64,000 nucleotides of DNA from an archaeon (GTDB taxonomy: Archaea > B1Sed10-29 > JAVZDC01), in the NCBI GenBank assembly GCA_038874115.1, contig JAVZDC010000002.1, forward strand, positions 110,531-174,530, given 5' to 3'. Shown here piece after piece: positions 1-64,000 of the stretch. Positions within the stretch are counted from its first letter, which is position 1. The number at the start of each line of letters is the position of its first letter. The notes below the pieces were generated by a model, which ran no database searches, was not told the origin of the DNA, and saw nothing but the letters and a program-made list of their open reading frames with translations. The translations under genes and the position numbers were made by a program.

Positions 1-612
1 AAAAAATGATTTCCGGAACCAAGAGACCCAAGCTGAGGAATACCTCTCTTCTTTGCTTCAGAACTTACTTTTTTTGGATTTGCGAATTCTAAAGAGCCTT
101 TTGATTCGATAAACTCCAAATCTTTTTCATAACCGAACCCTTTTTCTACTGCCCACTTAGCCCCAAGTTTCAGAACATCATCCAACTCTTCTTCCCCACT
201 TAATTTTATTTTCCCTTTACTCCCAACTCCTGAAGGAACGTTTTTAGCTATCTTATCCACAATTTCTTTTATTTTAGGTTTAATTTCTTCAACTTTCAAG
301 TTTGTTCTTAAAATTCTAACGCCGCAATTAATATCATAACCAATTCCTCCAGGGGAGATACATCCCTGTTCATAATCAAAAGCAGCAACTCCTCCTATTG
401 GGAACCCATATCCTTCATGCCCATCTGGCAATATTATGGAGTATTTATATATCCCCGGCAGATAAGTGACATTTTTTCCCTGTATTATTGTTTTATCTTG
501 TTTCATTTTTTCCAATAATTTTTCACTTGCAAAAATCTTTACAGGAACTTTCATCCCTCCTTCTTTTTCTACAATCCAAACGTTTTCAGAAACTTTTCTT
601 ATCTCCATTTTT
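1..612 (-). CDS. rtcB: RNA-splicing ligase RtcB, N-terminal ~200 aa (gene runs off the window start)
   Basis: Minus-strand translation from ATG at 610-612 reads MEIRKVSENVWIVEKEGGMKVPVKIFASEKLL...PDGHEGYGFPIGGVAAFD...GYDINCGVR...GSLGSGNHF, matching conserved RtcB N-terminal motifs. Not in the ORF track because it is truncated by the window edge. Confidence 0.75.
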
Positions 613-620
613 TTCACCCT

Positions 621-1031
621 TCAAATATCCACTATGAAATGAATTTTATTTTCTTTTATCTCAATTTCATGAAAAGTAATCGCCTTAACCAGGGTTCTAC
701 TTTCATGTCTTTTTGGATCAAATTCTTCCCCAAAAGCAACAAATTCCAATTTATATTTCGTATTTTTCTTGATTTTTATTTTAAAAGTTTTAAATAAAAG
801 ATTATCTGAGTCATGGTATATCAAAAGTTTTTCTAAAAAAGAGTACAAAAGTTCCTCTAAGCTTTCGGAGCCTACAGAATCTTCTATCTTTTTTATTTCC
901 CGAACTTTTTCCGTGTTGGTCATTATTTCGAATAAAGCTAAGGCGCCATTCTCAAAGCATTCTTCCAAATTGTTTCCGTACGCTTCTATTCTCACATCGC
1001 TTGTGTGAGGAAAGAATTTGAATTTTTCCAT
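621..1031 (-). CDS. archease (RtcB cofactor)
   Basis: 136 aa; HTSDVRIEAYGNNLEECFENGALALFEIMT is an archease-like N-terminus; sits immediately upstream of rtcB, the usual archease-rtcB pairing. Confidence 0.7.
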   Translation of the reverse strand: MEKFKFFPHTSDVRIEAYGNNLEECFENGALALFEIMTNTEKVREIKKIEDSVGSESLEELLYSFLEKLLIYHDSDNLLFKTFKIKIKKNTKYKLEFVAFGEEFDPKRHESRTLVKAITFHEIEIKENKIHFIVDI

Positions 1032-1164
1032 AATTTATAATAATTCTTTGGTTTTTTAAAAAATTTATTTGTTTTGATAAACAAATGGAATTCTTTGAAA
1101 AACATGAAAAAATACAAGGACTGCGAAATTAATTGAAAATGGCAGAGAAACTTTAAACAAAAGA

Positions 1165-1246
1165 CGCTGAGGGTGGGATTTGAACCCACGATCCCCGAAG
1201 GGAACACGCTCTCCAGGCGTGCGCGTTACCGCTCCGCCACCTCAGC
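1165..1246 (-). tRNA. tRNA-Ser (anticodon GGA)
   Basis: Hand-folded cloverleaf: acceptor GCTGAGG/CCTCAGC, anticodon stem CACGC/GCGTG with loop CTGGAGA, long variable arm, T-loop TTCAAAT, discriminator G. Confidence 0.8.
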
Positions 1247-1332
1247 ATGACGATATATAATAAAAGAATAATAAAAATAAAGGTTTAAGTTTTTAACGCA
1301 TTAAAAATCGCAAGAGACTAGAAATAGACTAC

Positions 1333-1437
1333 TTACTCTTCTTTCTTATCTCCATCATTTTCTCCATACGTCGGGTCGTAAGCTCCCATTATCTCCAAGA
1401 TTACTACTTCTCCTTTTCTGTTAGGTTCTTCCTCCAT
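1333..1437 (-). CDS. hypothetical small acidic protein (34 aa), possibly translationally coupled to rps10
   Basis: ATG 5 nt downstream of the rps10 stop codon; translates MEEEPNRKGEVVILEIMGAYDPTYGENDGDKKEE. Below the ORF-track length cut-off; no homology recognised. Confidence 0.25.
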   Translation of the reverse strand: MEEEPNRKGEVVILEIMGAYDPTYGENDGDKKEE

Positions 1438-1441
1438 TCTT

Positions 1442-1762
1442 TCATTCCTCCTTTGTTTTTAATTCTATTTCTATGTGTACTTTTTCTGGAATTTGGATGC
1501 GCATGATTTGTCTAAGCACTCTTTCATCAGCGTCTATTCTAATCAACCTTTTATGAATTCTCATTTCATATTTATACCAAGTTTTCGAACCATCTCCGCA
1601 TGGCGTCCGAAGAGTAGATATCTGAAGTTTTTTTGTTGGCAATGGAATTGGTCCCGATATTTCTACCCCTGCCTTTCTAGCAATCTCCTTAATATCATTA
1701 CAAACTTTGTTTAAGCTTTCTAAATCAGTTCCAACCAATTTTATATCCGTCTTGTCTGGCAT
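1442..1762 (-). CDS. rps10: 30S ribosomal protein S10 (uS10)
   Basis: 106 aa, typical archaeal S10 sequence; lies directly downstream of EF-1alpha as in the archaeal str-like operon. Confidence 0.9.
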   Translation of the reverse strand: MPDKTDIKLVGTDLESLNKVCNDIKEIARKAGVEISGPIPLPTKKLQISTLRTPCGDGSKTWYKYEMRIHKRLIRIDADERVLRQIMRIQIPEKVHIEIELKTKEE

Positions 1763-1800
1763 AGTTATCTACATATAAAAATTAAAAAATAAAAAGGTTT

Positions 1801-3075
1801 TTACATTTGTTTCTTCTTGACATCAATAACCATTCCTGCAGCGATGGTTTTACCCATGTCTCTTATCGCAAATCTTGCTAATGGCGGGAATTCAGATACT
1901 TTTTCAACTACCATTGGCTTTAAAGGTTTAAACTTTACAACTGCTAAATCTCCTGTTTTGATGAATTCAGGGTGTTCTTGTAAAGTTTGTCCGGTTCTTG
2001 GATCCAATTTTTTCACAAGTTCTATGATTTGGCAAGCAACTTGTGCTGTATGACAGTGAATCACAGGCGTATATCCTACAGTTATTGCACTAGGGTGATT
2101 CAATACAGTAATTTGGGCCGTAAATTCTTCAGCTACAGTTGGAGGATTGTCTACTGGACCAACAACGTCTCCTCTTTTTATTAGTTTTTTATCCACTCCT
2201 TTTAAGTTAAAACCAATGTTGTCTCCAGGTTCGGCTTCTTGCATCTGTTGGTGGTGCATTTCAATGGATTTTACTTCTCCAACTACATTTGCAGGCATTA
2301 TAACAACTTTATCGTTTACTTTTAATTTCCCTGTTTCCACTCGCCCTACAGGTACTGTTCCAACTCCAGTAATTGAATATACATCTTGGATTGGCAATCT
2401 CAATGGTTTATCTATTTGTTTCTGTGGTTCTTTCAAATTATCTAAAGCTTCTAATAAGGTTGGCCCGTTGTACCATGGTAATTTATCGCTCTTTTTTGCA
2501 ATATTATCTCCAGCATATGCTGATATCGGGATAAATTGAACTTCTTCTATTTTGTATCCCACCATTTTTAATAAATTACTCACATCTTTTTTTACATCTT
2601 CAATTCTTACTCTATCGTAATTTATCGCGTCTATTTTGTTTAGAGCCACTATCATTTGGTTTACTCCCAAGGTTCTTGCTAAGAAAATGTGTTCTTTTGT
2701 TTGATCTTGTACGCCTTCTTTTGTTGAAACTACTAGAACTGCTGCATCAGCTTGACTCGTACCAGTAATCATATTTTTAACGAAGTCTCTGTGACCTGGT
2801 GCATCTATGATCGTAAAGTAATATTTTTTAGTATGAAAGTCTTTATGTGCAACATCAATCGTAACCCCTCTTTCTCTTTCTTCTTTTAATCTATCCATCG
2901 CGAAAGCGAATTCGAAAGTAGCTTTTCCAACCCTTGCTGCTTCCTCTTTCAATGTTCTAAGGTCAGTTTCAGATAATGCTCCAGTTTCATAAAGTAGTCT
3001 CCCAACAGTCGTTGATTTTCCATGATCTACGTGCCCTATAAATACCAAATTAACGTGTGGTTTTTTTTCAGCCAT
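1801..3075 (-). CDS. tuf: translation elongation factor 1-alpha (aEF-1A)
   Basis: GTPase motifs [18 protein letters not shown]; archaeal EF-1alpha over full length. Start placed at MAEKKPH (ATG at 3075); the ORF track extends to 3084. Confidence 0.95.
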
Positions 3076-3099
3076 CACATACACCTCCGAATATTAACA

Positions 3100-5280
3100 T
3101 TATTTTTCAAGTAGTTCTAATGGATTTGGAATCTCATCAGATAATCCTTTTCTTTTTCTTATTTGTTTTATGGTTTGATCTTGAAGTTCTTTTGGAAGTT
3201 TTTCATAACCATGATATTCAGTCGACCAAAGAGCTCTTCCATGAGTTACAGACCTTATACTTGCAGCAAACCCAAACATTTCAGCAACAGGAACCTTTGC
3301 CTCCAAAGTTGCTAAATCCTCGTCTTGTGAAACATCAAGAATAATTCCTCTTCTGTTTTGTATATTCGTAGAAACGTCTCCTATATATTCTTGAGGCGTA
3401 GTTATATATAACTTTTGCTTTGGTTCTAAGAGGATTGGATTAGCAAGCAAGATAGATGCATGAATTCCTCTTTTAATTGTTGGGATAACTTGAGCCGGTC
3501 CCCGGTGTACAGCGTCTTCATGTAAAAGTGCATCCGAAAGTACAACTTTTATCTTCAGCACTTTTTCTTTAGCTAAAGGCCCAGCTTCTACAGCTTCTAA
3601 AAATCCTTGTATTATCAACTCTTTTGCTTCATTTAAATATTGAATCCCTCTTGTCATGTCCACAAGAACGCATTTATTTTGAATAGCCCACACCCTTTTC
3701 GCTTGTTCATAATCCATTCCTTTTTCTTTAAGTTTATCCGCAATGAGTTTTGCATCTTTCACTTTACCTTCTTTAATTTCTCCTTTCGCCAACAATTCAT
3801 AAACTCCGTCTTCTAAAGGTTCAACATAAATGTAAAATTTATTGTGTTTATTTGGAGATTTGCTTTCTATCGGATCACTTTTCTTAGACACTGATTCCCG
3901 GTAAACTACAATCGGAGGGGATGTTTTAATCGGTATTTTTTTATCATGGGATATTTGGAAATTAATAGTCTCCAAATGTACTTCTCCCATCCCAGAAATT
4001 AGATGTTCTCCAGTTTCTTTGTTTATTTCGACATGTACTGTCGGATCTTCCTTAGTTAAATTTATTAAAGTATCTATCAATTTTGGTAAATCTCCAGGAT
4101 TTTGTGGCTCAACAGATTCCGTAATCACAGGTTCAGAATAGTGCTTTATTTCTTCAAAAGGAACGATTATTTCTTCACAAGCAGTTTCGCCAGCTCTTGC
4201 ATCTTTCAATCCAATTATTCCAGCGATATTTCCTGCCGGAACTTTTTCAACAGTGAATAAATCCGTTTTATTCATGTATATTCCAACTTGCTGAATTGTA
4301 ACTTCTTTTCCCATGCCTATTAAAATCACTTTTTTCCCTTTTTCCGCTATTCCAGATAAAACTCTTCCAATGGCGATTTCACCAACGTGAGGATCTATTT
4401 TTATACCTGTTATCATGATTGCTAATTTTCCTTTTGAATCACAGTTATACATTTGTTTTCCAATTTCGCTGTTTATGTCTCCTTTCCAAATTCTCGATAA
4501 TCTTATCTTTTGTGCATCTGTCGGAGTGGGTAATTTTGATACAATCATGTCGAGTAAAACTTTATCTAGAGGTATTTTTTTAGCTAAGTCTTTCTGTTTG
4601 TTTTCTTTGCAGGCATTATAAATATCTTTGAAAGTTATTTTCGTCTTTTGTAGATATGGCCAAGATATTGCCCAATTATTATAGGCTGAACCAAAGCATA
4701 CAGTTCCATTTTGTACACTAACTTGCCAAGAATCTTTAAATTCCTCTGGTGCGTATTTTTTTATTATACCATTTACTTTAGTAATTATTTTTGTAAATCT
4801 ATTCTGCATTTCTTCAGGCGTTATTTGTAATTCATTTATTAACCTATCGACCTTATTTATAAATAAAACAGGTTTTACCTTTTCTTTTAAAGCTTCTCTA
4901 AGAACCGTTTCAGTTTGAGGCATAACTCCTTCTACAGCGCAAACTACTACGATTGCCCCATCTATCGCTCTCAAAGCTCTAGTAACTTGTCCACCAAAAT
5001 CCACATGACCTGGAGTATCAATCAAGTTTATCAAGTAATCTTGATTTTCATAATTGTAAACTAAAGATATATTTCCAGCAAAAATTGTTATTCCTCTCTG
5101 GGATTCTAAAATATACGAGTCCATAACAACTGCTTTCCCAGCCAATTCTTCAGACATTAAACCTGCGCCTGCAATTAAATTGTCTGTAAGTGTTGTTTTC
5201 CCATGATCCACATGAGCGCAAATTCCGATGTTTCTAATTCTTTCTGGGAAGTTCATCAATTCTGAAGCTTTTTTAACCAT
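3100..5280 (-). CDS. fusA: translation elongation factor 2 (aEF-2)
   Basis: AHVDHGKTTLTD G-domain and C-terminal diphthamide-region motif HEDAVHRG. ATG for MVKKASEL at 5280 preferred; the track ORF begins at a GTG at 5307 that overlaps the rps7 stop. Confidence 0.95.
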   Translation of the reverse strand: MVKKASELMNFPERIRNIGICAHVDHGKTTLTDNLIAGAGLMSEELAGKAVVMDSYILESQRGITIFAGNISLVYNYENQDYLINLIDTPGHVDFGGQVTRALRAIDGAIVVVCAVEGVMPQTETVLREALKEKVKPVLFINKVDRLINELQITPEEMQNRFTKIITKVNGIIKKYAPEEFKDSWQVSVQNGTVCFGSAYNNWAISWPYLQKTKITFKDIYNACKENKQKDLAKKIPLDKVLLDMIVSKLPTPTDAQKIRLSRIWKGDINSEIGKQMYNCDSKGKLAIMITGIKIDPHVGEIAIGRVLSGIAEKGKKVILIGMGKEVTIQQVGIYMNKTDLFTVEKVPAGNIAGIIGLKDARAGETACEEIIVPFEEIKHYSEPVITESVEPQNPGDLPKLIDTLINLTKEDPTVHVEINKETGEHLISGMGEVHLETINFQISHDKKIPIKTSPPIVVYRESVSKKSDPIESKSPNKHNKFYIYVEPLEDGVYELLAKGEIKEGKVKDAKLIADKLKEKGMDYEQAKRVWAIQNKCVLVDMTRGIQYLNEAKELIIQGFLEAVEAGPLAKEKVLKIKVVLSDALLHEDAVHRGPAQVIPTIKRGIHASILLANPILLEPKQKLYITTPQEYIGDVSTNIQNRRGIILDVSQDEDLATLEAKVPVAEMFGFAASIRSVTHGRALWSTEYHGYEKLPKELQDQTIKQIRKRKGLSDEIPNPLELLEK

Positions 5281-5303
5281 TTCTTCTTTTCTACCCACAA
5301 AAA

Positions 5304-5903
5304 TCACCTAGCAGAAGCCGCGATTCTCTCAACTTCATTTTTTCTTGCGATAGCAAAACTTTGCGCATTATTTTCAGCTGCAAGTATAAGTTCTTCAGCT
5401 AACGCTTCTTCCAAAGTTTTTTTACAATCAAAAGAACGAATAGCAACAGCTTTTCCTATGTTTCTAATCGCGAAATCAACTCTTCTCTGAGGTGCAACAT
5501 CAACAGGTATGTGGTAAATTATTCCACCGTATTTTACTTTTGTTGTTTCTTCACAAGGAGCAGAGTTTTCTATCGCTTTTACTAAAACTTCCACCGGGTT
5601 TTTCTTAGTTTTTTGTTCAATTATTTCAAAAGCTTTTTTTACAGCATTATACATTTTTATTTTTTTTCCACAACCACCGCGATCTCTTATTACTTTTCCA
5701 CCTATCTTCCTCCCGGTCCCTCCACGCATCAAAGTATTAATCAACCTTTCTACAATGTGTACCTTACTTTTCAAAAAAGACTTTCTAGCTTGTCTTCCTT
5801 CATTAAATAAATGTATTTTTGCATCCAAGCAGATATATTTCTTTAAGCTTGGATCCACATTCGAAACTTCGCTTTTCCATCTTGAAAAAATGTAGTTTGA
5901 CAT
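5304..5903 (-). CDS. rps7: 30S ribosomal protein S7 (uS7)
   Basis: 199 aa with archaeal S7 features; position between rps12 and EF-2. Confidence 0.9.
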   Translation of the reverse strand: MSNYIFSRWKSEVSNVDPSLKKYICLDAKIHLFNEGRQARKSFLKSKVHIVERLINTLMRGGTGRKIGGKVIRDRGGCGKKIKMYNAVKKAFEIIEQKTKKNPVEVLVKAIENSAPCEETTKVKYGGIIYHIPVDVAPQRRVDFAIRNIGKAVAIRSFDCKKTLEEALAEELILAAENNAQSFAIARKNEVERIAASAR

Positions 5904-5905
5904 AC

Positions 5906-6337
5906 TTATCGCTTAGGTTTTTCTTTTTTACCAGTTCTGATTTGTTCCAAGTCAACACCATTAACAGCAACAACTTTATATTTTACCCCCCACATGGAAC
6001 CAACTGCGCCAGCCTGAGAACCACCAAGTCCTTCAATTATAACTTCGTCGTGTTCATCTATAAAGTTTATCGCCCCTTCTCTCGGAGCATGCGCGGTCAC
6101 AATTTTCCCATTTTTCAAAAGCTGCACTTTTACACATTTGATTAACCCAGAGTGAGGTTGTTTTTGTTCTCTAACTACTTTTTCCAAAACAATACCCGAA
6201 GCTCTTGGAGCACCTTCCAAAGGATCCTTACACCCTCTCAACCTTCTCTCTATTCTATTTACATAATATATATCTCCTTTTCTTCTAAATTTCTTCCTGT
6301 CCTTTTTCATTTTTCTTGCAGCAAATTCACCAGGCAA
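5906..6337 (-). CDS. rps12: 30S ribosomal protein S12 (uS12)
   Basis: 143 aa, conserved S12 core (…KQPHSGL…[12 protein letters not shown]…); operon position. Confidence 0.9.
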
Positions 6338-6347
6338 AATTTATCAC

Positions 6348-6767
6348 CTATTGCACAGTTATTTTATCAATGCCAAGATGTCGATTAATTATTTCCCTAA
6401 CTGCTTTTATTTTTTTTCCCCCGCCGCCTATTGCTCGTTTCTTCTCATTGGGGTCTACATATATTATTATCTCATCTGTTTTTATATCTATCTTTTCTAC
6501 CTTTATGGGGTAGAATAAATTTGCGACAAATTTTTGAGGATCTTCAGAGTGTTCGTATACGTGAATTTCTTTTCCAAGTAGTTGTTTTATTTTTTTTATT
6601 TTTTCACCTTTTTTGCCTAGAGCAAGACCAATTTGGCCTTCTTTAACTAAAAAAGTTATCTCATTATCATTTTGCAGTATGCAGTCTTTTACTAAAGTAC
6701 CGGTCTCTTTTTCAAACAAGCCAATGTATTTTATTTCTTCGGAAGATAATTTGATCAAATTAATCAC
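6348..6767 (-). CDS. nusA: archaeal NusA-like transcription termination factor (two KH domains)
   Basis: 139 aa with two GxxG KH-like signatures (LGKKGEKIK, IGGGGKKIK); conserved position between rpl30e and rps12. Confidence 0.85.
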   Translation of the reverse strand: MINLIKLSSEEIKYIGLFEKETGTLVKDCILQNDNEITFLVKEGQIGLALGKKGEKIKKIKQLLGKEIHVYEHSEDPQKFVANLFYPIKVEKIDIKTDEIIIYVDPNEKKRAIGGGGKKIKAVREIINRHLGIDKITVQ

Positions 6768-7026
6768 TTTTCAATACGGATAATACTGAACATATAAACG
6801 CTTTACCACAAGTGTGGCCAAGTTTCATACCACTTAAATTTGCTTCTAAAATTTCTATTTTATTTTTCATACATTTTTCTTTTACTTTGTTTTTTAAATC
6901 TTCTGGCAACTTAGTACTTAGAATTACCTTTTCAATTTTGCCTTTATCTGCATTTTTTAATACAAACTTGGCCCCTATTTCTATTTTTCCTTTTTCCATA
7001 AGTTCTTTAATTTCATCCACGTTCAT
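6760..7026 (-). CDS. rpl30e: 50S ribosomal protein L30e
   Basis: 88 aa, L30e-like; conserved position downstream of rpoA''. Confidence 0.85.
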   Translation of the reverse strand: MNVDEIKELMEKGKIEIGAKFVLKNADKGKIEKVILSTKLPEDLKNKVKEKCMKNKIEILEANLSGMKLGHTCGKAFICSVLSVLKSD

Positions 7027-8075
7027 TTCTCTCCCTTCTTTAATACGAGTTTAACAGTTCCGGTTCCAGCATAAATAGGTTTTCCAATTATTACATTTTC
7101 TATTATTCCTTTAAATTCATCTGCAAGTCCTTTAGTTGAAGCATTTGTTAAATGAGTTATTGGAACTTCGAAAGAAGCGCAAGCCAATGGAGATTTTTTT
7201 GCCCCTGCCATACCCGTCCTTCCAATACCTTGCATTCTTCCAGTCACACACATAGCATCCGCAACCAATAAAAGATGTCTTACATCCACATGTATTTTAT
7301 TTTGAATTAATACTTGTTCAACTTCTCTTAAAAATACTTCTCTTGCTGCTTCAAGCCCAAGAACTTTCTCTACTTCTCTCAAATTATTTGAATAAGTTCT
7401 TGTCGGATCCACTTCTGGAAGTTTCAAGATTTCCTCCAAATTATTTCCTTCCGCCTGAAGCATAACTTCATTATCTTTTTTTACAATAGCACACCTTTTT
7501 ATTTTAGATATTCCTTTGACTTTTACTTTTTCTAACCTTTCAGCCAGCTTTTTGATGTTTTTAATATCTTGTTTTTTAAGGTTTATGATGACTTCATTAT
7601 CCTGTAACTCCACTTTCGCCCCTGCAGCTTTTTCAACTTTCTTTATGATCTGCTCTGGAGTCAACTCTTCAGCTCGAATAGCCTCCTGCTTCATTTTCAA
7701 TATTATCCTCTCTTGTTCGTAGTCAGGTATTATGTCGACAAAATCACACAAACTTTTTTCCTCAATATCTTTGGCAAGTTTTTTTATTTTTTCTTCATCT
7801 TGTGTCTTTAAGAATATGTATGTTATTGGAGTCTTCGGTTCAGATCTCAAGTCCATAAGTTCTTTTAATCTGGGCAAACCTAACGAGGTTTTTAATTCTG
7901 CAACTCCGGCAAAGTGGAATGTGATCAAGGTCAACTGAGTTGCTCGCTCCCCGAAAGATTGAGCAGCAATAAGCCCAACAGATTCTCCATTATCGACCTT
8001 GGCTTTCTCATATTTTTCCAAATCTTTTTCACTTTTTATAAGATTTTTTATTTTTTCCGGAATGTCATTTTTCAT
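7023..8075 (-). CDS. rpoA2: DNA-directed RNA polymerase subunit A''
   Basis: 350 aa; C-terminal portion of the largest RNAP subunit, encoded as a separate gene downstream of rpoA' as in archaea. Confidence 0.9.
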   Translation of the reverse strand: MKNDIPEKIKNLIKSEKDLEKYEKAKVDNGESVGLIAAQSFGERATQLTLITFHFAGVAELKTSLGLPRLKELMDLRSEPKTPITYIFLKTQDEEKIKKLAKDIEEKSLCDFVDIIPDYEQERIILKMKQEAIRAEELTPEQIIKKVEKAAGAKVELQDNEVIINLKKQDIKNIKKLAERLEKVKVKGISKIKRCAIVKKDNEVMLQAEGNNLEEILKLPEVDPTRTYSNNLREVEKVLGLEAAREVFLREVEQVLIQNKIHVDVRHLLLVADAMCVTGRMQGIGRTGMAGAKKSPLACASFEVPITHLTNASTKGLADEFKGIIENVIIGKPIYAGTGTVKLVLKKGEK

Positions 8076-8084
8076 AATTCCCCT

Positions 8085-10604
8085 CTAGGTTAAATAAATT
8101 TGTTTATTCGGGAAGATTCCATCTTCTCCATACTTGAATTGTATTACCTGATTAGTGGAGTCCGTTACCAACCCATCTTTTCTCGCAGTGATATCTAATA
8201 ACGCATTTGCTAATCTTCTATAGAAATATCCTGAATCTGCAGTATTTAAACCTTTATCTATTGTTGAGTCTCTTCCTCCAGCCGCTTGCATGAAATATTC
8301 GATTGGATTTAAACCCTTCCTAAAACTGGATTTGATAAATCCGCGTGCAGCAGGAGAATAATCCTCTTGTTTGAAAAAAGTAAGTGTTCTTCCTCTAAAG
8401 CCCCTTTCTATTCTTTTTCCACCAACAGTTACTTGACCTTGAAGCCCCATCATTTGTACCAAATTTAATTCATTACCTTTTACCCCTCCTTTAACCATCT
8501 TGTAAGCAGCGTTGTTTTCTTTTAAATATCTTTCCAAAAGCTTTGCAGCTTTTATTCTCGCAGAATTAATCTTTAATAGTAAAGATACCTCTCTTGTTTC
8601 ATCCAAGGTTTTTCCAGGAAGTCTTTCCATCTGCCCATTCAAATAAGCATTTATTATTTCTTTTACCTCAGCGTTCATTTCATTAAGAATTTCTTCTACT
8701 TTTTGTACATATTCGGGATGGGCAAAATATTCATCAACCCCTATGGTTAGACCATACGAATGAGCAAAGTTCAAACCAAGTAAAGAACATTCATCTATAA
8801 ATTTAACAGTTGCTTCAGGGCCATATTTTTTATAAATTTCTTCAAGTATTTTCTTCAAAGATTCTTTATCCACTGTTCCAAATTTCAATTCTCCTTTTTT
8901 TATTACAACGTATGCATCATATGGACATTTTTCTTTTTCACAAGTACCACAAACTTTACACATTTTACTTTTACATTCAAGATCTATCGGAGGCAATATT
9001 GTGGAAAATATTTTTTTACCGCTAATCGCATTTGATTCGGAATCGTTTATAGTTTCTAGTTTGTTCATACAGCCGAGAAGTTTACCTGCAAGCTCTTTTG
9101 AAACTTTAGTATCTTTAGATGTTAAAAATATTATTCCAGATATCTCATCCAACTTTGGTTGAATTATGAATGACCCATCCCCAGAAGATATTAAATGATT
9201 TTTCACACTCAGTAGCATTTTTGCTTCTATTTGAGCTGGCAACGTCTGAGGAATGTGTATATTCATTTCGTCTCCATCAAAATCAGCGTTGTATGGAGTA
9301 GTCACGGCATCATTCATTCTAATCGCTTTTCCAGGAAGAACTTTTATCTTGTGGGCCATTAAAGACATTCTGTGAAGAGATGGTTGTCTGTTAAATAATG
9401 CGATATCTCCATCGATTATCTGCCTTTCGACGATGTAACCTGGTTTTAGTTCCTTTGCAATTTCTTCTTTGTTAAATTCAGTAACTATTTTTTTCTTTCC
9501 ATCCGGAAGTGTAATTGATATTGCTTTAGGGTACTCATTATTCAAAATAAACTTTTGCATATTTTCTAAATTAAACTGGGTAACGTACTCCGGAACTGTT
9601 AAAATTTTTGCGATTTCCAAAGGAATTCCAACTTCTTCAATGGACAAATTTGGATCGCAAATAATAACGCTTCGTGCAGAAAAATTTACTCTTTTTCCTA
9701 TCAAATAAGATCTAAATATCCCTTGTTTCCCTTTTAACCTTTGGAAAAGAGTTCTCAAAGGTCTGCCATTTCTATGTCTAGCCGGAGGAAGTCCAGGTAT
9801 CTCATTGTTCAAATATGTTGCAACATGATACTGGAGCAAGTCCCAAAGGTCTTCAATAATTACTTGTGGTGCCCCTGCAGATATGTTTTCTTCTACTCTT
9901 TGATTAATTCTAATAACGTCTACGAGTTTATGAGTCAAATCATCTTCAGATCTTTGCCCGGTTTCCAAAATTATGGAAGTTCTTACTGTCACCGGGGGTA
10001 CAGGTAAAACTGTAAGCACAAGCCATTCAGGGCGCATCACTTCAGGATTAAACCCTAAAATTTTCAAATCATCGTCGGGGATTTTCTCTAATCTCTCTCT
10101 AATCTGGTTTGGGAAAAGTCTTTGATCTTCTTCAAATATCAAATAAGGTTTCTCTAACTTCAGAGTTCCTTGTTGTGCTCCACAATGTGGGCATTTTTTT
10201 ATTTGCTTTGCAGAAGATATCAATTCTAACGCAACATCATCCGGATTTTCTAAAAGGGTTTGAATGTTTTTCACTTTTTCTTTCGGTACGAGAAGTCTTC
10301 CGCATTCTTTACAGGTTGATTTTAATAATGTAAGTATATGTTTTATGTAACCAACATGTAACACAGGTCTTGCAAGTTCGATGTGTCCGAAATGCCCTGT
10401 GCATACTCCTATTTTACCCCCACAAGTTTTACATCTAAGACCCGGATCTATGACCCCCATCCTTAAATCCATGAGCCCGCCATCGAATGGAAATCCATCC
10501 ATGTCATAAGTATCCGGTACAATCACTCTTACTGCTGACATTTTTCTAATTACATCTGGAGAAAGAATTCCAAACTCAATATTTTTTATTCTTTTTCTAT
10601 TCAC
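8085..10604 (-). CDS. rpoA1: DNA-directed RNA polymerase subunit A'
   Basis: 839 aa; catalytic NADFDGDEMN motif and N-terminal zinc-binding Cys clusters. Confidence 0.95.
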   Translation of the reverse strand: MNRKRIKNIEFGILSPDVIRKMSAVRVIVPDTYDMDGFPFDGGLMDLRMGVIDPGLRCKTCGGKIGVCTGHFGHIELARPVLHVGYIKHILTLLKSTCKECGRLLVPKEKVKNIQTLLENPDDVALELISSAKQIKKCPHCGAQQGTLKLEKPYLIFEEDQRLFPNQIRERLEKIPDDDLKILGFNPEVMRPEWLVLTVLPVPPVTVRTSIILETGQRSEDDLTHKLVDVIRINQRVEENISAGAPQVIIEDLWDLLQYHVATYLNNEIPGLPPARHRNGRPLRTLFQRLKGKQGIFRSYLIGKRVNFSARSVIICDPNLSIEEVGIPLEIAKILTVPEYVTQFNLENMQKFILNNEYPKAISITLPDGKKKIVTEFNKEEIAKELKPGYIVERQIIDGDIALFNRQPSLHRMSLMAHKIKVLPGKAIRMNDAVTTPYNADFDGDEMNIHIPQTLPAQIEAKMLLSVKNHLISSGDGSFIIQPKLDEISGIIFLTSKDTKVSKELAGKLLGCMNKLETINDSESNAISGKKIFSTILPPIDLECKSKMCKVCGTCEKEKCPYDAYVVIKKGELKFGTVDKESLKKILEEIYKKYGPEATVKFIDECSLLGLNFAHSYGLTIGVDEYFAHPEYVQKVEEILNEMNAEVKEIINAYLNGQMERLPGKTLDETREVSLLLKINSARIKAAKLLERYLKENNAAYKMVKGGVKGNELNLVQMMGLQGQVTVGGKRIERGFRGRTLTFFKQEDYSPAARGFIKSSFRKGLNPIEYFMQAAGGRDSTIDKGLNTADSGYFYRRLANALLDITARKDGLVTDSTNQVIQFKYGEDGIFPNKQIYLT

Positions 10605-12429
10605 AGATATCCCCCAAGTTAATTTTTGGATAAATTCCAGAAGCTAAAGACAACTCCAATAATAACTTAAACGCGTAGCCAGTATCCACTTCATAAACTT
10701 CTGAACCACCACATATCTTACAATATTTTCTTTTTCTAATTAAATCATTTATTGCAAAAGTCTTACAAGTCTTACATACATATAAAGTTGTTTTATCCGA
10801 TTCTTCCAAAAGTCTTTCCTTCAACAGTAGTGCAGCACCGTGGGCGATTAAGCAATGAGTTTCCATTTCTCCCACTCTAAGACCACCAGTTCTCTGCTTT
10901 CCTTCTGTCGGTTGTCTTGTTAACATTTGCACAGGTCCTTTAGCTCTTGCTTGCATTTTCAAACTTACTAAATGTCTTAATCTTAAATAATAAACTACTC
11001 CTGTGAAAACTTCTGCTTGCATCATTTGTCCAGTAACTCCATCATAAAATATTTCATAACCATTTGATTTAAATCCAAGTTTTTCCAATTCAGCTTTCAA
11101 ATCCACTTCTTTTTCTGAATCAAAGCAAGTGCCGTCTACCTCTCGTCCAGAAAGCGCACCTACTTTTCCTCCCAAAGTCTCCAATAAAAATCCATACGTC
11201 ATTCTAGAAGGAATCGCATGCGGGTTTATTAGTAAATCAGGAATTATTCCAGTTTCTGAGAAAGGCATATCACAAGCATCGACTAATGCAGCAACGACGC
11301 CTTTTTGCCCATGTCTGGCAGTGAATTTATCTCCTAACTCTGGTCTCATGTACCTACGAGTTCTTATTTTTATTTGTCTGTTACCTGATCCACTTTCAAC
11401 AATTAAAACAGCGTCTATAACTTCCTTTTCCCCTCCAGGGATTGAATCAATAGTTAAAGACGTATCTATTCTTTTCTCTTTTAAAACTTCCAATTCACTT
11501 ATTTCTTCTAAAAATCTTGGAGGCGATGTTTTTCCAACTAAAACATCTCCTTTTTCTACTTCACAACCCACATCGATTATTCCATTCTCATCCAGGTATC
11601 GGTATGCATTTTCTCCAAGATATCCTATAACATTTTCTTTAGGCTTTTCAATTTTATCTCTTTGCCCTCCAAAGTATATCATTTCCTCTGTTTTTAAAGT
11701 TTCATATTTTGTACTACAGCCCAACCCTCTTTCTACAGCAGCTTTATTCAAAATTACCGCATCGTTTGTGTTATATGGGTGAGATAAAACAGCAATTACA
11801 AAGTTTTGACCATTTGGTCTTTCTAAATGTTTTGTAAGTTGAGAATATTTAGTTTTAACAATAGGGGTTTGAGGATAATGTAGAACATGCACAGTTTTAT
11901 CAAATCTGGTTCTATAAGAATTAGAGTAAATTCCTATTGCTTGATTCATCATTTTTGCAGCCATTAAAATTCTTGTAGACGAATTGTGGTGTTGGAATGG
12001 AGCATTTATAGCACTTATCGAGTTGATACTAGCAGGATGGATTTCCAAATGAGTGTGTTCTGAAGTTAACTCAGATTCATCAAGCGCAACGTACGCATTT
12101 TCCTCTTCTTCTGCATCCAAAAATTCAATAATTCCATTTTTCAAAAGATCGTAAAATCCTAGAACTCCTTGTTTTATTAGTTTTATGTGCTCAGGAGTTA
12201 ATTTTGATTTCCCATTTTCAACGATTATTAAAGGTCTCAAAATTCTTCCAGGACCAGTGTTTATCCTAATTTCTCCATCAATATATGCTATATTCAATGT
12301 CCAATGTAATTTGCCCATTCTTCTTTTATCTCTAACTTGCCGTACGAATTCTATAGGGTTCGAATGGAAACCGATAAGTTTCCCATCTAAAAATATTGGA
12401 GTTTTCATTTTATCATTCAATTTTCTCAA
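10597..12429 (-). CDS. rpoB1: DNA-directed RNA polymerase subunit B' (C-terminal part of split RpoB)
   Basis: 610 aa; conserved RpoB C-terminal region with terminal Zn-ribbon (CKTCKT…CKICGG); 8-nt overlap with rpoA'. Confidence 0.95.
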   Translation of the reverse strand: MRKLNDKMKTPIFLDGKLIGFHSNPIEFVRQVRDKRRMGKLHWTLNIAYIDGEIRINTGPGRILRPLIIVENGKSKLTPEHIKLIKQGVLGFYDLLKNGIIEFLDAEEEENAYVALDESELTSEHTHLEIHPASINSISAINAPFQHHNSSTRILMAAKMMNQAIGIYSNSYRTRFDKTVHVLHYPQTPIVKTKYSQLTKHLERPNGQNFVIAVLSHPYNTNDAVILNKAAVERGLGCSTKYETLKTEEMIYFGGQRDKIEKPKENVIGYLGENAYRYLDENGIIDVGCEVEKGDVLVGKTSPPRFLEEISELEVLKEKRIDTSLTIDSIPGGEKEVIDAVLIVESGSGNRQIKIRTRRYMRPELGDKFTARHGQKGVVAALVDACDMPFSETGIIPDLLINPHAIPSRMTYGFLLETLGGKVGALSGREVDGTCFDSEKEVDLKAELEKLGFKSNGYEIFYDGVTGQMMQAEVFTGVVYYLRLRHLVSLKMQARAKGPVQMLTRQPTEGKQRTGGLRVGEMETHCLIAHGAALLLKERLLEESDKTTLYVCKTCKTFAINDLIRKRKYCKICGGSEVYEVDTGYAFKLLLELSLASGIYPKINLGDICE

Positions 12430-13876
12430 CCCCTAAAGACATTATTTCTTCTTCATACTTTTGGTCTCTAATTCCTGAAGAGATTACACCACATATTGCA
12501 AGATGTTTGGTAAGTCCAATACCTGCTCCTTCCGGAGTAGTCACAGGGCAAAGTCTTCCATAGTGAGTTCCATGCAGTTCTCGCATTTCTAAGTTTGTTC
12601 CAGACTTTTGAACTATGTTTTTTACTACTCTCAAATTACTCATGGCGGACATAAAACAGGTTCTATCCAAAATTTCTGCAATCCCTGTTCTTGTTTGACT
12701 CCATATTCCAGTAGCCATAGCTCTTTGAATATGTCCTGTAAATTTATCAGGTCTAACTATTGTTTTCAAAGTTATTTTTCTCTTTCTTAATTCTATTCTT
12801 TCCGCTTGGTAAACTAAATCGGTTTTTAATTCGTTTAATGCTCCAACAAATAAATTTTCTAAAAGATCACCGGCCCGTCTAACTCTTTTGTTTCCATAAT
12901 GATCTCTATCATCCTCTGGTGTAATGTTAAAGGCTACATTCATGCATTTTTCAGCAATTTTTAATAAAGTGTATGCTTTTTGTAGTCTTTTTTCTTTTGT
13001 AGTCCCTATGTGAGGTAAAACTCTAAAATCAAGCAAGTATTCTGTTAAATTTCTACGAACTGTTGCGGATTGTCCAGGAGCTATTCTTTTACCTATGTAT
13101 TCTATTGCTTGGCTCATCTTATCCATTTCTATTTCCTTTAAGTTAAAAATCAACTCGTTCTTTTTTAAAGTTGAATCAAACATTTTTTCCATTTCTTTTT
13201 GCGAGGTTAAGCCAAGTGCTAAAATGAGAATAAATAATTTTAGATTTTTTGGAGATCCGGGGAACTCAACGTAATATATTCCAGATGCATTTCTTGTGAC
13301 CGTTTGTTTAGCTGTGATGCCATTTCTTTCGCAAAATATAGTAGCTACGACTTCTCCTGGTTTTTCAGATTTATTTACAATTATTTTATTTGGAGCAGGG
13401 TCTTCGACCCCTACTATGAATTTTTCATTCCCATCTATTATGAAATACCCGCCAGGATCCTCAGGATCTTCTTTTACTTTAATTAATTCTTCACGGGATA
13501 AATTTTTTAAATAACATAAATTACTTTTTATCATTACAGGTATTTGGCCGCAATAAATTTCTTCATGCAATTTTTCAATTCCTTTTTCGTATAACCCCAT
13601 TTCAATGTAGAACGGAGCGGAATAAGTTATTCTTCTTAGCCTTGCTTCGAAAGGATAAATACTTCTTTTCGACCCATCTGCTTCCATAAACTTCGGTTGT
13701 TCGAGCCTGCACCTGTGGAATCTTATTTCCATGTCTCCCTCGGATAACTTTATGGGTTCAGAGTTCTCAATTATTTCTTGGATTCTAAAATTTACAAAAT
13801 CATTATATGAATCTAATTGATGTTTTATCAGAGGAACTTCTTTCAAGAATGCTTCCATTACTTCCCACATATCCAA
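12413..13876 (-). CDS. rpoB2: DNA-directed RNA polymerase subunit B'' (N-terminal part of split RpoB)
   Basis: 487 aa; RpoB N-terminal homology; overlaps rpoB' by 17 nt. Confidence 0.9.
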   Translation of the reverse strand: MDMWEVMEAFLKEVPLIKHQLDSYNDFVNFRIQEIIENSEPIKLSEGDMEIRFHRCRLEQPKFMEADGSKRSIYPFEARLRRITYSAPFYIEMGLYEKGIEKLHEEIYCGQIPVMIKSNLCYLKNLSREELIKVKEDPEDPGGYFIIDGNEKFIVGVEDPAPNKIIVNKSEKPGEVVATIFCERNGITAKQTVTRNASGIYYVEFPGSPKNLKLFILILALGLTSQKEMEKMFDSTLKKNELIFNLKEIEMDKMSQAIEYIGKRIAPGQSATVRRNLTEYLLDFRVLPHIGTTKEKRLQKAYTLLKIAEKCMNVAFNITPEDDRDHYGNKRVRRAGDLLENLFVGALNELKTDLVYQAERIELRKRKITLKTIVRPDKFTGHIQRAMATGIWSQTRTGIAEILDRTCFMSAMSNLRVVKNIVQKSGTNLEMRELHGTHYGRLCPVTTPEGAGIGLTKHLAICGVISSGIRDQKYEEEIMSLGVEKIE

Positions 13877-13887
13877 TCCTCGCGAGT

Positions 13888-14127
13888 TTATTCCACTAAT
13901 CTGTAATATTCAGCGGTACCAGCTGTTTTACTTTTTCGAGTTATTTTAATAACATCCCCTTTTTTAGCTCCAAGAGCCACAATAACAGGATCAGTAATCT
14001 TTATTTTTGGAAGCTGATCTATTGAGATCTTATACTTTTCCAAAATACTTTCAACTTCTTTTTTACTCAATATTTCATGTTTAGGTACTAAAACGTGATC
14101 CAAAACGTTCCAAGTAGGTTTACTCAA
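13888..14127 (-). CDS. rpoH: DNA-directed RNA polymerase subunit H (Rpb5 homologue)
   Basis: 79 aa, typical RpoH; first gene of the RNAP cluster; apparent TTG start preceded by GGTGA. Confidence 0.85.
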
Positions 14128-14167
14128 TCTTTCACCAAAAACAGCTTAGATTATTTTTATGCACTCA

Positions 14168-14177
14168 TATATTTAAA
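14168..14177 (-). promoter_or_regulatory. candidate archaeal TATA box (TTTAAATATA) with purine-rich BRE-like element upstream of rpoH
   Basis: Minus-strand TTTAAATATA about 40-50 nt upstream of the rpoH start, preceded by CGAAAAG; by eye only. Confidence 0.25.
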
Positions 14178-14186
14178 CTTTTCGAT

Positions 14187-15644
14187 TTAATTCGTTATCT
14201 TTTTTACTTTTTGCCCTTCTGGAGTATCCATTACTTCCCAACCAAGTTCTTTTAATTTATTTCTCAATTCATCGCTTTTCTTAAAATCTTTCTCTTTTCG
14301 TGCAAGTTCTCTCGCAGCTAATAGTTCTTTAATTTCTGCCGGAATTTCTTCAAGCCTTATAGAATCTATTTTTAAACCCAATACTTTATCAAACTTTAAA
14401 AATAAATCATAAATTAATTTTGCATCTGCTTTAGACAAACTTTTGTCATCTATTTTCATATTTACTTCTTTTTGAATCTCGTTTAGCAAAGCCATTATTT
14501 TTGGAGTATTCAAATCGTCAAAAAGATAATCTTCGAACTCTTGCAGCCATTTAGATACAATATCCTCGATTTTAGTATCCTCTTTTTCTTCTTTCTTTTC
14601 TTCAATTAATTCCAATAATCTTCTTATGAATTCGTACAATCTTTCTAAATTCTTTTGTGCAGCTTTTACCGCATCGAGCGAAAAAACAGATTGAGATCTA
14701 TAGTGCGAGGTTAAAGTCCAATACCTGTAACTTATCGGATTTATTCCTTCCTTTTCCAAATTTTCTAAAGTTATAATATTTCCTAAAGATTTGCTCATTT
14801 TTTCTTTTCCCATTTGTAGAAATTCAACATGCACCCAATACCTTGCAGGATTTTTACCATATGCTGCTCTTGATTGGGCTATTTCATTAGTATGATGTAT
14901 TGGAATATGATCCACTCCTCCGCAATGAATATCAAAGACTTCTCCCAAGTATTTCACACCCATTGCAGAACATTCTATATGCCACCCTGGGAATCCAACA
15001 CCCCATGGAGAATCCCATTCCATATCTCTTTTTTTATCCTTTGGTGAAAATTTCCACAAAGCGAAATCACAAGGGTTTCTTTTACCGACAGCAAATTCTA
15101 CTCTTGCACCAGGTTTTATTCTGGATTGATCGAAATTTGGAATAAGCTCACCATAGACAGGGAGTTTAGAAGTATCAAAATAAACTCCATCATTTTCTAT
15201 TATATACGTATATCCGTTCTCTTCAATTTTCTTTATAAATTCTACTTGTTCTTTAATGTGTTCTGTTGCTTTGCATATTATTGTCGGCTTTTCAATATTC
15301 AATTTTTCAATATCCGAGTAAAATTTTTTTGTATAGTATTCCGCAATTTCCCAAGCAGTTTTTCTTTTTTCTCTAGCGCTTTTTTCTATTTTATCTTCTC
15401 CTGTGTCCGCATCGGACGTAAGATGACCAACATCAGTTATATTTTGAACGTGTTTTACTTCATAACCCAAGTATTCCAAAGTTCTCCTCAGAATGTCTTC
15501 AAAAATATACGTCCTTAAATTTCCAATATGTGGGTCACTGTATACTGTCGGCCCGCAGGTATACATTCCTACTTTTCCTTTTTGCAATGGTACAAAATCT
15601 TGTTTCTGTCTTCCCAAAGTGTTATATATTCTCAAAGTTTTCAA
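14187..15644 (-). CDS. cysS: cysteinyl-tRNA synthetase
   Basis: 485 aa; class I motifs HIGN (in CGPTVYSDPHIGNLR) and KMSKS; CysRS-like throughout. Confidence 0.9.
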   Translation of the reverse strand: MKTLRIYNTLGRQKQDFVPLQKGKVGMYTCGPTVYSDPHIGNLRTYIFEDILRRTLEYLGYEVKHVQNITDVGHLTSDADTGEDKIEKSAREKRKTAWEIAEYYTKKFYSDIEKLNIEKPTIICKATEHIKEQVEFIKKIEENGYTYIIENDGVYFDTSKLPVYGELIPNFDQSRIKPGARVEFAVGKRNPCDFALWKFSPKDKKRDMEWDSPWGVGFPGWHIECSAMGVKYLGEVFDIHCGGVDHIPIHHTNEIAQSRAAYGKNPARYWVHVEFLQMGKEKMSKSLGNIITLENLEKEGINPISYRYWTLTSHYRSQSVFSLDAVKAAQKNLERLYEFIRRLLELIEEKKEEKEDTKIEDIVSKWLQEFEDYLFDDLNTPKIMALLNEIQKEVNMKIDDKSLSKADAKLIYDLFLKFDKVLGLKIDSIRLEEIPAEIKELLAARELARKEKDFKKSDELRNKLKELGWEVMDTPEGQKVKKITN

Positions 15645-16567
15645 ACTCTCAACCGCCCCAAAATTTCTTTTAAAGATTCCGACACAGCTTTTTTCAAATC
15701 AAGAGGATGTATTTTTTTCTCAAAAAACAATCTTTCCAAATCTTCATATTTTTCTATTTTCAAATCCCCTCCGTATTTTTCTGGCCTCTTTATTTCAAAT
15801 TCTTTTTCCATCGAGAAGATTATGTATTTGGCTATTTGTAAAACAGGGTTGTTTTCTCCGGCCGGGCAAAAAGCATTCATTATCGCTTTTTCTATTTTTT
15901 CATCAGAATCCGTGACAAATATACAACTTCCAGGGATCGATTTACTCATTTTTTGTCCAGGCCCAAGCAAAGAATCTAAAAGCGGCATGTGCAAATATAC
16001 GCATTCATGTCCAAAGTCTTTTAAATTTTCCAAAGCCAACATGTGTACTTTTCTTTGTTCCATGCCGCCAACTGCTAAATCCACTCCCAAATATTTTATA
16101 TCCATTACTTGCATTAACGGGTATATTATTTGCGAAATATGTGCGTTATCGAAATCTCTCGCAATCCCTTGCATTGATCTTAACCCTCGATCAATCGTAA
16201 TTTTTTGACTTAATCTCAAAACGTCGGACATGTAATCTTTTTCAAGTTGAAAAGAACTTCCAACAACGACTTCACAATTAAGCAATTTCTTTGAAAATTT
16301 TTTCCAATGCTCCATATTTTCTTCTATCTCCTGCAAATCCTTCATGTTTAAAAAAGCATGCAAGTCTGCGAGCAAAACTTTGACATGAAAACCGATTTCA
16401 CTTAAATCTTTTAGTTTTAATAAAGTTACTAAATGCCCCAAATGTACAGGGCCATTTGGCTCATATCCACAATAAGCAACCGGGTTTTCTTTTTTTAAAA
16501 TACTTTCTATTTTTTCTTCTGGCACTATTTCTAAGGAATTTCTTTTTAATATTTCCGCTTTTTCCAT
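15641..16567 (-). CDS. tyrS: tyrosyl-tRNA synthetase (archaeal type)
   Basis: 308 aa; aligns by eye along its length to archaeal TyrRS (recalled M. jannaschii sequence): EPNGPVHLGH, ADLHAFLN, GMEQRKVHML, KMSKS, KRPEKYGGDL. Confidence 0.9.
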   Translation of the reverse strand: MEKAEILKRNSLEIVPEEKIESILKKENPVAYCGYEPNGPVHLGHLVTLLKLKDLSEIGFHVKVLLADLHAFLNMKDLQEIEENMEHWKKFSKKLLNCEVVVGSSFQLEKDYMSDVLRLSQKITIDRGLRSMQGIARDFDNAHISQIIYPLMQVMDIKYLGVDLAVGGMEQRKVHMLALENLKDFGHECVYLHMPLLDSLLGPGQKMSKSIPGSCIFVTDSDEKIEKAIMNAFCPAGENNPVLQIAKYIIFSMEKEFEIKRPEKYGGDLKIEKYEDLERLFFEKKIHPLDLKKAVSESLKEILGRLRV

Positions 16568-16592
16568 ATTATTTCATCCAAAAAATGAAAAA

Positions 16593-16696
16593 TCCCGCGG
16601 GTGAGAGTTGAACTCACAACCTACCGGTGGCGACCTCCAAAGGCCGGTGCCTTATCGAGACTACAGCCGGTCGCTCTGCCATTGAGCTACCGCGGG
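16593..16696 (-). tRNA. tRNA-Tyr (anticodon GTA) with ~32-nt intron after position 37
   Basis: Acceptor CCCGCGG/CCGCGGG (C1-G72, as in archaeal tRNA-Tyr), anticodon stem ACCGG/CCGGT, loop CTGTAG then intron TCTCGATAAGGCACCGGCCTTTGGAGGTCGCC, T-arm GTGAG-TTCAACT-CTCAC. Confidence 0.8.
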
Positions 16697-16772
16697 TTAT
16701 GCCATCAAAAAATATTATATATTTAATTAGGAATAAAAACTTTTTTAAAGATATCCTTCAAAATGTAATATC

Positions 16773-17384
16773 ATGCTGGCCGGTTTTTTCTTTAATTTTA
16801 TAGTTTCCACGATACAGATTACTGGCTATATAGGTTTGTTTTTTCTTACCATGATTGAGAATATTTTTCCACCAATACCCTCGGAAGTTATTCTTCCTTT
16901 TGCAGGATACTTGTCTTATTTAGGGTTCTTGAATTTTATTTTGGTTATTATCATTGGTGCCTTGGGTAGCGCTTTGGGGTCGATCGTACTTTATTTGATC
17001 GGTCTTAGGTTTGGGAGGCCCTTTTTGGAAAAATATGGCAAATGCTTCTTAATTAATAATAAACAATTACTTAACGCTGAAAAATGGTTTTTAAAAAATG
17101 GAGATTCAGCAATTTTATTATCCAAGATTGTTCCTGGAGTAAGGAGTTTGATTTCAATTCCGGCAGGGATTGCAAAATATCGCATCAGCAATTTATTTTT
17201 TTATTCTTTTATTGGCTCTCTTTTCTGGTGTTTTTTATTGAGTTGGACTGGATTTGTTTTAGGTCCGTATTGGCCTAAAATAATTGAATTTTTGGACAGT
17301 TTGGACCCGCTTATATTTGCATTAATTTGTTTAATGTTTTTTTTAATTTTCAAAAATTCAAGAAATGGGTCCGCTGAGATTTGA
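16773..17384 (+). CDS. DedA/SNARE-associated family membrane protein
   Basis: 203 aa polytopic membrane protein; DedA-like region LFLTMIENIFPPIPSEVILPFAGYL. Its 3' end overlaps tRNA-Pro on the opposite strand by ~19 nt. Confidence 0.7.
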   Translation: MLAGFFFNFIVSTIQITGYIGLFFLTMIENIFPPIPSEVILPFAGYLSYLGFLNFILVIIIGALGSALGSIVLYLIGLRFGRPFLEKYGKCFLINNKQLLNAEKWFLKNGDSAILLSKIVPGVRSLISIPAGIAKYRISNLFFYSFIGSLFWCFLLSWTGFVLGPYWPKIIEFLDSLDPLIFALICLMFFLIFKNSRNGSAEI

Positions 17385-17439
17385 ACTCAGGTCTCCAGCT
17401 CCCGAAGCTGGAAGCCTAACCAGACTAGCCTACGGACCC
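17366..17439 (-). tRNA. tRNA-Pro (anticodon CGG)
   Basis: Acceptor GGGTCCG/CGGACCC, anticodon stem CCAGC/GCTGG with loop TTCGGGA, T-arm CTGAG-TTCAAAT-CTCAG. Confidence 0.75.
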
Positions 17440-17787
17440 TTAGTATTGGCTAAACATTGCTCCTATCCCCATAGCACTGCTTTCTTCTTCTTTCTTAAAT
17501 TCTTCTAACGCTTTCTTTAATTCCTCACCTTCTAACTTCTTTACTCCTTCAAAAAGAATTTCTTTTTCATGTTCTTTGAAAAACTCAGGTTCAGCTTCAA
17601 CTTTCAAATAGTAGAATCCTTTTTCCAGGTTCAAAATTTTTCCATCCCTCAGCGACAAACTTTTCCTAGACCATTCGTTTACGATAAACGTTTTCTTTCC
17701 TTCTTTTTCTTCAACACGATCCTGAGCTTCAATTATCTTCTTTACATTATTTACTGCTTTTTCATCTATTTTGTATACAACTTCCAT
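17440..17787 (-). CDS. hypothetical protein (115 aa)
   Basis: Clean ORF in a gene-dense AT-rich region; no family recognised. Shares a KGFY-containing segment with the 25935..26174 ORF. Confidence 0.55.
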   Translation of the reverse strand: MEVVYKIDEKAVNNVKKIIEAQDRVEEKEGKKTFIVNEWSRKSLSLRDGKILNLEKGFYYLKVEAEPEFFKEHEKEILFEGVKKLEGEELKKALEEFKKEEESSAMGIGAMFSQY

Positions 17788-17803
17788 GAGACCACCTTTT
17801 TGA

Positions 17804-17876
17804 AGCCCCGGGAGGGATTTGAACCCCCGACCTATTGCTTACGAGGCAATCGCTCTACCAGCTGAGCTACCGAGGC
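17804..17876 (-). tRNA. tRNA-Thr (anticodon CGT)
   Basis: 73-nt cloverleaf: acceptor GCCTCGG/CCGGGGC, D-arm GCTC-AGCTGGTA-GAGC, anticodon stem ATTGC/GCAAT with loop CTCGTAA, T-loop TTCAAAT. Confidence 0.85.
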
Positions 17877-17878
17877 AC

Positions 17879-20800
17879 TTAATTTATTAAATACAAATGC
17901 AATTTTTTATTAATTTCTTTTTTGTTATGCAGACATAAAAAGAAGATTGTAAGAAGTACAGTTAAGATGAATTCCAATTTATCTTCTGGAGCAGGGTATA
18001 AAATTTCGATTACTTCCGGAGTTGTAAAGTTATACCCTGAATAAGTGTGATTATTTCCAGCTTCGTCCCATATCGTAATATTATAGAAATATGTAACTCC
18101 GTCTCGGAGATTATTTAATGCTACCTGATGATAATAATCGAAATGTGAGCTACTTACAGACCATGATCCGTCTCCATCCGAGTATGTTATTGCGTAGTTT
18201 GTTAATTCATCAGTAATCCAAGATATTGTTGCAGAGTTAATTGTAGTTGTAACGTTTGGGCCATCCGTTATGTTTGGCGGAAGAATATCGAACCCCAGCG
18301 GGGCAAATATACTCCCGAATTCTGTTATGTTTGCGTACACTGCATTATGCTCCGCATCTACTTCATTAATGTTGAAGAACGAATCATTCCACCACGTACC
18401 GGTATACTTCCATATTCTCAATGTATTCTCATCAACATTTGTTATTTCGTCATCCGTATATGTAAAGTTAATGAATAACCAACTATCTAAGGAGTTGTTT
18501 GACGCATCAACCCATTTTCTAATGTTGTTATGTTTTGAAGGATTAGGAGGGACGTTTTCTTCGTTTAAACTTTTAACTGTAACATCTTTTCCTAAGAATG
18601 AGAACTTTATTTCACTGCTTTGTAAGTTGATTATCTCATTCTCCGATGAATTTTGAGCCGAATAAAAGTCTAAATCAGTACAATTGTTTATACTATTGTT
18701 TGCAAATGTGTTGTTCGATGATGAAATTAAATAGATACAATACTTGCTATCCTTGATAAAATTGTTAGATATATTCGAATTTGTAGTGTTTATAAGATTG
18801 ATTCCTTTTAATGTTGCATTTAAGATGTTGTTGTTTAAAATCGAAACAATCGATACGTTGTTTATTGTGAAGCCAATCACGACATTAGTGATGTTGTTTT
18901 TATAAAATGTAAAGTTTTCAGTGGTGTTGTCTCTTGCCCCACCAAAACCAATGATTTGTACGGCCCCTCCAGGATCGCTGATATTTTCAAAAATATTTTC
19001 TACAAAAGTTTGATTGAATGGCCCTCCTTCCATTTTTAATGGAAAGAATGAAAAACTGTTATTATTAAATTCATTATTTCTTGTCCAAGTCGATGTTGAG
19101 TAGAGAGAATATCCAGAAGATGGCGATATTTTGTTATCAACAAATATACTGGAAGTAAGTACATAAGAGTAAATTCCTGCATACTTTGTACCTGAAATAA
19201 TATTGGATGAAACGTTGTAATAGTTGTTTCCTTTTGTAGTTGCTGGAAAAGAAATACCGATTGAAGATGTGGGTAAATTTGTGCTTATTGTATTGTTGAA
19301 AATTGTAGAGTTAGATGCTGATGCTAAATAAACTCCATAATCGCGGAAATTATTTATTCTGTTATTTGTTATTTTTTGCTTGATGGGTGTTGTTACTCCA
19401 TCATGAGCAATATAAATTGCAGAAGAACAATTTACGCACTCAAAAACGTTGTTAGATATATTATTGTTCCAACTTGCGTTAAGCATCATGTGGATTTGAG
19501 AAATTGAATTTGAAGTAAAATTGAAAATGTTGTTATTTATTGTCATATTGCTGGAATAATAAGAAAAAAAGTGATAAGGCGTTGAAGTTAAACTACTTTT
19601 TATCGTATTATTTTCAAAGATAATTCCAGAACTATTATAAAGATAAATACTTTCATTTTGCATATTTTCGATTTTGTTGTTGTAGAAGTAATTTGGAAAA
19701 GTTACATTCCAAAACAAGATTCCTCGTGAAGAAGAGTAAATTGTATTGTTTACTATTGTATTGTTGTATGGACTCTCAGAAATGACTCTTGTAGATACAG
19801 TTATTACTGCACCACCGAGCCAAGGTTCAATTGTTGACTTGTAATTGTTGGCAAAAGTATTATTTGTAATGAGATTATCGTGCGGGCAACTACCAGAATT
19901 ATCGCACCTAATTAGAAGTAAAGCTAAATTACAGCTGACAGAAACATTTTCGCAAATAGAGTTATTTCTTATAACGTTAAACGCAGAACCACTGCTAATG
20001 GCTATTGAAGTTGAGCCGGAAACTTCTTTTAATCTGTTGTTCTCTATTAGATTGTAAGTCGAATAAGCAGTGCTTATCAAGGAGTTTGTAGATGCGTTGA
20101 TCTGGTTGCCAGTAACGTTATTGTAATGACTTGAAGATAAAAATATTCCATTGCTATAATATTCTCCACCAAGATAAAATTTAGGAGAAGTTGCGGGTTG
20201 GCATATAATCGTATTGTTATTTATTGTGTTGTTTTGAGAATCTTTAATATAAATTCCAGTTCCCCTCAAGGTATAAATAGAATTGTATTCGATGCGATTG
20301 TATAAACTATTCGCTTCAAGAAATATTCCGTAGGTTATGTTTGTGCTGTTCAATTCATTAAAACTTATATTCGTGGAATTTACTCCATACCCATAAATAT
20401 GAGCAATTGGCGGGGAAGAGTACGGAGTATAAAATTTATTGTTTTTTACGTTCAAATTTGCTGCAGAATTCAAATAAATTCCATAACCACTGTAATTTAA
20501 TATTGTGTTATTAATTATATTTATCCAATTTGAAGAATATATCTCGAGAATATTTATTGTCGAGCTTAAACCGAGCAAATTATTAGTTATATTGACGTAT
20601 GCTGAATTATTTATGAAAATACTTTCGTTATACTCAGAATAAGCTATTGATGTATATCCTGTATTATTATAAAAATCTACGTTTTGTGTACCGTTGACAT
20701 ATAGCCATCTAACAGTATAGTTGAATACATTATTGTAAATACTAATGTTTTGAGAATTTCTAAATCCAATAGCATATAAGCTTGCAGATCTTGTATCGAA

Positions 20801-21667
20801 TTTATTATTTCTTATTATGATATTGTATGCTACATAAGTACCTATGTCATTGGTGGCGTTTACATAATTATCTTCGATTGTTATGTTCCTTGATGAGTCG
20901 GTGATTAAAAATCCAGTATCATAATAAGGCAAAACTGTGTTGTTTTTTATTATAATATTTGATGATGAAGAAAAAATGCGAATTGCTTGTGGCCAGTACC
21001 CAGACCCCAAATTCCCCCCCAGGAATATATTTGATGTAATGTTAATTCCATTGGAAGAAGCCAACTCTACGTGTCTGACCCAGCTATTGTTAAAATAATT
21101 GTTGTCTATCTTAGAATTTTGAACAGAATTTAACGAAATTCCTTTACTTATGTTGACAGCAGTAAAATTATTGTTTTTAATTAAATTTCCATCACCAGTT
21201 GATATGTATGTGAATGTGTTTGAACCAAGCTGATAATCTTGGAATTTATTATTCGATATATTTGTGTTGTTTAAGTTGGTCGCATAAACATAATACGTGT
21301 TACTTGGTTGATCGTAAATAAAGCAGTTTTCTATAGAAGAACTTGTAACGTTCGTGATATGAATGCTGTATGCCCAATTACTAAGATTAATATTTTTTAT
21401 GGTGACATTTGTTATCGCTCCGCCGTACACTTTTATACCATATGTATTTGCGGCATTTATACCGTCAATCACATGATAGTTACCGTTTAAAATCACGTTT
21501 GATGTTGTTATTTCGATGCAAGTTGCAGAATCATTGTTCAATACATCAGCTATTAAGTTGTATTCTCCCGGATATGTAATTACAGTACAACCGCTTATAT
21601 CGACAGTACACCCAATAACCACTAATAAAACAAAAAGTAAGCACACAATAAATATCTTAAGTTTCAT
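17879..21667 (-). CDS. large cell-surface protein with right-handed parallel beta-helix repeats, signal peptide and C-terminal TM anchor/sorting signal
   Basis: Start moved to MKLKIFIVCLLFVLLVVIGC (signal-peptide-like). Periodic ~22-aa repeats of the NNxIxxN/IxNNxF type (IKNNTVL, IEDNYVN, IRNNKFD, IYNNVFN…), very many N-x-S/T sequons; C-terminus PEDKLEF-ILTVLLTIFFLCL-HNKKEINKK (motif + hydrophobic helix + basic tail). Confidence 0.8.
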   Translation of the reverse strand: MKLKIFIVCLLFVLLVVIGCTVDISGCTVITYPGEYNLIADVLNNDSATCIEITTSNVILNGNYHVIDGINAANTYGIKVYGGAITNVTIKNINLSNWAYSIHITNVTSSSIENCFIYDQPSNTYYVYATNLNNTNISNNKFQDYQLGSNTFTYISTGDGNLIKNNNFTAVNISKGISLNSVQNSKIDNNYFNNSWVRHVELASSNGINITSNIFLGGNLGSGYWPQAIRIFSSSSNIIIKNNTVLPYYDTGFLITDSSRNITIEDNYVNATNDIGTYVAYNIIIRNNKFDTRSASLYAIGFRNSQNISIYNNVFNYTVRWLYVNGTQNVDFYNNTGYTSIAYSEYNESIFINNSAYVNITNNLLGLSSTINILEIYSSNWINIINNTILNYSGYGIYLNSAANLNVKNNKFYTPYSSPPIAHIYGYGVNSTNISFNELNSTNITYGIFLEANSLYNRIEYNSIYTLRGTGIYIKDSQNNTINNNTIICQPATSPKFYLGGEYYSNGIFLSSSHYNNVTGNQINASTNSLISTAYSTYNLIENNRLKEVSGSTSIAISSGSAFNVIRNNSICENVSVSCNLALLLIRCDNSGSCPHDNLITNNTFANNYKSTIEPWLGGAVITVSTRVISESPYNNTIVNNTIYSSSRGILFWNVTFPNYFYNNKIENMQNESIYLYNSSGIIFENNTIKSSLTSTPYHFFSYYSSNMTINNNIFNFTSNSISQIHMMLNASWNNNISNNVFECVNCSSAIYIAHDGVTTPIKQKITNNRINNFRDYGVYLASASNSTIFNNTISTNLPTSSIGISFPATTKGNNYYNVSSNIISGTKYAGIYSYVLTSSIFVDNKISPSSGYSLYSTSTWTRNNEFNNNSFSFFPLKMEGGPFNQTFVENIFENISDPGGAVQIIGFGGARDNTTENFTFYKNNITNVVIGFTINNVSIVSILNNNILNATLKGINLINTTNSNISNNFIKDSKYCIYLISSSNNTFANNSINNCTDLDFYSAQNSSENEIINLQSSEIKFSFLGKDVTVKSLNEENVPPNPSKHNNIRKWVDASNNSLDSWLFINFTYTDDEITNVDENTLRIWKYTGTWWNDSFFNINEVDAEHNAVYANITEFGSIFAPLGFDILPPNITDGPNVTTTINSATISWITDELTNYAITYSDGDGSWSVSSSHFDYYHQVALNNLRDGVTYFYNITIWDEAGNNHTYSGYNFTTPEVIEILYPAPEDKLEFILTVLLTIFFLCLHNKKEINKKLHLYLIN

Positions 21668-21717
21668 ACGCCTCTTTATTTTAAACATGTTTAAAAAATA
21701 TATCTTTTTCGAAGAGT

Positions 21718-22110
21718 TTAACAACAATTAATATTAATTTCTATTTTATCTTCTGTTACGTTTTCTTTCCAATCAAGCCCGTTTTCTTGAATATAAACTT
21801 TTTCATAACTTGCTTTGTTATTTTCCACATGTATCGTTTTTTGTTGTTGCGCTAAACAACCTTTGTATTCTAAAGTATAGTTTTTTCCATTTTCAAATTT
21901 TAATAAAAGATAACCTGCGTCATCTGTTTCTTTTTTCTCCCCATTTACATATATTTCTGCTTTTTCAGGGAATGCCAAACATTTGCCGTTTGTTAGATGA
22001 TACTTTACTATTTTTACCGGAATTAGCCCAACTGAAATCTGAGCTTGGCTGAGATAATACGCAAAAGCAATTATTCCAAGGATCAAAATCAACAAAATGA
22101 CTTCTTTCAT
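21718..22110 (-). CDS. hypothetical membrane-anchored protein (130 aa)
   Basis: N-terminal TM helix (VILLILILGIIAFAYYL), C-terminal Cys pair; immediately upstream of the beta-helix protein on the same strand. Confidence 0.55.
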   Translation of the reverse strand: MKEVILLILILGIIAFAYYLSQAQISVGLIPVKIVKYHLTNGKCLAFPEKAEIYVNGEKKETDDAGYLLLKFENGKNYTLEYKGCLAQQQKTIHVENNKASYEKVYIQENGLDWKENVTEDKIEININCC

Positions 22111-22124
22111 ATAGCTCCCTTAGA

Positions 22125-22199
22125 TGGTGGAGGCGGGCTTTGAACCCGCGACCTTCAGATTATGAGTCTGACGCTCTAACCGGGCTGAGCTACTCCACC
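22125..22199 (-). tRNA. tRNA with anticodon CAT (elongator Met or Ile2)
   Basis: Acceptor GGTGGAG/CTCCACC, D-arm GCTC…GAGC, anticodon stem TCAGA/TCTGA with loop CTCATAA. G1-C72 argues against an initiator tRNA. Confidence 0.75.
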
Positions 22200-22201
22200 G
22201 A

Positions 22202-22274
22202 TGGGTCTGGCAGGATTTGAACCTGCGATCTCCGCCTTGTGAAAGCGGCGTCATAACCCCTAGACCACAGACCC
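22202..22274 (-). tRNA. tRNA-Val (anticodon CAC)
   Basis: Acceptor GGGTCTG/CAGACCC, anticodon stem CCGCT/GGCGG with loop TTCACAA, T-arm GCAGG-TTCAAAT-CCTGC. Confidence 0.8.
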
Positions 22275-22276
22275 TT

Positions 22277-22368
22277 TAGCCCCGGGAGGATTCGAACCTC
22301 CGTCTGAAGGTATCTCCTCAATAAAGCAATCCAGAGCCTTCCATCCTTGTCCACTAGACGACGGGGCT
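22277..22368 (-). tRNA. tRNA-Gln (anticodon CTG) with ~19-nt intron
   Basis: A1-U72 acceptor AGCCCCG/CGGGGCT (common in archaeal tRNA-Gln), anticodon stem GAAGG/CCTTC, loop CTCTGG + intron ATTGCTTTATTGAGGAGAT, T-arm GGAGG-TTCGAAT-CCTCC. Exact intron boundaries uncertain. Confidence 0.65.
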
Positions 22369-22393
22369 TTGAATATGATTATTCTTCCAAGAT

Positions 22394-23599
22394 TTATTTA
22401 TTTTTTATTTTTTGTATCATATTATACGTGAAATAAAATCCAACAAATACCGTTATTACACTCATTACTATTATTGATGAAAATTGCAAAGTATCTAGAA
22501 TGGCAAGTTGAAGACCTATTTGTGCGATAACTAGACCAAGCTCTCCTCTAGGTATCAATCCACAACCGACGATAAAGCTTTCTTTTTTATTCATGTTTAT
22601 TATTTTTCCTCCAAGATACGCACCCACGATTTTTCCCCATATAGCAGTTAAAACATAAAGGAAGACAAAAATAATTGCACTCGCTTCAACAAACAAACTA
22701 GAAATATTTACAGCAAGACCAAGAGTAAAAAAGAAGATTGGGAAAAACAAGCTTTCTCCAATCTCAGTTATTATTTTTAAAAGTTCTTCTTTATATTTTG
22801 GATAAATGCTACTCAATGCAACTCCAGCAAAAAAAGCGCCAAAAGGAGCATCGTAGAGAAATTGAGCAAAAATGGCGCTGAAGAAGAACATAAAGGAAAA
22901 AGCCAAAGTTATTCTTGTTTGAGGACCAGGATACCCAAACTTATCAAATATCCATCGAATTATTTTTGGCAGTACAAAATAAGCAGCTAAAATACATATA
23001 CCAAGTAAACCTATGACCCCAAGTATCGCAGGAAGATCTACATGTGAAATATGCATCCCTCTTCCGGTAGTTAGCACGCTTATCAAGAGAATTCCTATGA
23101 TATTGTCCAACATCGCAGCAGCGTGCAAGACATGTGCAACCTCTGTTTTTATTTTATGTGCGCTAATCGTTGCAGCCATGGTTGTTGAAGTTGCGGTAAC
23201 TATTGTAGCCGCGATTATGATAACGATTTGACTTATGGAAAAATAAAATAAAACTGAAATCATGAATACAAAAATTCCGGAGAAAAAAATTCCTAAAAAA
23301 GAAATCAAGATGGCTTTTTTTAAGTAAAACATCATTCTGGATGCGTGTGTTTCCAACCCGACTAAAAATAAGATTAGCATCGAACCCAATAAAGATAGAA
23401 AACTCAACCATTCAGGCATTTTTTGATATTCGATAAAACCTATTCCCGAACTTCCAAGCAAAATTCCAATTAGAATACATCCAAGCAAAGGAGAAATTTT
23501 TAATTTTTTTTGAAAAACAGAAAATACGAGAACCCCAGTTAATACAAGCAGAATCCCATAAAGACTTATCGCACTCTCACTAACCATATTCTTTTTCAA
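22394..23599 (-). CDS. monovalent cation:proton antiporter (CPA2/Kef-NapA type)
   Basis: 401 aa, ~11-12 predicted TM helices, glycine-rich helix pattern typical of Na+(K+)/H+ exchangers. Confidence 0.7.
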   Translation of the reverse strand: MKKNMVSESAISLYGILLVLTGVLVFSVFQKKLKISPLLGCILIGILLGSSGIGFIEYQKMPEWLSFLSLLGSMLILFLVGLETHASRMMFYLKKAILISFLGIFFSGIFVFMISVLFYFSISQIVIIIAATIVTATSTTMAATISAHKIKTEVAHVLHAAAMLDNIIGILLISVLTTGRGMHISHVDLPAILGVIGLLGICILAAYFVLPKIIRWIFDKFGYPGPQTRITLAFSFMFFFSAIFAQFLYDAPFGAFFAGVALSSIYPKYKEELLKIITEIGESLFFPIFFFTLGLAVNISSLFVEASAIIFVFLYVLTAIWGKIVGAYLGGKIINMNKKESFIVGCGLIPRGELGLVIAQIGLQLAILDTLQFSSIIVMSVITVFVGFYFTYNMIQKIKNK

Positions 23600-25826
23600 C
23601 CTTTCCTATCATTAATCTTGTTCTGTTAATAACGTCTGGGTTAACTGAAATAGCATCGATTTTATTTTTCACTAAAAATTCACAATATTCAGGATACTCG
23701 CTTGGAGCTTGCCCACAAATAGAAACAGTTTTTCCACACAAATGAGCTCTTTTTATAAGATCGGCAATAGCTTTTTTTACAGCTTCGTTTCTTTCATCAA
23801 AAACTCCTTTCTTTGCAAGCATTTCTGAGTCTCGATCAACCCCTAAAATTAACTGAGTTAAGTCATTACTTCCTATGGAAAAACCATCACAATATTTACT
23901 AAATTCTTCGACTAAAATAATGTTGGCTGGAGTTTCTGCCATTAAATAAAGATGCATTTTCTTTAAATCAAGCCCAGATTCTTCCAGAATTTCTCTTATT
24001 CTTTTAACTTCTGCAATAGTTCTTGGAAAAGGAAGCATAACATGTAAATTATCATACTTTTTTCTCACTTGTTTCACAATTTCGATCTCAAGTCTGAATG
24101 CTTTTTCATATTCTGGCGAAATATATCTCGAACAACCTCTCCAACCTATCATTGGATTTTGTTCTATAGGTTCATATTTTTCTCCGCCTTTTAAACTTCG
24201 ATACTCATTTGATTTTAAATCTGAAAACCTTAAAATTACTGGTCTTGGATAAAATGCTTTTGTTACTTTAGAAATCTCTCTGACCATGAATTTTATAAAT
24301 TTGTCTTCTTCATGTTTCTCTAAAATGTATAAAGGATGTTCTCCATATTGGGCAAGTAAGAATTCTAACCTAAATAAGCCCACCCCATCCACGTTTTCTT
24401 TTGCAATTTTCTCTGCAAGATCCGGTATCGCTAAATTAACGTACACTTTTGTCTTTGTTTTCAAAGTTACTTTTTCTTCTTTCTTTTCTTCAATTTTTAA
24501 AATTCCTCTGTACACCTTTCCCGACGTTCCATCTACAGTAACTTCTTCATTATCGGTCAGCATTTTTGTAGCATTTTCAGTTCCCGTGACGCATGGAATC
24601 CCTAACTCTCTAGATACAATCGCAGCATGACTTGTAACGCCACCAAGATCGGTTATTATTGCCGCAGCTTTTTTCATCACAGGTACCATGTCAGGATTTG
24701 TCATCGTAGTGACTAGTATGTCTCCCTTTTCTATTTTTATAATGTCTTTTATTGATCTTAGAATTTTTACTTTGCCAGCCGCAACTCCTGGAGAAGCCCC
24801 AAGACCTTGAATAATTACTTCTCCTTTCAGTTTTTCCGTAGTTATTTTTTCTTTTCTTTCACTCCAGACGGTTTCCGGTCTTGTTTGTAAGATATATATT
24901 TTATTTTTCTCTAAAGCCCATTCAATATCCTGTGGTACTCCATAATGTTTTTCTAAGAGCAAACCGTATTTTGCAAGTTCTTTTATTTTTTCATCAGGTA
25001 TGACTTGTTTCTTACTGATATTTTTTGGGACAGAGACTTGGATCGTTCCTTGCCCCTCTCTCCTGACTAGCGCAATTTTTTTATCAGAAATCTTCTTTTC
25101 GGTTATAGTTAAATCTTTTTTCCTAACTAAAAATAAATCAGGGATTACTTTTCCTTGTACTATGTATTCTCCAAGCCCATACGAGCCTTCTATAGATATT
25201 ACACTTTCATCCCCATTCTCCACGTTTAAGGTGAACATTACTCCTGAGCTTTCTGAAAAAACCATTTTTTGAACTATTGCACTTAAAGCAACTTTTTCAT
25301 GTGGGAAACCTTTTTGAATTCTATAAAATATGGCCCTATCTGTGAAAAGAGAAGCATAGCACATTAAAATTTTCTTTAAAACTTCTTTCCATCCTTTTAC
25401 GTTTAAATAAGTTTCTTGTTGTCCAGCAAAAGAAGCTCCAGGCAAATCTTCCGCAGTTGCAGAAGATCTGATTGCAACGTAAGGATCTTTCTCGTTGGCA
25501 ATTTTTCCTAATTTTTCATACGCAAGCTTTATTTCTTCCATTAATTCTTTTGGAATTCTGCAACTTAGAATCAAACTTCTTACTTTAGCTCCAACTTTCT
25601 TTATGGTTTTTGTATCGTTAGGGTCTTTTATTTTATCCAATTCTTTTTTTATTGCAGACCAAATCTTATTTCGTTTTAAGAAAAATCGATATGCTTCGGC
25701 AGTTGTTGCAAACCCAGGCGGAACAGGAAGTTTTAAAGATACCATTTCCCCTAAATTTGCTGTTTTCCCTCCAACAATTCCCACATCTTCTTTTGAAATT
25801 TCATTAAAAAAACGTATGTATCGCAT
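23580..25826 (-). CDS. ppsA: phosphoenolpyruvate synthase (pyruvate, water dikinase)
   Basis: 748 aa; N-terminal ATP-grasp region (GGKTANLGEM), phospho-histidine domain GGVTSHAAIVSRELGIPCVTG, C-terminal PEP-utilising domain. Confidence 0.9.
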   Translation of the reverse strand: MRYIRFFNEISKEDVGIVGGKTANLGEMVSLKLPVPPGFATTAEAYRFFLKRNKIWSAIKKELDKIKDPNDTKTIKKVGAKVRSLILSCRIPKELMEEIKLAYEKLGKIANEKDPYVAIRSSATAEDLPGASFAGQQETYLNVKGWKEVLKKILMCYASLFTDRAIFYRIQKGFPHEKVALSAIVQKMVFSESSGVMFTLNVENGDESVISIEGSYGLGEYIVQGKVIPDLFLVRKKDLTITEKKISDKKIALVRREGQGTIQVSVPKNISKKQVIPDEKIKELAKYGLLLEKHYGVPQDIEWALEKNKIYILQTRPETVWSERKEKITTEKLKGEVIIQGLGASPGVAAGKVKILRSIKDIIKIEKGDILVTTMTNPDMVPVMKKAAAIITDLGGVTSHAAIVSRELGIPCVTGTENATKMLTDNEEVTVDGTSGKVYRGILKIEEKKEEKVTLKTKTKVYVNLAIPDLAEKIAKENVDGVGLFRLEFLLAQYGEHPLYILEKHEEDKFIKFMVREISKVTKAFYPRPVILRFSDLKSNEYRSLKGGEKYEPIEQNPMIGWRGCSRYISPEYEKAFRLEIEIVKQVRKKYDNLHVMLPFPRTIAEVKRIREILEESGLDLKKMHLYLMAETPANIILVEEFSKYCDGFSIGSNDLTQLILGVDRDSEMLAKKGVFDERNEAVKKAIADLIKRAHLCGKTVSICGQAPSEYPEYCEFLVKNKIDAISVNPDVINRTRLMIGKVEKEYG

Positions 25827-25934
25827 CTATTAAATTTGAAACATGCGAACTTTATAAATTTTTTTATTGCTCAAGATAAATCTTTTTAAGTAAGAAATCA
25901 TTAAAAAATTAACAATGATTAAGAGGTGGATACG

Positions 25935-26174
25935 ATGGCTAACGAAAGCACAAAACCACAATATCAAACTCTTGATTCGAAAGAATATAAGTATGGAAAC
26001 AACTTTATCGAGGTTGCGAAGAAATTAGTCGTAGGTGAAAATGCGGAATTCATCTCCATTTCAAAAGGTTTCTATACAAAAGCGGGGATAAAAAAATACA
26101 CAACTACGATTGGGTTTCCTTCATCAGATGTTCAATTGAAGGAATTTTTAATTAACGCTTTGAATTCTTTTTAA
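25935..26174 (+). CDS. hypothetical protein (79 aa)
   Basis: ATG preceded by GAGGTG; no family recognised; KGFY segment resembles the 17440..17787 ORF. Confidence 0.5.
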   Translation: MANESTKPQYQTLDSKEYKYGNNFIEVAKKLVVGENAEFISISKGFYTKAGIKKYTTTIGFPSSDVQLKEFLINALNSF

Positions 26175-26445
26175 TTTTTTCTTTAGCTGCGATCTGCGAT
26201 CCATAAATTCCCAAAATTCCTACTGGAAGACTGAGAAATCCGCATATTAAAGCCAGGCCGGTTGCTAAATCTCTTTTCCAGTCCAATAAAAAAGCAGAGA
26301 TTATCGATATTATCCCTATAAAAGCAAGGCCAAGTCTAACATACGGAAAAGTAGTTACTCCCAAAAATAATATCAATAATATCATTAATAATGTCCAAAT
26401 CACACCGTTTGCTAAAATATAAACTGAAGCTTTTGAAAACCGCAT
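26152..26445 (-). CDS. hypothetical small membrane protein (97 aa, 3 TM)
   Basis: Three hydrophobic helices and a basic C-terminus; no homology recognised. Confidence 0.5.
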   Translation of the reverse strand: MRFSKASVYILANGVIWTLLMILLILFLGVTTFPYVRLGLAFIGIISIISAFLLDWKRDLATGLALICGFLSLPVGILGIYGSQIAAKEKIKKNSKR

Positions 26446-26493
26446 ATATTTTTTTGCTTTTTCAACTTTTTATAAATTTTCATTCTTGATTTT

Positions 26494-27258
26494 TTATTTC
26501 GACAAAAGCCGAAAAAATTCGATAGCGTTCTGCCCGCACCGTTCCCAAACAGTTTTATATTCCAATTTTTTTATTTTCGCAATCTCCTCGCACACTATCT
26601 TTATGTTAAGCGGAGTGCCTCGTTCAGATCCGCCAAACCAAGGAGAATCTGTTTCGAGTAGTATTCTTTCTAAAGGAAAATCTCTAGCAATTTTTTTATA
26701 ATCTTTAGATGTTTTTATTATCGGACCTATAGAGATATACCATCCTTCTTCAATAACTTCGTTTAAGAAATTTCTTTTTCCAAAAAGATGTAAAAGAACT
26801 TTTTTTACTTTGCCTTCCTTTAATATATTTAAAGCATCCGAAGCAACGTTTTCTTTTCCACGGATATGTACGACTAAAGGCTTATCCAATTTTTTTGAAA
26901 GCTCAATAGTTTCTTTAAAAAGAATTCTTTGTTTTTCTCTCCATTCTTCTTCTTGTATCCAATAATAATCCAAGCCAGTTTCTCCTATTCCAACGATTTT
27001 ATTTTTTTCTTTCTCTATTTTTTCAAAAAACTTCTTTTTTATTTCTTCATCTATATTTTTTATAAATTCAGGGTGTATCCCGGCGCAAAGAAAAACAAAG
27101 TCTGGATACTTCTTTATGATGTCTAGACTTTTTTCAAAGTCAGAAGGATGGGCACAGCAAGTTACCACAGCCATTAATTCTTTTTTCCATTCTTTTATTA
27201 ATTCATCCAAATCTTTATCAAAATCCTTTTGTTCAAGATGACAATGGGCATCAATCAT
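26494..27258 (-). CDS. tatD: TatD-family metal-dependent hydrolase/DNase
   Basis: 254 aa; N-terminal MIDAHCHL metal-binding motif and TatD-like conserved His/Asp/Glu pattern. Confidence 0.85.
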   Translation of the reverse strand: MIDAHCHLEQKDFDKDLDELIKEWKKELMAVVTCCAHPSDFEKSLDIIKKYPDFVFLCAGIHPEFIKNIDEEIKKKFFEKIEKEKNKIVGIGETGLDYYWIQEEEWREKQRILFKETIELSKKLDKPLVVHIRGKENVASDALNILKEGKVKKVLLHLFGKRNFLNEVIEEGWYISIGPIIKTSKDYKKIARDFPLERILLETDSPWFGGSERGTPLNIKIVCEEIAKIKKLEYKTVWERCGQNAIEFFRLLSK

Positions 27259-27324
27259 GTTTTTATTAAAAAAGCATATGTTTTTAAACTTTAATTTTTA
27301 TTATTTTTACTGAAAGGTGAGTTT

Positions 27325-27609
27325 TTGCAAATAAAAGATTTGAGTGCCGGACTTTGTGACGGCCCATTAGAAGCAACGGTTTCTAATCTCTCAGATAAGA
27401 AAAAAGTTCAAACAAGATATGGGGAAAGAACCGTTAGAACCGCCACTCTTTCTGACGAAAGTGGAGATATAGAGCTTACTCTTTGGGGAGATCAAGGAGA
27501 AGGATTGGAGATTGGAGATCAGGTCAAAATTACGAATTTTTTTGTCAAAGAGTGGAACGGAAAGCTTCAGATGAGCTTAGGAAAGTCTGGAGAACTCAAA
27601 AAAATTTAA
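27325..27609 (+). CDS. small OB-fold nucleic-acid-binding protein (SSB/RPA-like)
   Basis: 94 aa with OB-fold-like pattern (…TLSDESGDIELTLWGDQ…KITN…WNGKLQMSL); apparent TTG start preceded by AAAGGTGA. Confidence 0.55.
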   Translation: MQIKDLSAGLCDGPLEATVSNLSDKKKVQTRYGERTVRTATLSDESGDIELTLWGDQGEGLEIGDQVKITNFFVKEWNGKLQMSLGKSGELKKI

Positions 27610-27620
27610 AGGTGAATTTG

Positions 27621-27923
27621 ATGCAAGGGTTTGGTAGAAAATTTAGACAGAGAAGAAATTTTAGGATGCCTAAACCGGTTAACGTTGGAGATGAACTCGA
27701 CGTAGAAATTTTAGAGACCGGGGCCAAAGGAGATGGATTAGCAAAAAAAGATAATTTTGTAATCTTTGTCCCTGGAACTCAAAAAGGAGAAAAAGTTCAC
27801 ATCAGAATAGTAAAAGTATTGGATAAATCAGCGATTGGAGAGGTTGTTCAAGCAGAATCTTCTCAATCTGCGGAAAAATTGGATATAGAGAATCCAGAAT
27901 TTGAAGAAGAAATAGAAGAATAA
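27621..27923 (+). CDS. TRAM-domain protein
   Basis: MQGFGRKF…VGDELDVEILETGAKGDGLAKKDNFVIFVPGTQKGEKVHIRIVKV is a classical stand-alone TRAM domain; ATG at 27621 preceded by AGGTGA. The longer track ORF from 27483 is judged an upstream extension. Confidence 0.75.
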   Translation: MQGFGRKFRQRRNFRMPKPVNVGDELDVEILETGAKGDGLAKKDNFVIFVPGTQKGEKVHIRIVKVLDKSAIGEVVQAESSQSAEKLDIENPEFEEEIEE

Positions 27924-27964
27924 AACTTTTTTATTTTTCTTTTTCTATATTAATTAAATCAGTA

Positions 27965-28035
27965 GCGCCAATAGTCTAGTGGTAGGACGGAGGCTTCCCA
28001 AGCCTCTAACCCGGGTTCGAATCCCGGTTGGCGCA
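27965..28035 (+). tRNA. tRNA-Gly (anticodon CCC)
   Basis: Acceptor GCGCCAA/TTGGCGC, anticodon stem GAGGC/GCCTC with loop TTCCCAA, T-arm CCGGG-TTCGAAT-CCCGG. Confidence 0.8.
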
Positions 28036-28047
28036 TCTACAAAGCTA

Positions 28048-28941
28048 TTAGTTTGTTGAATTTTTTCTAATTTTAATATCAAAAACAACTTGCTCAACTC
28101 TTGGCGCATACGTTCTTACTATTCTTTTATTTGTAATTTCCCATTCAACATTTTTTAATTTCTCCTCAACCTTTTTTTCTAATTCTTCGAACGGATTTTC
28201 TTCAGAACCAAACCCATAAATGTGAATATATCCTACTTCTTTTAGGCATTCTAACGCACTTTCTAAAAAGTCAGGAGCATTTTTCGGTAAAGGCATTATT
28301 ACACGATCGCATTTTTCAATTTCTTTCGCTTTTTCTTTCACGTCTCCAAAAATAGGAACTATTTTTCCAACCATCTTATTTAATTTTATATTTTCTTCAA
28401 AGTACTTGTAAGCATCAGGATTTAATTCTATTCCATAAATTTTCGAGACAAGAGGTTGTTTTTTTCCAATCACCAAAGCAAAAGGACCAACTCCGGCAAA
28501 GAATACAGCTACTTTTTCACCAGGTTTTACTAGATTTGCTATCCTTTCCCGTTCGAAACTTAGTCTTGGGCTAAAATAAACCTTATTGACATCTAATTTC
28601 ATTAATACTCCTGATTCTTTGTGAATGGTTTCTGTTTTATTTTCTCCAGCAATAATCGTACAAGGCCGAATTCTAAACGGCCCTTCATGAATACCTGCTT
28701 TTTTACAAACAGTTTTTACATGTTTTAAATTTTCTAAAATCTTTTCCCCAATAATCTTCTCAAATTCTTTCAATTCATCTGGGATTTCAATCACTACGAT
28801 ATTCCCGATTATATCGAAACTTTGAACCAACTTTTCTAATTTTTCATCAGGTATGATCCCTTTCAAAGTTTCTTTCAATCTCATATTCTCATCCAAAAGC
28901 TTTTCGAAGCTCAACCCCTTTTTCCATACAAATTTTTTCAA
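28048..28941 (-). CDS. trm5: tRNA (guanine37-N1)-methyltransferase, Trm5/TYW2 family
   Basis: Class I SAM-MTase fold (VFFAGVGPFA) with NPDA/NLPK-type motif (IYGIELNPDAYKYFEENIKLNK…MPLPK). An internal ATG at 28884 would remove the overlap with the upstream gene. Confidence 0.75.
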   Translation of the reverse strand: MKKFVWKKGLSFEKLLDENMRLKETLKGIIPDEKLEKLVQSFDIIGNIVVIEIPDELKEFEKIIGEKILENLKHVKTVCKKAGIHEGPFRIRPCTIIAGENKTETIHKESGVLMKLDVNKVYFSPRLSFERERIANLVKPGEKVAVFFAGVGPFALVIGKKQPLVSKIYGIELNPDAYKYFEENIKLNKMVGKIVPIFGDVKEKAKEIEKCDRVIMPLPKNAPDFLESALECLKEVGYIHIYGFGSEENPFEELEKKVEEKLKNVEWEITNKRIVRTYAPRVEQVVFDIKIRKNSTN

Positions 28942-29641
28942 TCTCTTCTACTTTTTCTTTTGGAAACTTATTCAAAAAATCTAAGGTTTTTTCATCTTTT
29001 ATCGCGGACTTTATTCTTTCCCACAGAATAGGCTTTTTTCTAAATTTATCCACGTATACCAAGTCGATGAAATCAATGCATTTTTCCAAAATTTCTTTCG
29101 GGTTTGTGGATGGAAGAATGGGCCCAATAAAAAGAAAAGTTTTAATTCCAATATCATGAAAATTTTTTAAAACTTCTATTCTTTTTTCAGGCGTATCTGC
29201 TTTTGGTTCAAACGTTTGCCAATTTTCCAAACTTGTTATTGTGATCCCGATTTCAGAGTCCATCTCAGATATTATTTTTATGTCCCTAAGAATTAAACTA
29301 CTTTTTGTTTGAATACAAACCGGGATGTCAAATTCTTTCAAAATCTCTAAACACTTTCTCGTAATTTCGTATTTTTTTTCTACTGGTTGATAACAATCGG
29401 TCACTGTTCCAAAACCAATTACTCCCTTTTCCAATTTTTCTAAATCCTTTTTAAAAACCTCAAAAAAATTTATTTTTACATCCACAAATTTTCCCCATTC
29501 TCTTTTTTCGTGTAGTACGTCTTGGCTGTAGCAATAAATACATCCGTGTTCGCATCCGCGATAGGGATTACAAGCATAATTAAGGCCTGGAAGTTTGCTT
29601 TTAGAGATCGCACTTTTTACATTCACTTCTTTTATAATCAT
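28889..29641 (-). CDS. radical SAM protein (SplB/DNA-photolyase-like family)
   Basis: 250 aa; N-terminal CxxxCxxC cluster in NPYRGCEHGCIYCYSQ, as in SplB-like radical SAM enzymes. Confidence 0.7.
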   Translation of the reverse strand: MIIKEVNVKSAISKSKLPGLNYACNPYRGCEHGCIYCYSQDVLHEKREWGKFVDVKINFFEVFKKDLEKLEKGVIGFGTVTDCYQPVEKKYEITRKCLEILKEFDIPVCIQTKSSLILRDIKIISEMDSEIGITITSLENWQTFEPKADTPEKRIEVLKNFHDIGIKTFLFIGPILPSTNPKEILEKCIDFIDLVYVDKFRKKPILWERIKSAIKDEKTLDFLNKFPKEKVEEIEKICMEKGVELRKAFG

Positions 29642-30831
29642 AGGTACTCGACCAACTTTTTTTGATGAATCATATTTTTTAATATTTCACTTTTCATGAT
29701 CCATTCTCTATGCTTGATGCACATTTTTTCATCAATTTTCTTAAAAACATCTTTTAAATTCTCAACTTTTTCCGGATTTCTTTTCAAAGCTTCTCTTACG
29801 CTTTCTCTAACCAACCACACCCCTGCAGGAAGAGCATAACCCGGATGACTTTCTCTTAATATTACAACTCCTGCTTGTCTTTTTCTAGAAAATAAGAATT
29901 CTGAGACAGCTAATCTTGCAGCATAATAACAACCCCCTATTTCAGCATATGTTTTTCTTCCTTTATAAAATTCATGTGAACTAATTATTTCGATTTTTTT
30001 AGAAGGATTCCAAATTGTCCCAGGATACCAAGCTTCGATGAGCTCGTATTTCCATTCTCCCGGAATTAAAATCACAAGCCAAATATCATCGAATCCAACA
30101 TTTTTGTAAAAGTATAGCTCATATGAATCCAAAGTATCAAAAATTTTCAATTGTTTTATTAATTCAGAAGAGACTGTAGAGTCCACAGTTGTAATCGCCC
30201 ATCTTGTTGGGACAATTTTTCTCTCAACTCCAAAAGCACCTGCGCTCAACGCTTTTTGTATTTTAGAAACTTCGACTTTGTTTTTATATGCAAGCAGAAC
30301 TGCATCTTTTGCTTTCAAGCGGTTATCAAAATAGTATTTTTCTAAATATTTGTTCCATTTTGCGTTTCCGATTATTATTTTATTTGCTATCCCTGATGGA
30401 CCAAAAGGTTGACAGACAGGATCAAAAAACCTAGAATAATTTGGAGTTTTTTCAAAGTAAATTTCTGTTTCAAAGTACTTGTCCGCCAAAGCAAAATCAA
30501 TTAAATAATCTGGCGGTTTAGACACGTCTTCGATTTTCCTACCATGGAATAAACTCATTCTGATTTTTATAAATTCCATCAAGTTTATGTTGCTCCATTT
30601 TTCTGGCAAATCAAAGAACTCGGTTTCATCTGAAAATGGGGGGACAAGCGGGCCAGCAAAGACTTTTGGATAATTATACGATCCAACAAAAATACTTGGA
30701 GGACTATTCCCTTTAATTTCCTTTTTGATTTTAGGTACAAGATTTTCTCTAATTTTTAATTTTAAAAGGATGGGACAGAATTTTTTACTGCATAAAAGTT
30801 TTGCCCCTCTACACAAGGTACAAACTTGCAT
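29638..30831 (-). CDS. hypothetical protein with N-terminal Cys-rich Zn-finger-like motif (possibly Nre-like)
   Basis: 397 aa; N-terminus CTLCRGAKLLCSKKFC; family assignment is a weak recollection of archaeal Nre proteins, not verified. Confidence 0.5.
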   Translation of the reverse strand: MQVCTLCRGAKLLCSKKFCPILLKLKIRENLVPKIKKEIKGNSPPSIFVGSYNYPKVFAGPLVPPFSDETEFFDLPEKWSNINLMEFIKIRMSLFHGRKIEDVSKPPDYLIDFALADKYFETEIYFEKTPNYSRFFDPVCQPFGPSGIANKIIIGNAKWNKYLEKYYFDNRLKAKDAVLLAYKNKVEVSKIQKALSAGAFGVERKIVPTRWAITTVDSTVSSELIKQLKIFDTLDSYELYFYKNVGFDDIWLVILIPGEWKYELIEAWYPGTIWNPSKKIEIISSHEFYKGRKTYAEIGGCYYAARLAVSEFLFSRKRQAGVVILRESHPGYALPAGVWLVRESVREALKRNPEKVENLKDVFKKIDEKMCIKHREWIMKSEILKNMIHQKKLVEYL

Positions 30832-30850
30832 TTTTTAATATTATCTTTTC

Positions 30851-31405
30851 TTATATATATTCCAAACTTAACAAGATCGTTAAACTAAGAAAGAATACAA
30901 AGATAAGAATTAAAAGTATTACGAATAGTAGGACTGAGCCAACGCTTTTCCAAAAACTCATCCCAGGTATCTGTCTTAGATTCGAATACAATACGTACAT
31001 GAAATATAAAAATAAAATAAAGAAAAGAATCGCGAGTATTATTTCAAACCCGTTTAAAATTTGAAACAGATTATCCACTAACGCAAACAAAAATAAAAAG
31101 CAATATACTGGGATTGAAAAATGAGATATGAACTTTTTAAATTTTATTTCTGCCCCGCAAATTCGTGCAGCAGCCCATAGAACACCTAGTAATAAAGCCA
31201 AGTTTATGATAAAATAAGTAAACCCGTTGATTATTTCTTTCAACTGAAAGTTATTAAATATTAAAAATAAAAGACAGAACATTAGAGAGAACAATAAAAA
31301 AATAAATGTGTGATCCTGATATTTTATTTTTTCTATATCTTTCCAAGCTTTTTTCGGATTTGTTACACTTTTCCAACAAGATTTAATAATTTCTATAAGT
31401 TTCAT
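30851..31405 (-). CDS. hypothetical polytopic membrane protein (Yip1-like topology)
   Basis: 184 aa with ~5 TM helices; no specific motif recognised. Confidence 0.5.
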   Translation of the reverse strand: MKLIEIIKSCWKSVTNPKKAWKDIEKIKYQDHTFIFLLFSLMFCLLFLIFNNFQLKEIINGFTYFIINLALLLGVLWAAARICGAEIKFKKFISHFSIPVYCFLFLFALVDNLFQILNGFEIILAILFFILFLYFMYVLYSNLRQIPGMSFWKSVGSVLLFVILLILIFVFFLSLTILLSLEYI

Positions 31406-31505
31406 AAAATTTATATGACAACTTAATTTAAAAAATTTTGGTATTCCAGAATTGCGTATTAAAATTAAAAAAGTTTATTAAAAACATTTGATAACTATCA
31501 TCTAT

Positions 31506-31580
31506 GGGCTTATGGCGTAGTTTGGATAGCGCGCCAGGCTTCGGACCTGGAGGTCGGGGGTTCGAATCCCCCTAAGCCCG
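31506..31580 (+). tRNA. tRNA-Arg (anticodon TCG)
   Basis: Acceptor GGGCTTA/TAAGCCC, anticodon stem CCAGG/CCTGG with loop CTTCGGA, T-arm GGGGG-TTCGAAT-CCCCC. Confidence 0.75.
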
Positions 31581-31581
31581 T

Positions 31582-31665
31582 GCAAGGGTGGCAGAGTGGA
31601 CAAATGCGCCAGGTTCAGGGCCTGGTGGCTTAGTGCCTTCAAGGGTTCGAATCCCTTCCCTTGCA
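31582..31665 (+). tRNA. tRNA-Leu (anticodon CAG)
   Basis: Acceptor GCAAGGG/CCCTTGC, anticodon stem CCAGG/CCTGG with loop TTCAGGG, long variable arm TGGCTTAGTGCCTTC, T-arm AAGGG-TTCGAAT-CCCTT. Confidence 0.8.
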
Positions 31666-31673
31666 TTTTTTAA

Positions 31674-32648
31674 TTATTTCTTTCTTTTTCCTGAAGGACA
31701 CAACAAGCAAATTAAAAAGCAAGGAATTTGAATAAACACAATTCCAAAAACAGATAGTATCGACATCCAAACGAGTCCAATCCACAATGGCAAATATTTT
31801 ATTAATTCCTGGAAAATTGCAGTTTTTTCTAATATGGTCCCAATCATGCTTTTACTTTCTTCCTCAATCTTCCCAAGTTTTTCATAAAGAATTTCGGTCT
31901 GTTTTTCCAAATTTTTCTCTTGGTCTTCCCTAATTTTTTCAGCCAAAGAATTAATTATTCTTTGTTTTTCAGCTTCAGGTAGTTGCTCAAAGTTAGGTAC
32001 ATTTTTTGCTTGTTCCTCTGCTAAAGAATATATTTCACTTTCATTTAGTTTCATTCTTTCAACAATTCCCCGAACTTCTTCTTTTGTCATTGAAACTTTC
32101 ATTCCTTTTTGGACGATTTCAATTATACTGTTTTTAAAAACCTCTTGTTTTTCCATAAACTCCATTTGAGTTATTAAGATTCCACTTATTAATGCTGCTA
32201 AACATAGTGATAAAATAATTGTTTTCGAACAACCTGCACTGAAAAATATTTTTTTGATACCTGTTGGAATTTCTTCAATATTTATCGCAGATATGCCCAA
32301 CCCAAAAGCATACAGTATCCCAAAAATAAATACTGCAATCTTGTGATCGAAAAACATGCTACCAATCGCAAAGGCAACAAAGCTTGGTAAAAATGAAATT
32401 AAGAAAGCTTCTTTAGTACTAATCTCCAAAGAAAAGCGTTTTACTAGAACAACACTTATCGAAATTAGAATTCCTACAGATAGGAACAAAACGATTAAAG
32501 ACCAAATGTTATTTAAAAAATATTGAATTCCACTTACAAAATCGTAAATATAATTTATTTTTAATCCTGAGTTTGCAACTAATAGAATCCAACTTAAAGT
32601 TAAGATAAAGACACATGCGGATAATATAACCGACTTTCTATTAACCAT
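31674..32648 (-). CDS. hypothetical membrane protein with central coiled-coil/cytoplasmic segment
   Basis: 324 aa; N-terminal TM cluster, charged Glu/Lys-rich middle segment, C-terminal TM helices. Confidence 0.55.
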   Translation of the reverse strand: MVNRKSVILSACVFILTLSWILLVANSGLKINYIYDFVSGIQYFLNNIWSLIVLFLSVGILISISVVLVKRFSLEISTKEAFLISFLPSFVAFAIGSMFFDHKIAVFIFGILYAFGLGISAINIEEIPTGIKKIFFSAGCSKTIILSLCLAALISGILITQMEFMEKQEVFKNSIIEIVQKGMKVSMTKEEVRGIVERMKLNESEIYSLAEEQAKNVPNFEQLPEAEKQRIINSLAEKIREDQEKNLEKQTEILYEKLGKIEEESKSMIGTILEKTAIFQELIKYLPLWIGLVWMSILSVFGIVFIQIPCFLICLLCPSGKRKK

Positions 32649-32689
32649 GTAAATAAAAAATAACTTATTAAATATATACTTTTGCTTTA

Positions 32690-33571
32690 TTAGAATTCAA
32701 CAAGCGGCCTTGCTCCATCTTTTTCAATTAAAACTGTTTTTTCCGCCTGAGCAACAAAGCTACCCGGAACATCTTGAAGCCCAGGATAACTTTTTATTAT
32801 TTTATTTAATAAAAGCTCCCTTAAACCAAGATTTAATTCAAATTCCCCAAATTCTTTTCTTAACCATCTTTTTGCAAAAGGTAAATTATCATACTTCTCG
32901 ATTTTTGCTAAAAGTTCCCTTCCAGATTTTTGTCTAACCTGACTTTTTTTAACTATTTTAAAAATTTCTACAAAGTTTGTTTCCCTAACTAAACCGCTCC
33001 CTGTTGTAGCAAAAGGCTCTATAGCAAAGACTTGTCCCTCTTCCAATGTTTCTTCCCCTTCGGCAACGTTTGGAATTGAAATCCCGCTATGCAAGTTGTA
33101 CCTTGTAAGTAAATGTCCATGTAAATTTCTGATTGGTTTGAAACCTTTTTCATTTATCGTCCTTAGGATCTCAGCCCCAACTTCTTTTATCTTTATTCCT
33201 GGCTTTATCAATGCGATTGCGTTTTCTAACGCAACTTCACAAGCCTCAACCAAGTTTTGATACTCTCCAGACAAGTCAACAGTAAAAGCACAATCGCATA
33301 TGAAGCCATCGACTTGGGTTCCAATATCTATTTTTATAATATCTTTTTCGGAGAAAGAATACGATGAGCCAAATTCGGGAGTGAAATGCGCCGCTTGATT
33401 ATTTATTGAGATGTTTACAGGAAACGCAGGTTTACAAGTCTCCCAAATCTCCTTTTCTATGCTTTCCGCAATTTCTAAAGCAAATACGCCAGGTTTTATT
33501 TTTTCTTTATACTTTTTTATAATTCTACTTGCAACTTCTCCAGCTTTTAGGTAGCAAGCTAATTCATCCAT
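32690..33571 (-). CDS. map: methionine aminopeptidase, type 2 (archaeal)
   Basis: 293 aa; pita-bread fold metal ligands (…DIGTQVDGFICDCAFT…HGH…EPF) and archaeal MetAP2 C-terminal region. Confidence 0.85.
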   Translation of the reverse strand: MDELACYLKAGEVASRIIKKYKEKIKPGVFALEIAESIEKEIWETCKPAFPVNISINNQAAHFTPEFGSSYSFSEKDIIKIDIGTQVDGFICDCAFTVDLSGEYQNLVEACEVALENAIALIKPGIKIKEVGAEILRTINEKGFKPIRNLHGHLLTRYNLHSGISIPNVAEGEETLEEGQVFAIEPFATTGSGLVRETNFVEIFKIVKKSQVRQKSGRELLAKIEKYDNLPFAKRWLRKEFGEFELNLGLRELLLNKIIKSYPGLQDVPGSFVAQAEKTVLIEKDGARPLVEF

Positions 33572-35802
33572 TTTTCCAAACCTTGTTGTTTTTTAGGAAC
33601 TATATCTTCAGGTTTAACTCCCAATTCTTCTAAAATCTTTAAAACAGCAGGAAGGATTTGATTTTGAATGTAGTATTCTGGATCATATTTTTCATTTTTT
33701 AAAAGTTGTATTGGAATGCTTCGGTCAGATATGCTTCCAGGCCCTTTTACTACGATGTATTCAAGCATCATACCAGGAGTTATTTTATGCCCTGCTTCCA
33801 TGAGTCTTTTGGCAACTTTAACATGAGGAGCTTGCTGTTCGTACTTGGATATTTTCCTTTGTATTTGCGTCATGATTATCAAATCTTCTTTTTTCGCTTT
33901 CCCTTCCTGAACTTCTTTTATAATTTCTCTTAAAGTTTTAACCGCATCCTCTACATTTCCTTCTTTCAATATTTTTTCTATAACTACTTCTTGTGCTTTT
34001 TTAGCAATATTAGCCCAATCTCGCCTCACTAATTCAAAACCTTTTATTTCCAAAACTCCATCCTCTCGTATTAAAGCATACTTCTTTTTTGCAGCCCCGC
34101 CCTCTCTTTTTGTAACAAAAAGTCCACGTGGATAATACCCTTGAAATTCAAGTTCCATTTTTTCTGGAAGTTCTTTATTTATTTTCTCAATCATTTTTTT
34201 AGCATCTTCCAAAGGTTTATTTCCAAGAGTAAAAAAGCAACTATCAGTATCCGCGTAAATAACTTTAAACCCGTTTTCACTAACTTCTTTTATGACTTTT
34301 TGAATGTAATGACGTGCAAGAGCCGTTATAGATTCAGCACATTCTCTGGAATACCATCTGGAGCGAGCAAAACCAAGATATCCATAAAAAGAATTAAGAA
34401 GGATTTTGAGCGCAAATTGTTTGAAATAAAGCTTTTTATACTCTTTTGTTCCGCGATCGTACTTTTTCATCAAATTTTTCGTTTCTATTCTTTTTTCAAT
34501 CAACTCTTCCAAGACTTCCGGAATAAGACCTTTCTTTTTCGTACAAAATTTGTGGTTAACTTCTGGAACTTTAAAGCATTCTTCATGTTCGCAATTTAAC
34601 GTATCCGGGGAAATGTTATGTGCTATTATTATGCTGGGATATAAAGATCTAAAGTCACACACAACTATTTTTTCATGAAGCCCAGGCTCAGGAGATTTTA
34701 CAAAAGCTCCTTTTATAGGGTTTAGCATCCTTTGTTTGATTAAATTTTCAGTCGGTCTTTTCGGGATTAAAATATTTTGTTCAATCGCTTTCCTTATTAT
34801 TAGCCATTCCACAAGTTGCGATGCACTCATCTTTATTATTTCTTCCATCGGGAATCCAAGAAGTTTTGTAAGTTCTATATAAATCGGTAAAATTTCTTCA
34901 CAAAGTTCATATGTAGCCCTTACATCTTCTTGATTGTATCTTAATAATTCTTCAAAATGCTCTTCTTTTTCCCAATACTCTCCAATTTTCTCACAAGGTA
35001 TGTCGAATTTTTCTTTTTTAAAGAATTCTCTATATATTGAAGGAAGGTCGTTTTTTGGCAATCTAATTGCTCCAATACTTGCTAAAAAATCTACAGCATC
35101 GAATACATCTACATGAATCATGTTTGGAATCGTTAATTTCGTCCAAATAGACCTTTTTTTTATGTTTACTTTTTGTTCTTCTGACCCAAATTCAAATTTT
35201 ATTCCCAATTTTTTTGCCCTTTCACTTAAGTAAGGAAAATCAAAAACAGAGGAAGCGTAACCTGTTATTATGTCTGGTTGTTCTTTTGCTACAAAATCCA
35301 AGAATTCTTCTATTATCCTTTTTTCCCCATCTTCTTCCCCCTTTTTCCAATAAAACGTCTTTTCCAAATCTTTCGTTTTAACTCCAATCACGATTATTTG
35401 ATCGTTTTCTGGATTTGGTATTCCAGAAACATTATATACTTCGATATCAAAAGCCAAGATCTTTAAGTCTTTTTCTAATCCATCAAAAACATATTTTTTT
35501 GTATCTAAGAGATATCTAAACACAAAAGGGATATCATGCTCATAAGCTATCCCGCCTTTTTTCTCTATATGTTTGGAAAGTTCAACTACTTGATTCGAAT
35601 TATCACAAAGAATTTTCTTTACTTTTTGAACTTTCTCCCCAACTTTCTTCTCAACATCTTCTGTTCTGATTTCTTTTTCTATCGGCCCAATAGCGTAAAA
35701 ATAAGGAGTAAATTTTACTTTTTTAAATTCCTTTTTCGAATTTATATAAATTTCCCTGATCTCATCGTCCCCGCTTTTAAGAACGTCAAACAACACGGGC
35801 AT
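33559..35802 (-). CDS. polB: DNA polymerase, family B
   Basis: Exo I FDIE (ILAFDIEVY), motif A DFRSLYPSII, motif C YADTDS. Start moved to MPVLFDVLKSG (ATG at 35802), giving ~748 aa; no intein. Confidence 0.9.
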   Translation of the reverse strand: MPVLFDVLKSGDDEIREIYINSKKEFKKVKFTPYFYAIGPIEKEIRTEDVEKKVGEKVQKVKKILCDNSNQVVELSKHIEKKGGIAYEHDIPFVFRYLLDTKKYVFDGLEKDLKILAFDIEVYNVSGIPNPENDQIIVIGVKTKDLEKTFYWKKGEEDGEKRIIEEFLDFVAKEQPDIITGYASSVFDFPYLSERAKKLGIKFEFGSEEQKVNIKKRSIWTKLTIPNMIHVDVFDAVDFLASIGAIRLPKNDLPSIYREFFKKEKFDIPCEKIGEYWEKEEHFEELLRYNQEDVRATYELCEEILPIYIELTKLLGFPMEEIIKMSASQLVEWLIIRKAIEQNILIPKRPTENLIKQRMLNPIKGAFVKSPEPGLHEKIVVCDFRSLYPSIIIAHNISPDTLNCEHEECFKVPEVNHKFCTKKKGLIPEVLEELIEKRIETKNLMKKYDRGTKEYKKLYFKQFALKILLNSFYGYLGFARSRWYSRECAESITALARHYIQKVIKEVSENGFKVIYADTDSCFFTLGNKPLEDAKKMIEKINKELPEKMELEFQGYYPRGLFVTKREGGAAKKKYALIREDGVLEIKGFELVRRDWANIAKKAQEVVIEKILKEGNVEDAVKTLREIIKEVQEGKAKKEDLIIMTQIQRKISKYEQQAPHVKVAKRLMEAGHKITPGMMLEYIVVKGPGSISDRSIPIQLLKNEKYDPEYYIQNQILPAVLKILEELGVKPEDIVPKKQQGLEKWMN

Positions 35803-35866
35803 AAATATTAATAAATAGACGTATTTTAAATATTTGGAGGTGGATTTATTGCCATCTGATCGTGGC

Positions 35867-36301
35867 ATGTCTGCTTTGGATGCTTTAAATATGCAGGTTC
35901 AAACCTTAAATTCAAAGGTAGAAGTAGTAGCTCAAAGAATGAAAGTTATCGAGAAAAATGAACAGATAATTGGAAAAACTTTAATATCTCATAATAAAAC
36001 TTTGAAAGAATTGGAAGACGGGCTAGCTGCTTTAAAGGCAGAGAAGAAAGAAGAATTTCAGCAACAATTCGCTGCTGCTTTGGAAGAATTAAAAGAAAAG
36101 ATTGCTTCTTTTGAAGAAGATTTAAAAAGCTTAAAAAGTCAAGTCGAATATGCTCGTTTAGGAGTCGATGCTTTAAAATCTGATTTATCCAAATTGGAAT
36201 ATGCGTTAGAAGCCATAAACCCTGTTTTATACGTTACTATAGATCAAATTGGAGAATTAATAGAACAAAAGATCGAAGAAGCTTTATCTAAAAAGAAATA
36301 A
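35867..36301 (+). CDS. hypothetical coiled-coil protein
   Basis: ~145 aa of heptad-like Leu/Glu/Lys repeats. Start ambiguous (TTG 35849 after GGAGG, or ATG 35867). Confidence 0.55.
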   Translation: MSALDALNMQVQTLNSKVEVVAQRMKVIEKNEQIIGKTLISHNKTLKELEDGLAALKAEKKEEFQQQFAAALEELKEKIASFEEDLKSLKSQVEYARLGVDALKSDLSKLEYALEAINPVLYVTIDQIGELIEQKIEEALSKKK

Positions 36302-37750
36302 CTATTCACTCAAGAAAGGTCTAATCTTAAATCTGTATGGTTTTGAATTCTTTTCTTTTGCAGCCGCTTCGTTTTCAGTAATAAATTGTAAAATCATTGT
36401 TGAGTTTTGCATAATTTCTTGTGCTATATCGGATTCATGTGGAGTTCCGATGTGTACTCCAACTCCAACTTTTTGACAATCAAAAATACTTTTGAGAATT
36501 TCTTTCTCAATATTTTTTTGAATTTCCGGGGAGACTATCGGCTTTTCGATAAATACACTTGCTTTTAATGTATAGCTCTTGTCCACGACATAATAGAAAT
36601 AAAGTGTTTTTAAAAGGGATAAAAATACAAGTGGCAGCAATTCTTCCTGTTTTTCTAAAAATTCAACTCTGATCGCATTTCCTCCTGTTAAATATTTTGG
36701 TAAAATTTCAGAAATATTCATCTTTCCTTTGAAAATATCCGGGTATGCTTGCTCCAACGTAGACAATATCCTTAAAGCTTGGTAATATTGATTCTTAGTT
36801 GTAGCATCGAAAGCAAGATTAGTCTTTATATCCTCTATTGAACTTATCCCACCTTTTATCTTATTTAAAGCTTGATCAATCATTTCCCATGTCTTTTTCA
36901 CGCTTTCTGAATTCAATCCTAAAAATTCCTTCAAAGTTTCATTTGATATTAAGTTTAGGTCTACTCCAATTCTTTCAAGTGAAATGTTTTTTAAAGGCAA
37001 TCCAACAGGGCTTAAATCAGGGTAGTTCTCAAAATCAAACTTCGGGTTTGGTAGATTCATTGAAGCATAATCTTTTCCTTTATCGAAAAATATCGCCATT
37101 TTTCCACTTAATACGCAATTTTCGATTAAAACATGGAACATCTTTTTTATATCTTTTTGGCTTCCTATTACCACACAAAGCATAAATGAGTTTATCTCTT
37201 CCATGGCCTTTTCTCCAGTAATTTTTCTTCCAATTATCACCTTTGTTGGTTTAACTTCCTCAATTATCCTTTCTTTTTTGGAAACAAGAGCAAAGAATAG
37301 CGCAGGGTCCACAAACAATCTTTTAACCTCTTCTTCTTTTGCATATTTCAATTCCACTAAGTCGATTTTATAAAGTTTTGAAAGTCTGAGAAGATCTTTT
37401 GAAGAAGTTTCACATACATTTATCGATTTTTCTATCGCATCGTTTAATGCACTCATGTTGTATTCCACGTAAACAGGTCCAGAATTTATGATGAAGTATT
37501 TTGTTAAGCTTAAAGGTTCTTTTTTTTCAATTATTTGTGCGTAACCTACAATATTTTCTAAAGCACGAGCAAGAGAACCAACAGCTACGAATACCTTATT
37601 TACTTGCACCAATACTCCTTTAATTTCCTCCCCTTCTTTTTCATAAATACATATTAAAAGAATCCGGTCTGGGTTTTCGAAAATTTTAGTTTCGTATCCT
37701 TGCCAAAAACCTGAAAAGATTTCATTCCAAGGCCCATAAGCAGCTTCCAT
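36302..37750 (-). CDS. hypothetical protein (482 aa)
   Basis: Long uninterrupted ORF in AT-rich DNA; no Walker or other diagnostic motif found. Confidence 0.6.
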   Translation of the reverse strand: MEAAYGPWNEIFSGFWQGYETKIFENPDRILLICIYEKEGEEIKGVLVQVNKVFVAVGSLARALENIVGYAQIIEKKEPLSLTKYFIINSGPVYVEYNMSALNDAIEKSINVCETSSKDLLRLSKLYKIDLVELKYAKEEEVKRLFVDPALFFALVSKKERIIEEVKPTKVIIGRKITGEKAMEEINSFMLCVVIGSQKDIKKMFHVLIENCVLSGKMAIFFDKGKDYASMNLPNPKFDFENYPDLSPVGLPLKNISLERIGVDLNLISNETLKEFLGLNSESVKKTWEMIDQALNKIKGGISSIEDIKTNLAFDATTKNQYYQALRILSTLEQAYPDIFKGKMNISEILPKYLTGGNAIRVEFLEKQEELLPLVFLSLLKTLYFYYVVDKSYTLKASVFIEKPIVSPEIQKNIEKEILKSIFDCQKVGVGVHIGTPHESDIAQEIMQNSTMILQFITENEAAAKEKNSKPYRFKIRPFLSE

Positions 37751-37798
37751 ATTATCATTTAAAGCATAAATATATTTAAACTTGATTTATATCTAATT

Positions 37799-38386
37799 AT
37801 GCCTACCATGGATCCAAAAATGCAGGAAATTATCGACATTCTAAAAAACATGCTTCAGACTGGAGCATCGGATGAAGAAATATCGAATATTCTCCAATCT
37901 GCCGGGATTCCAAAAGAAGATGCAGACTTTTTAATATCTGAGGCAAAAAAATCTTTAGAATCAGAAAAAGCTGCTGCAAAAGCTGCTGAAGAAAAAGCTC
38001 CAACACAGGAAGCACCAACTCCACCTCCTGCGGCTGAAGAGGTAGAGGAAGGAGCAGAAGCTGAGGAAACCGAGGTTGAAGAAGCACCTGAAGGTCTTGG
38101 CGAGATTTTAGAAGAACAACAAAGCATTTTAGAAGAAATATTGTCTAAATTGGACGAACAGAATAAAGATATTTCCGAGTTAAAAACAATGATTACTGAG
38201 ATTAAAGAAAAACAAGCATTTTTAGAACAAAAGATAGAAGAAATAAGTATTCCAGCAGGAGATATACTTCAACTAAAAGAATTTGTTCTTCAGATGAAAC
38301 CTATGATTTCAAACGTAAAGGAATTAAATGAAAAACTTTTAGATATAAACCGAGAAGTATTGATGTGGTTAAAGAGTAAAAAATAA
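37799..38386 (+). CDS. hypothetical acidic coiled-coil protein
   Basis: 195 aa; Pro/Ala/Glu-rich acidic linker (APTQEAPTPPPAAEEVEEGAEAEETEVEEAPE) followed by a coiled-coil segment. Confidence 0.6.
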   Translation: MPTMDPKMQEIIDILKNMLQTGASDEEISNILQSAGIPKEDADFLISEAKKSLESEKAAAKAAEEKAPTQEAPTPPPAAEEVEEGAEAEETEVEEAPEGLGEILEEQQSILEEILSKLDEQNKDISELKTMITEIKEKQAFLEQKIEEISIPAGDILQLKEFVLQMKPMISNVKELNEKLLDINREVLMWLKSKK

Positions 38387-38387
38387 C

Positions 38388-38612
38388 TTATTTCTGAAAT
38401 ATTTTCATAATTTGAGTTAGAATGCTTTTGCTTTTCTTTCCTTTTTTAAAAAGTTTTAAAAACGGAGGTAGTATAGCTTCAATTTCTTTAGATTTACCTT
38501 TCTTATCTTCTTTACTTATGCTTTCAAATAAAATCCCTTCTGCTTCTCCTGGAATTGGAATTTCTTCTTTTGGTGGCTCAGAATAAATTATGATATGTTT
38601 CTTTTTTCCCAT
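38388..38612 (-). CDS. small protein with cationic amphipathic C-terminus (paralogue family member, no TM)
   Basis: 74 aa; HIIIYSEPPKEEIPIP core and tail ILPPFLKLFKKGKKSKSILTQIMKIFQK; related to the three upstream paralogues. Confidence 0.5.
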   Translation of the reverse strand: MGKKKHIIIYSEPPKEEIPIPGEAEGILFESISKEDKKGKSKEIEAILPPFLKLFKKGKKSKSILTQIMKIFQK

Positions 38613-38618
38613 GAAAAC

Positions 38619-38945
38619 TCACTTAAATAAGCTTTTAAATACTTTTCCAAAAGACTTTGATGCTTTAACCCACCAAGGCGGTTCTGCCTCTTCTTCAGGT
38701 TTGTATTTTAAACTTATTTTTTCAGGCATTACGTATGGCGCGGTTCTTTTGCTTTTAATGTAGATGGGATTTAACATTTCTTGTTTTGATTCTTTTTCTT
38801 CTTTTTTCTTAGAAATTAGACTAAATAACAATAAGATTATACTTAGTCCAAAAAGTAGATAAGATAATAACAAGTATTTTGCAATATACAAAAATAATGC
38901 AATTGTCATTAAAATTAATGCGTGATCAGCGTCCATATCAATCAA
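38619..38945 (-). CDS. small membrane protein, paralogue family with cationic amphipathic C-terminal tail
   Basis: 108 aa; two N-terminal TM helices, Lys/Glu linker, NPIYIKSKRTAPYVMPEK core, tail SKSFGKVFKSLFK. Confidence 0.6.
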   Translation of the reverse strand: MIDMDADHALILMTIALFLYIAKYLLLSYLLFGLSIILLLFSLISKKKEEKESKQEMLNPIYIKSKRTAPYVMPEKISLKYKPEEEAEPPWWVKASKSFGKVFKSLFK

Positions 38946-39279
38946 ATATTTTTTTAAAGAGTTTTATTATCGAACCACTCACTTTACCTAAAGACTCACC
39001 AGCCAACATGAAGGTTGAGCCGTGCTTTGGCCATTTTGTAATAATCTCTATCTTTCCTTTTTTCGGGTATAAATACGGAGGCTCTCCTATGTCTTCATAT
39101 ATCACTGGATGTAAAATCGTCTCCTCATCCTCTTTCTCCTTTTTTTCTGTTTTTTTATATTGTTTTTTAGGCCAAACTGCTATCAAAACGCTTAAAAATA
39201 ATAAAAATGCTGCGATGTAAACTTGTAACCAAAAAGCTATTATGAGCGCAACTATGAGTAATAAAAGAATTCTATCCAT
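38938..39279 (-). CDS. small membrane protein, paralogue family with cationic amphipathic C-terminal tail
   Basis: 113 aa; two TM helices, HPVIYEDIGEPPYLYPKK core, tail LGKVSGSIIKLFKKIFD. Confidence 0.6.
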   Translation of the reverse strand: MDRILLLLIVALIIAFWLQVYIAAFLLFLSVLIAVWPKKQYKKTEKKEKEDEETILHPVIYEDIGEPPYLYPKKGKIEIITKWPKHGSTFMLAGESLGKVSGSIIKLFKKIFD

Positions 39280-39321
39280 ACCTAAATTTTATTTTTTAAA
39301 GCTTAATAATCTTTCGCGAGT

Positions 39322-39636
39322 TCATTTAAACAGGCTTTTTAATATTTTTCCTAAATTCTTTCCAAGTTTATCAGCTTTAAGGGATAAGCCAGTAGGCCCA
39401 GGTTTTCCAACCTCAATCTCCAATTTTTCAGGATATATGCTTTTCGGCCCAACGTATTCTCTTTGTACAATTATTGGCTGAACTTTCACTTTTTCTGTAT
39501 GTTTTTTACTTTTGGATTGTTTTTTAAATTCTAAGAAAGCTACCCCAACTATCATAAGTATTACGGATAACCAAACTTGCTTTAGAAAAAAAGAGATGAT
39601 AGCACCAACGAAAGCAACAATACTAATTTTATTCAT
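39322..39636 (-). CDS. small membrane protein, paralogue family with cationic amphipathic C-terminal tail
   Basis: 104 aa; two TM helices, QPIIVQREYVGPKSIYPEK core, tail LGKNLGKILKSLFK. Confidence 0.6.
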   Translation of the reverse strand: MNKISIVAFVGAIISFFLKQVWLSVILMIVGVAFLEFKKQSKSKKHTEKVKVQPIIVQREYVGPKSIYPEKLEIEVGKPGPTGLSLKADKLGKNLGKILKSLFK

Positions 39637-39944
39637 CTATAGCCCCCAAGCATTCTTAATAATTCGTCATATCCTCCTTCTTCTGTTTGTTTTATTCCTT
39701 TTCTTTGAGCAAGTATGTAGATTATAGCTACTGCGATGATTATCGGAATAAACCAATTTTCTTTTAAATTGAGGAAATAAATGCTTGCTAAAGCTAACCA
39801 ACAAACCAAAGATATTGCAAAGCTTCTACTTATCAAAAGAATGAACAATGCACATGCGAACCCAAATACAGTTAGTTTAGCATTGATCAATATCGCAGAA
39901 AGCAATAATAAGATCAAGGTAGAATATAAATCAATCTCTGCCAT
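39633..39944 (-). CDS. hypothetical small polytopic membrane protein
   Basis: 103 aa, 3 TM helices; tightly packed with flanking genes on the same strand. Confidence 0.5.
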   Translation of the reverse strand: MAEIDLYSTLILLLLSAILINAKLTVFGFACALFILLISRSFAISLVCWLALASIYFLNLKENWFIPIIIAVAIIYILAQRKGIKQTEEGGYDELLRMLGGYR

Positions 39945-39964
39945 TTAAATCTTTCCCCCGCTTT

Positions 39965-40249
39965 TTATTTTTTTTCTTCTTTTTTCTCCGCTTTTTCACT
40001 CAAAGTTTCAGCCATTCCTTCTAAAAAGGCATAGCCGAAGAATAGTATTATTATCCAAATTATTAGCTCTGGATGCAGGTAAAACGTAAAATAACTTATT
40101 ATCGCAGCAAGGATTATTCCAATTTTTTTCGATCCAATAAAGTCCGATGCCCATTTGTATACGAATAAAAATAAAATAATTGTGAATACTATTCTTAAAT
40201 CATTCCAAATGTTACCCGCAACCCCAAACACAATTTCTTGCATCATCAT
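39965..40249 (-). CDS. hypothetical small membrane protein
   Basis: 94 aa, 2-3 TM helices, Lys/Glu-rich C-terminus. Confidence 0.5.
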   Translation of the reverse strand: MMMQEIVFGVAGNIWNDLRIVFTIILFLFVYKWASDFIGSKKIGIILAAIISYFTFYLHPELIIWIIILFFGYAFLEGMAETLSEKAEKKEEKK

Positions 40250-40280
40250 ACTTAATCCTTTCCATAATATATAAATTTTT

Positions 40281-40604
40281 TCAATATCTTTGTAGCATAA
40301 ACATTATTATTCCAGAAAAGCCCATCATAACGAGTAAATAAAAGGTGTAGGCTGGGACAAAAAGAAAATACAATTTTATTACAAAGATGTATATCAATAT
40401 TCCGCTAACGATATATGTTAAAATCCCTGGGCCCAAGAAATTCTTAACGAATGAATAAATTACAAATATGAAATATGCTATCATTAACCACTTAAATATT
40501 GGGAAAAGCTCTCCAAGAAGAAGAGGAAAGAGCATGATTGCTAAGAAAACAAGTAACAAGATAATCATGAACGGAGTGAAAAATAAAAATCCTTTTGTTT
40601 TCAA
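40281..40604 (-). CDS. hypothetical small polytopic membrane protein
   Basis: 107 aa, ~4 TM helices. Confidence 0.5.
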   Translation of the reverse strand: MKTKGFLFFTPFMIILLLVFLAIMLFPLLLGELFPIFKWLMIAYFIFVIYSFVKNFLGPGILTYIVSGILIYIFVIKLYFLFVPAYTFYLLVMMGFSGIIMFMLQRY

Positions 40605-40610
40605 AATTGT

Positions 40611-40973
40611 TCACCTCATCCTAGCCCTAGCTCTCATCATCGTATCTTCTGTTTCGATTCCCTCCATAGAAGGTTCTTTTCTCCAAGGTTTAACTATGGA
40701 TAGGTCGAATAAAACTTGTGTGAATCCAAATATAATGAATAAGTAAATGAACATCATCGGACCAAATATCTCAAAATGCTGGAATAGGAAGATATAAGCT
40801 AAAACCAAAGTAATGATTATTGTAACTGGCCCTCCACCAAACCTGTTTTTTACAAAACCAACAATAAACAGTAAAACCACGATTTTAAAAGCAAGAATAA
40901 GAAGGTCAAAATCAGATAAAACGTTCCCAAAAAGCTTTCCAATCAAAAATCCTTGAATATCTGGGAACCCCAT
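40611..40973 (-). CDS. hypothetical small membrane protein
   Basis: 120 aa, 3 TM helices, Arg-rich C-terminus (MMRARARMR); start 2 nt after the stop of the giant upstream gene. Confidence 0.5.
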   Translation of the reverse strand: MGFPDIQGFLIGKLFGNVLSDFDLLILAFKIVVLLFIVGFVKNRFGGGPVTIIITLVLAYIFLFQHFEIFGPMMFIYLFIIFGFTQVLFDLSIVKPWRKEPSMEGIETEDTMMRARARMR

Positions 40974-40974
40974 T

Positions 40975-43900
40975 TTAATCCTTGAAGTTACTTATTAAAG
41001 TTTCCAATTCTCCTGAATCTTTTGCGAATATCTTGTATCCTTGTGAATCAGACCAAATTATTCCGCTTTTAGGAATGTCTGCTGTACTGCCCCACTTATT
41101 TTTAAATATTGTTTGCGCATTTTGTTCGCACGTAGAGATACTTGTACAAATTGCCACAAATACACTTTTTATGTTGTCTGGGGGCGTAGTTCCAGATTTC
41201 CATAAGAAATTAACTTCTGCAGGAGATACTTTTTCAATCTTCGCAATTAAATTTATTATATTATTGTTAAGTTTCTCCTTTACATCTCGCGAGCATTCTC
41301 CGTTTCCTTGAACGCAGATTCCTTGAATTGTTGAGGATGTTAATGTAAGATAATTCTCCCCTATAGAGTCTTCATCAATGTATTTTAAAGATAGTGTTCC
41401 TCTAAGAGTTTTTTCTAAATTACTTATTAATTCCTCTAATTCCCCTTTATTTTTTCCAATGATGTATGTGTTCCATCCTTTTCTAAATATTATGTTAGCT
41501 TCGTACCTTCCAAGTTTATCAGATACTAGATGACATGGAGCTTTCTTATCTTCTCCTTCATTGATTATAGCTGATTCGTTGCATATCTTCACTATGATAG
41601 TAGGACCCAACTCGATTTCATTTTTTTGAGTTATTTCTTTTAAAGTTACATCCGTGTTCCATTGTGCTTTTAAAGCTTTTCCTAACTTCTGCAAAATACC
41701 GTCCTTTTCCGAGCCCCCTATTCCTTCAAAGTACACATGTACATAGATTGCTGGTGTTGTCGAAGAACTTAACGATTCGTTAAGTACAGGCCAAAATGCT
41801 TGTACTCCTCTCACATCATTTTCATTTTCATCCACAATTTCCAATCCTGAAAGTCTTCCTGTAGAATCAAACGAATTTATTTCAACGCAGGAATCAGTTA
41901 TTTTATTTATTTTAAGCTGATATTCCCCTGCCCCTTCAATTCTAGCCCCATTGTTTATTAATACACATTTTTCTTTTCCAGAGGTACAATAACCGCATGA
42001 GCTCTGAGATGCCATTTCACTTATTATCACAAACTCCGCTTTAGAATATATTTCTGTAAATATTCTTTGAATATCTTGCGGTGTCGCGCCTTTTAAAGCC
42101 ACAGATTTGAAAGTCACTGGATTTGGACTTGAGAAATTGTCCGTTTTCTCTATAATAAATGCTAAAATTTGATCAAGAGAGCAAAAGTTTGTTTCACAGT
42201 CAAGAGGAAGACCATACTTCTGAATCTTTAAAGGTTTAAAGTATCCTTCAGAAATTTCTTCAACACTCGGAGCTTTTGCCATTATCGTAAGTCGAATCGT
42301 GTATGCGGAGCTTATTTTTTTATTTGACTTAAACTCCTTTGACGCGTTAATAGTAATGTTTATGTTATTTATTTCAGACGCGCCAGCTTCCAATGTTTTC
42401 CCAAAACTATATTTTATCTCCGCTCCTTGTGTGTATTGAGAAAATGAAGAAATATATCCACTTGGGGATGCTCCTCCAGTCCCTTCGACTACCACTTTGG
42501 TAATGTCCACTTCTACATCCGGGTCGCATTTTTTGAGAGTTAGAGATACGGGATTAGATTCGGTACAATTATTGTCACGTGGTGCTTCAAAGCTTGCTTC
42601 TTTTGTCATAACTTTAGATACTGAGATCAAACAAGAATGAGTTTCCCTTGTTGAAACGTCTAGATTGATTGATTTGGTTGTTGGAATTTCTAGACAAGGA
42701 CTTGCTACTTTTTTTATCTGGCCTTCCTTTAAATTATCTCCTGAAAGATTTATTTCTATTTTTGTTCCTGGGTATGCTCGTACTTGGTCATCAAAATAAA
42801 TCTCTATCCGATCTCTCTTATATTTGTAATTATTCGAATATTCTGAACTTTTAATTTGAATCGTTCTTCCATCCATTGTAATTTTTCCTTCTACATGGTA
42901 TTGTTTTGGATTTATAGGGGTATTCAAACCCTCTTTATATACTTTTATCGAAAAGTTAGTAGTTAAATCAGTTATTTTTTCAGGTTCTATTTCAATTCTT
43001 ATCGAAGCTTGTGCAGAATAGTTTATTTTGGTCTCAGCTACTTTGTTATTGTCGACAAAAGAATGAATTATCACTTGCGGAGGTATTTTAGCCTCTGCTT
43101 CAATCTTTACAATTATTTTTTCCCCAGTTCTCCAATCTTTTAAACTTAATTTAACATCTGTTTCATTCGCTTCGTATTCCGATTCATCAATAGTCGTAAG
43201 AGTATTGTTAAATTCTCTTAATACCATCGTGGTTAAAAATTCAGTAGTAATTCCAGATAAAGTATTGCTTGTAATACTTATCTCAGATGAACTTCTGGTT
43301 GAACCCTCGTTTATAAATGAAATTGTTAAGTTGTACTTAGGTTCATTTTCTTTAATCTCTACAGCGTTTGGAGAATAGGAGTTACCTTTATAGTTCACTT
43401 CTGCTTTAACCATTATTGTTTTGTCCTCCAAACCTGGCTCCAAATTGCTTTCTCGTGAGATATAAAAGAATATCTTTTTCGTCCCCTTTTTCGGATCGCT
43501 AACTTTCGCGTCTCCTTTATACCAAGTAGCAGAGTATTCCAAAGTTACATTATCGTTGAAACAAGTTGTTTTTACTCTTATAGGTACACGCACCTCTAAA
43601 GTAGTATTTCTATATTCATCTGGGTATCCGGATATTACATACGTTACGCCAGACACCTCTGTCGATTGTGTGAAATCAGTCGGCTCGACTCTTCCAAATT
43701 CTAAACATCCACTACGTTCCTTTATAGAAAATTCTGCTTTATCTACAGGTTCATTATTTAAATCTGGGAGGGAAACTAAGAAATGTAAAACATATTGTTC
43801 TCCTACTGAAAGACTTTCTTCAACATTCCCATTGGTTGCTCTATCAAAATAGACTGTAAAGTTTACGAATGCAAGCTTCAAATCTATTGAAACATCTTTA

Positions 43901-45684
43901 GTTAACATACCTACGTCAATAATCCCTCCATATATTTTTCCTGTTGAAGTATTTCTCCAAGTTCCTTTTACTATTATGTTCGAGTATTCTGGAACTTCAA
44001 ATTCTACGTACCCATCGATCGATGTTTTACCGCTTGTAAGTTGAACGAGTTCTTGTTCTTCCCCAACTCTTTTATCAAAAAGTACTACTTCTGCATTCGA
44101 AAGTACTTCTTCGCTCTCTTTTTCTAAAACAGTTATTCCTATGGTATATTTTTTCCTTTCAATTTCTATAACTTTCCTAACAAGGGACCCTCCTTTCACT
44201 GTAACTTGGACGCAACTACTTGAATCATTAAACCTTATTGCTTTTACACAATATTCTCCGATAGGCACACCATTAAACATAACTTTTCCATCCACCCCTG
44301 TTTTTTCAGGTATGGAAGGAATTCCAAGTAATTGAGACTCATCTTTTGAAAATAATTTTACTTCAGCATCCTTTACAGGTATTTCAGTTCCTTTAAAAAT
44401 TACAGTTACCTTTATGTCTCCATACTCTCCAGAAGTAAGTTCCGTCAAATATATTTTTTTACTTTCGCCCCCAACTATTTCGAATTCAGTATAATTGTAT
44501 CCTTGTAAAAATACGCTAGCTCGGTAAGTTTCTCTCTTTTTTAATGCAATCTTTGCGACACCAGTTTCATCAGATTCTGCCTTACTAATTATATCGTTTC
44601 CTTTGAATACTGTAATATATGCTCCTCCAACCGGAACTTCCCCACTTTGAGTTTGCTTAAAAGTATAGATGTAAGTTGGAGATGTTGTATTTACTTGAAT
44701 TAAAATCTCTAAAGTTCCGCCAGTTATGTTAGCAACCCAAGTTTTGTTTTCATCAATGTAACTGTCATAATTTGTATTATTTTCCCCTGCTTCAACTTTT
44801 ACTGAGAAGTTAGCATTCTTTGGAACTTTGAGGTTTGCAATTCCCAAATAACCTTGAGAATACCCTGTTGTCTCTGAAGAATAAGTGTAGTTAGTTAATG
44901 GATTTACAAGTTTTACCGTGACTCCAGCCAAAGGATTATTATTTTCATCAACAACTTTTACTTTGACTTTCACATATTCTTCTTTTATTTCTTTCCGATC
45001 TAGTTTGATGCAAACTCCAGAATCTATTTTATTTTTTATGTACTCTCCAGGCAGTAAATCAGTCTCATAGTTCAAAGTTTCAAATTTATAAGAATAATTT
45101 ATTACAAAATTACTCATTACACAAGTAGCATTTTCCTCACAAGAAAGAACGTCTTTTTCTTTAACCACTCTTTCTCCATCATAGGCGGAGTATTTAATTG
45201 AACTTATGCTTAATTCTGAAAAATCTGCTGTTTCAAAGCAAAGTTGTACTGATGTTCTTGAAAGCTCGCCTTGGCATTTTAAATATATTGGAATCTGGTA
45301 CGTATCTGATTCTACAGTTATCGTAGATTCGTAATTTAAACATCCTGTTTTTTCCACCTGAATAGAATATTCACCAGGTTCTGCTGAGAGTTCAACGATC
45401 CCATCAACAGTTTCTCCACTATATACTGTTTTCCCATTCAAATCCTTTAAAGTTATTGATGCGCCAGATATTCCTATTTTTGTAATGTTGTCTTTTACAA
45501 ATATGGAAAATTGTATTTCTTTTGGGGTAGGTGCTCCTCCTCCCCCTCCAGCCAGCATTAAATAAATTCCAACAAGTATTGCAACGAATATTCCAGCAAA
45601 AACAGGTAAAGAAGGTATTCCCTTTTTTTCCAAAGGATCTATAATTGAATAGATTGGAACACCTTTCGAATCTAAAAAATCCAA
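40975..45684 (-). CDS. giant (1569 aa) surface adhesin-like protein with prepilin-like N-terminal anchor and Ig-like/prealbumin-like beta-sandwich repeats
   Basis: N-terminus EKKGIPSLPVFAGIFVAILVGIYLML (basic, KG, hydrophobic helix) then Gly5 linker; many beta-rich repeats (e.g. VKVKVVDENNNPLAGVTVKLVNPLTNYTY); last long gene of the pilus-like operon. Confidence 0.8.
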   Translation of the reverse strand: MDFLDSKGVPIYSIIDPLEKKGIPSLPVFAGIFVAILVGIYLMLAGGGGGAPTPKEIQFSIFVKDNITKIGISGASITLKDLNGKTVYSGETVDGIVELSAEPGEYSIQVEKTGCLNYESTITVESDTYQIPIYLKCQGELSRTSVQLCFETADFSELSISSIKYSAYDGERVVKEKDVLSCEENATCVMSNFVINYSYKFETLNYETDLLPGEYIKNKIDSGVCIKLDRKEIKEEYVKVKVKVVDENNNPLAGVTVKLVNPLTNYTYSSETTGYSQGYLGIANLKVPKNANFSVKVEAGENNTNYDSYIDENKTWVANITGGTLEILIQVNTTSPTYIYTFKQTQSGEVPVGGAYITVFKGNDIISKAESDETGVAKIALKKRETYRASVFLQGYNYTEFEIVGGESKKIYLTELTSGEYGDIKVTVIFKGTEIPVKDAEVKLFSKDESQLLGIPSIPEKTGVDGKVMFNGVPIGEYCVKAIRFNDSSSCVQVTVKGGSLVRKVIEIERKKYTIGITVLEKESEEVLSNAEVVLFDKRVGEEQELVQLTSGKTSIDGYVEFEVPEYSNIIVKGTWRNTSTGKIYGGIIDVGMLTKDVSIDLKLAFVNFTVYFDRATNGNVEESLSVGEQYVLHFLVSLPDLNNEPVDKAEFSIKERSGCLEFGRVEPTDFTQSTEVSGVTYVISGYPDEYRNTTLEVRVPIRVKTTCFNDNVTLEYSATWYKGDAKVSDPKKGTKKIFFYISRESNLEPGLEDKTIMVKAEVNYKGNSYSPNAVEIKENEPKYNLTISFINEGSTRSSSEISITSNTLSGITTEFLTTMVLREFNNTLTTIDESEYEANETDVKLSLKDWRTGEKIIVKIEAEAKIPPQVIIHSFVDNNKVAETKINYSAQASIRIEIEPEKITDLTTNFSIKVYKEGLNTPINPKQYHVEGKITMDGRTIQIKSSEYSNNYKYKRDRIEIYFDDQVRAYPGTKIEINLSGDNLKEGQIKKVASPCLEIPTTKSINLDVSTRETHSCLISVSKVMTKEASFEAPRDNNCTESNPVSLTLKKCDPDVEVDITKVVVEGTGGASPSGYISSFSQYTQGAEIKYSFGKTLEAGASEINNINITINASKEFKSNKKISSAYTIRLTIMAKAPSVEEISEGYFKPLKIQKYGLPLDCETNFCSLDQILAFIIEKTDNFSSPNPVTFKSVALKGATPQDIQRIFTEIYSKAEFVIISEMASQSSCGYCTSGKEKCVLINNGARIEGAGEYQLKINKITDSCVEINSFDSTGRLSGLEIVDENENDVRGVQAFWPVLNESLSSSTTPAIYVHVYFEGIGGSEKDGILQKLGKALKAQWNTDVTLKEITQKNEIELGPTIIVKICNESAIINEGEDKKAPCHLVSDKLGRYEANIIFRKGWNTYIIGKNKGELEELISNLEKTLRGTLSLKYIDEDSIGENYLTLTSSTIQGICVQGNGECSRDVKEKLNNNIINLIAKIEKVSPAEVNFLWKSGTTPPDNIKSVFVAICTSISTCEQNAQTIFKNKWGSTADIPKSGIIWSDSQGYKIFAKDSGELETLISNFKD

Positions 45685-45797
45685 GAGATCAAACCATTTG
45701 TCCTCTATCGAATAATAAATTTCTTTTAAATTCGTAAGACCACCTTTATCATGTTCTATTTTCTAATGCCACCATAGTATATAAAATTTTTTCTTTT

Positions 45798-46601
45798 TTA
45801 GCAACTTGATGGTGTAATCGATATCGTGGTTGTTATGTATTCAATTGTTTGGTCTGGATTGGAATAACGGAATATTATTTTAGTTAATCCTTCTATTCCT
45901 TGGGAAATTCCAACTATTTCAACTCTTGATGCTTCGGCCTCTGCTTTCATTTGTCCGCAACTACCATCATTTTTAGCTGCAATGTATGATTTCTCCAATC
46001 TCTTACAAAGAGGAGCACTAGAAACCCAAGTTCTGCTTTCCGGCCCAATAAAGATCGTTAATTTATCTTTCTCATTATTTTTATTTTTAAAAGTAACTTT
46101 AAAAATGTCTTTCCCTTTAAATTTACTTCCATCTATTTCTATTTTAACCTTTCCTTCCGAGTCACAACTTAGTGTTATAGGTTTAATTTCACCTAAAGTC
46201 TTTGAAAGTTGGTCATAAAAATTAGCCGGATATTCTGGAGAATATTCTGTCGCACTTTCAACGCTAGACCCCATACCTTGATAGATTCCGTTTCCCCCTA
46301 AGGTTAAATCATTTTCTAACTTTCTTATAATCATGTATTTTAAATTCTCCGAGCTGCCATACTTGGAAAGGTCGAGCGTAAAATTAGAAGCTATCGCATT
46401 TTCAATTTGAGCGTAAATGTGGCTTTCAACAGTTGCTTTTATCATCTTTGCAGAATTACTTTGAAAAGAGTTTTCTTGGAAATTAATTAGACTTTTTGAT
46501 ACTCTTACATTATTCTCCACGACTACTACTGCTGTAAAACTTGCTATCAAAACCAGCAAGGTTCCAATCAAGGCACTAAAAAGAGAAAAACCTCTTCTCA
46601 T
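45798..46601 (-). CDS. prepilin-like protein (class III signal peptide), 267 aa
   Basis: N-terminus MRRGFSLFSALIGTLLVLIASFTAVVVV (basic, RG, hydrophobic helix), as in archaeal type IV pilin precursors. Confidence 0.6.
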   Translation of the reverse strand: MRRGFSLFSALIGTLLVLIASFTAVVVVENNVRVSKSLINFQENSFQSNSAKMIKATVESHIYAQIENAIASNFTLDLSKYGSSENLKYMIIRKLENDLTLGGNGIYQGMGSSVESATEYSPEYPANFYDQLSKTLGEIKPITLSCDSEGKVKIEIDGSKFKGKDIFKVTFKNKNNEKDKLTIFIGPESRTWVSSAPLCKRLEKSYIAAKNDGSCGQMKAEAEASRVEIVGISQGIEGLTKIIFRYSNPDQTIEYITTTISITPSSC

Positions 46602-46752
46602 GAATATTTCTCTAATGCATGAAAATAAAGGAAGGGGTTTGTGCGAATTGTGCTGCGCCTGAAAACATTGGTTTTATGACTGCAAATAAAAGTATTGTTG
46701 CAATGATGATTATTATTAAGATATAAAGTGGAGTCCATTCCATGGAAATTAC

Positions 46753-47175
46753 CTAACATCCCTGTGGTAAAGTAGGTGTACCGCCTATGCCTACGACACA
46801 TTTATTAGTTCCACAAACAGCATAGACATCCACAGGTACATTTTTCTGCGGGGAGAATGTATTCTCATCGCAGTTTGCAATATTATTATTGATATTACTC
46901 GCGCATTCGAATTCTATATCTTTTCCCGCAGCTTCAACAAACTTTGAGGATCTAGCTGAATACGAGGTTCCAGTTTTTAATTTTACTGGAGTTGAACTTT
47001 TTTGAATATTGCAAGGTGAATTTGCTGCAGACTGAAGCAATGCTGCTACGGTTGTATCGAACTCTTGGCCAGGTACTGTTATTCCTCCAAGAATACTTAA
47101 TAAAATCGCTAAAATCATTACCGCAACTACCGCAGCAATCATAAGTTGGAACGTATCGAATGCTTGTCCTTTCAC
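46753..47175 (-). CDS. archaeal type IV pilin-like protein (class III signal peptide)
   Basis: N-terminus MKGQAFDTFQLMIAAVVAVMILAILLSILGG: KGQ motif then hydrophobic helix, matching the archaeal prepilin signal; Cys-containing C-terminal domain. Confidence 0.7.
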   Translation of the reverse strand: MKGQAFDTFQLMIAAVVAVMILAILLSILGGITVPGQEFDTTVAALLQSAANSPCNIQKSSTPVKLKTGTSYSARSSKFVEAAGKDIEFECASNINNNIANCDENTFSPQKNVPVDVYAVCGTNKCVVGIGGTPTLPQGC

Positions 47176-47190
47176 GCATTCACCTCCAAT

Positions 47191-47403
47191 TCACCATTTA
47201 TAATACGGACATATCTTACATTCTTCAGGTACTTGTTCAACAGTCCAAGGTTTTCCTATTAATTCTTTAACTTGCGGTGGGCAATCAGGGAAAGAACCAT
47301 AACAATTTGGAAACTTTTTTGCTTTTTTTATTTCTTCATAAATTTTTTCTCCTTCTTTTTTTCTTTTTATGATCGGTGTCCTTCTTCTTTTACCTCCACC
47401 CAT
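47191..47403 (-). CDS. hypothetical small basic Cys4 protein (70 aa)
   Basis: Highly basic N-terminus (GGGKRRRTPIIKRKK), four Cys (C-x5-C…C-x2-C); sits between two pilin genes. Confidence 0.45.
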   Translation of the reverse strand: MGGGKRRRTPIIKRKKEGEKIYEEIKKAKKFPNCYGSFPDCPPQVKELIGKPWTVEQVPEECKICPYYKW

Positions 47404-47443
47404 AACTTCACTACGTGTTTTTTATATAAAAATCTTTCTTTTT

Positions 47444-47842
47444 TTAAGAACAACTATCTGAGCAAAGATATATTGTACATCCTTGTTGTGAGTCGCACTT
47501 TGTAGATATTGGAATTTTCATATTGTATTTTGCAGTACAAAGGAATCCTTCACAATCTACTTTATTTCCGCACCTGTTCCTAATTCCTATAGATGTATCT
47601 GGGAAAAAATGTTGTATGCTTTTAGATGATATTGTTTCTCCTTTTTTTAGTTCAAAATCCCGAGATATGCATTGGGATGCTACTCTTACAGAATAAGCTT
47701 CCCCAACAATCTCTTTTAATAATGCTCCTGTTTCAAAAGGTTTTGGAGTAGAACTTATATATGCAAAGATTATTGCTGCTAAAGCGATAGCAAAAATTCC
47801 AGCAAGCATCATTTCAAAAATCGTAAAAGCTTGTCCTTTCAT
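47444..47842 (-). CDS. archaeal type IV pilin-like protein (class III signal peptide)
   Basis: N-terminus MKGQAFTIFEMMLAGIFAIALAAIIFAYI; paralogue of 46753..47175; overlaps the platform gene stop by 4 nt. Confidence 0.7.
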   Translation of the reverse strand: MKGQAFTIFEMMLAGIFAIALAAIIFAYISSTPKPFETGALLKEIVGEAYSVRVASQCISRDFELKKGETISSKSIQHFFPDTSIGIRNRCGNKVDCEGFLCTAKYNMKIPISTKCDSQQGCTIYLCSDSCS

Positions 47843-49881
47843 GCGATCCCTGTAATTAATAAAGAACTAAAGTACGTTGCGGCAAGGAAAAGAATGACAG
47901 ATATTGGTAAAGTCTTTGCAATGTTTATCTTTAAAGCAAGGTCGTTTTCCCCTTCCTCTATTTTACTTGTAAAATAGGTTAAAAGCAAAGTAATTTCAAC
48001 AACATAGATTCCAAGTAAAATTATGAAGAATTCAACACTTGGTAACTGCGAGACTTCAAACTTTCCAATACTAAAGAATCCAGGAATGTTTTTCATTTTG
48101 ATTCCAGTTTGTTGAGCAGACAAACCAGAAAGAGATTGAATTATTAATTTCTGCATGCTTCCAGTGATTCCAAGTACTAAAGGAGCAATTAGAAAAGCAA
48201 TCGATTTCATCATGGCAGTTATTTCTTCCAACATGTTTTTTATTTTTGTTTGTAATTTTCTCAAATCTTTTATTTGTAAAGAAAGAGATATAAGAGCTTT
48301 TGCTGCTTGTTGAACTCCTAAACTAGCAGCATCTAAAACAATCCTAAAACTGTTTTTTATAAAGTCTGAGTATACTTCTCTTAAAGATCCGTATGCAGGG
48401 TCAAAAAAAGCACTCTGAACAGTCATTCCCAAGTTTCTTATGTTTTCACTAGTTTTTGCAAAAACTTTTGCAATTTTTGTGTGTTTTAAAAAGTTAGCTG
48501 AATATTCCATCGCTTCTTCCAAAGGTCTATTTTCCCCAAGTCTTGAAGCAACAACATAGATCCCATCTTCAAATTCTCCTTCCATTGTCATTATTTCTAA
48601 CTGCAGTTTTCTTCTTTCGATAGAAATTCCGTAAAGATAGATTGAAACAAAAGCACTAAAACTTAAGAATACCCCTGCAATCCAACCAAAATGAACGTAT
48701 CCAGTCAAATCAGCATGAGTTTGTGAGTATTGCATAGCAAGGAATGGTTCCAAAATAAAGAAACAACAAAAGAAAATAGTAAATGCAACAATGGATGCAA
48801 TAAAGACAGCAGGTACTTCAGACTTACCTATCCTCATGTAACCTTTTTTTGGAAGTTTGGGAAGATTTTCCGGAATTTTTGGTGGCACGTATACAGGAGG
48901 TCTCATACTTAAAATGTTTTTAGCAAAGATCATCGTTCCAAAAGGAATCGCAGCAACATAAAGCCCAGTTATAAGCAAAGGATTGCTTAAAAAAGGCAAG
49001 TTTCCAATCATCGCTCCTATCGGTAAAAGAATTATAAGCATTAAAGGCAGTAGGACTCCAACATAGTAAAGGTAGATCGTTGGTTGTCTCATCTTTGTTA
49101 TGTACCCGTTCATTTCTTCAGAAAGGCCAGCTAAAACATCTTCTAAAGCCTTATCTAAAATTGCATGTCTCTTTCCTTCGTCTATTTCTATTATCGAAGA
49201 TCTTATTAACATCAAGGCATGTTTAAACTGTTCACTATAGTTTCCCCATTTATACGCTAAAGCATCTAACGCTTCCTCCATAGATCTATATATTCCAAAT
49301 TTTACATCCCAACTTAATTTCTTTAAATCTTCTGCAATCTTTCCCCTTCCATGCATTCCTGCAAACTCAACTGCCTTTTCCAAGTTTGGCGTTAGTTTCA
49401 TCGAAATTATAAGATAATTTACTATCTCGGGTATACTTAGCAAAGCTTCTATCTTTTGAGCTTTTGCTGCGTTTATTATATATCGGTTATAATAGTTTGC
49501 AAGAATGAAAGGAATTAATATTAAAACTGGAGCACACATCGTAAAAATAAACATGTCTAGCTCTTGGGTAATAAAAACCATGTATCCAAGAAAACCCAGG
49601 ATTGGCAAAACAAGTATTAAAGAGATTTGTGTTACAAAGATAGGAACAGCATTTACTTCCGCAGGAGTTAAAGGCCAACCTAAAAACTCTAGAGCAGAAG
49701 CAAATTCTTTATTTTTAAACTCATTTTTTGCTTTTACGTATTTTGCAGCCATTTTTGCCAATCTTATGTAAGAATTTTCTTTGATTTGTACTTTTGGTTT
49801 TTCTATAAGCTCTTTTGAAAATGCTTCTGCAAAACCTCCAAGCGTATTTTCTTCTTCAAACCTTCTTCTTCGCTCTCTCAA
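47839..49881 (-). CDS. type IV pilus / secretion membrane platform protein (FlaJ/TadC-like, two T2SS-F-type domains)
   Basis: 680 aa polytopic membrane protein with two cytoplasmic helical domains each followed by TM helices; immediately downstream of and overlapping the secretion ATPase gene. Confidence 0.7.
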   Translation of the reverse strand: MRERRRRFEEENTLGGFAEAFSKELIEKPKVQIKENSYIRLAKMAAKYVKAKNEFKNKEFASALEFLGWPLTPAEVNAVPIFVTQISLILVLPILGFLGYMVFITQELDMFIFTMCAPVLILIPFILANYYNRYIINAAKAQKIEALLSIPEIVNYLIISMKLTPNLEKAVEFAGMHGRGKIAEDLKKLSWDVKFGIYRSMEEALDALAYKWGNYSEQFKHALMLIRSSIIEIDEGKRHAILDKALEDVLAGLSEEMNGYITKMRQPTIYLYYVGVLLPLMLIILLPIGAMIGNLPFLSNPLLITGLYVAAIPFGTMIFAKNILSMRPPVYVPPKIPENLPKLPKKGYMRIGKSEVPAVFIASIVAFTIFFCCFFILEPFLAMQYSQTHADLTGYVHFGWIAGVFLSFSAFVSIYLYGISIERRKLQLEIMTMEGEFEDGIYVVASRLGENRPLEEAMEYSANFLKHTKIAKVFAKTSENIRNLGMTVQSAFFDPAYGSLREVYSDFIKNSFRIVLDAASLGVQQAAKALISLSLQIKDLRKLQTKIKNMLEEITAMMKSIAFLIAPLVLGITGSMQKLIIQSLSGLSAQQTGIKMKNIPGFFSIGKFEVSQLPSVEFFIILLGIYVVEITLLLTYFTSKIEEGENDLALKINIAKTLPISVILFLAATYFSSLLITGIA

Positions 49882-52144
49882 GAGCTTCCCTCCTAGCGAT
49901 AAGCGGTTTTACCTGGTTTTCTAAAAACCAGTCTTTCCATTCTTGAATTGCCATTTGATAATCAACCATTCCCAAATCTTCTCTCTGTCTTTCCAGTATT
50001 AAAAGCCAAGCATCATTAGCTGGAACAGTGTATTTCGCTTCCAATAATTCTGGTATTTGGTATTTATTCTTTTGGTCTACTGCAAATTGTTTTATTTCTG
50101 CCCTTGCGTTTATGTCTTCCCAGATTTGTTCAAAAGTTAGTCCTCTTCTTGCACTAATTCTTTTAAAAATCTCAGACTTTCTACAATTTTCTTCTAAAAC
50201 CTTAAAAGAATCTTTATCTACATTGTATTCTATAAGTTGCAAGAAACCATTTTCTTTTTCCGGATCTGAATACCAATGTTTTTCCACACTCGTTATTTCC
50301 ACAACTCTCCTATGTCTTTTCAAAGACCCCTTAAACCTTATTGGAGCACAAACTACACAAACGTCTGTTGCTTTGAAAGAAGTATTTGGAACTCCTAAAT
50401 CGTTTACGATTCTGTCCCATACTGAATATGCGGATTCTCCGTGGATAGTTCCCATAACTACGTTACCTACAGCACCAACTCTCATAGCTTCGTACAAAAC
50501 TAAAGCTTCTTTAGATCTAACTTCTCCAACTATCAATACTGAATCTCCAAGCCTTAAAGCAGTCCTTAATGCTTCTTCTGGCGGTACTTCAGCACTTGTT
50601 CTAGATACTGCTATTGCTGATTGCGTTTTTAATCTTTGAATGTTAAATCCAAGCCCTTTCATGAATTCGACTGGAAGTTCTAAAGTGTCTTCTAGAGTTA
50701 GAATTCTTAAACTTGGCAATATTTCCAACATTAAAGCTTGAAGAAGAGATGTTTTCCCTGCCCCTCTTGAACCAACAACAAGAGTGGATGCTTGCGCATC
50801 TATTAAATAAGATAATAAACCAGCTACTTTGCTATCTATCATTTTTACATCTATAAATTGTTGTAATGTCCACGGAGTTTCTTTATGCAATCTTAGTGCA
50901 AACGCAGTACCATCAGGGGATAAAGGTGGTCCAATAACTGCAATTCTTGTTTGTAAATCTCTTAAATCAAAATCCAAGACCGGATGGGCTTCATCAAAAG
51001 GTCTTCCAGAAAGGGCTCTAAACCTAGATACCAAAGTTTTTGCTTCTTCTTCAGTAAAAACAACGTTTGTTTGGCAAGAACCATATTCTCCATGCACAAC
51101 GTAGACAGGTTTGGTTCCAAGAGGAGCATCGATATAGACATCAGTTAACTTTCTATCAGAAAGCAACAATTCCAATATCCCGTAACCAACAGTATATCTG
51201 CAAACAATTCCAGCAATTTCCGAAGCTTCTTTTCCAGTAATTTTTATTCCATGTTTATTGGCCAAATCTATAATCGTTGTTTCATAAACTCCAAGCAAAT
51301 AGTTCCTTAGTTCTTCCGGATTAGCAAAATGTAATCCTTCAGGAGAATAAGTTGAAACAATATCTTTAGTCTTCGAAAGTAAAAAGTATTTTTCTGGAGG
51401 CAAGTTGTATTCTGGAGGGGCAATATAATAAAGATATTGAACTTTTGCTGGATGTTTGTATATATTTACAGTCGCATCTTTTACATAATATTGGTCCACT
51501 AATTCTATTTCTTCTGGAGTTGCGAAAAAAACTCTGGATGCAACAAAAGCAGGTTTTATTTGAGCTTCAAATAAACTATGATAAATAGTTCTTCCTGGCG
51601 GAATTCTCCCAAGCTTTTTTATAATTTCTTTTGTTTTTTGAATTAGAGTAGTTTTTTCAAAAGCAGCTAACATGAAATATAGTGTATTTAAGTATATGTC
51701 GCTACATTCTTTTTCTATTCCTTGAAGGCCGGCATTCCTTTCATTCTCTCTTTTCAAAGCTTCAACCAAAGTTAAATATGCTCGGAGAGGGTCTGTTTTT
51801 AAAAGATCTTGAGCAATGGAGACGACTAATGAATACCGTCCAGGAATTTCTCCTTCGCATTGAGGATGGCCAAGTCTTGAAGAATTCCACACTCCTTCCC
51901 TATAAAATAAGTTCCCCAATTCTCCGATTTCTTTAAGCATTTTTGTTTGTTCTTCAGAATATATTATTTCATAAACTTCAGCTAGAACAACCATGTCTGC
52001 ATTTGTTCTAGCCAACTTTTCTATAACTTCCCTCATGCATTGTGGAAAATCAGCAACAGAAGGGCCCCACTCGCTTCCTCTATAATCAATGATTAAATAC
52101 CTCTTTGTTCCTTCTGTTTTTATTGTGAAATCATGCGCAGCCAT
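49856..52144 (-). CDS. type II/IV secretion-system ATPase (FlaI/VirB11/PilB superfamily) with long N-terminal extension
   Basis: 762 aa; Walker A VVGSRGAGKTSLLQAL, downstream conserved Asp/Glu and His boxes typical of secretion ATPases. Confidence 0.85.
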   Translation of the reverse strand: MAAHDFTIKTEGTKRYLIIDYRGSEWGPSVADFPQCMREVIEKLARTNADMVVLAEVYEIIYSEEQTKMLKEIGELGNLFYREGVWNSSRLGHPQCEGEIPGRYSLVVSIAQDLLKTDPLRAYLTLVEALKRENERNAGLQGIEKECSDIYLNTLYFMLAAFEKTTLIQKTKEIIKKLGRIPPGRTIYHSLFEAQIKPAFVASRVFFATPEEIELVDQYYVKDATVNIYKHPAKVQYLYYIAPPEYNLPPEKYFLLSKTKDIVSTYSPEGLHFANPEELRNYLLGVYETTIIDLANKHGIKITGKEASEIAGIVCRYTVGYGILELLLSDRKLTDVYIDAPLGTKPVYVVHGEYGSCQTNVVFTEEEAKTLVSRFRALSGRPFDEAHPVLDFDLRDLQTRIAVIGPPLSPDGTAFALRLHKETPWTLQQFIDVKMIDSKVAGLLSYLIDAQASTLVVGSRGAGKTSLLQALMLEILPSLRILTLEDTLELPVEFMKGLGFNIQRLKTQSAIAVSRTSAEVPPEEALRTALRLGDSVLIVGEVRSKEALVLYEAMRVGAVGNVVMGTIHGESAYSVWDRIVNDLGVPNTSFKATDVCVVCAPIRFKGSLKRHRRVVEITSVEKHWYSDPEKENGFLQLIEYNVDKDSFKVLEENCRKSEIFKRISARRGLTFEQIWEDINARAEIKQFAVDQKNKYQIPELLEAKYTVPANDAWLLILERQREDLGMVDYQMAIQEWKDWFLENQVKPLIARREALERAKKKV

Positions 52145-52657
52145 TTTAACATTCCTCGTTCCGAATTCGTGAAAGCGACTTTTTTTACTTTTAAAATCTT
52201 GCTATTTTTTTCTATTTTTATAACTCTACTCTCTTTTATAAATCTTTATCCTCTTAAAGTCTTTGTGGCTAAAGGCGTCTCTTTTTTATTAACTCTTTTT
52301 GGTGTACCGCATGTTTTAATCTTCTCAAGCCCAGAGCCAAGCATTTTTGTAGATAATGTCGAAGCCCAAATAAAGGACTTATGTGTTGGACATATGGAAA
52401 TTGCGTTGATTTGTTCGATAATCTTAGCTTGTGATGATCGTTCTGTTAAATCTCGAGTTCTTGGTGCCTTTTGTTCTATTCCTTTTGTTTTTTTCTTAAA
52501 TCCTTTAAGAATCTCGGTCGTTTTGTTTTTTGGGCATTATTTCTCCTGGCCTTTTGCAGACTTTATTCATGATGTTCTTTTCAGGCTCACTCTTTTTATT
52601 GTAATTCTTATTTACTTTCTGATTTGGTATGTTTTATCCTGGAAGTTTAAGTTATAA
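52133..52657 (+). CDS. possible small polytopic membrane protein with Cys-Ser / Asn-x-x-Arg motifs (exosortase/archaeosortase-like?), or non-coding
   Basis: 174-aa ORF in the 550-bp divergent intergenic region; TM helices, EIALICSIILAC and FLNPLRISV. May be spurious (AT-rich DNA gives hydrophobic ORFs) or may start internally. Confidence 0.3.
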   Translation: MRSHFNIPRSEFVKATFFTFKILLFFSIFITLLSFINLYPLKVFVAKGVSFLLTLFGVPHVLIFSSPEPSIFVDNVEAQIKDLCVGHMEIALICSIILACDDRSVKSRVLGAFCSIPFVFFLNPLRISVVLFFGHYFSWPFADFIHDVLFRLTLFIVILIYFLIWYVLSWKFKL

Positions 52658-52696
52658 CTAAGAAAAAATTTAAATAGTTTTAGGCATTAGAAAATT

Positions 52697-53833
52697 ATGT
52701 CAAAGAAAATAATTTCAAATGCTTTCTTACTTTTGGTTTTGGCGAGTGTAGGATTCGCTGGATTCCAGACAATTTCTCCTTCCGAAGGAGGGTTTGTTTT
52801 TACTGACTTTCAAGAAATGACGATGTCTGGGTTTGCAGATTTTCTTGCTGAGAAAGCTTTGGAAAAGAAAGGAACGTATTTTGTTCATATAACTTCTGCA
52901 GATTGTAAAATTAATTTAGATAACTTCCGCGACTTTGCTTCTTCTACAAACTATGTAACAGTTTCCAAATATTCTATTGAAGATACTTCTTCTGGCAAAT
53001 CGCAAGATACTTTTTATCCAGGGTATTATGTTTTTAGTGTGAAAGATAAGGGAAAGGAAACTGTAAGTATTTCTGGCAAGGCTTTGAAAAAGGAGAGTAC
53101 TAGTTTACCGGATAAAGAATGCATTAGCAAATACCAAGGAGTTAGAGCAGATCAATGGGCGGGTTTCGGAAAAGAAAATGCCGGAATTCTCTATAGTGCC
53201 AGTAATCTTGTATACCCTGAGGATCAAGGAGAGGAATGCGGAAATATAGTTGCATGGTGGGGGGCGGCACAGAGACTCACCGGTATGGGGGCTGATCGGG
53301 CGGGGTGCGATACCAATGAGGGTGTGCCTATGCCAAGAGTCTATTACCGAGTGGTGCAAGATATTTTAGGGTTAGAACCTAAAGATTGTAGTGGCACCTT
53401 GGAAGATTGTTGTATATCTCATGCTACAGAGTGGATGAAGAACAATATTCGATATGATTCTTTCAGCGTTTTAAAGTACAACGATACCGCGATTTATTAT
53501 GACGGTGTTAATATTCCTTTAACTTATTATAATTATTATGCCACGGTTAAACCAAAAGTAGATAAAGGAACAGAAATGAATCCCAAGTGTTTTGGTTCGG
53601 GAATTCAGCGCTTTTGGTGGATCGTGGATTATTTATACTGTGTAAAGGGTTCAAAATGCATGGAGTCTGATGGTTCAAGGTTCGTTGCGCCTTGCAGTGC
53701 TAAATCCGGTTATGGAACATGCTGTCATGGAGATGTCCTTTATAGTGATGATGGAAAACCGCACTGTTGCCCAAGCGGTTACTCCAAAGTCATAGATTTT
53801 GGAAATGGAAATGTTCGGTGCTTTAAGAGTTAA
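52697..53833 (+). CDS. secreted cysteine-rich protein (378 aa)
   Basis: N-terminal signal peptide (KKIISNAFLLLVLASVGFAG), many Cys including CC pairs (DCCISHA, TCCHGD, PHCCPSG); locally elevated GC. Confidence 0.7.
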   Translation: MSKKIISNAFLLLVLASVGFAGFQTISPSEGGFVFTDFQEMTMSGFADFLAEKALEKKGTYFVHITSADCKINLDNFRDFASSTNYVTVSKYSIEDTSSGKSQDTFYPGYYVFSVKDKGKETVSISGKALKKESTSLPDKECISKYQGVRADQWAGFGKENAGILYSASNLVYPEDQGEECGNIVAWWGAAQRLTGMGADRAGCDTNEGVPMPRVYYRVVQDILGLEPKDCSGTLEDCCISHATEWMKNNIRYDSFSVLKYNDTAIYYDGVNIPLTYYNYYATVKPKVDKGTEMNPKCFGSGIQRFWWIVDYLYCVKGSKCMESDGSRFVAPCSAKSGYGTCCHGDVLYSDDGKPHCCPSGYSKVIDFGNGNVRCFKS

Positions 53834-53864
53834 TCTTTAAATTCTTATTTTCCCTTGTTTATTC

Positions 53865-54407
53865 ATGAAAGGACAAGAATCTGCACCAATTGAGCTTCTT
53901 TTAGGGACGATAATCCTAAGCTTTGTGTTAGTTTTGGTTTATTTTACTTACCAAAATCTTTCTGGAAAGCAATATTCTGCAGCATTACAAGTTGCATTTT
54001 CAAAACTTGGAAGTGAGTTGGAATTTGTGTACCAAGGAGCTGTGGGTACAAAAAGAGTACTTTCTTTAGATTTTTCTCCTTTAGAGGGCACAGGAAAAAA
54101 GACAGCGATAAAAATTCTTCATGGGCACAAGGAGACATGTTTAAAACAAACTGGAAAAGAAAACTGTTGGCAATTGATCGCCGTACAAGGTGAAGAAGGA
54201 CAAGCAGGAGTTTTATATTCTTTAGCATTAAACATTCCAACATCAATCGCGATAAAATTCAAGAATGCAACAGGAGACGAAGCGGTATGTGAAAATGAAT
54301 ACAGTTCTTGGAGCTCTCCTATACCTTGCCAATGGAAACCTACAAGATATACTTTGACTATAGAAAAGACAAGCAATAATGAAATAATAATTAGTCAAGT
54401 GAGTTAA
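53865..54407 (+). CDS. prepilin-like protein (class III signal peptide)
   Basis: N-terminus MKGQESAPIELLLGTIILSFVLVLVYF (KGQ + hydrophobic helix). Confidence 0.6.
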   Translation: MKGQESAPIELLLGTIILSFVLVLVYFTYQNLSGKQYSAALQVAFSKLGSELEFVYQGAVGTKRVLSLDFSPLEGTGKKTAIKILHGHKETCLKQTGKENCWQLIAVQGEEGQAGVLYSLALNIPTSIAIKFKNATGDEAVCENEYSSWSSPIPCQWKPTRYTLTIEKTSNNEIIISQVS

Positions 54408-54408
54408 T

Positions 54409-54921
54409 TTGCGAGGAATATCTGTCTGGCTTTTTTCAAAAATAATAATGCTTCTTTTCGTATTTTTAGCATTCGCATTAATGACGTCTTTTTATGTCTC
54501 AGTGAAAGAAAAAGAATTTACAGATTCTGCATATTTCTTTACTGAACAATTAAAAGAAAGAATTCAGATGATTGCTTTTGCAGACGTTCTTGAATCTCAG
54601 ACTCAGTTTTATTTACCAAAAACTCTTCCAGAAGAAAGGCAAGAAAAAGGAAGATTTTATACTTTAACTATAGGGAAAAAAGAAGATGTTTTCTATATTC
54701 TTCTTTCTTGGGGGACAGAAAAATCTCCGAAAAAATATTTAGTTGCTCAAGGTTTTAATATAAGTAAGGAATATAAGGTTAATAAGCAAGATTCTTGTAA
54801 GATAACTGTCCAATCATCGGAATATATTTGGTTAAATATCTCTAAGAAAGAAAAAGAGTTGACAATCCAAAAATGTAAGTCATCGACATCCTGTGACCAA
54901 CCAAAATGTGAGGGTTCATGA
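54409..54921 (+). CDS. prepilin-like protein (class III signal peptide)
   Basis: N-terminus MRGISVWLFSKIIMLLFVFLAFALM (RG + hydrophobic helix). Confidence 0.55.
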   Translation: MRGISVWLFSKIIMLLFVFLAFALMTSFYVSVKEKEFTDSAYFFTEQLKERIQMIAFADVLESQTQFYLPKTLPEERQEKGRFYTLTIGKKEDVFYILLSWGTEKSPKKYLVAQGFNISKEYKVNKQDSCKITVQSSEYIWLNISKKEKELTIQKCKSSTSCDQPKCEGS

Positions 54922-55304
54922 AAGGGTACATTGGTCCTTTAGGGGATGATATTCCAGGAATAATTTCCATAGTTTTAGCATTCTCAATTTTCTTTGCTGG
55001 TTTTTCTATAGCAATGACTACTTTGAATGAAAAAACTGTTGTTATTCAAAAGTTTAAGGGAACCATGGAAATTGCGAAAGCAATAAATTCAAAAACCGTT
55101 CTTCCAGAGAATTTGGAAGATTTACGGAAAGATGCACAGAGAATTGCAACTACAAGAGCTTTACAGTTTAATCTTTCTTATAAAGATACAAGAAGTCAAA
55201 TGGTTTGTGGAGAAAAAGCATTTTATCTTACATACTTTGTTGCAAGATATAATCAAGGTCAAACAGAAATAGTTCCAGATATATTGACAATTTGCGTTTG
55301 GTGA
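54918..55304 (+). CDS. prepilin-like protein (class III signal peptide)
   Basis: N-terminus MKGYIGPLGDDIPGIISIVLAFSIFFAGF; start overlaps the preceding gene stop by 4 nt. Confidence 0.5.
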   Translation: MKGYIGPLGDDIPGIISIVLAFSIFFAGFSIAMTTLNEKTVVIQKFKGTMEIAKAINSKTVLPENLEDLRKDAQRIATTRALQFNLSYKDTRSQMVCGEKAFYLTYFVARYNQGQTEIVPDILTICVW

Positions 55305-55308
55305 ATGA

Positions 55309-55824
55309 ATGAATAAAGCCCAAGCAGCTCTTTTCGACGCTCTTTTCTTTATGTTTTTAGCAGCTGGAGCAGCTTACTTATTACTTTTCGTGGCTGCAAA
55401 CTATGCTGCGGATACACAAAATCAAGTAGCTTTCACGTATAATTATGATTATCTCTCAAACGTTTTTGTAGCGTTACATTATTTAAAAGATGATTCTGGA
55501 AACTTTTTTTGGTTAAAATTTGAAGAAAAATTGGGGAAAGAAGAACAAAGTTGCAATTATTTGAAAGATTATTTTGGTTTGACAAAGGTTACTTATGATC
55601 CAAACGATCATGAAAAAGCAAAACCTATTTTAGAACTTTTGAATGCTTCAAGTCCAAGTGATTGTTTTGTTTTGGAAATAAGGGAAAATGGGTGCAAGAT
55701 ATACGTTTCCGGAAGTGAGGCTACTTGCGAAGAAAGCAAAGAAAGAAATCAAGTAATTGCTTATTCCACCGGAATTTCTAAAGGTCTTAAATCTTATACT
55801 TTAACTTTGAAGGTTTTGCGCTGA
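55309..55824 (+). CDS. prepilin-like protein (class III signal peptide)
   Basis: N-terminus MNKAQAALFDALFFMFLAAGAAYLLLF (K-A-Q + hydrophobic helix). Confidence 0.5.
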   Translation: MNKAQAALFDALFFMFLAAGAAYLLLFVAANYAADTQNQVAFTYNYDYLSNVFVALHYLKDDSGNFFWLKFEEKLGKEEQSCNYLKDYFGLTKVTYDPNDHEKAKPILELLNASSPSDCFVLEIRENGCKIYVSGSEATCEESKERNQVIAYSTGISKGLKSYTLTLKVLR

Positions 55825-58800
55825 GAATCTTTTTCTTATTATAAGAATTCCTAAAATTACTGCAATCAGGAAAGGTAAGAATTCTATCCCTTCAGGAACG
55901 CTTGGTAACTGAGCCAAGATGCTTGGTTTTTCAGAAGGTTTTGTTGGCCCACCGCCAGCTACTCTACTCGTGCCTAAGAAGTTTTGCATAGGTATTATTC
56001 CTCCCCCAGCCCAACCGCCTCCAAGAGTCTGGAAACTTGGGTTTAAGTTAAGTGGGAATTCATTACTAATCGATATTTTTCCTGATTCAGCATTGAATAT
56101 TATGGACCCTTGCGGGCTTCCAAACAACCATACTGGGAATGAACTAACAGGCTTTCCGTCTTTTGAAATTTCTACAACTGGTTCTCCGTTTGGTCCAGTT
56201 TTAACTTTTAATTCCATCCCATCGTCAAATTTTATTACCCCATCTTTTATCTCTTTTATATCATGACATTCTTCTTTGCCTTCTTTGTTCCAGCATAATT
56301 GATTATCTTTTATGTAAATAGATTCGTTTTTGTCTAATGAAACAATCCTGTCAAAGCACATTTCTTCCAACAATGCTTGCAGTTGAGCTCTTTCATCCGG
56401 GTCTCTTGTTTCAGCTACAAGTTTAAATCCTTTTAACCCATCAGTTTCGCAAGGATCTGTAATTCTCCAATTCTCAAAGTTTGTGCTTTCATCAACGTAT
56501 AAATCATAGAAGAATAAGTGCATTACATTCCTTCCATATGTTTTAGATTCTTCTTTTGCCCTGCCGATTACTGTTTTCTCGTTTTCAAACTCAATATAGC
56601 TTCTAGAGTCCATAGTAAATAAACAAGAACCTGCTTGTATGCTTCCATTCCTATAAACAGTTATTTCTTGGCCAACAGACAATACTTTTCCAAGCCCGTG
56701 AACTTCTTCTCCACATTTTGATTCTTTCAAAAATCTAACATAAAATCCATCTTTTTCTTTCCAAATGTACCCTTCTTTTGTGTTTATGAATTGGAATCCT
56801 CCAAAGGCGTTTTTAATTATTTTTTCTTTGTATGCTTCTTTTGCGTTTACTCCTCCAAACAATTTCAAAATAGCATTTTTAACGCAATCATTCTCGATAG
56901 TTACAGTATCATCAGAACGTATTTTGAATAATGTATCATCTTTCATGAATACGTTTATTACTTGGAGTGGTAATCCTAAATATCCTCGATCGTTGTGCCA
57001 TCTTAATCCTAATAACTCTGGCCCTTCAAGGATCAAATTACCCTTTTCATCATAAAGGTAATATCCTTTTCCTTCTATGCATTTGAATTTCCCTTCTTCT
57101 ACTTGTTGGCAAAATTGTATTGGGCAGTCTTCGCCAGTATTGAAGTCAAATATTGTGTCTGGATCAAAGTGGAATTGATAGATTTCAGGCATGAAATAAT
57201 TCATGTTGTTTGGAGGGTTTATTTTTCCTTGAATGTTTAAAATTTGAGTATAAGTAGATGCGCTCACAATCTCAGATATTTTATTTGCCGCTTCTGGTGC
57301 AAAGCCTTGGAGTAAAGTTCCTAAACTTTGTACTGCAGGTTTAAGTTGTGAAGATAATTGAGCTGTTAAGTCATCAGCCTCTTCCTTCAATTCTCCTCTG
57401 TCAACTTGTTGGAATGCTAAAAGAGAAAACTTAGTTTCTTTACATCTTTTTAAGCGTTCTAATCCTTCTGCTTTTGCTTCTTCATATTGTCTTTGGGCTT
57501 CATAAGACCATAGACTAGTAGCTATTGATGCAATTGTTGTAGCAGGTTTCACTATAGCTCCGACTCCACTGTACGTAGCTACCGTATCTACGCTTGTCGC
57601 AGCAAGGTCAGCTATAATGGCCGCATAGTACCATCCGAACTTCTCATCTACTTTTCCTTCAACATCCACAAGAGTTTTTTCACAATCTTCTCCAGATGCG
57701 TATGCTGCCAATGGATCAGAGATTGGCGCCCATCTAACTTCTTTCATATGTTCTGATATTTCTTGCATAACTCTACCTTGTTGTTGTAGACCAGCGGCAA
57801 TAGCGATAGCGACAAGTGCTCTTGATGCAGGAGTGATTCCTCCAAAGGTAGGTAGTGGGACTATAAAAGAGGTTAAAAGAATCGATTTTCCAACATCCCC
57901 CCAGTTAGGCATTTGTGCAGCCACTTTCGAAGCAGGTAATTGAGCCCAATCTTCTGTTGATGGGGCCCAACCACTCATGTTTACATTCGTGATATCCATC
58001 CCAATACTTGAGACAAACGTTTTTCCAAAATAGAATAAGCTCGATGGATGTTCATACAAATAATAAGCTGTTTCTAACGGATTTCCTACGGTAGCGAACA
58101 TTATTTTTCCCGGGCTTGCTTCTGTTATTCCGAAAACATTAAGTGGTCTTGCAGAAGTTAAAGCAGTTGTAAGTCCTTGTTCTTGGTCTGCTATAAAAAC
58201 ATAAGATTGCTTTCCACTTTGTACCTTTTGTGCAATTAATGGTATATCTTTCCATTCAATACCAAATACAAGGTTAGTGGATTTTATCCAAGCACTTGGA
58301 GGTCTGAAATCTTCTCCTTCAATTCCATCTTCGGCAGCATATTTTAGTTTTGTTACAACGATGTCAAGATATGAAGATTGATTTATGAGTTTTCGAGTAG
58401 GAGTTAACTCAAATTCTAAAGCATGAACTAATATTTCTCCTTTTGGTTCTTGGGTAAGAGCCCAAGCTCCAACAAGCAACATTGCAGCTCTGTGCATCAA
58501 AGCTTGAGCATGCGCCAGAGTTAAAGCGTTTAGCACATACCTACCTCCATTTATCAGGAACGTCACCCCAGCTCTGTAAAGACCTTCCTCAGCTTTAATG
58601 ATTATACCCTTTTTCGTACCTTTTTCAACTTCTAGATACCTGCTCAAATCGATAGTTTTCTTTCCTATAGAAATTTTAGATCTCCCTTCAGCAATGAGTT
58701 TTATCTCTTCATCCGATGGTTGCTCAATTATTTTTCTAACAAATTTGAGTCTAGGGTCCTTCACCAACCCACCCTCAGAGTTTTTCAGTTCCGATATATA

Positions 58801-60126
58801 ACCTTGTATTTTGTCCAAGCAACCTTCTTTAACACAAAATTCTTTCTCATATTCTCCTACGAGTCCATTTTCTATAGCATTTTTCATATCCTTTGGCATC
58901 TTTCCTTCTTTTATAAGCTCTTGTAGTTCTTTTTCAGATAGCCCTAATTCTTTTTCTGTTAGTGTTTTTATTCCTGAATACTCTACAAAAGCCTTTTCCA
59001 TAAGCTTATCATTATTTTTAAGCTCTTCTTCCAAACTCGTCATTTCTTTTTCCAACCTGGAAAGCCTCCATTTACCAATCCGCCCCAACTTCCCCGATCC
59101 TTCAAGTTCTTTCAATCCTTTTACTTTTTCACTAATCTCCATGTACTTTTTAGCCTGTGCTGCAATACCAGACTTTGTAACAGTCGTCCCCTTTTTCATC
59201 CCTCCTTTCAAAGAGGCAAACCCAACAGCAGTGCTTACCCATCCAGCAATTTCAGCATATTCTTCCAACCCTGCTTTTCCAGCAAGGAAATGAGTATAAG
59301 CTAATAGAGTTTTTGGTATCAAAAATCCAAAATCCATTTGAGAAAGAAGTCCAGTTGTTCTATTGCTTTCAATTATGTTCATCCTTCCTGTTTGTTGTAT
59401 GTCCATTATTTTTGTCGATAAATCCATTATTGCCATTGCAGCTTTATCTTTTTCCCCTCCTTTTATAGCATTCATGCTTTCTTCATATATTTCTTTATAC
59501 TGTTCTTTCCACCCGCTTTCACTCCATGCTCTCTCCAAATCTTGTTCTGAATTCTTTTCTATTGCGTTTAGCAATGCTTGGATTTTTCCATAATTCTGAG
59601 CATTTGTTTCTTTCTGAGCTTCACTTAAGTATCCATTTTCACAAGCAGGGTCATGAATTTCAGAACAGATTCTTGTATTCCAATCTATTTTTCCAGCAAA
59701 GCTTATTGCTCCCCTATAAAAAGCATCAGTAAGGTAACATTGAGACCCAGCAGGAACTATCTTATGTTGAAGAGTATCAAAAAGGAGTATTGGCTTTCCT
59801 CCAGGACCAAGAATAAATAAGTCCTTTACATTATTTACAGAAGAATCAGGAGAAACGCCTGCTTTATTATATGTATCTGCTCTTTTTTGAGCTTCCGTAT
59901 TTCCATAAAAGTCAATAGTTATCGAATTATTCAAAAGCCTTTCATATTCGCTCGCATTCAATGTGACAATCTCAACTTCCTTTTCACAATTTTGTACATT
60001 TTTTATTTTATACATCGAAGTAATATTAATCTCTTTTGAAATTGCAAAACTTATCGGTTCTAACGTTGAGAAAAATAATATTCCAAAAAACAAAATCGCT
60101 ATTAATTTATCTCGCATATCTTCCAA
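55801..60126 (-). CDS. giant (1441 aa) secreted/surface protein with C-terminal PEF/PGF-CTERM-like sorting signal
   Basis: N-terminal signal/TM (LIAILFFGILFFSTLEPISFA); no recognised catalytic domain; C-terminus PSVPEGIEFLPF-LIAVILGILII-RKRF (motif, TM helix, basic cluster); GC above local background. Confidence 0.8.
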   Translation of the reverse strand: MEDMRDKLIAILFFGILFFSTLEPISFAISKEINITSMYKIKNVQNCEKEVEIVTLNASEYERLLNNSITIDFYGNTEAQKRADTYNKAGVSPDSSVNNVKDLFILGPGGKPILLFDTLQHKIVPAGSQCYLTDAFYRGAISFAGKIDWNTRICSEIHDPACENGYLSEAQKETNAQNYGKIQALLNAIEKNSEQDLERAWSESGWKEQYKEIYEESMNAIKGGEKDKAAMAIMDLSTKIMDIQQTGRMNIIESNRTTGLLSQMDFGFLIPKTLLAYTHFLAGKAGLEEYAEIAGWVSTAVGFASLKGGMKKGTTVTKSGIAAQAKKYMEISEKVKGLKELEGSGKLGRIGKWRLSRLEKEMTSLEEELKNNDKLMEKAFVEYSGIKTLTEKELGLSEKELQELIKEGKMPKDMKNAIENGLVGEYEKEFCVKEGCLDKIQGYISELKNSEGGLVKDPRLKFVRKIIEQPSDEEIKLIAEGRSKISIGKKTIDLSRYLEVEKGTKKGIIIKAEEGLYRAGVTFLINGGRYVLNALTLAHAQALMHRAAMLLVGAWALTQEPKGEILVHALEFELTPTRKLINQSSYLDIVVTKLKYAAEDGIEGEDFRPPSAWIKSTNLVFGIEWKDIPLIAQKVQSGKQSYVFIADQEQGLTTALTSARPLNVFGITEASPGKIMFATVGNPLETAYYLYEHPSSLFYFGKTFVSSIGMDITNVNMSGWAPSTEDWAQLPASKVAAQMPNWGDVGKSILLTSFIVPLPTFGGITPASRALVAIAIAAGLQQQGRVMQEISEHMKEVRWAPISDPLAAYASGEDCEKTLVDVEGKVDEKFGWYYAAIIADLAATSVDTVATYSGVGAIVKPATTIASIATSLWSYEAQRQYEEAKAEGLERLKRCKETKFSLLAFQQVDRGELKEEADDLTAQLSSQLKPAVQSLGTLLQGFAPEAANKISEIVSASTYTQILNIQGKINPPNNMNYFMPEIYQFHFDPDTIFDFNTGEDCPIQFCQQVEEGKFKCIEGKGYYLYDEKGNLILEGPELLGLRWHNDRGYLGLPLQVINVFMKDDTLFKIRSDDTVTIENDCVKNAILKLFGGVNAKEAYKEKIIKNAFGGFQFINTKEGYIWKEKDGFYVRFLKESKCGEEVHGLGKVLSVGQEITVYRNGSIQAGSCLFTMDSRSYIEFENEKTVIGRAKEESKTYGRNVMHLFFYDLYVDESTNFENWRITDPCETDGLKGFKLVAETRDPDERAQLQALLEEMCFDRIVSLDKNESIYIKDNQLCWNKEGKEECHDIKEIKDGVIKFDDGMELKVKTGPNGEPVVEISKDGKPVSSFPVWLFGSPQGSIIFNAESGKISISNEFPLNLNPSFQTLGGGWAGGGIIPMQNFLGTSRVAGGGPTKPSEKPSILAQLPSVPEGIEFLPFLIAVILGILIIRKRFSAQNLQS

Positions 60127-60697
60127 CCTTTTTAGTACTTCTCTTAAACCTCCACACCACGATTAATCCAGTAATTATTGCACTTAATATTACTATCGCA
60201 ATTATATTTTCAGTGAGAAATCCTCCTTTTATTTCCTCGTATAAAATTAAATCATAGCCATCGAATAAACCAACGAATTTCCCCCCAGTCATATAACTAC
60301 AATTATAACTTGTAGCATTTTCCTCTCTTTCAAGAATCTTGCATTTTTTAAAGTCTACTAATTCTGGAGCAAGATAAAACTCATCGATGTCTGAAGCCGG
60401 AATCGTAAAACTTTCTCTCGAAGTTTTGTTAGCTTTAAGAGACTTAACCAAAAAATTCCAAGAAATTTCCGTAGGTTCTAATATTTTACCTTCTGCTACG
60501 CACCCAATCTCTGATCCTTCAATTTTTGTACAAGTTACAGAATTCAACTCAACGCTTACAGTTATATTGCCTAATTCAGGGCAATATATGTTATCAGAAT
60601 CATTAAAGCAGATATCTTCAACTAATAAATCCATCGCACTTTTGCTCTGCGCAAAACATATTCCAATAAGAAACATCAACAAAATGTATTTTTTCAT
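60107..60697 (-). CDS. secreted protein with signal peptide and C-terminal TM anchor + basic tail (196 aa)
   Basis: N-terminus MKKYILLMFLIGICFAQS, several Cys pairs, C-terminus IIAIVILSAIITGLIVVW-RFKRSTKK; overlaps the start of the giant gene by 20 nt. Confidence 0.65.
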   Translation of the reverse strand: MKKYILLMFLIGICFAQSKSAMDLLVEDICFNDSDNIYCPELGNITVSVELNSVTCTKIEGSEIGCVAEGKILEPTEISWNFLVKSLKANKTSRESFTIPASDIDEFYLAPELVDFKKCKILEREENATSYNCSYMTGGKFVGLFDGYDLILYEEIKGGFLTENIIAIVILSAIITGLIVVWRFKRSTKKVGRYAR

Positions 60698-61155
60698 TAT
60701 CCCAAACCCATATCAATTAATATTAACTGCAGCAAGATTTTTAAAAATATTGCAAAAACAGCCCAAAAAATTAAACTTACAAAGAGACAAACAAGCAAAA
60801 TCTTTAATATTCTATTTATTTTCCACTCTATTTTCGAATAAACCCAAGAACCAAGAAACGTGAAAGGCAAGCATATGAGAGAACAAATTATGAGTGCAGG
60901 TATGAAGGAAGCTTCTAAAGAAAATCCGTAAAATAGTGCATAATATATTCTTAAGATTATTGCTCCAATTGCAACTCCGATAAAAGTTAATAAAACGTTT
61001 TTTAAAATTTTATTTTTTATATTTTTCCCTAATTCTGCACACATTATCGCTATTACCCAAGAGAAGATTCCAGTTAAAAGTACGACAGTTGGAAAAGTTA
61101 AAGGATTAAAACCAAAAAGCAAGATTGTTAACCCTAAGTATGAAAGTGGATCCAT
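60697..61155 (-). CDS. small polytopic membrane protein with conserved Cys (candidate sorting/processing enzyme, family unknown)
   Basis: 152 aa, ~4-5 TM helices, contains ALIICSLICLPF and WKINRILK; first gene of the three-gene operon ending in the giant protein. Confidence 0.5.
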   Translation of the reverse strand: MDPLSYLGLTILLFGFNPLTFPTVVLLTGIFSWVIAIMCAELGKNIKNKILKNVLLTFIGVAIGAIILRIYYALFYGFSLEASFIPALIICSLICLPFTFLGSWVYSKIEWKINRILKILLVCLFVSLIFWAVFAIFLKILLQLILIDMGLG

Positions 61156-61203
61156 GTTTTTAAAAAAGATAATTTAATATATATACATTTTGTTATTACA
61201 TGC

Positions 61204-62145
61204 ATGTTTGATATTTTTTGGTACTCAGCTTATGCATTTTTCTTACTAGGAAGTACAAGTTTCGGTTATTTTATTCTCAGATTTGCTTTTCCAGAAATAA
61301 GAGCAACGTCAAAGGAACATAAAACTGGCTTTTCAATAATCTTGGGAACAGGGGTTTTTGTTGTAAGTGCTTTGGTCAGCCTTCTTTTGGGCCAGATTCT
61401 TCTCCCGGTCTTAATGCTTGTTTTTACTTTCGTCTCAATAGGTTTGGCTTATTTTAAAGTAATCTTTTTTGCCCCAAACGTTGTGCGCGTTGCTATCCCT
61501 CAAGCAAGAATAGCGCCTGCTGAAGCACCTAAAACTCCTAAAGAAGAAAGATTGGAAGAAGAACTTGAAAAAATTAAGGCTGAGGAAAAACATGAAGAAT
61601 TAAAGGAAGAAAAGAAACCGGAAGGAGTGAAAGAAGAAATAAAAATTGAGGAAAAATATGCTGCTTTGCTTGATGTTTTAAAGAAAAAGAAAATTGAAAA
61701 GGTTGAAGAAAAACCGTTAGAGGTTCCAAAACCGGTTGAAGAAGTAAGGCCGCGTGGAAGAGAAAGATACATGAGAAAAAGAGAAGAATTAAAGAAAGAA
61801 TCGATGTTGGAAGAGGCTAAGAGAAGCATATCTTATGAAGAGCCTTCATCTTTAACCGTTTCAGATCTACCTTCAGTTACTTTGGAAGATTTAGGTATTT
61901 CTTTTGAGTCTGAAGAAATGAAGACTTTAGAAGACCTTGCTGGTTTAGTTTCTGAAGAAAAAATAGAAAAAGAAAAAACTCCTAGATGTCCAAACTGCCA
62001 TGCAATAACTTCCACTATAATTTATTGTCCTTATTGTGGAAAACCTTTCTGTTCAAACTGTGCTTTAACCGTTAAAACAAGAGGAAATTTGATTTTTTAT
62101 TCTTGCCCGCACTGTAAAAAAGAAGTTATAATGAAAAAAGAATAA
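61204..62145 (+). CDS. membrane protein with Lys/Glu-rich linker and C-terminal double zinc ribbon
   Basis: 313 aa; N-terminal TM helices, long charged linker, C-terminus CPNC…CPYCGKPFCSNC…CPHC. Confidence 0.6.
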   Translation: MFDIFWYSAYAFFLLGSTSFGYFILRFAFPEIRATSKEHKTGFSIILGTGVFVVSALVSLLLGQILLPVLMLVFTFVSIGLAYFKVIFFAPNVVRVAIPQARIAPAEAPKTPKEERLEEELEKIKAEEKHEELKEEKKPEGVKEEIKIEEKYAALLDVLKKKKIEKVEEKPLEVPKPVEEVRPRGRERYMRKREELKKESMLEEAKRSISYEEPSSLTVSDLPSVTLEDLGISFESEEMKTLEDLAGLVSEEKIEKEKTPRCPNCHAITSTIIYCPYCGKPFCSNCALTVKTRGNLIFYSCPHCKKEVIMKKE

Positions 62146-62147
62146 AT

Positions 62148-62516
62148 TCATTCTAATACGTAGAAAGGTTCGACCTCTACTTCTATTCCAAAACCAGGAC
62201 CCAAATCCTTAAATTTCTTTACTATCCCTACGTTTATGTATTTTATTTGGATTCTTGTTGTTAAAACTTCTTTTTCATCAAACTCTTCAGGGACGGTTCT
62301 CCAATAATCGGTTTTTACATTAACAACTTGACCTATTATTCCCTCGGTTCCTTTTGAAATGTCTGCTTTGCTTACGTTTGTTATAAATATCGAATCCCCT
62401 TTCTTTATTTTCTGAGAAGTTATTACATGGTCCGTACACGTTAGCTCAAATGTTTTAATTTTTAATCTTCTTAAATCTTGCATTTCAGGCCAAGATATCG
62501 CAAACAAGGCAAACAT
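62148..62516 (-). CDS. hypothetical protein (122 aa)
   Basis: ORF without recognised motifs; true start possibly at the internal MQDLRRL. Confidence 0.45.
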   Translation of the reverse strand: MFALFAISWPEMQDLRRLKIKTFELTCTDHVITSQKIKKGDSIFITNVSKADISKGTEGIIGQVVNVKTDYWRTVPEEFDEKEVLTTRIQIKYINVGIVKKFKDLGPGFGIEVEVEPFYVLE

Positions 62517-62520
62517 TTTT

Positions 62521-63240
62521 TCACCCGTACATTGAAGGAATAAGTTCTTCTTTTGGTTCTTTTCTAACCTTCATTTTCTGTAACATTTTTATTTTTTGTT
62601 CAATTTCTGCTTCAGCTTGCTCTAAAGCTTTAATATTAAATTGAATTCCTAAATATTCTCCTGCTTTTTTCAAAAGTTTTGCAGCCCCTCTCGGATCTGC
62701 AGGATATTCGGAGTGACTTTCAATTATTAGATTTAAAGCCTTTAAATTTGCCAAACTAAGTTTTAAAAGCAGTACACCAACAAAACCAGTAATTATGCCT
62801 TCTGAAATTATATCCACATTAATCTTCTTTAATTCTTTCTTTAATTCTTCATTTGTTGCAACTCCGAAAATTCTATCCCCTTCAGAACTCATTCCAGATA
62901 AAAGTAAAACTTCTTTAATCTTATTTTTTTGACAAAACTCCACGATTTTATTTGCTAAAACTTCAGAGTAATTAATTGGGATCGATTGTTCAGATAAAAG
63001 TACGCATAGTTTCTCTTTGGGATCATGATAAATTCTTATTGAAGGCAAAGGTTTTCCTTCATATATCCCAACATAATTTGTAATCCCTTCGATTTCCAAG
63101 AAACCAACGTATTCCATTTTTCTCTCATCAACCATATGTCCTGTAGCCAAAGTAGAAACTAACCCAACTCCTGGAAAAGCAGCGACAAGAGTGTGTCCTT
63201 CCAAGTTAACTTTTTTTATTAATTTTATCTCTAAAAGCAT
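62521..63240 (-). CDS. PAC2-family proteasome assembly chaperone
   Basis: 239 aa; N-terminal LVAAFPGVGLVSTLA glycine-rich motif typical of PAC2/DUF75; C-terminus …PSMYG resembles an HbYX proteasome-docking motif. Confidence 0.65.
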   Translation of the reverse strand: MLLEIKLIKKVNLEGHTLVAAFPGVGLVSTLATGHMVDERKMEYVGFLEIEGITNYVGIYEGKPLPSIRIYHDPKEKLCVLLSEQSIPINYSEVLANKIVEFCQKNKIKEVLLLSGMSSEGDRIFGVATNEELKKELKKINVDIISEGIITGFVGVLLLKLSLANLKALNLIIESHSEYPADPRGAAKLLKKAGEYLGIQFNIKALEQAEAEIEQKIKMLQKMKVRKEPKEELIPSMYG

Positions 63241-63275
63241 AATTAATTAAAAGGGATTTATTTAAAAACTTTTAC

Positions 63276-63944
63276 TTAAACTTTTATTGTTTGGGCTAAA
63301 GAAAATATTATTTGAGTTATTGGGACCAAAAATATCAAATAAATTAAAAACTTATTCTTTCTTCCATCGATAAAGCTTAAAAAGGCCGAGGTTATAACTG
63401 CATAAAATCCTAAATAAATTCTATTTCCAAGTACTATATTTTCTATAACCCCTTCAGAAATTGAGAAATCGTCTAGTCCGGAAAAATCAAGTTGAGATAC
63501 GATTGAGAGCATTAAACCAAGTATGGTTGGAACTAAAATGCATCCAGCAAGCAAAGTTAGCTTTTCAATAGTTAAAATGCTTTTTCTTTGATTTTGGATT
63601 TTTATATACTCTGAAATTTCATCAGCACAACTTTTCAATGCTTTTGAAATGTCTGCCCCAGTTGAATATCCAGATATTAAGATGTCAAGAGCTCTTTTAA
63701 AATATTCAGACTTAGTTTCTTCCCTGATTTGCATTAGAGCTTTATCTACCGATTCTCCTTTCGAAACTCTGATAAAAGCTTTGTTAAATTCTTTTCCAAT
63801 CTCCCCTTCCTTCCCCAAATTCTTTAAAACATCTTCAAAAGGCAAAAAAGTTGAAAGTGCAGCTGCAGCATACAATGTACCAACAAGTTCTTTTTCCAAT
63901 TTTTCTATCTTCCCAATTTCTTTAAGGGTTTCCATAAATTGCAA
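63276..63944 (-). CDS. T2SS-F-domain (FlaJ/TadB-like) membrane protein, single domain
   Basis: 222 aa; cytoplasmic helical N-domain followed by TM helices, the GspF/TadB-like architecture. Weak call. Confidence 0.45.
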   Translation of the reverse strand: MQFMETLKEIGKIEKLEKELVGTLYAAAALSTFLPFEDVLKNLGKEGEIGKEFNKAFIRVSKGESVDKALMQIREETKSEYFKRALDILISGYSTGADISKALKSCADEISEYIKIQNQRKSILTIEKLTLLAGCILVPTILGLMLSIVSQLDFSGLDDFSISEGVIENIVLGNRIYLGFYAVITSAFLSFIDGRKNKFLIYLIFLVPITQIIFSLAQTIKV

Positions 63945-64000
63945 TCGACATCACCAATAAATTTAAAACAGGGAATATAACTGCAGGAATCAAGAATGCA

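What the first reader, a model, noticed from the sequence alone, without database searches (positions are those of the whole stretch)
39633..40973. Four further small polytopic membrane proteins completing an eight-gene array downstream of the adhesin
Between the giant adhesin gene and the paralogue family lie four unrelated small (94-120 aa) multi-TM proteins, separated by only 2-30 nt, all on the minus strand. Eight consecutive small membrane proteins following a pilus/adhesin operon is unusual and suggests a membrane complex (channel, holin-like or anchoring module) co-expressed with the pilus.
Basis: seen in the sequence. Interest (0 to 1): 0.55.

Follow-up and report, generated by a model that had tools for sequence, protein, structure and literature searches.

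The report
Conserved DPANN small membrane-protein cassette
The four small membrane-protein genes are real, strongly conserved genes with no known relatives; they form the constant core of a gene cassette that sits behind a giant cell-surface protein in tiny symbiotic archaea (Micrarchaeota and relatives), probably as a membrane base for that surface structure, though their function is untested.

Summary
Four minus-strand ORFs (120, 107, 94 and 103 aa) lie 1-31 nt apart. Each has 3-4 hydrophobic helices and a coding signal like that of neighbouring genes. The window is core chromosome of a Micrarchaeota-type DPANN archaeon.

Orthologues of all eight small genes occur in the same order in about 20 related loci at roughly 25-55% identity, with dN/dS of 0.05-0.4. 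Genes 1-4 are the constant core. The downstream paralogue family varies from one to five or more copies. More distant lineages, including MAGs labelled Diapherotrites, keep g1-g2 or g1-g4.

They are not "unrelated": g1 and g2 (and more weakly g3) are paralogues, and g4 tentatively shares a hydrophobic hairpin with g5-g8.

None matches Pfam, NCBIfam, PHROGs or PDB sequences.

The most constant partner is the giant Ig-repeat protein, which has a conserved N-terminal cytoplasmic motif plus a membrane anchor. In relatives the pilus ATPase/platform operon is divergently transcribed. An archaeosortase-like gene, a HerA-like protein with a degenerate Walker A and two coiled-coil proteins are also syntenic.

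Best reading, at moderate confidence: a hetero-oligomeric membrane base or anchor for the giant surface protein. A holin role is rejected.

The parts
40611..40973 (-). g1 (120 aa). Three TM helices plus a cytoplasmic charged tail. Hallmark residues are K30 in TM1, the loop [KR]x[HR]xG and G83/D90 at the end of TM3. Founding member of a family of about 75 clusters (at 50% identity).
40281..40604 (-). g2 (107 aa, TTG start). Four TM helices and a probable paralogue of g1. Its N-terminus is a conserved [KR]-[G/A/S] followed by about 20 hydrophobic residues, resembling a class III (prepilin-type) signal.
39965..40249 (-). g3 (94 aa; 76-86 aa in relatives). Three TM helices with the same architecture as g1: a G-S-K-K cytoplasmic loop and a short H-x-E outer loop. 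A TATA-like TTTATATA lies about 15-25 nt upstream of its ATG.
39633..39944 (-). g4 (103 aa). Two hydrophobic helical hairpins and a conserved cytoplasmic C-terminal motif Y-S-P-E-L-M-x-L-L-G-G (YDELLRMLGG in the window).
38388..39636 (-). g5-g8 paralogue family: 39322-39636 (104 aa), 38938-39279 (113 aa), 38619-38945 (108 aa) and 38388-38612 (74 aa). Each has one hydrophobic hairpin, a K-rich linker, a conserved P-I-I-V...P-x-Y-x-x-P cytoplasmic motif and an amphipathic C-terminal helix. g8 has lost its hairpin in this genome.
40975..45762 (-). Giant Ig-repeat surface protein (1569 aa from the listed TTG at 45684). The open frame and the conserved N-terminal cytoplasmic motif IYYSIEDKWFDLLDFLDSKGVPIYSIIDPLEKKGIPSLPVF extend upstream to at most 45762, followed by one TM anchor.
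45798..46601 (-). 267-aa protein with a class III signal (MRRG|FSLF...) and a C-terminal Cys. Conserved next to the giant gene in relatives: immediately upstream in all but L007, where it lies just downstream.
36302..37750 (-). X482, a HerA-like P-loop-fold protein with a degenerate Walker A (VVIGSQKDIKK). Conserved downstream of the array in most Micrarchaeota-type loci.
37799..38386 (+). 195-aa coiled-coil protein, convergent with the array and conserved in position.
35834..36301 (+). 155-aa coiled-coil protein, conserved in position between X482 and PolB.
46753..52144 (-). Type IV filament core: ATPase (49856-52144), platform protein (47839-49881), two MKGQAF-type pilins (47444-47842 and 46753-47175) and a 70-aa Cys-rich protein (47191-47403). 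It lies in tandem with the array only in this lineage.
52133..52657 (+). 174-aa exosortase/archaeosortase-family protein with Cys, Arg and His signature residues present. In relatives it is the first gene of the operon p174 - 267-aa protein - giant - g1..g8.

Best explanation
g1-g4 are the invariant core of a lineage-specific cassette found in Micrarchaeota and in related MAGs labelled Diapherotrites. The cassette encodes small helical-hairpin membrane proteins from two paralogous sets: g1/g2/g3, and g4 with g5-g8. I propose that they assemble, one copy type per position, into a hetero-oligomeric complex in the cytoplasmic membrane. This complex would serve as the base or anchor of the giant N-terminally anchored Ig-repeat surface protein encoded immediately upstream. 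Nearly all of their non-membrane mass is cytoplasmic: the tails of g1, g3 and g4 and the roughly 70-aa domains of g5-g8. So the complex would couple the giant protein's conserved cytoplasmic N-terminal motif and TM anchor to cytoplasmic partners. Candidate partners are the HerA-like X482 and the two coiled-coil proteins. The neighbouring type IV filament machinery is a likely collaborator. Shown: the genes are real, conserved, collinear, under purifying selection, polytopic and without known homologues, and they are syntenic with the giant protein. Inferred: that they form one complex, their topology, and the anchoring role.
For: Real genes: correct-frame codon signal and dN/dS 0.05-0.4. Collinearity: g1 to g8 in the same order in every locus long enough, at about 25-55% identity with position-specific orthology. 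g1-g4 are also kept in order in divergent lineages L023, L025, L027 and L028, and g1-g2 in L022 and L029. Tight spacing or overlaps with the giant gene and with each other imply one transcript. A giant protein (1569-2410 aa) lies upstream of g1 in all Micrarchaeota-type loci with upstream sequence and in Diapherotrites-labelled L022 and L027. It is immediately upstream in all but L007, where the 267-aa-type gene intervenes. These giants share an N-terminal motif YYxxEDKW...PVYxxVDP...IPSxxxF followed by a TM, which implies a conserved cytoplasmic binding partner. The positive-inside charge distribution places the tails of g1, g3, g4 and g5-g8 in the cytoplasm (alignments). Paralogous sets with distinct, individually conserved members are typical of fixed-position subunits. 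Invariant intramembrane or interfacial K30 and D90 in g1 across 76 sequences suggest specific helix-helix or ion contacts. X482 and the coiled-coil genes are syntenic in most loci. The window is core chromosome, not a mobile element.
Against: There is no direct evidence of physical interaction, expression or localisation. Two distant loci have the array without a giant gene immediately upstream: L028 has a 782-aa secreted protein and L029 has an 828-aa protein plus Fic. The whole block, including PolB and an M24 peptidase, is syntenic, so some of the linkage could be inherited gene order rather than shared function. The X482 linkage is lost in L011/L021, L022 and L029. The g1 structure model is low confidence (pLDDT 64) and the X482 model failed (pLDDT 35). 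The g4-g5 relationship is only tentative, because one reversed-profile control reached E 5e-5.
Confidence: 0.4

Rival explanations
1. The small proteins are accessory (alignment, stator or base) components of the adjacent type IV filament machine. They would be functional analogues of PilN/PilO or GspL/GspM, or of the 'membrane-inserted accessory proteins' of archaeal TFF subsystems, with the giant protein as a pilus-associated adhesin.
For: A T2SSE-type ATPase and a T2SSF-like platform lie within about 10 kb in every locus with enough upstream sequence. g2 has a conserved [KR]-[G/A/S]-hydrophobic N-terminus like a class III signal. The 267-aa neighbour is a clear class III signal protein. The giant's KKG|IPSLPVF could in principle be a prepilin-type site. 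Archaeal TFF loci with membrane accessory proteins and Ig-rich adhesins are described (doi 10.64898/2026.04.22.720090).
Against: In relatives the ATPase/platform operon is on the opposite strand, in a separate transcription unit. Loci L022, L028 and L029 show the array with no TFF gene among the called genes of the stretch fetched. No g protein matches any known TFF accessory family. In the Diapherotrites-type giants the G at -1 is replaced by I or V, so cleavage there is not conserved.
Confidence: 0.2
2. The array is a housekeeping membrane complex unrelated to the adhesin. It might be an ion-conducting or small-solute complex, or a membrane tether for the HerA-like/coiled-coil proteins in division or chromosome handling, and it simply sits in an ancient conserved gene neighbourhood next to PolB.
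For: The order g-array, coiled-coil, X482, coiled-coil, PolB, M24 is conserved even in divergent lineages. The flanks are core genes. g1 has invariant charged residues in or at the edge of TM helices. L028 and L029 lack a giant gene directly upstream.
Against: The 1-nt spacing to the giant gene and the near-universal upstream giant genes argue for co-function. There is no similarity to any transporter, antiporter small-subunit, SMR, CrcB, MscL or c-ring family. In L003 the PolB block is inverted while X482 stays with the array. X482's Walker A is degenerate in all orthologues.
Confidence: 0.2
3. The hairpin proteins are subunits of a conduit or lipid-containing tube for cell-to-cell transfer, analogous to the Ced/Ted (T4SS-derived) systems. 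In those systems small 2-TM proteins long taken for membrane proteins turned out to be pilins. Here the HerA-like protein would be the cytoplasmic ring.
For: Small helical-hairpin proteins sit next to a HerA/VirB4-superfamily protein and type IV pili, as in Ups/Ced. Ced and Ted components share no recognisable sequence similarity, so lack of sequence hits is not decisive (PMC9905601). DPANN cells form nanotube or bridge connections with their hosts (PMC11329633). A trace match to TrbC/VirB2 occurs in 2 of 12 g1 members, but at E 0.89, which is noise level.
Against: There is no VirB6/CedA-like 6-7-TM protein in the locus. X482 has no TM segment and a degenerate Walker A in all orthologues. g1 and g5-g8 carry long charged cytoplasmic tails unlike VirB2-type pilins. 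There are no PDB sequence or fold matches.
Confidence: 0.07
4. The ORFs are chance open frames or decaying pseudogenes in AT-rich DNA.
For: The proteins are small and hydrophobic in a 33% G+C genome. One gene caller skipped g2 in L001.
Against: Orthologues occur in about 20 loci, dN/dS is well below 1, the codon signal is in the correct frame, and g1 has 75 clusters in a 1.8-billion-protein library.
Confidence: 0.01

Closest known systems
Lineage-specific membrane accessory proteins of archaeal type IV filament (TFF) loci, e.g. subsystems 4C/4G of Makarova et al. 2016 as re-surveyed in doi 10.64898/2026.04.22.720090
   Same: Small membrane-inserted proteins encoded beside an ATPase, platform protein, pilins and large Ig-rich adhesin-like proteins. 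Their function is likewise unknown.
   Different: No sequence relationship was detected to any curated family. Here the array is tied to the giant protein's operon and is usually divergent from the ATPase operon. It consists of two paralogous sets of hairpin proteins in a fixed order. Its lineage distribution (Micrarchaeota and Diapherotrites-labelled MAGs) is different.
Ced/Ted DNA-import systems (CedA1/CedA2/TedC small 2-TM proteins with VirB4/HerA-like ATPase; PMC9905601)
   Same: Small helical-hairpin proteins, a HerA/VirB4-superfamily protein and type IV pili occur in one functional neighbourhood. The components are too divergent for sequence recognition.
   Different: No VirB6/CedA-like polytopic channel. 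The HerA-like protein lacks TM segments and has a degenerate Walker A. The g proteins have 3-4 hydrophobic helices and/or long cytoplasmic tails. A giant adhesin is the constant partner.
Bacterial T4P/T2SS inner-membrane alignment proteins (PilN/PilO, GspL/GspM)
   Same: Sets of small paralogous membrane proteins encoded in a row that link a surface filament to cytoplasmic components.
   Different: PilN/O and GspM are bitopic with periplasmic ferredoxin-like domains. The g proteins are polytopic or hairpin proteins whose soluble parts are cytoplasmic. No homology was detected.
Archaeosortase/exosortase-linked surface-protein systems (Pfam PF09721 / NCBIfam TIGR04178 exosortase/archaeosortase family)
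   Same: An exosortase/archaeosortase-family gene heads the operon in relatives, and large surface proteins are encoded nearby.
   Different: Neither the 1569-aa giant nor any g protein has a C-terminal motif-TM-basic sorting signal. The likely substrates in the window are two other large proteins (55801-60126 and 17879-21727).

Membership tests
Archaeal type IV pilins / class III signal-peptide proteins | Short N-terminal leader ending in [KR]-[G/A/S], followed by about 20 hydrophobic residues | tested here: inconclusive
   g1, g3 and g4 have no such N-terminus. In g2 the motif is conserved in 13 of 13 aligned orthologues (-2 K/R; -1 G in 11, A in 1, S in 1) and in L028 and L029. It is absent from the L027 sequence as called. 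Cleavage is untested.
Archaeal type IV pilins / class III signal-peptide proteins | A single N-terminal helix followed by a globular extracellular domain | tested here: not met
   All four proteins have 3-4 hydrophobic helices and no extracellular domain. Their soluble parts are short cytoplasmic tails.
Holins | Encoded in a phage or prophage lysis cassette next to an endolysin, with similarity to viral protein families | tested here: not met
   No significant PHROG match for any of the eight; g4 has one weak match (E 0.002) to a PHROG of unknown function. No relatives in 2.9 million viral contigs. The flanks are core genes (RNA polymerase, EF-2, PolB). No lysin gene was found.
Ced/Ted (T4SS-derived) transfer systems | VirB4/CedB-like ATPase with intact nucleotide-binding motifs | tested here: not met
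   X482 is only weakly HerA-like: 5 of 10 orthologues hit PF01935 (best E 1.4e-4), and a PDB HerA hit has E 1.7. Walker A is degenerate (GSxQDRK) in all orthologues.
Ced/Ted (T4SS-derived) transfer systems | VirB6/CedA-like channel protein with 6-7 TM helices | tested here: not met
   There is no such ORF between 33.5 and 52.7 kb other than the T2SSF-like platform protein.
Ced/Ted (T4SS-derived) transfer systems | VirB2/CedA1-like two-helix pilin | tested here: inconclusive
   Only noise-level TrbC/VirB2 matches (E 0.89, 2 of 12 g1 members). No PDB sequence or fold match. These pilins are known to be unrecognisable by sequence (PMC9905601).
Known small polytopic membrane families (Mrp small subunits, SMR, CrcB, MscL, ATPase c subunits, T2SSF, ArlF/G) | Match to the curated family profile above its cut-off | tested here: not met
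   No Pfam or NCBIfam match reaches its curated cut-off for any of the eight proteins or for members of the g1 and g2 alignments.
Archaeosortase substrates | C-terminal tripartite signal: signature motif, TM helix, basic cluster | tested here: not met
   The C-termini of g1-g8, the 267-aa protein and the 1569-aa giant lack it. By contrast the 1441-aa and 1282-aa proteins of the window have one.

The most novel reading that the evidence does not exclude
The g proteins, together with the HerA-like pseudo-ATPase and the coiled-coil proteins, could form the membrane core of the still unidentified DPANN host-contact apparatus. Candidates are the nanotube or cytoplasmic-bridge base, or a lipid-associated tube built from hairpin subunits as in Ced/Ted pili. 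The giant Ig-repeat protein would be its host-binding fibre. This would give the first genetic handle on how Micrarchaeota-type symbionts connect to their hosts.
Probability: 0.08. Interest if true: 0.9.

Novelty: new variant of a known kind. Interest (0 to 1): 0.5.

Why it matters
DPANN archaea live attached to host cells, but the genes that build their contact structures are essentially unknown. This cassette is lineage-restricted: g1 has only about 75 clusters among 1.8 billion representative proteins. It is strongly constrained and physically tied to giant surface proteins and type IV filament genes. It therefore offers a concrete set of candidates for proteomics, cryo-ET labelling and multimer modelling in cultured Micrarchaeota. 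It also defines at least two new small-membrane-protein superfamilies that gene callers sometimes miss.

Tried and rejected
Pfam, NCBIfam and PHROG scans of all eight proteins, and Pfam scans of the g1 and g2 family members, found nothing above cut-offs.

Profile searches of g1-g4 against PDB sequences returned only noise.

AlphaFold2 of g1 with 12 sequences gave pLDDT 64. It is usable only for helix boundaries, and the Foldseek search against PDB was meaningless, as expected.

The word-index homologue search found only one near-identical hit for g4 and two hits for X482 (one near-identical, one at 36% identity). Orthologues had to be recovered through synteny.

A viral-contig scan found no relatives.

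I considered and rejected these ideas: a holin role; the g proteins or the 1569-aa giant being the archaeosortase's substrates; the giant's N-terminus being merely a long class III leader, because the motif is conserved where the -1 Gly is not; Mrp-like or other known small-subunit complexes.

The literature searched contains no description of this cassette.
Full report
**1. What is in the sequence**

The window is archaeal, with about 33% G+C and intron-containing tRNAs. It carries core genes: RNA polymerase A'/B subunits, EF-2, CysRS, PPDK and family-B DNA polymerase.

The four ORFs of the finding lie on the minus strand at the stated coordinates. I call them g1-g4:

| Gene | Coordinates | Length |
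|---|---|---|
| g1 | 40611-40973 | 120 aa |
| g2 | 40281-40604 | 107 aa (TTG start) |
| g3 | 39965-40249 | 94 aa |
| g4 | 39633-39944 | 103 aa |

- g1 starts 1 nt after the stop of the 1569-aa gene.
- The next spacers are 6, 31 and 20 nt, and g4 overlaps the following gene by 4 nt.
- Four further small genes follow (g5-g8: 104, 113, 108 and 74 aa).
- The array ends 1 nt from a convergent coiled-coil gene.

**2. Are they genes?**

- A codon model trained on nine long genes of the window scores each of the eight ORFs positive in its own frame (+0.18 to +0.37 bits/codon) and negative in the other two frames. This is comparable to the neighbouring pilin genes.
- g1 has homologues at about 50% identity.
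- Fetching their contigs and scanning GTDB genomes and JGI metagenomes gave about 20 loci. In every locus long enough, orthologues of g1 to g8 occur in the same order and on the same strand.
- The only rearrangement is in L011/L021, where g6-g8 are inverted about 2 kb away.
- Orthology is position-specific: g1-g3 are about 40-55% identical, g4 about 29% and g5-g7 about 30-41%.
- Pairwise dN/dS is 0.05-0.29 for g1-g4 and 0.07-0.42 for g5-g8.

**3. Whose genes?**

- The five GTDB hits are three MAGs titled Candidatus Micrarchaeota, two MAGs titled only 'archaeon' among the wider set, and the near-identical MAG GCA_038873445.1 is also titled only 'archaeon'.
- A full HMMER search with the g1 profile against 1.84 billion representative proteins found only 75 clusters. 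All are 75-195 aa.
- The named members are 'archaeon' or 'Candidatus Diapherotrites archaeon' MAGs.
- No relatives were found in viral contigs.

**4. Anatomy**

The positive-inside charge distribution and the family alignments give these topologies:

- **g1:** N-out, three TM helices, a cytoplasmic loop KNRFGGGP and a charged cytoplasmic tail.
- **g2:** N-in, four TM helices. Its last three match g1's three, including the loop [KR][RN]xLGxG.
- **g3:** the same three-TM plan, with a GSKK loop and a short H-x-E outer loop.
- **g4:** two hydrophobic hairpins (8-38 and 42-79) and a cytoplasmic tail ending in the conserved YSPELMxLLGG.
- **g5-g7:** one hairpin, a Lys-rich linker, a conserved P-I-I-V...P-x-Y-x-x-P stretch and an amphipathic C-terminal helix.
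- **g8:** has lost its hairpin in this genome but keeps it in relatives.

AlphaFold2 of g1 agrees on the helices (6-45, 49-64, 71-94 and 104-119) but at pLDDT 64.

Across 76 g1-family sequences the near-invariant residues are K30 in TM1, F64, F70, G71, Y77, G83 and D90 at the cytoplasmic end of TM3.

Almost all non-membrane mass of the eight proteins is cytoplasmic.

**5. Relationships among the eight**

| Pair | Profile-profile result | Reversed-profile control |
|---|---|---|
| g1-g2 | 92% probability, E 5.5e-7 | E 0.06 |
| g1-g3 | E 1e-3 | E 0.17 |
| g5-g6-g7 | 98% probability | one control reached E 5e-5 |
| g4-g5 | 86% probability, E 5e-6 | E 0.011 |

- In divergent lineages, g1 members also hit the g2 HMM (down to E 4.6e-9), and g3 members hit the g1 and g2 HMMs at 1e-5 to 1e-7.
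- g1/g2/g3 are therefore probable paralogues.
- Because one reversed control reached E 5e-5, the g4 link to g5-g8 is only tentative.
- 'Four unrelated proteins' is incorrect.

**6. What stays next to them**

The usual order in relatives is:

- an exosortase/archaeosortase-family gene (p174);
- a 267-331-aa class III signal protein;
- the giant protein (1569-2410 aa);
- g1..g8;
- a coiled-coil gene on the opposite strand;
- X482 (about 490 aa);
- a second coiled-coil gene on the opposite strand;
- PolB and an M24 peptidase.

Further points:

- p174 matches TIGR04178 at 42 bits against a cut-off of 23, and PF09721 at 38.7 against 25.7. Its Cys, Arg and His signature residues are present.
- The type IV filament ATPase and platform genes lie divergently upstream of p174 in relatives.
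- In the window lineage an inversion of the block [pilins-platform-ATPase-p174] has placed the pilus genes in tandem with the array.
- g1-g4 are constant, while the hairpin paralogues number from one (L023, L027, L028) to five (L025).
- Two loci keep only g1-g2 (L022 and L029).
- Giant proteins lie upstream of g1 in all loci except L028 and L029; in L007 the 267-aa-type gene sits between the giant gene and g1.
- The giants share an N-terminal motif, YYxxEDKW...PVYxxVDP...IPSxxxF followed by a TM anchor, even in the Diapherotrites-labelled MAG L022.
- In the window this motif runs upstream of the listed TTG start, in a frame with no ATG, GTG or TTG.
- X482 is weakly HerA-like: 5 of 10 orthologues hit PF01935 (best E 1.4e-4), and a PDB HerA hit has E 1.7. 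Its Walker A is degenerate in all orthologues.

**7. Known families**

- None of the eight proteins reaches any Pfam, NCBIfam or PHROG threshold.
- None matches a PDB sequence.
- Foldseek on the weak g1 model returned nothing.
- g2 has a conserved [KR]-[G/A/S]-hydrophobic N-terminus resembling a class III signal. It is otherwise a four-helix membrane protein, not a pilin.
- The holin idea fails on context and on viral-family searches.
- The Ced/Ted analogy (PMC9905601) is attractive in outline. It fails on the VirB6-like channel and on the ATPase motifs.
- Archaeal TFF surveys describe 'membrane-inserted accessory proteins' and Ig-rich adhesins in some subsystems, but nothing matching this cassette.
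- The DPANN cell-biology papers I checked name no genes for contact structures.

**8. Interpretation**

- **Best supported (confidence about 0.4):** the array encodes a fixed-composition hetero-oligomeric membrane complex that works with the giant N-anchored surface protein. It would act as a base or anchor connecting that protein's conserved cytoplasmic N-terminus and TM helix to cytoplasmic partners, with the neighbouring type IV filament machinery as a probable collaborator.
- **TFF accessory or alignment complex:** 0.2.
- **Housekeeping membrane complex that merely shares an ancient neighbourhood with PolB:** 0.2.
- **Ced-like conduit or tube:** 0.07.

All functional statements are inference from synteny, topology and conservation. 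Nothing here demonstrates interaction.

**9. Verdict**

- The protein families are new to curated databases.
- The system is best filed as a new variant of lineage-specific membrane accessory modules of archaeal surface-structure loci.
- There is a small chance that it is the core of the DPANN host-contact apparatus.

Noticed in passing
window 55801-60126 (-) and 17879-21727 (-): Two other large surface proteins end in a motif-TM-basic tripartite signal. The 1441-aa protein (no Pfam hit) ends ...PEGIEFLPFLIAVILGILIIRKRF..., and the 1282-aa beta-helix/NosD protein ends ...PEDKLEFILTVLLTIFFLCLHNKK.... These PEF-CTERM-like tails make them, not the 1569-aa giant, the likely substrates of the archaeosortase-family gene at 52133-52657.
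   Followed up: partly
window 45685-45762 (-): The giant gene's conserved N-terminal motif (EIYYSIEDKWFDLL...) lies upstream of the first ATG, GTG or TTG in the frame. The real start must be a non-standard codon (perhaps ATH), or the annotated 1569-aa product is N-terminally short.
   Followed up: partly
window 52697-55824 (+): A divergent run of genes comprises a 378-aa protein followed by four small proteins with pilin-like N-termini (MKGQESAPIELLLG..., LRGISVWLF..., MKGYIGPLG..., MNKAQAALFDALFF...). The type IV filament locus is therefore larger than the ATPase/platform/two-pilin block.
   Followed up: no
window 46753-52657 compared with L003, L005, L020, L025: Relative to other lineages, the block [pilins-platform-ATPase-archaeosortase-like gene] appears inverted in this genome. 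This turns a divergent arrangement into a tandem one with the giant-protein operon.
   Followed up: partly
window 38388-38612 (-): g8 is 74 aa and lacks the N-terminal hydrophobic hairpin present in its orthologues (112-181 aa). There is no room upstream for it, so this lineage carries a truncated but conserved soluble version, identical in L001.
   Followed up: partly
window 36302-37750 (-): The conserved 482-aa protein has a HerA-like (DUF87) core but a degenerate Walker A in all orthologues, making it a likely pseudo-ATPase. It is flanked on both sides by opposite-strand coiled-coil genes.
   Followed up: partly
window 47191-47403 (-): A 70-aa basic, Cys-rich protein (CxxxxxC...CxxC, possibly a zinc ribbon) sits between the two pilin genes and is conserved in L001/L002.
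   Followed up: no
window 45798-46601 (-) and orthologues: The 267-331-aa class III signal protein next to the giant gene ends with a Cys within its last 1-6 residues in all orthologues examined. This hints at a conserved terminal disulfide or lipid/thioester linkage.
   Followed up: no
window 16593-16696 (-) and 22277-22368 (-): Two tRNA genes are probably intron-containing. One is found only by Rfam (104 nt). ARAGORN reports the other with a four-base anticodon.
   Followed up: no
L001 10370-10693: The g2 orthologue (TTG start) was not called as a gene on the Logan contig, although it is 100% conserved at the protein level. Small TTG-start membrane genes of this cassette are prone to being missed in annotation.
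   Followed up: no

What the first reader, a model, noticed from the sequence alone, without database searches (positions are those of the whole stretch)
40975..52144. Type-IV-pilus-like assembly operon ending in a 1569-aa adhesin-like giant protein
Seven co-directional, tightly spaced or overlapping genes: a secretion ATPase with an unusually long N-terminal extension, a FlaJ/TadC-like double-domain platform, two paralogous KGQ-type prepilins (MKGQAF…), a small basic Cys4 protein, a 267-aa RG-type prepilin-like protein, and a 1569-aa protein whose N-terminus also looks like a class III signal (EKKG-IPSLPVFAGIFVAIL) followed by many beta-sandwich repeats. A giant protein carrying a pilin-like N-terminus suggests a pilus-tip or pilus-integrated adhesin, which has no well-characterised archaeal counterpart. 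No prepilin peptidase (FlaK/PibD-type) is encoded in the window.
Basis: partly seen in the sequence, partly recalled or inferred. Interest (0 to 1): 0.8.

Follow-up and report, generated by a model that had tools for sequence, protein, structure and literature searches.

The report
DPANN pilus-like machine with giant adhesin
This is a real type-IV-pilus-like assembly gene cluster of a tiny symbiotic-type (DPANN) archaeon, and it belongs to a larger conserved surface-apparatus locus. The giant protein looks like a membrane-anchored, fast-evolving adhesin with its own unusual N-terminal tag, not a normal pilin.

Summary
The seven genes exist as described, all on the minus strand. The ATPase is a GspE/FlaI-family secretion ATPase with extra N- and C-terminal domains. 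The 680-aa protein is a divergent 9-segment T2SSF platform. The "KGQ" and "RG" proteins carry class-III-type N-termini conserved in dozens of relatives.

The finding is only part of a ~23-kb supercluster conserved in Micrarchaeota and Diapherotrites (Iainarchaeota). The supercluster adds:
- an unannotated 43-aa mini-protein;
- four more pilin-like genes;
- a catalytically intact mini-archaeosortase;
- a second giant protein with an LPxxP-TM-basic C-terminal sorting signal;
- small membrane proteins downstream of the giant.

In relatives the usual order is archaeosortase → RG → giant, divergent from the ATPase operon. The window's "seven-gene operon" comes from inversion of the central segment.

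The giant's N-terminus is not a canonical class III signal. It is a 45–50-aa, net-acidic, strongly conserved module with two KG(I/V)P repeats and an invariant Gly before a single TM. It shows no profile similarity to the cluster's pilins. The N-terminal β-sandwich stalk is conserved and the C-terminal ~620 aa are nearly orphan.

No archaellum genes and no prepilin peptidase occur in the window.

Verdict: a new variant of a known kind, of moderate to high interest.

The parts
49856..52144 (-). Secretion ATPase (762 aa), GspE/FlaI/TadA superfamily. It has a ~290-aa N-terminal extension and a ~110-aa C-terminal helical extension.
   Evidence: Pfam T2SSE 5.4e-20. NCBIfam FlaI 148 bits (cutoff 550) and TadA 138 bits. 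PDB 2OAP 115 bits, CpaF 90, FlaI 84. AF2 pLDDT 77.8. Foldseek 2OAP 4e-25. Identity is 55-72% over full length in Micrarchaeota and Diapherotrites.
47839..49881 (-). Platform protein (680 aa), a divergent T2SSF/TadC/FlaJ-like polytopic membrane protein.
   Evidence: Pfam T2SSF 20 bits, below the cutoff of 25.2, with 2 stretches. T2SSF is hit in 20 of 25 orthologs, best 8.9e-7. Nine hydrophobic segments. It overlaps the ATPase gene and follows it in 51 of 69 loci. No PDB sequence match.
47444..47842 (-). pA1, a pilin-like protein (132 aa), MKG|QAF + hydrophobic helix.
   Evidence: Family consensus is [KR]GQ-AF(D/S)xFKLLIAAVVA with 3 conserved C-terminal Cys, in 54 loci. No Pfam family. Weak full-length match to the archaeal pilus subunit 8FJ5, E 0.92.
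47191..47403 (-). Basic Cys4 70-aa protein, a lineage-specific insert between the two pA genes.
   Evidence: No Pfam hit. No homolog in 83 related loci.
46753..47175 (-). pA2, a pilin-like protein (140 aa), paralog of pA1.
   Evidence: 67 direct phmmer hits in related loci. Same N-terminal motif.
46612..46752 (-). Unannotated mini-protein (43 aa from Met 46743): EWTPLY + TM + KPMF. It is either a Flp-like mini-pilin or a single-TM accessory.
   Evidence: Homologs sit at the same position in at least 12 related loci, usually with a [KR]G leader. No Pfam hit.
45798..46601 (-). RG protein (267 aa): MRRG|FSLF(T/S)(P/A)L(V/I)GT class-III-like N-terminus with a variable body (257-743 aa in relatives). 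It lies next to the giant in most relatives that have it.
   Evidence: Motif found in 12 loci, HMM hits in 15. No Pfam hit in 6 members.
40975..45762 (-). Giant protein (1569 aa from the TTG at 45684; the frame is open to ~45762). It consists of a conserved acidic N-terminal module, a single TM, a Gly/Pro linker, a beta-sandwich stalk (to ~900) and a near-orphan Cys-rich C-terminal ~620 aa.
   Evidence: CarboxypepD_reg 2.7e-15 and SpaA 2.7e-8. N-module alignment has invariant E9, E34, G37 in 29 orthologs. One TM. Residues 1 to ~900 are conserved and 950-1569 are not. The C-terminal region has only 6 distant hits in 1.84e9 proteins. AF2 pLDDT 65.5 with no fold match.
39633..40973 (-). Four small polytopic membrane proteins (120, 107, 94 and 103 aa). 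They are conserved downstream of the giant in the closest relatives. The 107-aa one starts KTKG|FLFFTPF.
   Evidence: Orthologs are in the same order in L003, L006, L007 and L009. No Pfam hit.
38388..39636 (-). Four further small proteins (104, 113, 108 and 74 aa). They share similar C-terminal tails; an N-terminal TM is predicted in three (104, 113, 108 aa), none in the 74-aa one. Lineage-specific.
   Evidence: Sequences. One hit or none in related loci. TM prediction.
52133..52657 (+). Mini exosortase/archaeosortase-family protein (174 aa; the start is possibly at 52169), divergent from the ATPase gene.
   Evidence: TIGR04178 42.2 bits against a cutoff of 23. ArtB, ArtD and pacearchaeosortase models score far below their cutoffs. 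Pfam Exosortase_EpsH 9.8e-10. C84, E89, N123, R126 and H146 are invariant in 53 of 53 sequences. Present in 51 of 71 loci.
52697..53833 (+). Cys-rich secreted protein (378 aa) with a Sec-like N-terminus. Lineage-specific.
   Evidence: No Pfam or NCBIfam hit. No homolog in related loci.
53865..55824 (+). Four conserved pilin-like ('minor pilin') genes in fixed order: p180 (MKGQESAPIELL), p170 (MRG|ISVWLF), p128 (MKGYIGPLGDDIPG) and p171 (MNKAQAALFDALFF).
   Evidence: Families are found in 52, 39, 39 and 35 loci. All four are present in 33 of 50 loci with enough flank, always in the order p180-p170-p128-p171. No Pfam or NCBIfam hit.
55801..60126 (-). Second giant protein (1441 aa). It has a Sec-like N-terminus and a C-terminal tripartite signal, ...LPSVPEGIEF-TM-RKR. 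It is the likely archaeosortase substrate.
   Evidence: LP(S/W/G)xP + TM + basic tail occurs in 7 of 8 homologs. No Pfam hit.
60107..61155 (-). 196-aa protein with a signal peptide and a C-terminal TM + basic tail, followed by a 152-aa 4-TM protein. Both are co-directional with the 1441-aa gene.
   Evidence: Sequences. TM prediction. No homologs in related loci.

Best explanation
The locus encodes a type-IV-filament (pilus-like) machine typical of Micrarchaeota/Iainarchaeota-type DPANN archaea. It is embedded in a ~23-kb conserved cell-surface supercluster (about 38388-61155).

Shown:
- An N- and C-terminally extended GspE/FlaI-family ATPase and a divergent T2SSF platform are encoded next to six families of proteins with conserved [KR]G-(Q/F) class-III-type N-termini. 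These are two pA paralogs, p180, p170, p128, p171 and RG. A 43-aa mini-protein is also present.
- A catalytically intact mini-archaeosortase and a 1441-aa protein with an LPxxP-TM-basic C-terminal signal belong to the same conserved neighbourhood.

Inferred:
- The ATPase and platform polymerise pA (and perhaps the mini-protein) into an adhesive filament.
- A four-member minor-pilin set plus RG primes or caps this filament, as in bacterial T4P and T2SS.
- The 1569-aa protein is a surface adhesin. It is held by a single N-terminal TM helix, projects a conserved beta-sandwich stalk, and presents a rapidly diverging Cys-rich distal region.
- Its conserved, acidic 45-50-aa N-terminal module (two KG(I/V)P repeats, invariant Gly before the TM) is a dedicated targeting or docking tag. 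The tag couples the giant to this apparatus and is not an ordinary prepilin leader.
- The archaeosortase cleaves and re-anchors the second giant protein.
- The prepilin peptidase is supplied from elsewhere in the genome.
- The likely role is attachment to a host cell or surface.
For: Machine:
- T2SSE 71.8 bits.
- afGspE is the best sequence and fold match, ahead of FlaI.
- T2SSF is hit in 20 of 25 platform orthologs, and the platform has 9 TM segments.

Pilin-like set:
- N-terminal motifs are conserved in 35-54 loci per family.
- They are clustered in the window.

Conservation of the whole supercluster in 83 loci from Micrarchaeota and Diapherotrites, including the complete AR10 genome:
- platform 51/69;
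- pA 46/60;
- four minor pilins 33/50;
- giant 31/52;
- archaeosortase 51/71.

Giant:
- The N-module is conserved in 29-32 orthologs, with E9, E34 and G37 invariant.
- It has a single TM.
- The N-terminal ~900 aa are conserved and the C-terminal 620 aa are near-orphan.
- All 6 distant C-terminal relatives are 1.6-2.3-kaa giants with the same N-module, and two appear (by eye) to end in FG-GAP-like repeats.
- 27 N-glycosylation sequons and 26 Cys.

Archaeosortase:
- The Cys/Arg/His triad is invariant in 53 of 53 sequences.
- The signature model is above its cutoff.
- An LPxxP-TM-basic tail is present in 7 of 8 orthologs of the 1441-aa protein.

Literature:
- Archaeal 'system 2' TFF loci have N-extended ATPases, a single platform gene and large adhesin-like proteins (10.64898/2026.04.22.720090).
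- Micrarchaeon Mia14 has T4P loci, with its FlaK-like peptidase encoded elsewhere (PMC5498576).
Against: - No filament, processing or expression data exist.
- No prepilin peptidase is present in the window.
- The window's platform scores below Pfam's cutoff (20 bits against 25.2).
- The pilin-like families match no Pfam, NCBIfam or PDB family. 'Pilin' therefore rests on N-terminal motifs and context.
- The role of the giant's N-module is pure inference. The invariant Gly directly before the TM fits equally well with prepilin-type cleavage.
- In 26 of 30 loci the giant is co-directional with the archaeosortase and not with the ATPase. Its functional partner could be the sortase and not the pilus machine.
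- The 1441-aa putative substrate was detected in only 8 loci.
- The ATPase clade (Makarova clade 1, 2 or 4) was not determined.
Confidence: 0.55

Rival explanations
1. The giant is a true, extremely large 'modular pilin'. A prepilin peptidase cleaves after the invariant Gly (…KG|IPSLP), which removes an unusually long leader. The TM helix is then incorporated at the tip (or along) the filament by the ATPase/platform, which makes the giant a pilus-tip adhesin.
For: - Gly is invariant at the position directly before the hydrophobic segment in 29 orthologs.
- K, R or H is at -2 in most orthologs.
- The topology (leader, Gly, TM, exported body) is that of class III signals.
- An alternative TTG at 45633 would even give MEKKG|IPSLP.
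- The conserved N-terminus with a variable C-terminus matches an anchored-at-N adhesin.
- Precedents exist: bimodular pilins of Streptococcus sanguinis (PMC8179133), class-III-signal sugar-binding proteins of the Sulfolobus bindosome, and predicted PilY-like adhesins in archaeal T4P loci (PMC4858521).
Against: - The leader is 45-50 aa, strongly conserved and net acidic (K+R 2-6 against D+E 7-10). Class III leaders are short and basic.
- The residue at -2 is Ala in several orthologs.
- Pro sits at +2 and +5, and a Gly/Pro linker follows the TM directly, so there is no extended pilin alpha-1 helix.
- hhalign gives no similarity to pA or p128 N-termini (probability 2-3%).
- The usual gene partner is the archaeosortase.
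Confidence: 0.25
2. The machine does not build long pili. It builds a short pseudopilus or bindosome-like assembly device (T2SS/Bas-like). This device inserts, positions or extrudes the giant surface proteins through the S-layer. The four 'minor pilins', RG and the small membrane proteins form that device.
For: - The system has many pilin-like proteins relative to a simple pilus: 2 pA, 4 minor pilins, RG and the mini-protein.
- Two giant surface proteins and a sortase are tightly linked to it.
- The ATPase is very highly conserved (mean column identity 68%), which suggests a housekeeping envelope role.
- The NCBIfam bindosome BasE model matches over residues 210-682.
- The 2026 TFF preprint discusses S-layer-like proteins that may let filaments traverse the envelope.
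Against: - BasE scores only 96.6 bits (cutoff 1000), lower than FlaI or TadA.
- No substrate-binding-protein domains are present.
- Two well-conserved pA paralogs resemble major pilins in size.
- Thin filaments possibly representing pili were seen on the Micrarchaeon ARM-1 (PMC11329633).
Confidence: 0.15
3. The giant is a conventional S-layer or envelope protein exported by an ordinary Sec signal. It merely neighbours a pilus operon.
For: - Beta-sandwich-rich, glycosylation-sequon-rich giant proteins are typical archaeal envelope proteins.
- Gene order varies between genomes.
Against: - The N-terminus has ~45 conserved residues before a 19-25-residue hydrophobic helix and no Sec-type n/h/c architecture.
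- There is no hit to S-layer domains. The Micrarchaeota S-layer protein carries PF05123 (10.1101/2021.04.28.441871), and the giant does not.
- Linkage to the cluster is kept in 31 of 52 loci despite rearrangements.
Confidence: 0.03
4. The ATPase/platform pair is an archaellum FlaI/FlaJ motor, and archaellins are encoded elsewhere.
For: - The best NCBIfam hit by score is the FlaI equivalog (147.7 bits).
- JGI annotates some homologs as FlaI.
- A second T2SSF-like gene sits at the window edge.
Against: - The FlaI score is far below the 550-bit cutoff.
- afGspE beats FlaI in both sequence and fold searches.
- No archaellin or FlaC-H/X homologs were found among 57 ORFs scanned.
- The adjacent conserved genes are pilin-like and not archaellins.
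- DPANN mostly lack archaella (PMC5498576).
Confidence: 0.02

Closest known systems
Archaeal 'system 2' / clade-2 (euryarchaeal) type IV pili, e.g. the Haloferax volcanii PilB3-PilC3/PilA and PilB4 loci (Makarova 2016, PMC4858521; 2026 TFF preprint 10.64898/2026.04.22.720090)
   Same: - The ATPase has N- (and C-) terminal extensions.
- There is a single large platform gene.
- Several class-III-signal proteins sit beside membrane proteins.
- Large adhesin-like or S-layer-like proteins are in the locus.
- The peptidase is encoded elsewhere.
- The best solved ATPase relative is the non-archaellar A. fulgidus GspE.
   Different: - None of the pilin families matches PilA/Pilin_N or any Pfam model.
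- +1 Gln ('KGQ') pilins resemble clade-1 Epd pilins instead.
- There is a fixed four-gene minor-pilin block.
- A mini-archaeosortase is linked to the locus.
- The giant carries a unique N-terminal module.
- Clade membership of the ATPase was not tested phylogenetically.
Methanococcus maripaludis Epd pili (clade/system 1; EppA-dependent pilins)
   Same: - Pilin-like proteins have Gln at +1 after [KR]G.
- There are many minor pilins (at least 5).
- Small candidate major pilins and large adhesin-like proteins are in the locus.
- DPANN are reported to carry system-1-like loci.
   Different: - System 1 has two split platform genes and often EppA and a MinD/FleN ATPase in the locus. Here there is one 680-aa platform, with no EppA and no MinD.
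- The Class_IIIsignal Pfam model is not hit.
- No DUF2341 adhesin domain is present.
Bacterial T4aP/T2SS minor-pilin quartet plus PilY1 (FimU-PilVWX-PilY1; GspH-I-J-K)
   Same: - Four conserved minor pilin-like genes lie in fixed order beside a major-pilin pair.
- A very large non-canonical adhesin gene is linked to them.
- p170 and RG have G|F(T/S)L… N-termini reminiscent of bacterial G|FTLIE.
   Different: - There is no sequence or profile homology.
- There is no secretin and no outer membrane.
- PilY1 uses a Sec signal and has a beta-propeller. The giant has an N-terminal TM anchor, a beta-sandwich stalk and a different, near-orphan head.
Modular (bimodular) type IV pilins, e.g. Streptococcus sanguinis PilB/PilC (PMC8179133), and class-III-signal sugar-binding proteins of the Sulfolobus bindosome (Bas system)
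   Same: - The concept is the same: a bulky functional module is grafted onto an N-terminal prepilin-type helix and handled by a T4P-like machine.
- RG (257-743 aa) fits this well.
   Different: - The giant is 3-10 times larger.
- Its leader is long, acidic and conserved.
- It shows no similarity to pilin N-termini, and cleavage is untested.
Archaeosortase/exosortase systems (ArtA/PGF-CTERM, ArtB/VPXXXP-CTERM; Haft 2012, from my own knowledge)
   Same: - The mini-enzyme has the signature domain and an invariant Cys/Arg/His.
- A neighbouring large secreted protein ends in motif + TM + basic tail (LPxxP-type).
   Different: - It is only ~170 aa and falls below the cutoffs of all named subfamilies (ArtB 32 against 150, ArtD 21 against 125, pacearchaeosortase 16 against 80).
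- I found no report of systematic linkage to a type IV pilus ATPase operon, or of an upstream position to an N-terminally anchored giant.

Membership tests
Type IV filament (TFF) superfamily machinery | Secretion ATPase of the GspE/PilB/FlaI/TadA family | tested here: met
   - Pfam T2SSE 71.8 bits against a cutoff of 24.9.
- PDB afGspE 2.3e-32.
- Foldseek 2OAP 4.4e-25, TM(target) 0.79.
Type IV filament (TFF) superfamily machinery | Polytopic platform protein with T2SSF (PilC/GspF/TadC/FlaJ) domains, encoded with the ATPase | tested here: met
   - The window protein alone is sub-threshold: 20 bits against 25.2, with 2 stretches.
- 20 of 25 orthologs hit T2SSF, best 8.9e-7.
- It has 9 hydrophobic segments.
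- It overlaps the ATPase gene and follows it in 51 of 69 loci.
- There is no PDB sequence match.
Type IV filament (TFF) superfamily machinery | Filament subunits with class III (prepilin) signal: short basic leader, G/A at -1, hydrophobic helix | tested here: met
   - The motif is met for pA1, pA2, p180, p170, p171 and RG, with family-wide conserved [KR]G-(Q/F) + hydrophobic helix.
- p128 has an atypical 12-residue GFIGPIGDDLPS segment before the helix.
- No match to any pilin Pfam, NCBIfam or PDB family was found.
Type IV filament (TFF) superfamily machinery | Dedicated prepilin peptidase (Peptidase_A24: FlaK/PibD/EppA) | tested here: not met
   - None was found among 57 window ORFs scanned with Pfam.
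- The rest of the genome could not be searched.
- In archaea the peptidase is usually encoded elsewhere (PMC4858521). In Mia14 it is MIA14_0570, away from the T4P loci (PMC5498576).
- Absence from the window therefore does not exclude membership.
Archaellum | FlaI equivalog ATPase, plus archaellins (FlaA/B) and FlaF/G/H and FlaX or FlaCDE accessory genes | tested here: not met
   - The NCBIfam FlaI equivalog scores 147.7 bits against a cutoff of 550.
- No archaellin or Fla accessory Pfam hits occur in the window.
- The conserved neighbours are pilin-like families.
Epd-type (clade/system 1) pili | Two separate platform (TadC-like) genes, with EppA (9-TM peptidase) and MinD/FleN often in the locus | tested here: not met
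   - There is one 680-aa platform gene, in the window and in relatives.
- No peptidase or MinD-like gene is in the window (Pfam scans).
Epd-type (clade/system 1) pili | Pilins with Gln at +1 (KGQ…) | tested here: met
   - pA, p180 and p171 families have [KR]GQ.
- The Pfam Class_IIIsignal model is not hit.
Archaeal system 2 / clade 2 T4P | N-terminally extended ATPase, single platform gene and large adhesin-like proteins in the locus | tested here: met
   - The ATPase has ~290 extra N-terminal residues relative to the region aligned with afGspE and FlaI.
- There is a single platform gene.
- Two giant proteins are present.
Archaeal system 2 / clade 2 T4P | ATPase branches within Makarova clade 2 in a phylogeny | not tested
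- The only indirect evidence is that afGspE is the closest solved relative.
Class III signal peptide (applied to the 1569-aa giant) | Short, positively charged leader | tested here: not met
   - The conserved N-terminal region is 42-49 aa, with K+R 2-6 against D+E 7-10.
Class III signal peptide (applied to the 1569-aa giant) | Gly/Ala at -1 with Lys/Arg at -2, directly before a hydrophobic helix | tested here: inconclusive
   - Gly is invariant (G37 of alignments A2 and A3).
- The residue at -2 is K, R or H in most orthologs but Ala in several.
- Pro is nearly invariant at +2 and +5.
Class III signal peptide (applied to the 1569-aa giant) | Homology of the N-terminal segment to pilin N-termini of the same system | tested here: not met
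   - hhalign of the giant N-module against p128 gives probability 2.9%, and against pA 1.8%.
Class III signal peptide (applied to the 1569-aa giant) | Cleavage by an A24 prepilin peptidase | not testable with these tools
   - This needs N-terminal proteomics or an in vitro cleavage assay.
Exosortase/archaeosortase family (52133-52657) | Signature domain with catalytic Cys, Arg and His | tested here: met
   - TIGR04178 scores 42.2 bits against a cutoff of 23.
- C84, R126 and H146 (plus E89 and N123) are invariant in 53 of 53 sequences.
Exosortase/archaeosortase family (52133-52657) | Cognate substrates with C-terminal motif + TM + basic cluster | tested here: met
   - The 1441-aa neighbour ends in LPSVPEGIEF-TM-RKR.
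- LP(S/W/G)xP-TM-basic occurs in 7 of 8 orthologs.
- Cleavage was not tested.
Exosortase/archaeosortase family (52133-52657) | Membership of a named subfamily (ArtB, ArtD, XrtM, pacearchaeosortase) | tested here: not met
   - All score far below their cutoffs: ArtB 32.4 against 150, ArtD 21.3 against 125, XrtM 22.7 against 125, pacearchaeosortase 15.7 against 80.

The most novel reading that the evidence does not exclude
Micrarchaeota and Iainarchaeota possess a hybrid surface-display apparatus not yet described. In it, a type-IV-filament machine and a dedicated mini-archaeosortase act together on giant, hypervariable adhesins.

The giant's long, acidic, doubly repeated KG(I/V)P module with its invariant Gly would be a new kind of filament-targeting (prepilin-like) signal. 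That would make 1.5-2.8-kaa proteins the largest pilus-borne 'modular pilins' known. They would be the host-recognition organ of these symbionts.

The shared [LIV]PSxP-before-TM box of the giant, p128 and the sortase substrate would then be a common recognition element.
Probability: 0.2. Interest if true: 0.85.

Novelty: new variant of a known kind. Interest (0 to 1): 0.6.

Why it matters
Micrarchaeota and Iainarchaeota are ultra-small archaea with reduced genomes. Most appear to live attached to host cells, and how they recognise and hold on to hosts is unknown.

This locus is one of the most conserved non-housekeeping gene sets in these lineages. The ATPase is 55-72% identical across two phyla. 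The locus combines three things:
- a pilus-type motor;
- a fixed set of pilin-like proteins;
- two giant surface proteins, of which the 1569-aa one has a distal region that diverges to the point of being orphan.

That is the pattern expected of a host- or substrate-recognition organ under diversifying selection.

The systematic pairing with a minimal archaeosortase, and the giant's unusual conserved N-terminal module, are concrete and testable leads. Cultured Micrarchaeota (A_DKE, Mia14, ARM-1) are available for such tests. These leads could extend what counts as a substrate of type IV filament machines in archaea.

Tried and rejected
1. Word-index homology search with the alignment of giant N-modules returned only 9 short fragments, so it gave no view of the taxonomic spread.
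2. Word-index search with the giant's C-terminal 620 aa returned nothing, not even the protein itself. The exhaustive search then found 6 distant giants.
3. AF2 of the C-terminal region with a 7-sequence alignment gave pLDDT 65.5. Foldseek against PDB gave no hit at E<=1e-3, only generic cadherin/Ig-like noise. No function was assigned.
No structure was obtained for RG or the minor pilins.
5. hhalign of the platform profile against the second T2SSF-like protein at 63276-63944 was uninformative (probability 0.7%).
6. PDB profile searches for the platform and pA families found nothing significant.
7. Four exact-match look-ups meant to see beyond the window end failed. Whether a second pilus or archaellum locus starts at 63.3 kb is unknown.
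8. The Cys4 70-aa protein was considered as a conserved component and rejected. It has no homolog in 83 loci.
9. The giant was considered as the Micrarchaeota S-layer protein and rejected. That protein carries PF05123 (10.1101/2021.04.28.441871), and the giant does not.
10. The arCOG01314/arCOG02884 'novel secretion system' of Makarova 2015 (PMC5898192) was considered. Its components are unrelated (vWA, MoxR, DUF4350).
11. Any of the small membrane proteins was considered as a cryptic A24 peptidase. They have no GxGD-type motif and no Pfam hit.
12. Supplementary tables of the Mia14 paper did not list the T4P gene details needed to match the loci.

Full report
**Observation.** The window is an archaeal contig with about 33% G+C. 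It carries a split rpoA/rpoB, EF-2/EF-1α, Nre and PolB genes. The ATPase is identical in NCBI MAG GCA_038873445.1 and in a Logan assembly.

All seven genes of the finding are present on the minus strand at the stated coordinates and are tightly packed:
- ATPase, 52144-49856;
- platform, 49881-47839;
- pA1, 47842-47444;
- a 70-aa Cys4 protein, 47403-47191;
- pA2, 47175-46753;
- the 267-aa 'RG' protein, 46601-45798;
- the 1569-aa giant, 45684-40975.

Three additions belong to the same array.
- A conserved 43-aa gene (46743-46612; EWTPLY-TM-KPMF) lies between pA2 and RG. It has homologs at the same position in at least 12 related loci.
- The co-directional array continues through eight small membrane-protein genes, down to 38388.
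- The giant's frame is open for 26 codons upstream of its TTG. Those codons encode residues conserved in orthologs. The real N-terminus is therefore longer, and initiation in this genome is probably non-canonical.

**The machine.**
- *ATPase, sequence evidence.* It hits Pfam T2SSE at 71.8 bits. It matches the NCBIfam FlaI, TadA and BasE models, all far below their cutoffs. Its closest solved relatives are the non-archaellar A. fulgidus GspE (2OAP, 115 bits), then CpaF and FlaI.
- *ATPase, structure evidence.* An AF2 model (pLDDT 77.8) gives the same order by Foldseek. The model shows about 290 extra N-terminal residues: an α/β unit, a helical bundle and a small β domain. It also shows a C-terminal helical extension.
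- *ATPase, conservation.* The whole protein, extensions included, is 55-72% identical in Micrarchaeota and Diapherotrites MAGs.
- *Platform.* The 680-aa protein scores below Pfam's T2SSF cutoff on its own (20 bits against 25.2). However, 20 of 25 orthologs hit T2SSF. The protein has nine hydrophobic segments and overlaps the ATPase gene.
- *Not an archaellum.* No archaellin or Fla accessory gene was found among 57 ORFs scanned. No prepilin peptidase was found either. The archaellum reading is not supported.

**The wider locus.** A scan of species-representative genomes with an ATPase alignment gave 186 confirmed relatives. The best 80 loci are all from Micrarchaeota, Diapherotrites or unclassified DPANN (plus a few evidently mis-binned contigs). 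They include the complete AR10 genome.

Iterated HMM searches of the window's proteins against all ORFs of these loci reveal a canonical organisation:

[small TM genes < giant < (RG <) mini-archaeosortase <] [ATPase > platform > pA > pA > (mini-protein) > p180 > p170 > p128 > p171 >] [second giant <]

Frequencies, normalised for available flank:

| Component | Loci with component / loci with enough flank |
|---|---|
| Platform | 51/69 |
| pA | 46/60 |
| All four of p180, p170, p128, p171 | 33/50 |
| Giant | 31/52 |
| Archaeosortase | 51/71 |

The window contains every one of these:
- the mini-archaeosortase at 52133-52657;
- p180, p170, p128 and p171 at 53865-55824;
- the second giant at 60126-55801.

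Its order equals the canonical one with the central segment (archaeosortase-ATPase-platform-pA-pA) inverted. The 'seven-gene operon ending in the giant' is therefore a lineage-specific rearrangement. In 26 of 30 loci that have both genes, the giant lies directly downstream of, and co-directional with, the archaeosortase.

**Pilin-like proteins.** Each family has a conserved class-III-type N-terminus:
- pA: [KR]GQ-AF(D/S)xFKLLIAAVVA;
- p180: [KR]GQE(E/S)AP(F/I)ELLIAV;
- p170: M(L)G-F(T/I)LSK(I/L)NLLIL;
- p171: [KR]GQ-AA(I/V)TDALYFLLIV;
- RG: [KR]G-FSLFTPLVGT;
- p128: [KR]G-FIGPIGDDLPSLIP and then the helix, which is atypical.

Within the window such N-termini occur only between 40281 and 55824. 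None of these families matches a Pfam, NCBIfam or solved-structure family. The only trace is a non-significant full-length match of pA to an archaeal pilus subunit, 8FJ5.

The +1 Gln recalls EppA-dependent Epd pilins of Methanococcus. The single platform gene, the extended ATPase and the large adhesin-like proteins match what the 2026 TFF survey calls system 2 (10.64898/2026.04.22.720090). Makarova 2016 (PMC4858521) and Makarova 2019 (PMC6393860, Fig. 2A) had already noted large surface proteins and 'dark-matter' pilins in archaeal and DPANN T4P loci. The fixed quartet of minor pilin-like genes plus a large linked adhesin parallels the bacterial minor-pilin/PilY1 arrangement. That parallel is an analogy, not homology.

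**The giant.**
- *Domains.* Pfam finds CarboxypepD_reg and SpaA-type prealbumin-like β-sandwiches in the first ~500 residues. There is a single TM near the N-terminus.
- *Conserved and variable parts.* Comparison with 20+ orthologs shows that residues 1 to about 650-900 are conserved. Residues 950-1569 have no counterpart in the relatives' giants.
- *The C-terminal region.* It found nothing in the word-indexed search. It found only six distant hits in 1.84 billion representatives. All six are giants of 1.6-2.3 kaa carrying the same N-terminal module, and two appear (by eye) to end in FG-GAP-like repeats.
- *Structure of the C-terminal region.* The AF2 model was of low confidence and had no significant fold match.
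- *Polarity.* A conserved anchor and stalk with a hypervariable Cys-rich distal end carrying 27 sequons is what one expects of an adhesin fixed at its N-terminus.

**The giant's N-terminus.** Alignment of 29-32 orthologs shows a 42-49-residue module: YxxLE(D/E)K(W/Y/F)(Y/F)xxLDxLxxKG(I/V)P(V/I)Yxx(I/x)D(P/F)(I/L)Exx-G-(I/V)Px(L/F)P. It is followed by the TM and a Gly/Pro linker. E9, E34 and G37 are invariant, and P39 and P42 are nearly so.

Features that fit a prepilin signal:
- the invariant Gly directly before the helix;
- the topology.

Features that do not fit:
- the length, strong conservation and net negative charge of the 'leader';
- Ala at -2 in several orthologs;
- Pro at +2 and +5;
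- the absence of any profile similarity to pA or p128 N-termini.

It is equally unlike a Sec signal. I therefore treat it as a distinct targeting or anchoring module and leave cleavage open.

One curiosity remains unexplained. The (I/V)PS(L/F)P box before the giant's TM resembles two other boxes: the LPSL(I)P before the p128 helix, and the LPS(V/L/I)P before the C-terminal TM of the sortase substrate.

**Archaeosortase module.** The 174-aa protein passes the exosortase/archaeosortase signature model. It fails all named subfamily models. Cys84, Arg126 and His146 are invariant in 53 sequences.

The 1441-aa neighbour has a Sec-type N-terminus and ends in LPSVPEGIEF-TM-RKR. Seven of eight orthologs share LPxxP-TM-basic. 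This is the classic architecture of a sortase substrate. I found no paper linking an archaeosortase to DPANN pilus loci.

**Interpretation and limits.** The best-supported model is a pilus-like adhesion apparatus specific to these DPANN lineages. Two giant surface proteins are attached to it, genetically and probably physically. One is displayed through an N-terminal anchor module and the other through sortase processing.

What is shown is gene content, motif conservation, synteny and domain or fold assignments. What is inferred is filament formation, the roles of the minor pilins, the function of the N-module and the sortase-substrate pair.

The main rival is that the giant is a genuine, cleaved, pilus-borne modular pilin. 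Sequence alone cannot exclude it, and it would be the more remarkable outcome.

The ATPase's clade was not resolved, the peptidase was not located, and nothing could be learned about what lies beyond the window's right edge, where a second T2SSF-like gene begins.

Noticed in passing
window 46612-46752 (-): Unannotated conserved mini-gene (43 aa from the Met at 46743; EWTPLY-TM-KPMF). It sits between pA2 and the RG gene. Homologs at the same place in at least 12 related loci usually carry a [KR]G leader, so it may be a Flp-like mini-pilin. The 67-aa ORF 46598-46801 overlapping it in another frame is probably spurious.
   Followed up: partly
window 53865-55824 (+): Four additional pilin-like genes (p180, p170, p128, p171) lie outside the finding's coordinates. 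They are conserved in this fixed order in 33 of 50 related loci. p128 has a striking conserved GFIGPIGDDLPSLIP segment.
   Followed up: yes
window 52133-52657 (+) and 55801-60126 (-): A mini-archaeosortase (Cys/Arg/His invariant in 53 of 53) is divergent from the ATPase gene. A 1441-aa protein ends in LPSVPEGIEF-TM-RKR, a likely sortase/substrate pair. The two ORFs at 52133/52144 overlap head-to-head by 12 nt, so the sortase probably starts at 52169, as in the Logan gene call.
   Followed up: partly
window 46753-52657 versus loci L003-L082: Relative to the canonical order in relatives, the segment archaeosortase-ATPase-platform-pA-pA is inverted in this genome. This swaps which module follows which promoter.
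   Followed up: yes
window 45685-45762 (-): The giant's conserved N-terminal residues (…KEIYYSIEDKWFDL) lie upstream of the first ATG/GTG/TTG of the ORF. This implies a non-canonical start codon (ATA/ATT?) or a sequence error. A TTTATATA box sits about 25 nt further upstream.
   Followed up: partly
giant N-terminus, p128 N-terminus, 1441-aa C-terminus (window ~45600, ~54950, ~55900): All three have a [LIV]PS[LVIF](I)P box immediately before a TM helix. It is unclear whether this is a shared recognition element or coincidence.
   Followed up: no
window 40281-40604 (-): The 107-aa polytopic membrane protein downstream of the giant starts MKTKG|FLFFTPF. This resembles the RG N-terminus (RG|FSLFTPL). 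Orthologs start M(N)KGF… or MMKGQ….
   Followed up: partly
window 38388-39636 (-): Four small lineage-specific proteins (104, 113, 108 and 74 aa) share basic amphipathic C-terminal tails of the type LGKxxxKxLFK. Function unknown.
   Followed up: no
window 63276-63944 (-): A second T2SSF-domain protein (Pfam 4.5e-12; weak ArlJ/FlaJ NCBIfam hit) lies at the window edge. A second type IV filament locus may begin just outside the window. Look-ups to see beyond failed.
   Followed up: partly
window 17879-21727 (-): A 1282-aa protein with repeated right-handed beta-helix/NosD domains, another large probable surface protein, flanked by tRNA genes.
   Followed up: no
ATPase homologs P0046, P0056, P0098, P0119: Several orthologous ATPases in Micrarchaeota and Diapherotrites are ~1270-1300 aa. 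They carry intein/homing-endonuclease domains (PF14528, PF14890) inserted in the ATPase.
   Followed up: no
window 16593-16696 (-) and 22277-22368 (-): Two over-long tRNA genes (104 and 92 nt). One was called by ARAGORN with a 4-base 'tgga' anticodon, so they are probably intron-containing archaeal tRNAs.
   Followed up: no

What the first reader, a model, noticed from the sequence alone, without database searches (positions are those of the whole stretch)
52133..52657. Candidate minimal exosortase-like membrane ORF in the divergent pilus promoter region, sharing LICS…N-x-R motifs with the 60697..61155 protein
The 174-aa ORF contains EIALICSIILAC followed ~30 residues later by FLNPLRISV; the unrelated-looking 152-aa protein at 60697..61155 has ALIICSLICLPF followed ~30 residues later by KINRILK. 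A shared Cys-Ser then Asn/Arg spacing in two small polytopic proteins, both next to surface-protein operons, may indicate a common catalytic core. Alternatively the 52133 ORF is a spurious hydrophobic ORF within a 550-bp divergent regulatory region.
Basis: inference. Interest (0 to 1): 0.45.

Follow-up and report, generated by a model that had tools for sequence, protein, structure and literature searches.

The report
Pilus-linked small archaeosortase gene, DPANN archaeon
The 174-codon ORF is a real gene for a small archaeosortase-family membrane enzyme, already annotated as such in GenBank, which sits head-to-head with a type IV pilus ATPase in many DPANN archaea, and it is unrelated to the 152-aa protein it was compared with.

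Summary
The ORF at 52133..52657 (+) is a real gene. It passes the curated cut-offs of TIGR04178 (42.2 bits against 23) and Pfam Exosortase_EpsH (38.7 against 25.7). It has 210 homologous clusters, a pLDDT-95 model, and coding signal only in its own frame. GenBank already names the identical 174-aa protein "archaeosortase/exosortase family protein".

The invariant residues are C84 (DLCVG), E89, N123-x-x-R126 (NPLRI) and H146. C94 of "LICS" occurs only in this sequence. The 152-aa protein at 60697..61155 shows no relationship by BLASTP, Pfam, NCBIfam or the family HMM.

The protein reaches no named subfamily cut-off (ArtA-F, pacearchaeosortase, Xrt types).

What is new is the context. In 45 of 80 species-representative Micrarchaeota/Iainarchaeota loci the gene lies near this pilus ATPase. 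In 43 it is upstream and divergent, and in 22 it directly abuts. It nearly always accompanies a giant (1,500-2,800 aa) surface protein.

The most likely substrate is the cluster's 1441-aa protein (55801..60126, -). Its orthologues all end in L-P-x-x-P, a transmembrane helix and an Arg/Lys cluster. Substrate and chemistry are inferred, not shown.

The parts
52133..52657 (+). Gene for a 174-aa archaeosortase/exosortase-family membrane protein. An alternative GTG start at 52169 gives 162 aa. Signature codons: Cys84 52382-52384 (TGT), Glu89, Asn123 52499-52501, Arg126 52508-52510, His146 52568-52570.
   Evidence: TIGR04178 42.2 bits (cut-off 23) and PF09721 38.7 bits (cut-off 25.7). 210 homologous clusters. 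Invariant columns. AF2 pLDDT 95.3. Only frame +0 has positive codon score. GenBank name.
49856..52144 (-). Type IV pilus-like secretion ATPase (FlaI/TadA/VirB11 superfamily), 762 aa, divergent from the sortase gene. Its start codon overlaps the sortase ATG by 12 nt.
   Evidence: NCBIfam FlaI/TadA-type hits. PF00437 in the source's gene calls. 53-69% identical orthologues in 80 GTDB genomes. Sortase upstream and divergent in 43 of them.
47839..49881 (-). TadC/FlaJ-like polytopic platform protein, 680 aa.
   Evidence: Weak T2SSF hit, 20 bits against 25.2. 42-48% identical orthologues next to the ATPase in L002 and L010.
46753..47842 (-). Two pilin-like genes (47444..47842 and 46753..47175) with class III signal peptides (MKGQAF...).
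   Evidence: N-terminal sequences. Orthologues in L010 and L011.
45798..46601 (-). 267-aa pilin-like protein with N-terminus MRRGFSLFSALIGT. In most relatives its orthologue lies directly downstream of the sortase gene.
   Evidence: BLAST to L009, L010, L015, L016, L018-L021. N-terminal motif shared with L002-L014 proteins.
40975..45684 (-). Giant (1569-aa) surface protein. It has an N-terminal cytoplasmic segment plus one TM helix (..EKKGIPSLPVF-TM), then CarboxypepD_reg, SpaA-like and Ig-like domains. It is the most constant neighbour of this sortase subfamily.
   Evidence: Pfam PF13620 56.9 bits and PF17802 34.3 bits. Homologues found in 25 related loci; 24 of them carry the sortase in the fetched stretch, and the exception, L052, has only 48 nt upstream of the ATPase. 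Downstream of the sortase in about 27 loci.
38619..40973 (-). Six small (103-120 aa) membrane proteins following the giant gene. The same series follows the giant gene in L011.
   Evidence: ORF list. L011 18648-20564. Similarity judged by eye from the sequences, not scored.
52697..53833 (+). 378-aa secreted Cys-rich protein immediately downstream of the sortase. It has an N-terminal signal-like helix and no C-terminal anchor. Lineage-specific.
   Evidence: No Pfam or NCBIfam hit. No BLAST homologue in 87 related loci.
53865..55824 (+). Four small pilin-like genes (180, 170, 128 and 171 aa) with class III-type N-termini, co-directional with the sortase.
   Evidence: Orthologues in L010 and L011 lie behind the TadC gene.
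55801..60126 (-). 1441-aa surface protein, the best candidate substrate. It has an N-terminal signal and a C-terminal tripartite tail LPSVPEGIEF - LPFLIAVILGILII - RKR (tail = 55804..55908).
   Evidence: Ten orthologous tails aligned: L-P-x-x-P is kept in nine, L027 has V-P-x-x-P, and the two prolines are invariant; TM and basic cluster follow. All co-occur with the sortase.
60107..60697 (-). 196-aa protein with signal peptide and C-terminal TM plus RFKRSTKK. Paired with the 1441-aa gene here and in L011/L015. It has no LPxxP motif.
17879..21727 (-). 1282-aa parallel beta-helix surface protein. Its tail YPAPEDKLEF - ILTVLLTIFFLCL - HNKKE (17882..17998) resembles the 1441-aa tail. Second candidate substrate, outside the cluster.
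   Evidence: Pfam Beta_helix 145 bits and NosD 108 bits. Tail. Resemblance by eye only, no statistics.

Best explanation
Position 52133..52657 encodes a small archaeosortase-family enzyme, a polytopic membrane cysteine protease/transpeptidase with the family's invariant Cys84, Arg126 and His146. It belongs to a subfamily that is not yet named. That subfamily is a built-in component of a conserved DPANN (Micrarchaeota/Iainarchaeota) surface-appendage gene cluster. The cluster holds a type IV pilus-like ATPase, a TadC-like platform, about 6-7 pilins, a pilin-like 'RGFSLF' protein, a giant N-terminally anchored adhesin-like protein, and a roughly 1,400-1,600-aa protein with a C-terminal anchor.

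Proposed mechanism, by analogy with Haloferax ArtA. After Sec export, the 1441-aa protein is held in the membrane by its C-terminal helix. The sortase recognises the L-P-x-x-P motif at the outer end of that helix and cleaves there through a Cys84 thioester. It then transfers the protein to an acceptor, either a membrane lipid or another surface component, and the TM-RKR stub is discarded.

Shown: family membership, the signature residues, that the gene is real, the conserved synteny, and the conserved tripartite tail.
Inferred: which protein is the substrate, where it is cut, and what the acceptor is.
For: Family:
- TIGR04178 42.2 bits against cut-off 23, and PF09721 38.7 against 25.7.
- All 50 aligned relatives hit TIGR04178.
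- C84, E89, N123, R126, H146, F150 and W165 are invariant in 50 of 50 sequences.
- The Cys-to-Arg spacing of 42 matches ArtA's C173-R214 spacing of 41. Both ArtA residues are essential by mutagenesis (PMC9263693).

The gene is real:
- 210 clusters at E<1e-3 among 1.84 billion representatives.
- AF2 pLDDT 95.3 and pTM 0.85.
- Codon score is positive only in frame +0.
- GenBank annotation.

Linkage to the cluster:
- Looking from the sortase side, 9 distinct lineages all have the pilin-like and giant genes within 10 kb, and 7 of 9 have the ATPase and/or its TadC-like partner within 10 kb.
- Looking from the ATPase side, 45 of 80 species-level loci carry the sortase. In 43 it is upstream and divergent, and in 22 it lies within 400 bp of the ATPase start.
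- 24 of 25 loci with a giant-protein homologue and 8 of 8 loci with a 1441-family homologue carry the sortase.

Substrate:
- LPxxP plus TM plus basic tail is conserved across 10 orthologues. The linker before the motif is not conserved.
- The motif is over-represented in 50-aa tails: 11 observed against 3.5 expected. Seven of the 11 belong to this family.

Precedent: the small archaeosortase ArtE is required for natural transformation in M. maripaludis (PMC10133366). The same paper states that earlier work found type IV-like pilus components essential for transformation.
Against: - No experiment exists.
- The tail matches no named sorting-domain model. Best scores are Heimdall-CTERM E 0.32 and PEF-CTERM E 1.7.
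- In L010 and L030 a 25-45-aa acidic insert separates LPSTP from the helix. That is atypical for a sorting signal.
- The Micrarchaeota-type loci (L002, L004, L006, L008) show no C-terminally anchored large protein within 10 kb.
- The gene most constantly next to the sortase is the giant protein, which has no C-terminal helix.
- 14 ATPase loci with at least 4 kb of upstream sequence lack the sortase.
- LPxxP conservation is seen only within one orthologous family, so it could be structural rather than a signal.
Confidence: 0.55

Rival explanations
1. The sortase acts on, or together with, the giant protein and the pilin-like protein encoded next to it in most lineages. It might process their N-terminal '[IVL]-P-x-x-P + TM' anchor, or it might serve as an assembly factor of the pilus-like machine. 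On this view it is not a C-terminal sorting enzyme.
For: The giant gene follows the sortase within 0-3.6 kb in about 27 loci, and directly (42-104 nt) in 7 of them. The giant N-terminus carries a conserved G-[IV]-P-[ST]-L-P immediately before its only TM helix, which resembles the LPSVP of the 1441-aa tail. No prepilin peptidase (A24) is encoded in the window.
Against: That motif lies on the cytoplasmic side of a type II anchor. The reading favoured here, from the positive-inside rule and the AF2 helices, puts Cys, Arg and His near the outer leaflet, but it depends on treating helix 39-56 as not membrane-spanning. All characterised family members use C-terminal signals (PMC6098224). The N-termini look like ordinary class III signals, [KR/x]-G|, that a PibD/FlaK peptidase elsewhere in the genome could cut. 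Only 64 kb of the genome was seen.
Confidence: 0.2
2. It is a general housekeeping archaeosortase for surface proteins scattered over the genome (an S-layer-like protein, or the beta-helix protein at 17879..21727). Its place beside the pilus ATPase is conserved synteny without a specific functional tie.
For: ArtA-type enzymes serve several unlinked substrates (PMC6098224). The 1282-aa protein 30 kb away has a similar tail. In L004 and L008 the sortase is not near the ATPase.
Against: The divergent head-to-head arrangement persists while sortase identity falls to about 30% and across at least two DPANN phyla. Co-occurrence with the giant and 1441-family genes is nearly perfect.
Confidence: 0.2
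3. One reading: the sortase ORF and the 152-aa protein at 60697..61155 share a Cys-Ser ... Asn/Arg catalytic core.
For: Both are small polytopic proteins near surface-protein genes. Both contain 'ICS' followed about 30 residues later by N and R.
Against: BLASTP finds no alignment of those regions. The 152-aa protein has no exosortase hit at E<=10. The family HMM without filters does not report it at E<=100. C94/S95 are not conserved in the family, and the 152-aa protein has N-R rather than N-x-x-R. It has no homologue in 87 related loci.
Confidence: 0.02
4. Spurious hydrophobic ORF inside a divergent promoter region.
For: AT-rich sequence (33% GC). The ORF start overlaps the ATPase start. One gene caller trimmed it to 162 aa.
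Against: Curated HMM cut-offs are passed. There are 210 homologous clusters with invariant residues. The position is conserved in 43 species. The AF2 model is high-confidence. Coding potential is frame-specific.
Confidence: 0.01

Closest known systems
Archaeosortase A (ArtA, HVO_0915) of Haloferax volcanii with PGF-CTERM substrates
   Same: Same superfamily signature (TIGR04178/PF09721). Invariant Cys and Arg at equivalent spacing (42 against 41 residues). Presumed recognition of a motif + TM + basic C-terminal tail on large surface proteins.
   Different: ArtA is much larger. The full exosortase model TIGR02602 is named '8TM_EpsH', and this protein covers only its C-terminal positions 95-236 of 241; here there are about 5 helices in 174 aa. 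No hit to the ArtA model TIGR04125 was listed at E<=10. The candidate motif is LPxxP, not PGF. The gene is embedded in a type IV pilus-like cluster, whereas the reviews read here describe ArtA as serving substrates such as the S-layer glycoprotein; ArtA's own gene neighbourhood was not examined.
Small archaeosortases ArtB (VPXXXP-CTERM), ArtD, ArtE and pacearchaeosortase (NCBIfam models of 150-167 positions)
   Same: Same 'minimal' size class and architecture. The window protein aligns end to end with these models (ArtB profile 6-150 of 156, ArtD 9-142 of 150).
   Different: Scores are far below every curated cut-off: ArtB 32.4 of 150, ArtD 21.3 of 125, pacearchaeosortase 15.7 of 80, and ArtE not listed. 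None of the 50 relatives was identified as a named subfamily member. The taxonomic range differs (Micrarchaeota/Iainarchaeota), as does the candidate signal.
M. maripaludis ArtE (MMJJ_17200), required for natural transformation
   Same: A small archaeosortase-family protein tied genetically to a process that the same paper says needs type IV-like pili (PMC10133366). It is the only experimental link found between this enzyme class and pilus-related biology.
   Different: Different subfamily. The tie there is a phenotype, not gene adjacency. Substrates are unknown in both cases.
Gram-positive sortases (class A/C) that anchor LPXTG proteins and polymerise pili
   Same: Works like it in outline: a Cys/His/Arg transpeptidase acting on a motif + TM + basic tail. 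The candidate motif even begins with L-P. Association with pilus genes.
   Different: No sequence or fold relationship. There is no Sortase hit in Pfam, and the protein is polytopic rather than a single-anchor beta-barrel. The pili here are type IV-like, not sortase-polymerised.

Membership tests
Exosortase/archaeosortase superfamily (TIGR04178 signature; Pfam PF09721) | Score above the curated HMM cut-off | tested here: met
   TIGR04178 42.2 bits against 23. PF09721 38.7 bits against 25.7.
Exosortase/archaeosortase superfamily (TIGR04178 signature; Pfam PF09721) | Invariant Cys, Arg and His at the ends of successive TM helices | tested here: met
   C84, R126 and H146 are present in 50 of 50 aligned relatives. 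They lie at or near helix ends in the AF2 model.
Exosortase/archaeosortase superfamily (TIGR04178 signature; Pfam PF09721) | Polytopic integral membrane protein | tested here: met
   Hydropathy analysis. AF2 shows five long helices plus a beta-hairpin loop.
Exosortase/archaeosortase superfamily (TIGR04178 signature; Pfam PF09721) | Cognate proteins with a C-terminal tripartite signal (motif, TM helix, basic cluster) in the same genome | tested here: inconclusive
   The 1441-aa protein and its orthologues end in LPxxP-TM-R/K, and the 1282-aa protein has a similar tail. However, the motif matches no named model and is documented in only one orthologous family.
Exosortase/archaeosortase superfamily (TIGR04178 signature; Pfam PF09721) | Proteolytic or transpeptidase activity on that signal | not testable with these tools
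   Needs biochemistry or genetics.
Named archaeosortase subfamilies ArtA, ArtB, ArtC, ArtD, ArtE, ArtF, pacearchaeosortase, heimdallarchaeosortase | Score above the subfamily's curated cut-off | tested here: not met
   Best scores are ArtB 32.4 of 150, ArtD 21.3 of 125 and pacearchaeosortase 15.7 of 80. The others are not listed at E<=10.
Named bacterial exosortases (XrtA-Y, EpsH 8TM) | Score above cut-off, and the 8-TM architecture | tested here: not met
   8TM_EpsH 29.5 of 105.55, covering only the C-terminal half of the profile (95-236 of 241). XrtM 22.7 of 125. XrtG 11.2 of 102.75.
Type IV prepilin peptidase (Peptidase A24, PibD/FlaK) | Pfam/NCBIfam A24 hit with two catalytic Asp | tested here: not met
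   No A24 hit for this ORF at E<=10.
Exosortase family, as claimed for the 152-aa protein at 60697..61155 | Any detectable similarity to exosortase profiles or to the 174-aa protein | tested here: not met

The most novel reading that the evidence does not exclude
This archaeosortase subfamily is a dedicated part of a DPANN type IV pilus-like attachment organelle. It cuts the LPxxP-anchored ~1,400-aa protein and covalently joins it to the pilus, to the giant SpaA/Ig-domain protein, or to a lipid at the pilus base. That would be an archaeal counterpart of sortase-decorated pili, used by these episymbionts to hold on to host cells.
Probability: 0.12. Interest if true: 0.75.

Novelty: new member of a known kind. 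Interest (0 to 1): 0.4.

Why it matters
At the level of the original finding the result is ordinary. The ORF is a bona fide archaeosortase-family gene that GenBank's pipeline already names, and the proposed kinship with the 152-aa protein is chance.

The context is the useful part. Micrarchaeota and Iainarchaeota are tiny, host-dependent archaea whose attachment machinery is poorly understood. Here a sortase-type enzyme is wired head-to-head to a pilus ATPase and travels with a giant adhesin-like protein and an LPxxP-tailed surface protein across dozens of species.

That gives three things. It defines an unnamed archaeosortase subfamily with a candidate cognate signal. It offers a concrete hypothesis for the unexplained requirement of ArtE in archaeal transformation, a process reported to need type IV-like pili. 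It names specific proteins and residues (C84, R126, H146, LPSVP) to test in co-culture systems such as Ca. Micrarchaeum.

Tried and rejected
1. Word-indexed homologue search with the single protein found only itself. The exhaustive HMMER scan was needed.
With the single protein it found nothing in GTDB genomes. The problem was solved by searching with the neighbouring ATPase instead.
4. Named C-terminal sorting-domain models do not recognise the tails.
5. A homologue search for the 1441-aa protein gave only a 94%-identical MAG copy. Orthologues came from the ATPase-anchored loci instead.
6. Idea tested: the 378-aa protein is a split-off C-terminal module of the giant protein. There is only a weak C-terminus-to-C-terminus Cys-pattern match to the L011 giant (E 0.1) and no BLAST hit in 87 loci. 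Not supported.
7. A shared 'PE..EF' motif between the 1441-aa and 1282-aa tails was considered. Orthologues show the conserved element is LPxxP, not EF.
9. The Haft 2012 and Abdul Halim 2018 papers are not held. The catalytic-residue facts were taken from reviews PMC9263693 and PMC6098224.
10. Rfam scan of 51500-53200 found nothing relevant.
11. A literature search for a described link between archaeosortases and DPANN or type IV pili loci found none. The Makarova 2016 census does not mention sortases. This is absence of evidence only.
Full report
**1. What is at the coordinates**

The window is an AT-rich (34% GC) archaeal chromosome segment. It carries split RNA polymerase subunits, EF-1alpha, EF-2 and family-B DNA polymerase. 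It lies back-to-back with a 762-aa FlaI/TadA-type secretion ATPase at 49856..52144 (-). Downstream of it come a 378-aa Cys-rich secreted protein and four small pilin-like genes.

A Logan assembly holds the same sequence, with 2 mismatches over the 20,489 bases fetched. There the gene was called from the internal GTG as 162 aa with Pfam PF09721.

**2. Is it a gene, and of what family**

- NCBIfam gives TIGR04178 'exosortase/archaeosortase family protein' at 42.2 bits (cut-off 23, E 7e-11, residues 79-165).
- Pfam gives Exosortase_EpsH at 38.7 bits (gathering score 25.7). The match covers residues 13-167 and the C-terminal 155 positions of the 254-position model.
- An exhaustive HMMER scan of 1.84 billion cluster representatives returns 210 proteins at E<1e-3 and 73 at E<1e-10. 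Nearly all are 160-220 aa.
- In an alignment of 50 of them, C84, E89, N123, R126, H146, F150 and W165 are invariant. L83, G86, R108, G111, I127 and Y162 are nearly so.
- All 50 match TIGR04178.
- With that alignment AlphaFold2 gives pLDDT 95.3 and pTM 0.85. The model has helices 9-35, 39-56, 87-99, 105-136 and 139-171, a beta-hairpin loop at 61-79, and a one-turn helix at 82-85 carrying C84.
- A codon-usage log-odds score trained on the window's long genes is positive only in the annotated frame: +0.165 bits per codon against -0.13 or lower for the other five frames. The ATPase and a control membrane gene behave the same way.
- No Rfam family matches the region.
- GenBank holds the identical 174-aa protein as 'MAG: archaeosortase/exosortase family protein [archaeon]' (MEM3412234.1 and others).

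The 'spurious ORF in a 550-bp regulatory region' alternative is excluded. The 550 bp are the gene.

**3. The motif claim**

The cysteine is wrong. C94 of 'LICS' occupies a column that is L/A/I/F in the other members, and S95 is kept in 5 of 50. The invariant cysteine is C84 in 'DLCVG'.

Reviews of the Haloferax work state that ArtA C173, R214 and R253 are essential (PMC9263693). The C84-R126 spacing of 42 residues matches the C173-R214 spacing of 41. This is an inference, because I could not align ArtA itself.

The 152-aa protein at 60697..61155 fails every test:
- BLASTP aligns only unrelated segments.
- There is no exosortase hit at E<=10 in NCBIfam or Pfam.
- It is not reported by an unfiltered hmmsearch with the family HMM at E<=100, while the true gene scores 181.6 bits.
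- It has 'I-N-R', not N-x-x-R.
- It has no homologue in 87 related loci.

The resemblance is a chance match between hydrophobic sequences.

**4. Which archaeosortase**

None of the named ones. Scores against curated cut-offs are: ArtB 32.4 of 150, 8TM_EpsH 29.5 of 105.55, XrtM 22.7 of 125, ArtD 21.3 of 125, pacearchaeosortase 15.7 of 80 and XrtG 11.2 of 102.75. Relatives give the same scatter of weak hits.

Small (150-170 position) archaeosortase models already exist, so the 'minimal' size is not new. The subfamily is unnamed.

**5. Context: the informative part**

*Seen from the sortase side.* Loci for nine distinct lineages were fetched: the window (L001 is the same sequence), L002, L004, L006, L008, L009, L010, L011 and L014. 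All contain, within 10 kb, two partners:
- a pilin-like protein with an N-terminus such as RGFSLFxPLVGT or RAFIAAPLIGT;
- a giant protein of 1,500-2,450 aa.

The giant protein's conserved N-terminus reads Y..IEDKWYD.LD....KGIPVY..DP.E..GIPSLP followed by its single TM helix. The window's giant protein is at 40975..45684 and carries CarboxypepD_reg and SpaA-type domains above Pfam cut-offs. Seven of the nine lineages also have the ATPase and/or its TadC-like partner within 10 kb. In the window, L009, L010 and L011 the ATPase is directly divergent from the sortase. ATPase identity to the window's copy is 55-69%.

*Seen from the ATPase side.* An alignment of six ATPases retrieved 80 species-representative GTDB loci. 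They are labelled Micrarchaeota, Iainarchaeum (Diapherotrites), Norongarragalinales and AR10, and the nearest are 69% identical 'Ca. Micrarchaeota archaeon'. The family HMM gave these results:
- 45 of 80 loci contain the sortase.
- 43 of those have it upstream of the ATPase and divergent from it.
- 22 have it within 400 bp of the ATPase start.
- 12 of the 35 loci without it have less than 1 kb of upstream sequence, so they could not be assessed.
- 14 have at least 4 kb of upstream sequence and do lack it.

The giant gene lies 0-3.6 kb downstream of the sortase in about 27 loci. Of 25 loci with a BLAST-detectable giant homologue, 24 carry the sortase, as do 8 of 8 with a homologue of the 1441-aa protein. 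The one exception, L052, has only 48 nt upstream of the ATPase, so the sortase position was not sampled.

In the window the block 'pilin-like protein, giant protein, six small membrane proteins' (45798..46601, 40975..45684, 38619..40973) has moved to the end of the minus-strand ATPase operon. The four pilins that follow TadC in L010 and L011 now follow the sortase.

I found no paper describing this linkage. The 2016 census of archaeal type IV pili does not mention sortases.

**6. Candidate substrate**

Family members studied so far act on a motif + TM helix + basic cluster, usually at the C-terminus (PMC6098224). Among the window's cluster genes, two end that way:
- the 1441-aa protein at 55801..60126 (-), ending ...ILAQLPSVPEGIEF-LPFLIAVILGILII-RKRFSAQNLQS;
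- the adjacent 196-aa protein.

Ten orthologues of the 1441-aa protein from the related loci were aligned over their last 80-120 residues. The linker is variable. The two prolines of L-P-x-x-P are invariant and the leucine nearly so. Examples are LPSVPEG, LPWTPEN, LPWTPTE, LPSIPPG, LPSVPTE and LPSLPED. A helix and an R/K cluster follow.

LP[SWT]xP occurs in the last 50 residues of 11 of 1,186 ORFs, against 3.5 expected from its overall density. Seven of the 11 are this family.

Weaknesses:
- It is a single orthologous family.
- Two members (L010, L030) have a 25-45-aa acidic insert between motif and helix.
- No named CTERM model matches.
- The Micrarchaeota-type loci show no such protein within 10 kb.

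The 1282-aa beta-helix protein at 17879..21727 has a similar tail, YPAPEDKLEF-TM-HNKKE. This was compared by eye only.

**7. Mechanism proposed**

The enzyme is a Cys84/Arg126/His146 membrane transpeptidase. By the positive-inside rule both termini are basic and the loops 57-82 and 134-147 are acidic. The reading that fits best is therefore N-in/C-in, with helix 39-56 not crossing the membrane and all three signature residues near the outer leaflet.

The enzyme would cut the exported 1441-aa protein at or near LPSVP and hand it to a lipid or a surface acceptor, as ArtA does with PGF-CTERM proteins.

The main rival is that its real partner is the giant and pilin-like pair that is its most constant neighbour. 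Their '[IV]PxxP' motif sits on the cytoplasmic side of an N-terminal anchor and looks like an ordinary class III signal, which argues against it. No A24 prepilin peptidase is encoded in this window, but only 64 kb was seen.

One experimental precedent ties a small archaeosortase to pilus-related biology. M. maripaludis ArtE is required for natural transformation, and the same paper says that earlier work found type IV-like pilus components essential for it (PMC10133366).

**8. Start codon**

ATG 52133 overlaps the ATPase ATG (52144, minus strand) head-to-head by 12 nt: ATGCGCAGCCAT reads M-R-S-H on one strand and M-A-A-H on the other. The same geometry recurs in L015, L016, L017, L018 and L029, and NCBI uses this start. 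However, the ATG is the reverse complement of the ATPase's His4 codon, so its conservation may be incidental. GTG 52169 remains possible.

**9. Verdict**

The ORF, its hydrophobicity and the NPLR motif are real. The catalytic Cys was misassigned and the shared motif is spurious.
It is an archaeosortase-family protein, and it has no kinship with the 152-aa protein.
- At family level this is already annotated knowledge. As a subfamily it is a new member of a known kind.
- Its conserved and apparently undescribed coupling to a DPANN type IV pilus-like cluster, together with a candidate LPxxP sorting signal, makes it moderately interesting and directly testable.

Noticed in passing
window 52133-52144: The sortase ATG and the divergent ATPase ATG overlap head-to-head by 12 nt (ATGCGCAGCCAT). 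The same -11 geometry occurs in five related genomes (L015, L016, L017, L018, L029). It implies that each promoter lies inside the other gene or that the transcripts are leaderless. The conserved ATG may simply mirror the ATPase His4 codon.
   Followed up: partly
window 40975-45684 (-); L009, L011, L014 to L090: The giant proteins (1,500-2,800 aa) share a roughly 45-aa conserved cytoplasmic N-terminal segment (Y..IEDKWYD.LD....KGIPVY..DP.E..GIPSLP) before their single TM helix. It matched no Pfam family in the scan at E<=0.1. The [IV]P[ST]LP just before the helix echoes the LPSVP of the 1441-aa tail.
   Followed up: partly
window 38619-40973 (-); L011 18648-20564: A run of six small (about 100-120 aa) membrane proteins follows the giant gene in both genomes. 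The three scanned had no Pfam hit. Function unknown.
   Followed up: no
window 52697-53833 (+): The 378-aa secreted Cys-rich protein directly after the sortase has no family hit and no homologue in 87 related loci. Its C-terminal CC...CCP.G...C pattern weakly resembles the C-terminus of the L011 giant protein (E 0.1).
   Followed up: partly
window 17879-21727 (-): A 1282-aa parallel beta-helix (NosD-like) surface protein has a tail YPAPEDKLEF-TM-HNKKE similar to that of the 1441-aa protein. It is a possible second sortase substrate outside the cluster.
   Followed up: partly
L014 5584-6897; L044 13782-14324; L045 13677-15173: A different conserved C-terminal tail, AGF[DN]WT[LV]P - TM - [GA]T[RK]KK, occurs on secreted proteins near the pilus ATPase in Micrarchaeota-type loci. 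It may be another sorting signal.
   Followed up: no
protein P0099 (1102 aa): A relative in which the sortase domain (residues about 24-184) is fused to about 900 further residues. P0051 (289 aa) and P0035 (282 aa) also carry extensions.
   Followed up: no
window 63276-63944 (-): A second T2SSF-domain (TadB/C-like) protein (46.5 bits) lies at the window's end. It suggests another secretion or pilus locus just beyond the window.
   Followed up: no
L082 (DAOWAC010000102.1): A 3.7-kb contig binned as 'Chloroflexota bacterium' carries this archaeal ATPase (54% identity). It is probably a binning error.
   Followed up: no
window 60697-61155 (-): The 152-aa five-helix membrane protein is an orphan. 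It has only sub-threshold Pfam noise (TctB 17.3 bits against 29.1) and no homologue in related loci. It is the first gene of the 152/196/1441-aa minus-strand run.
   Followed up: yes
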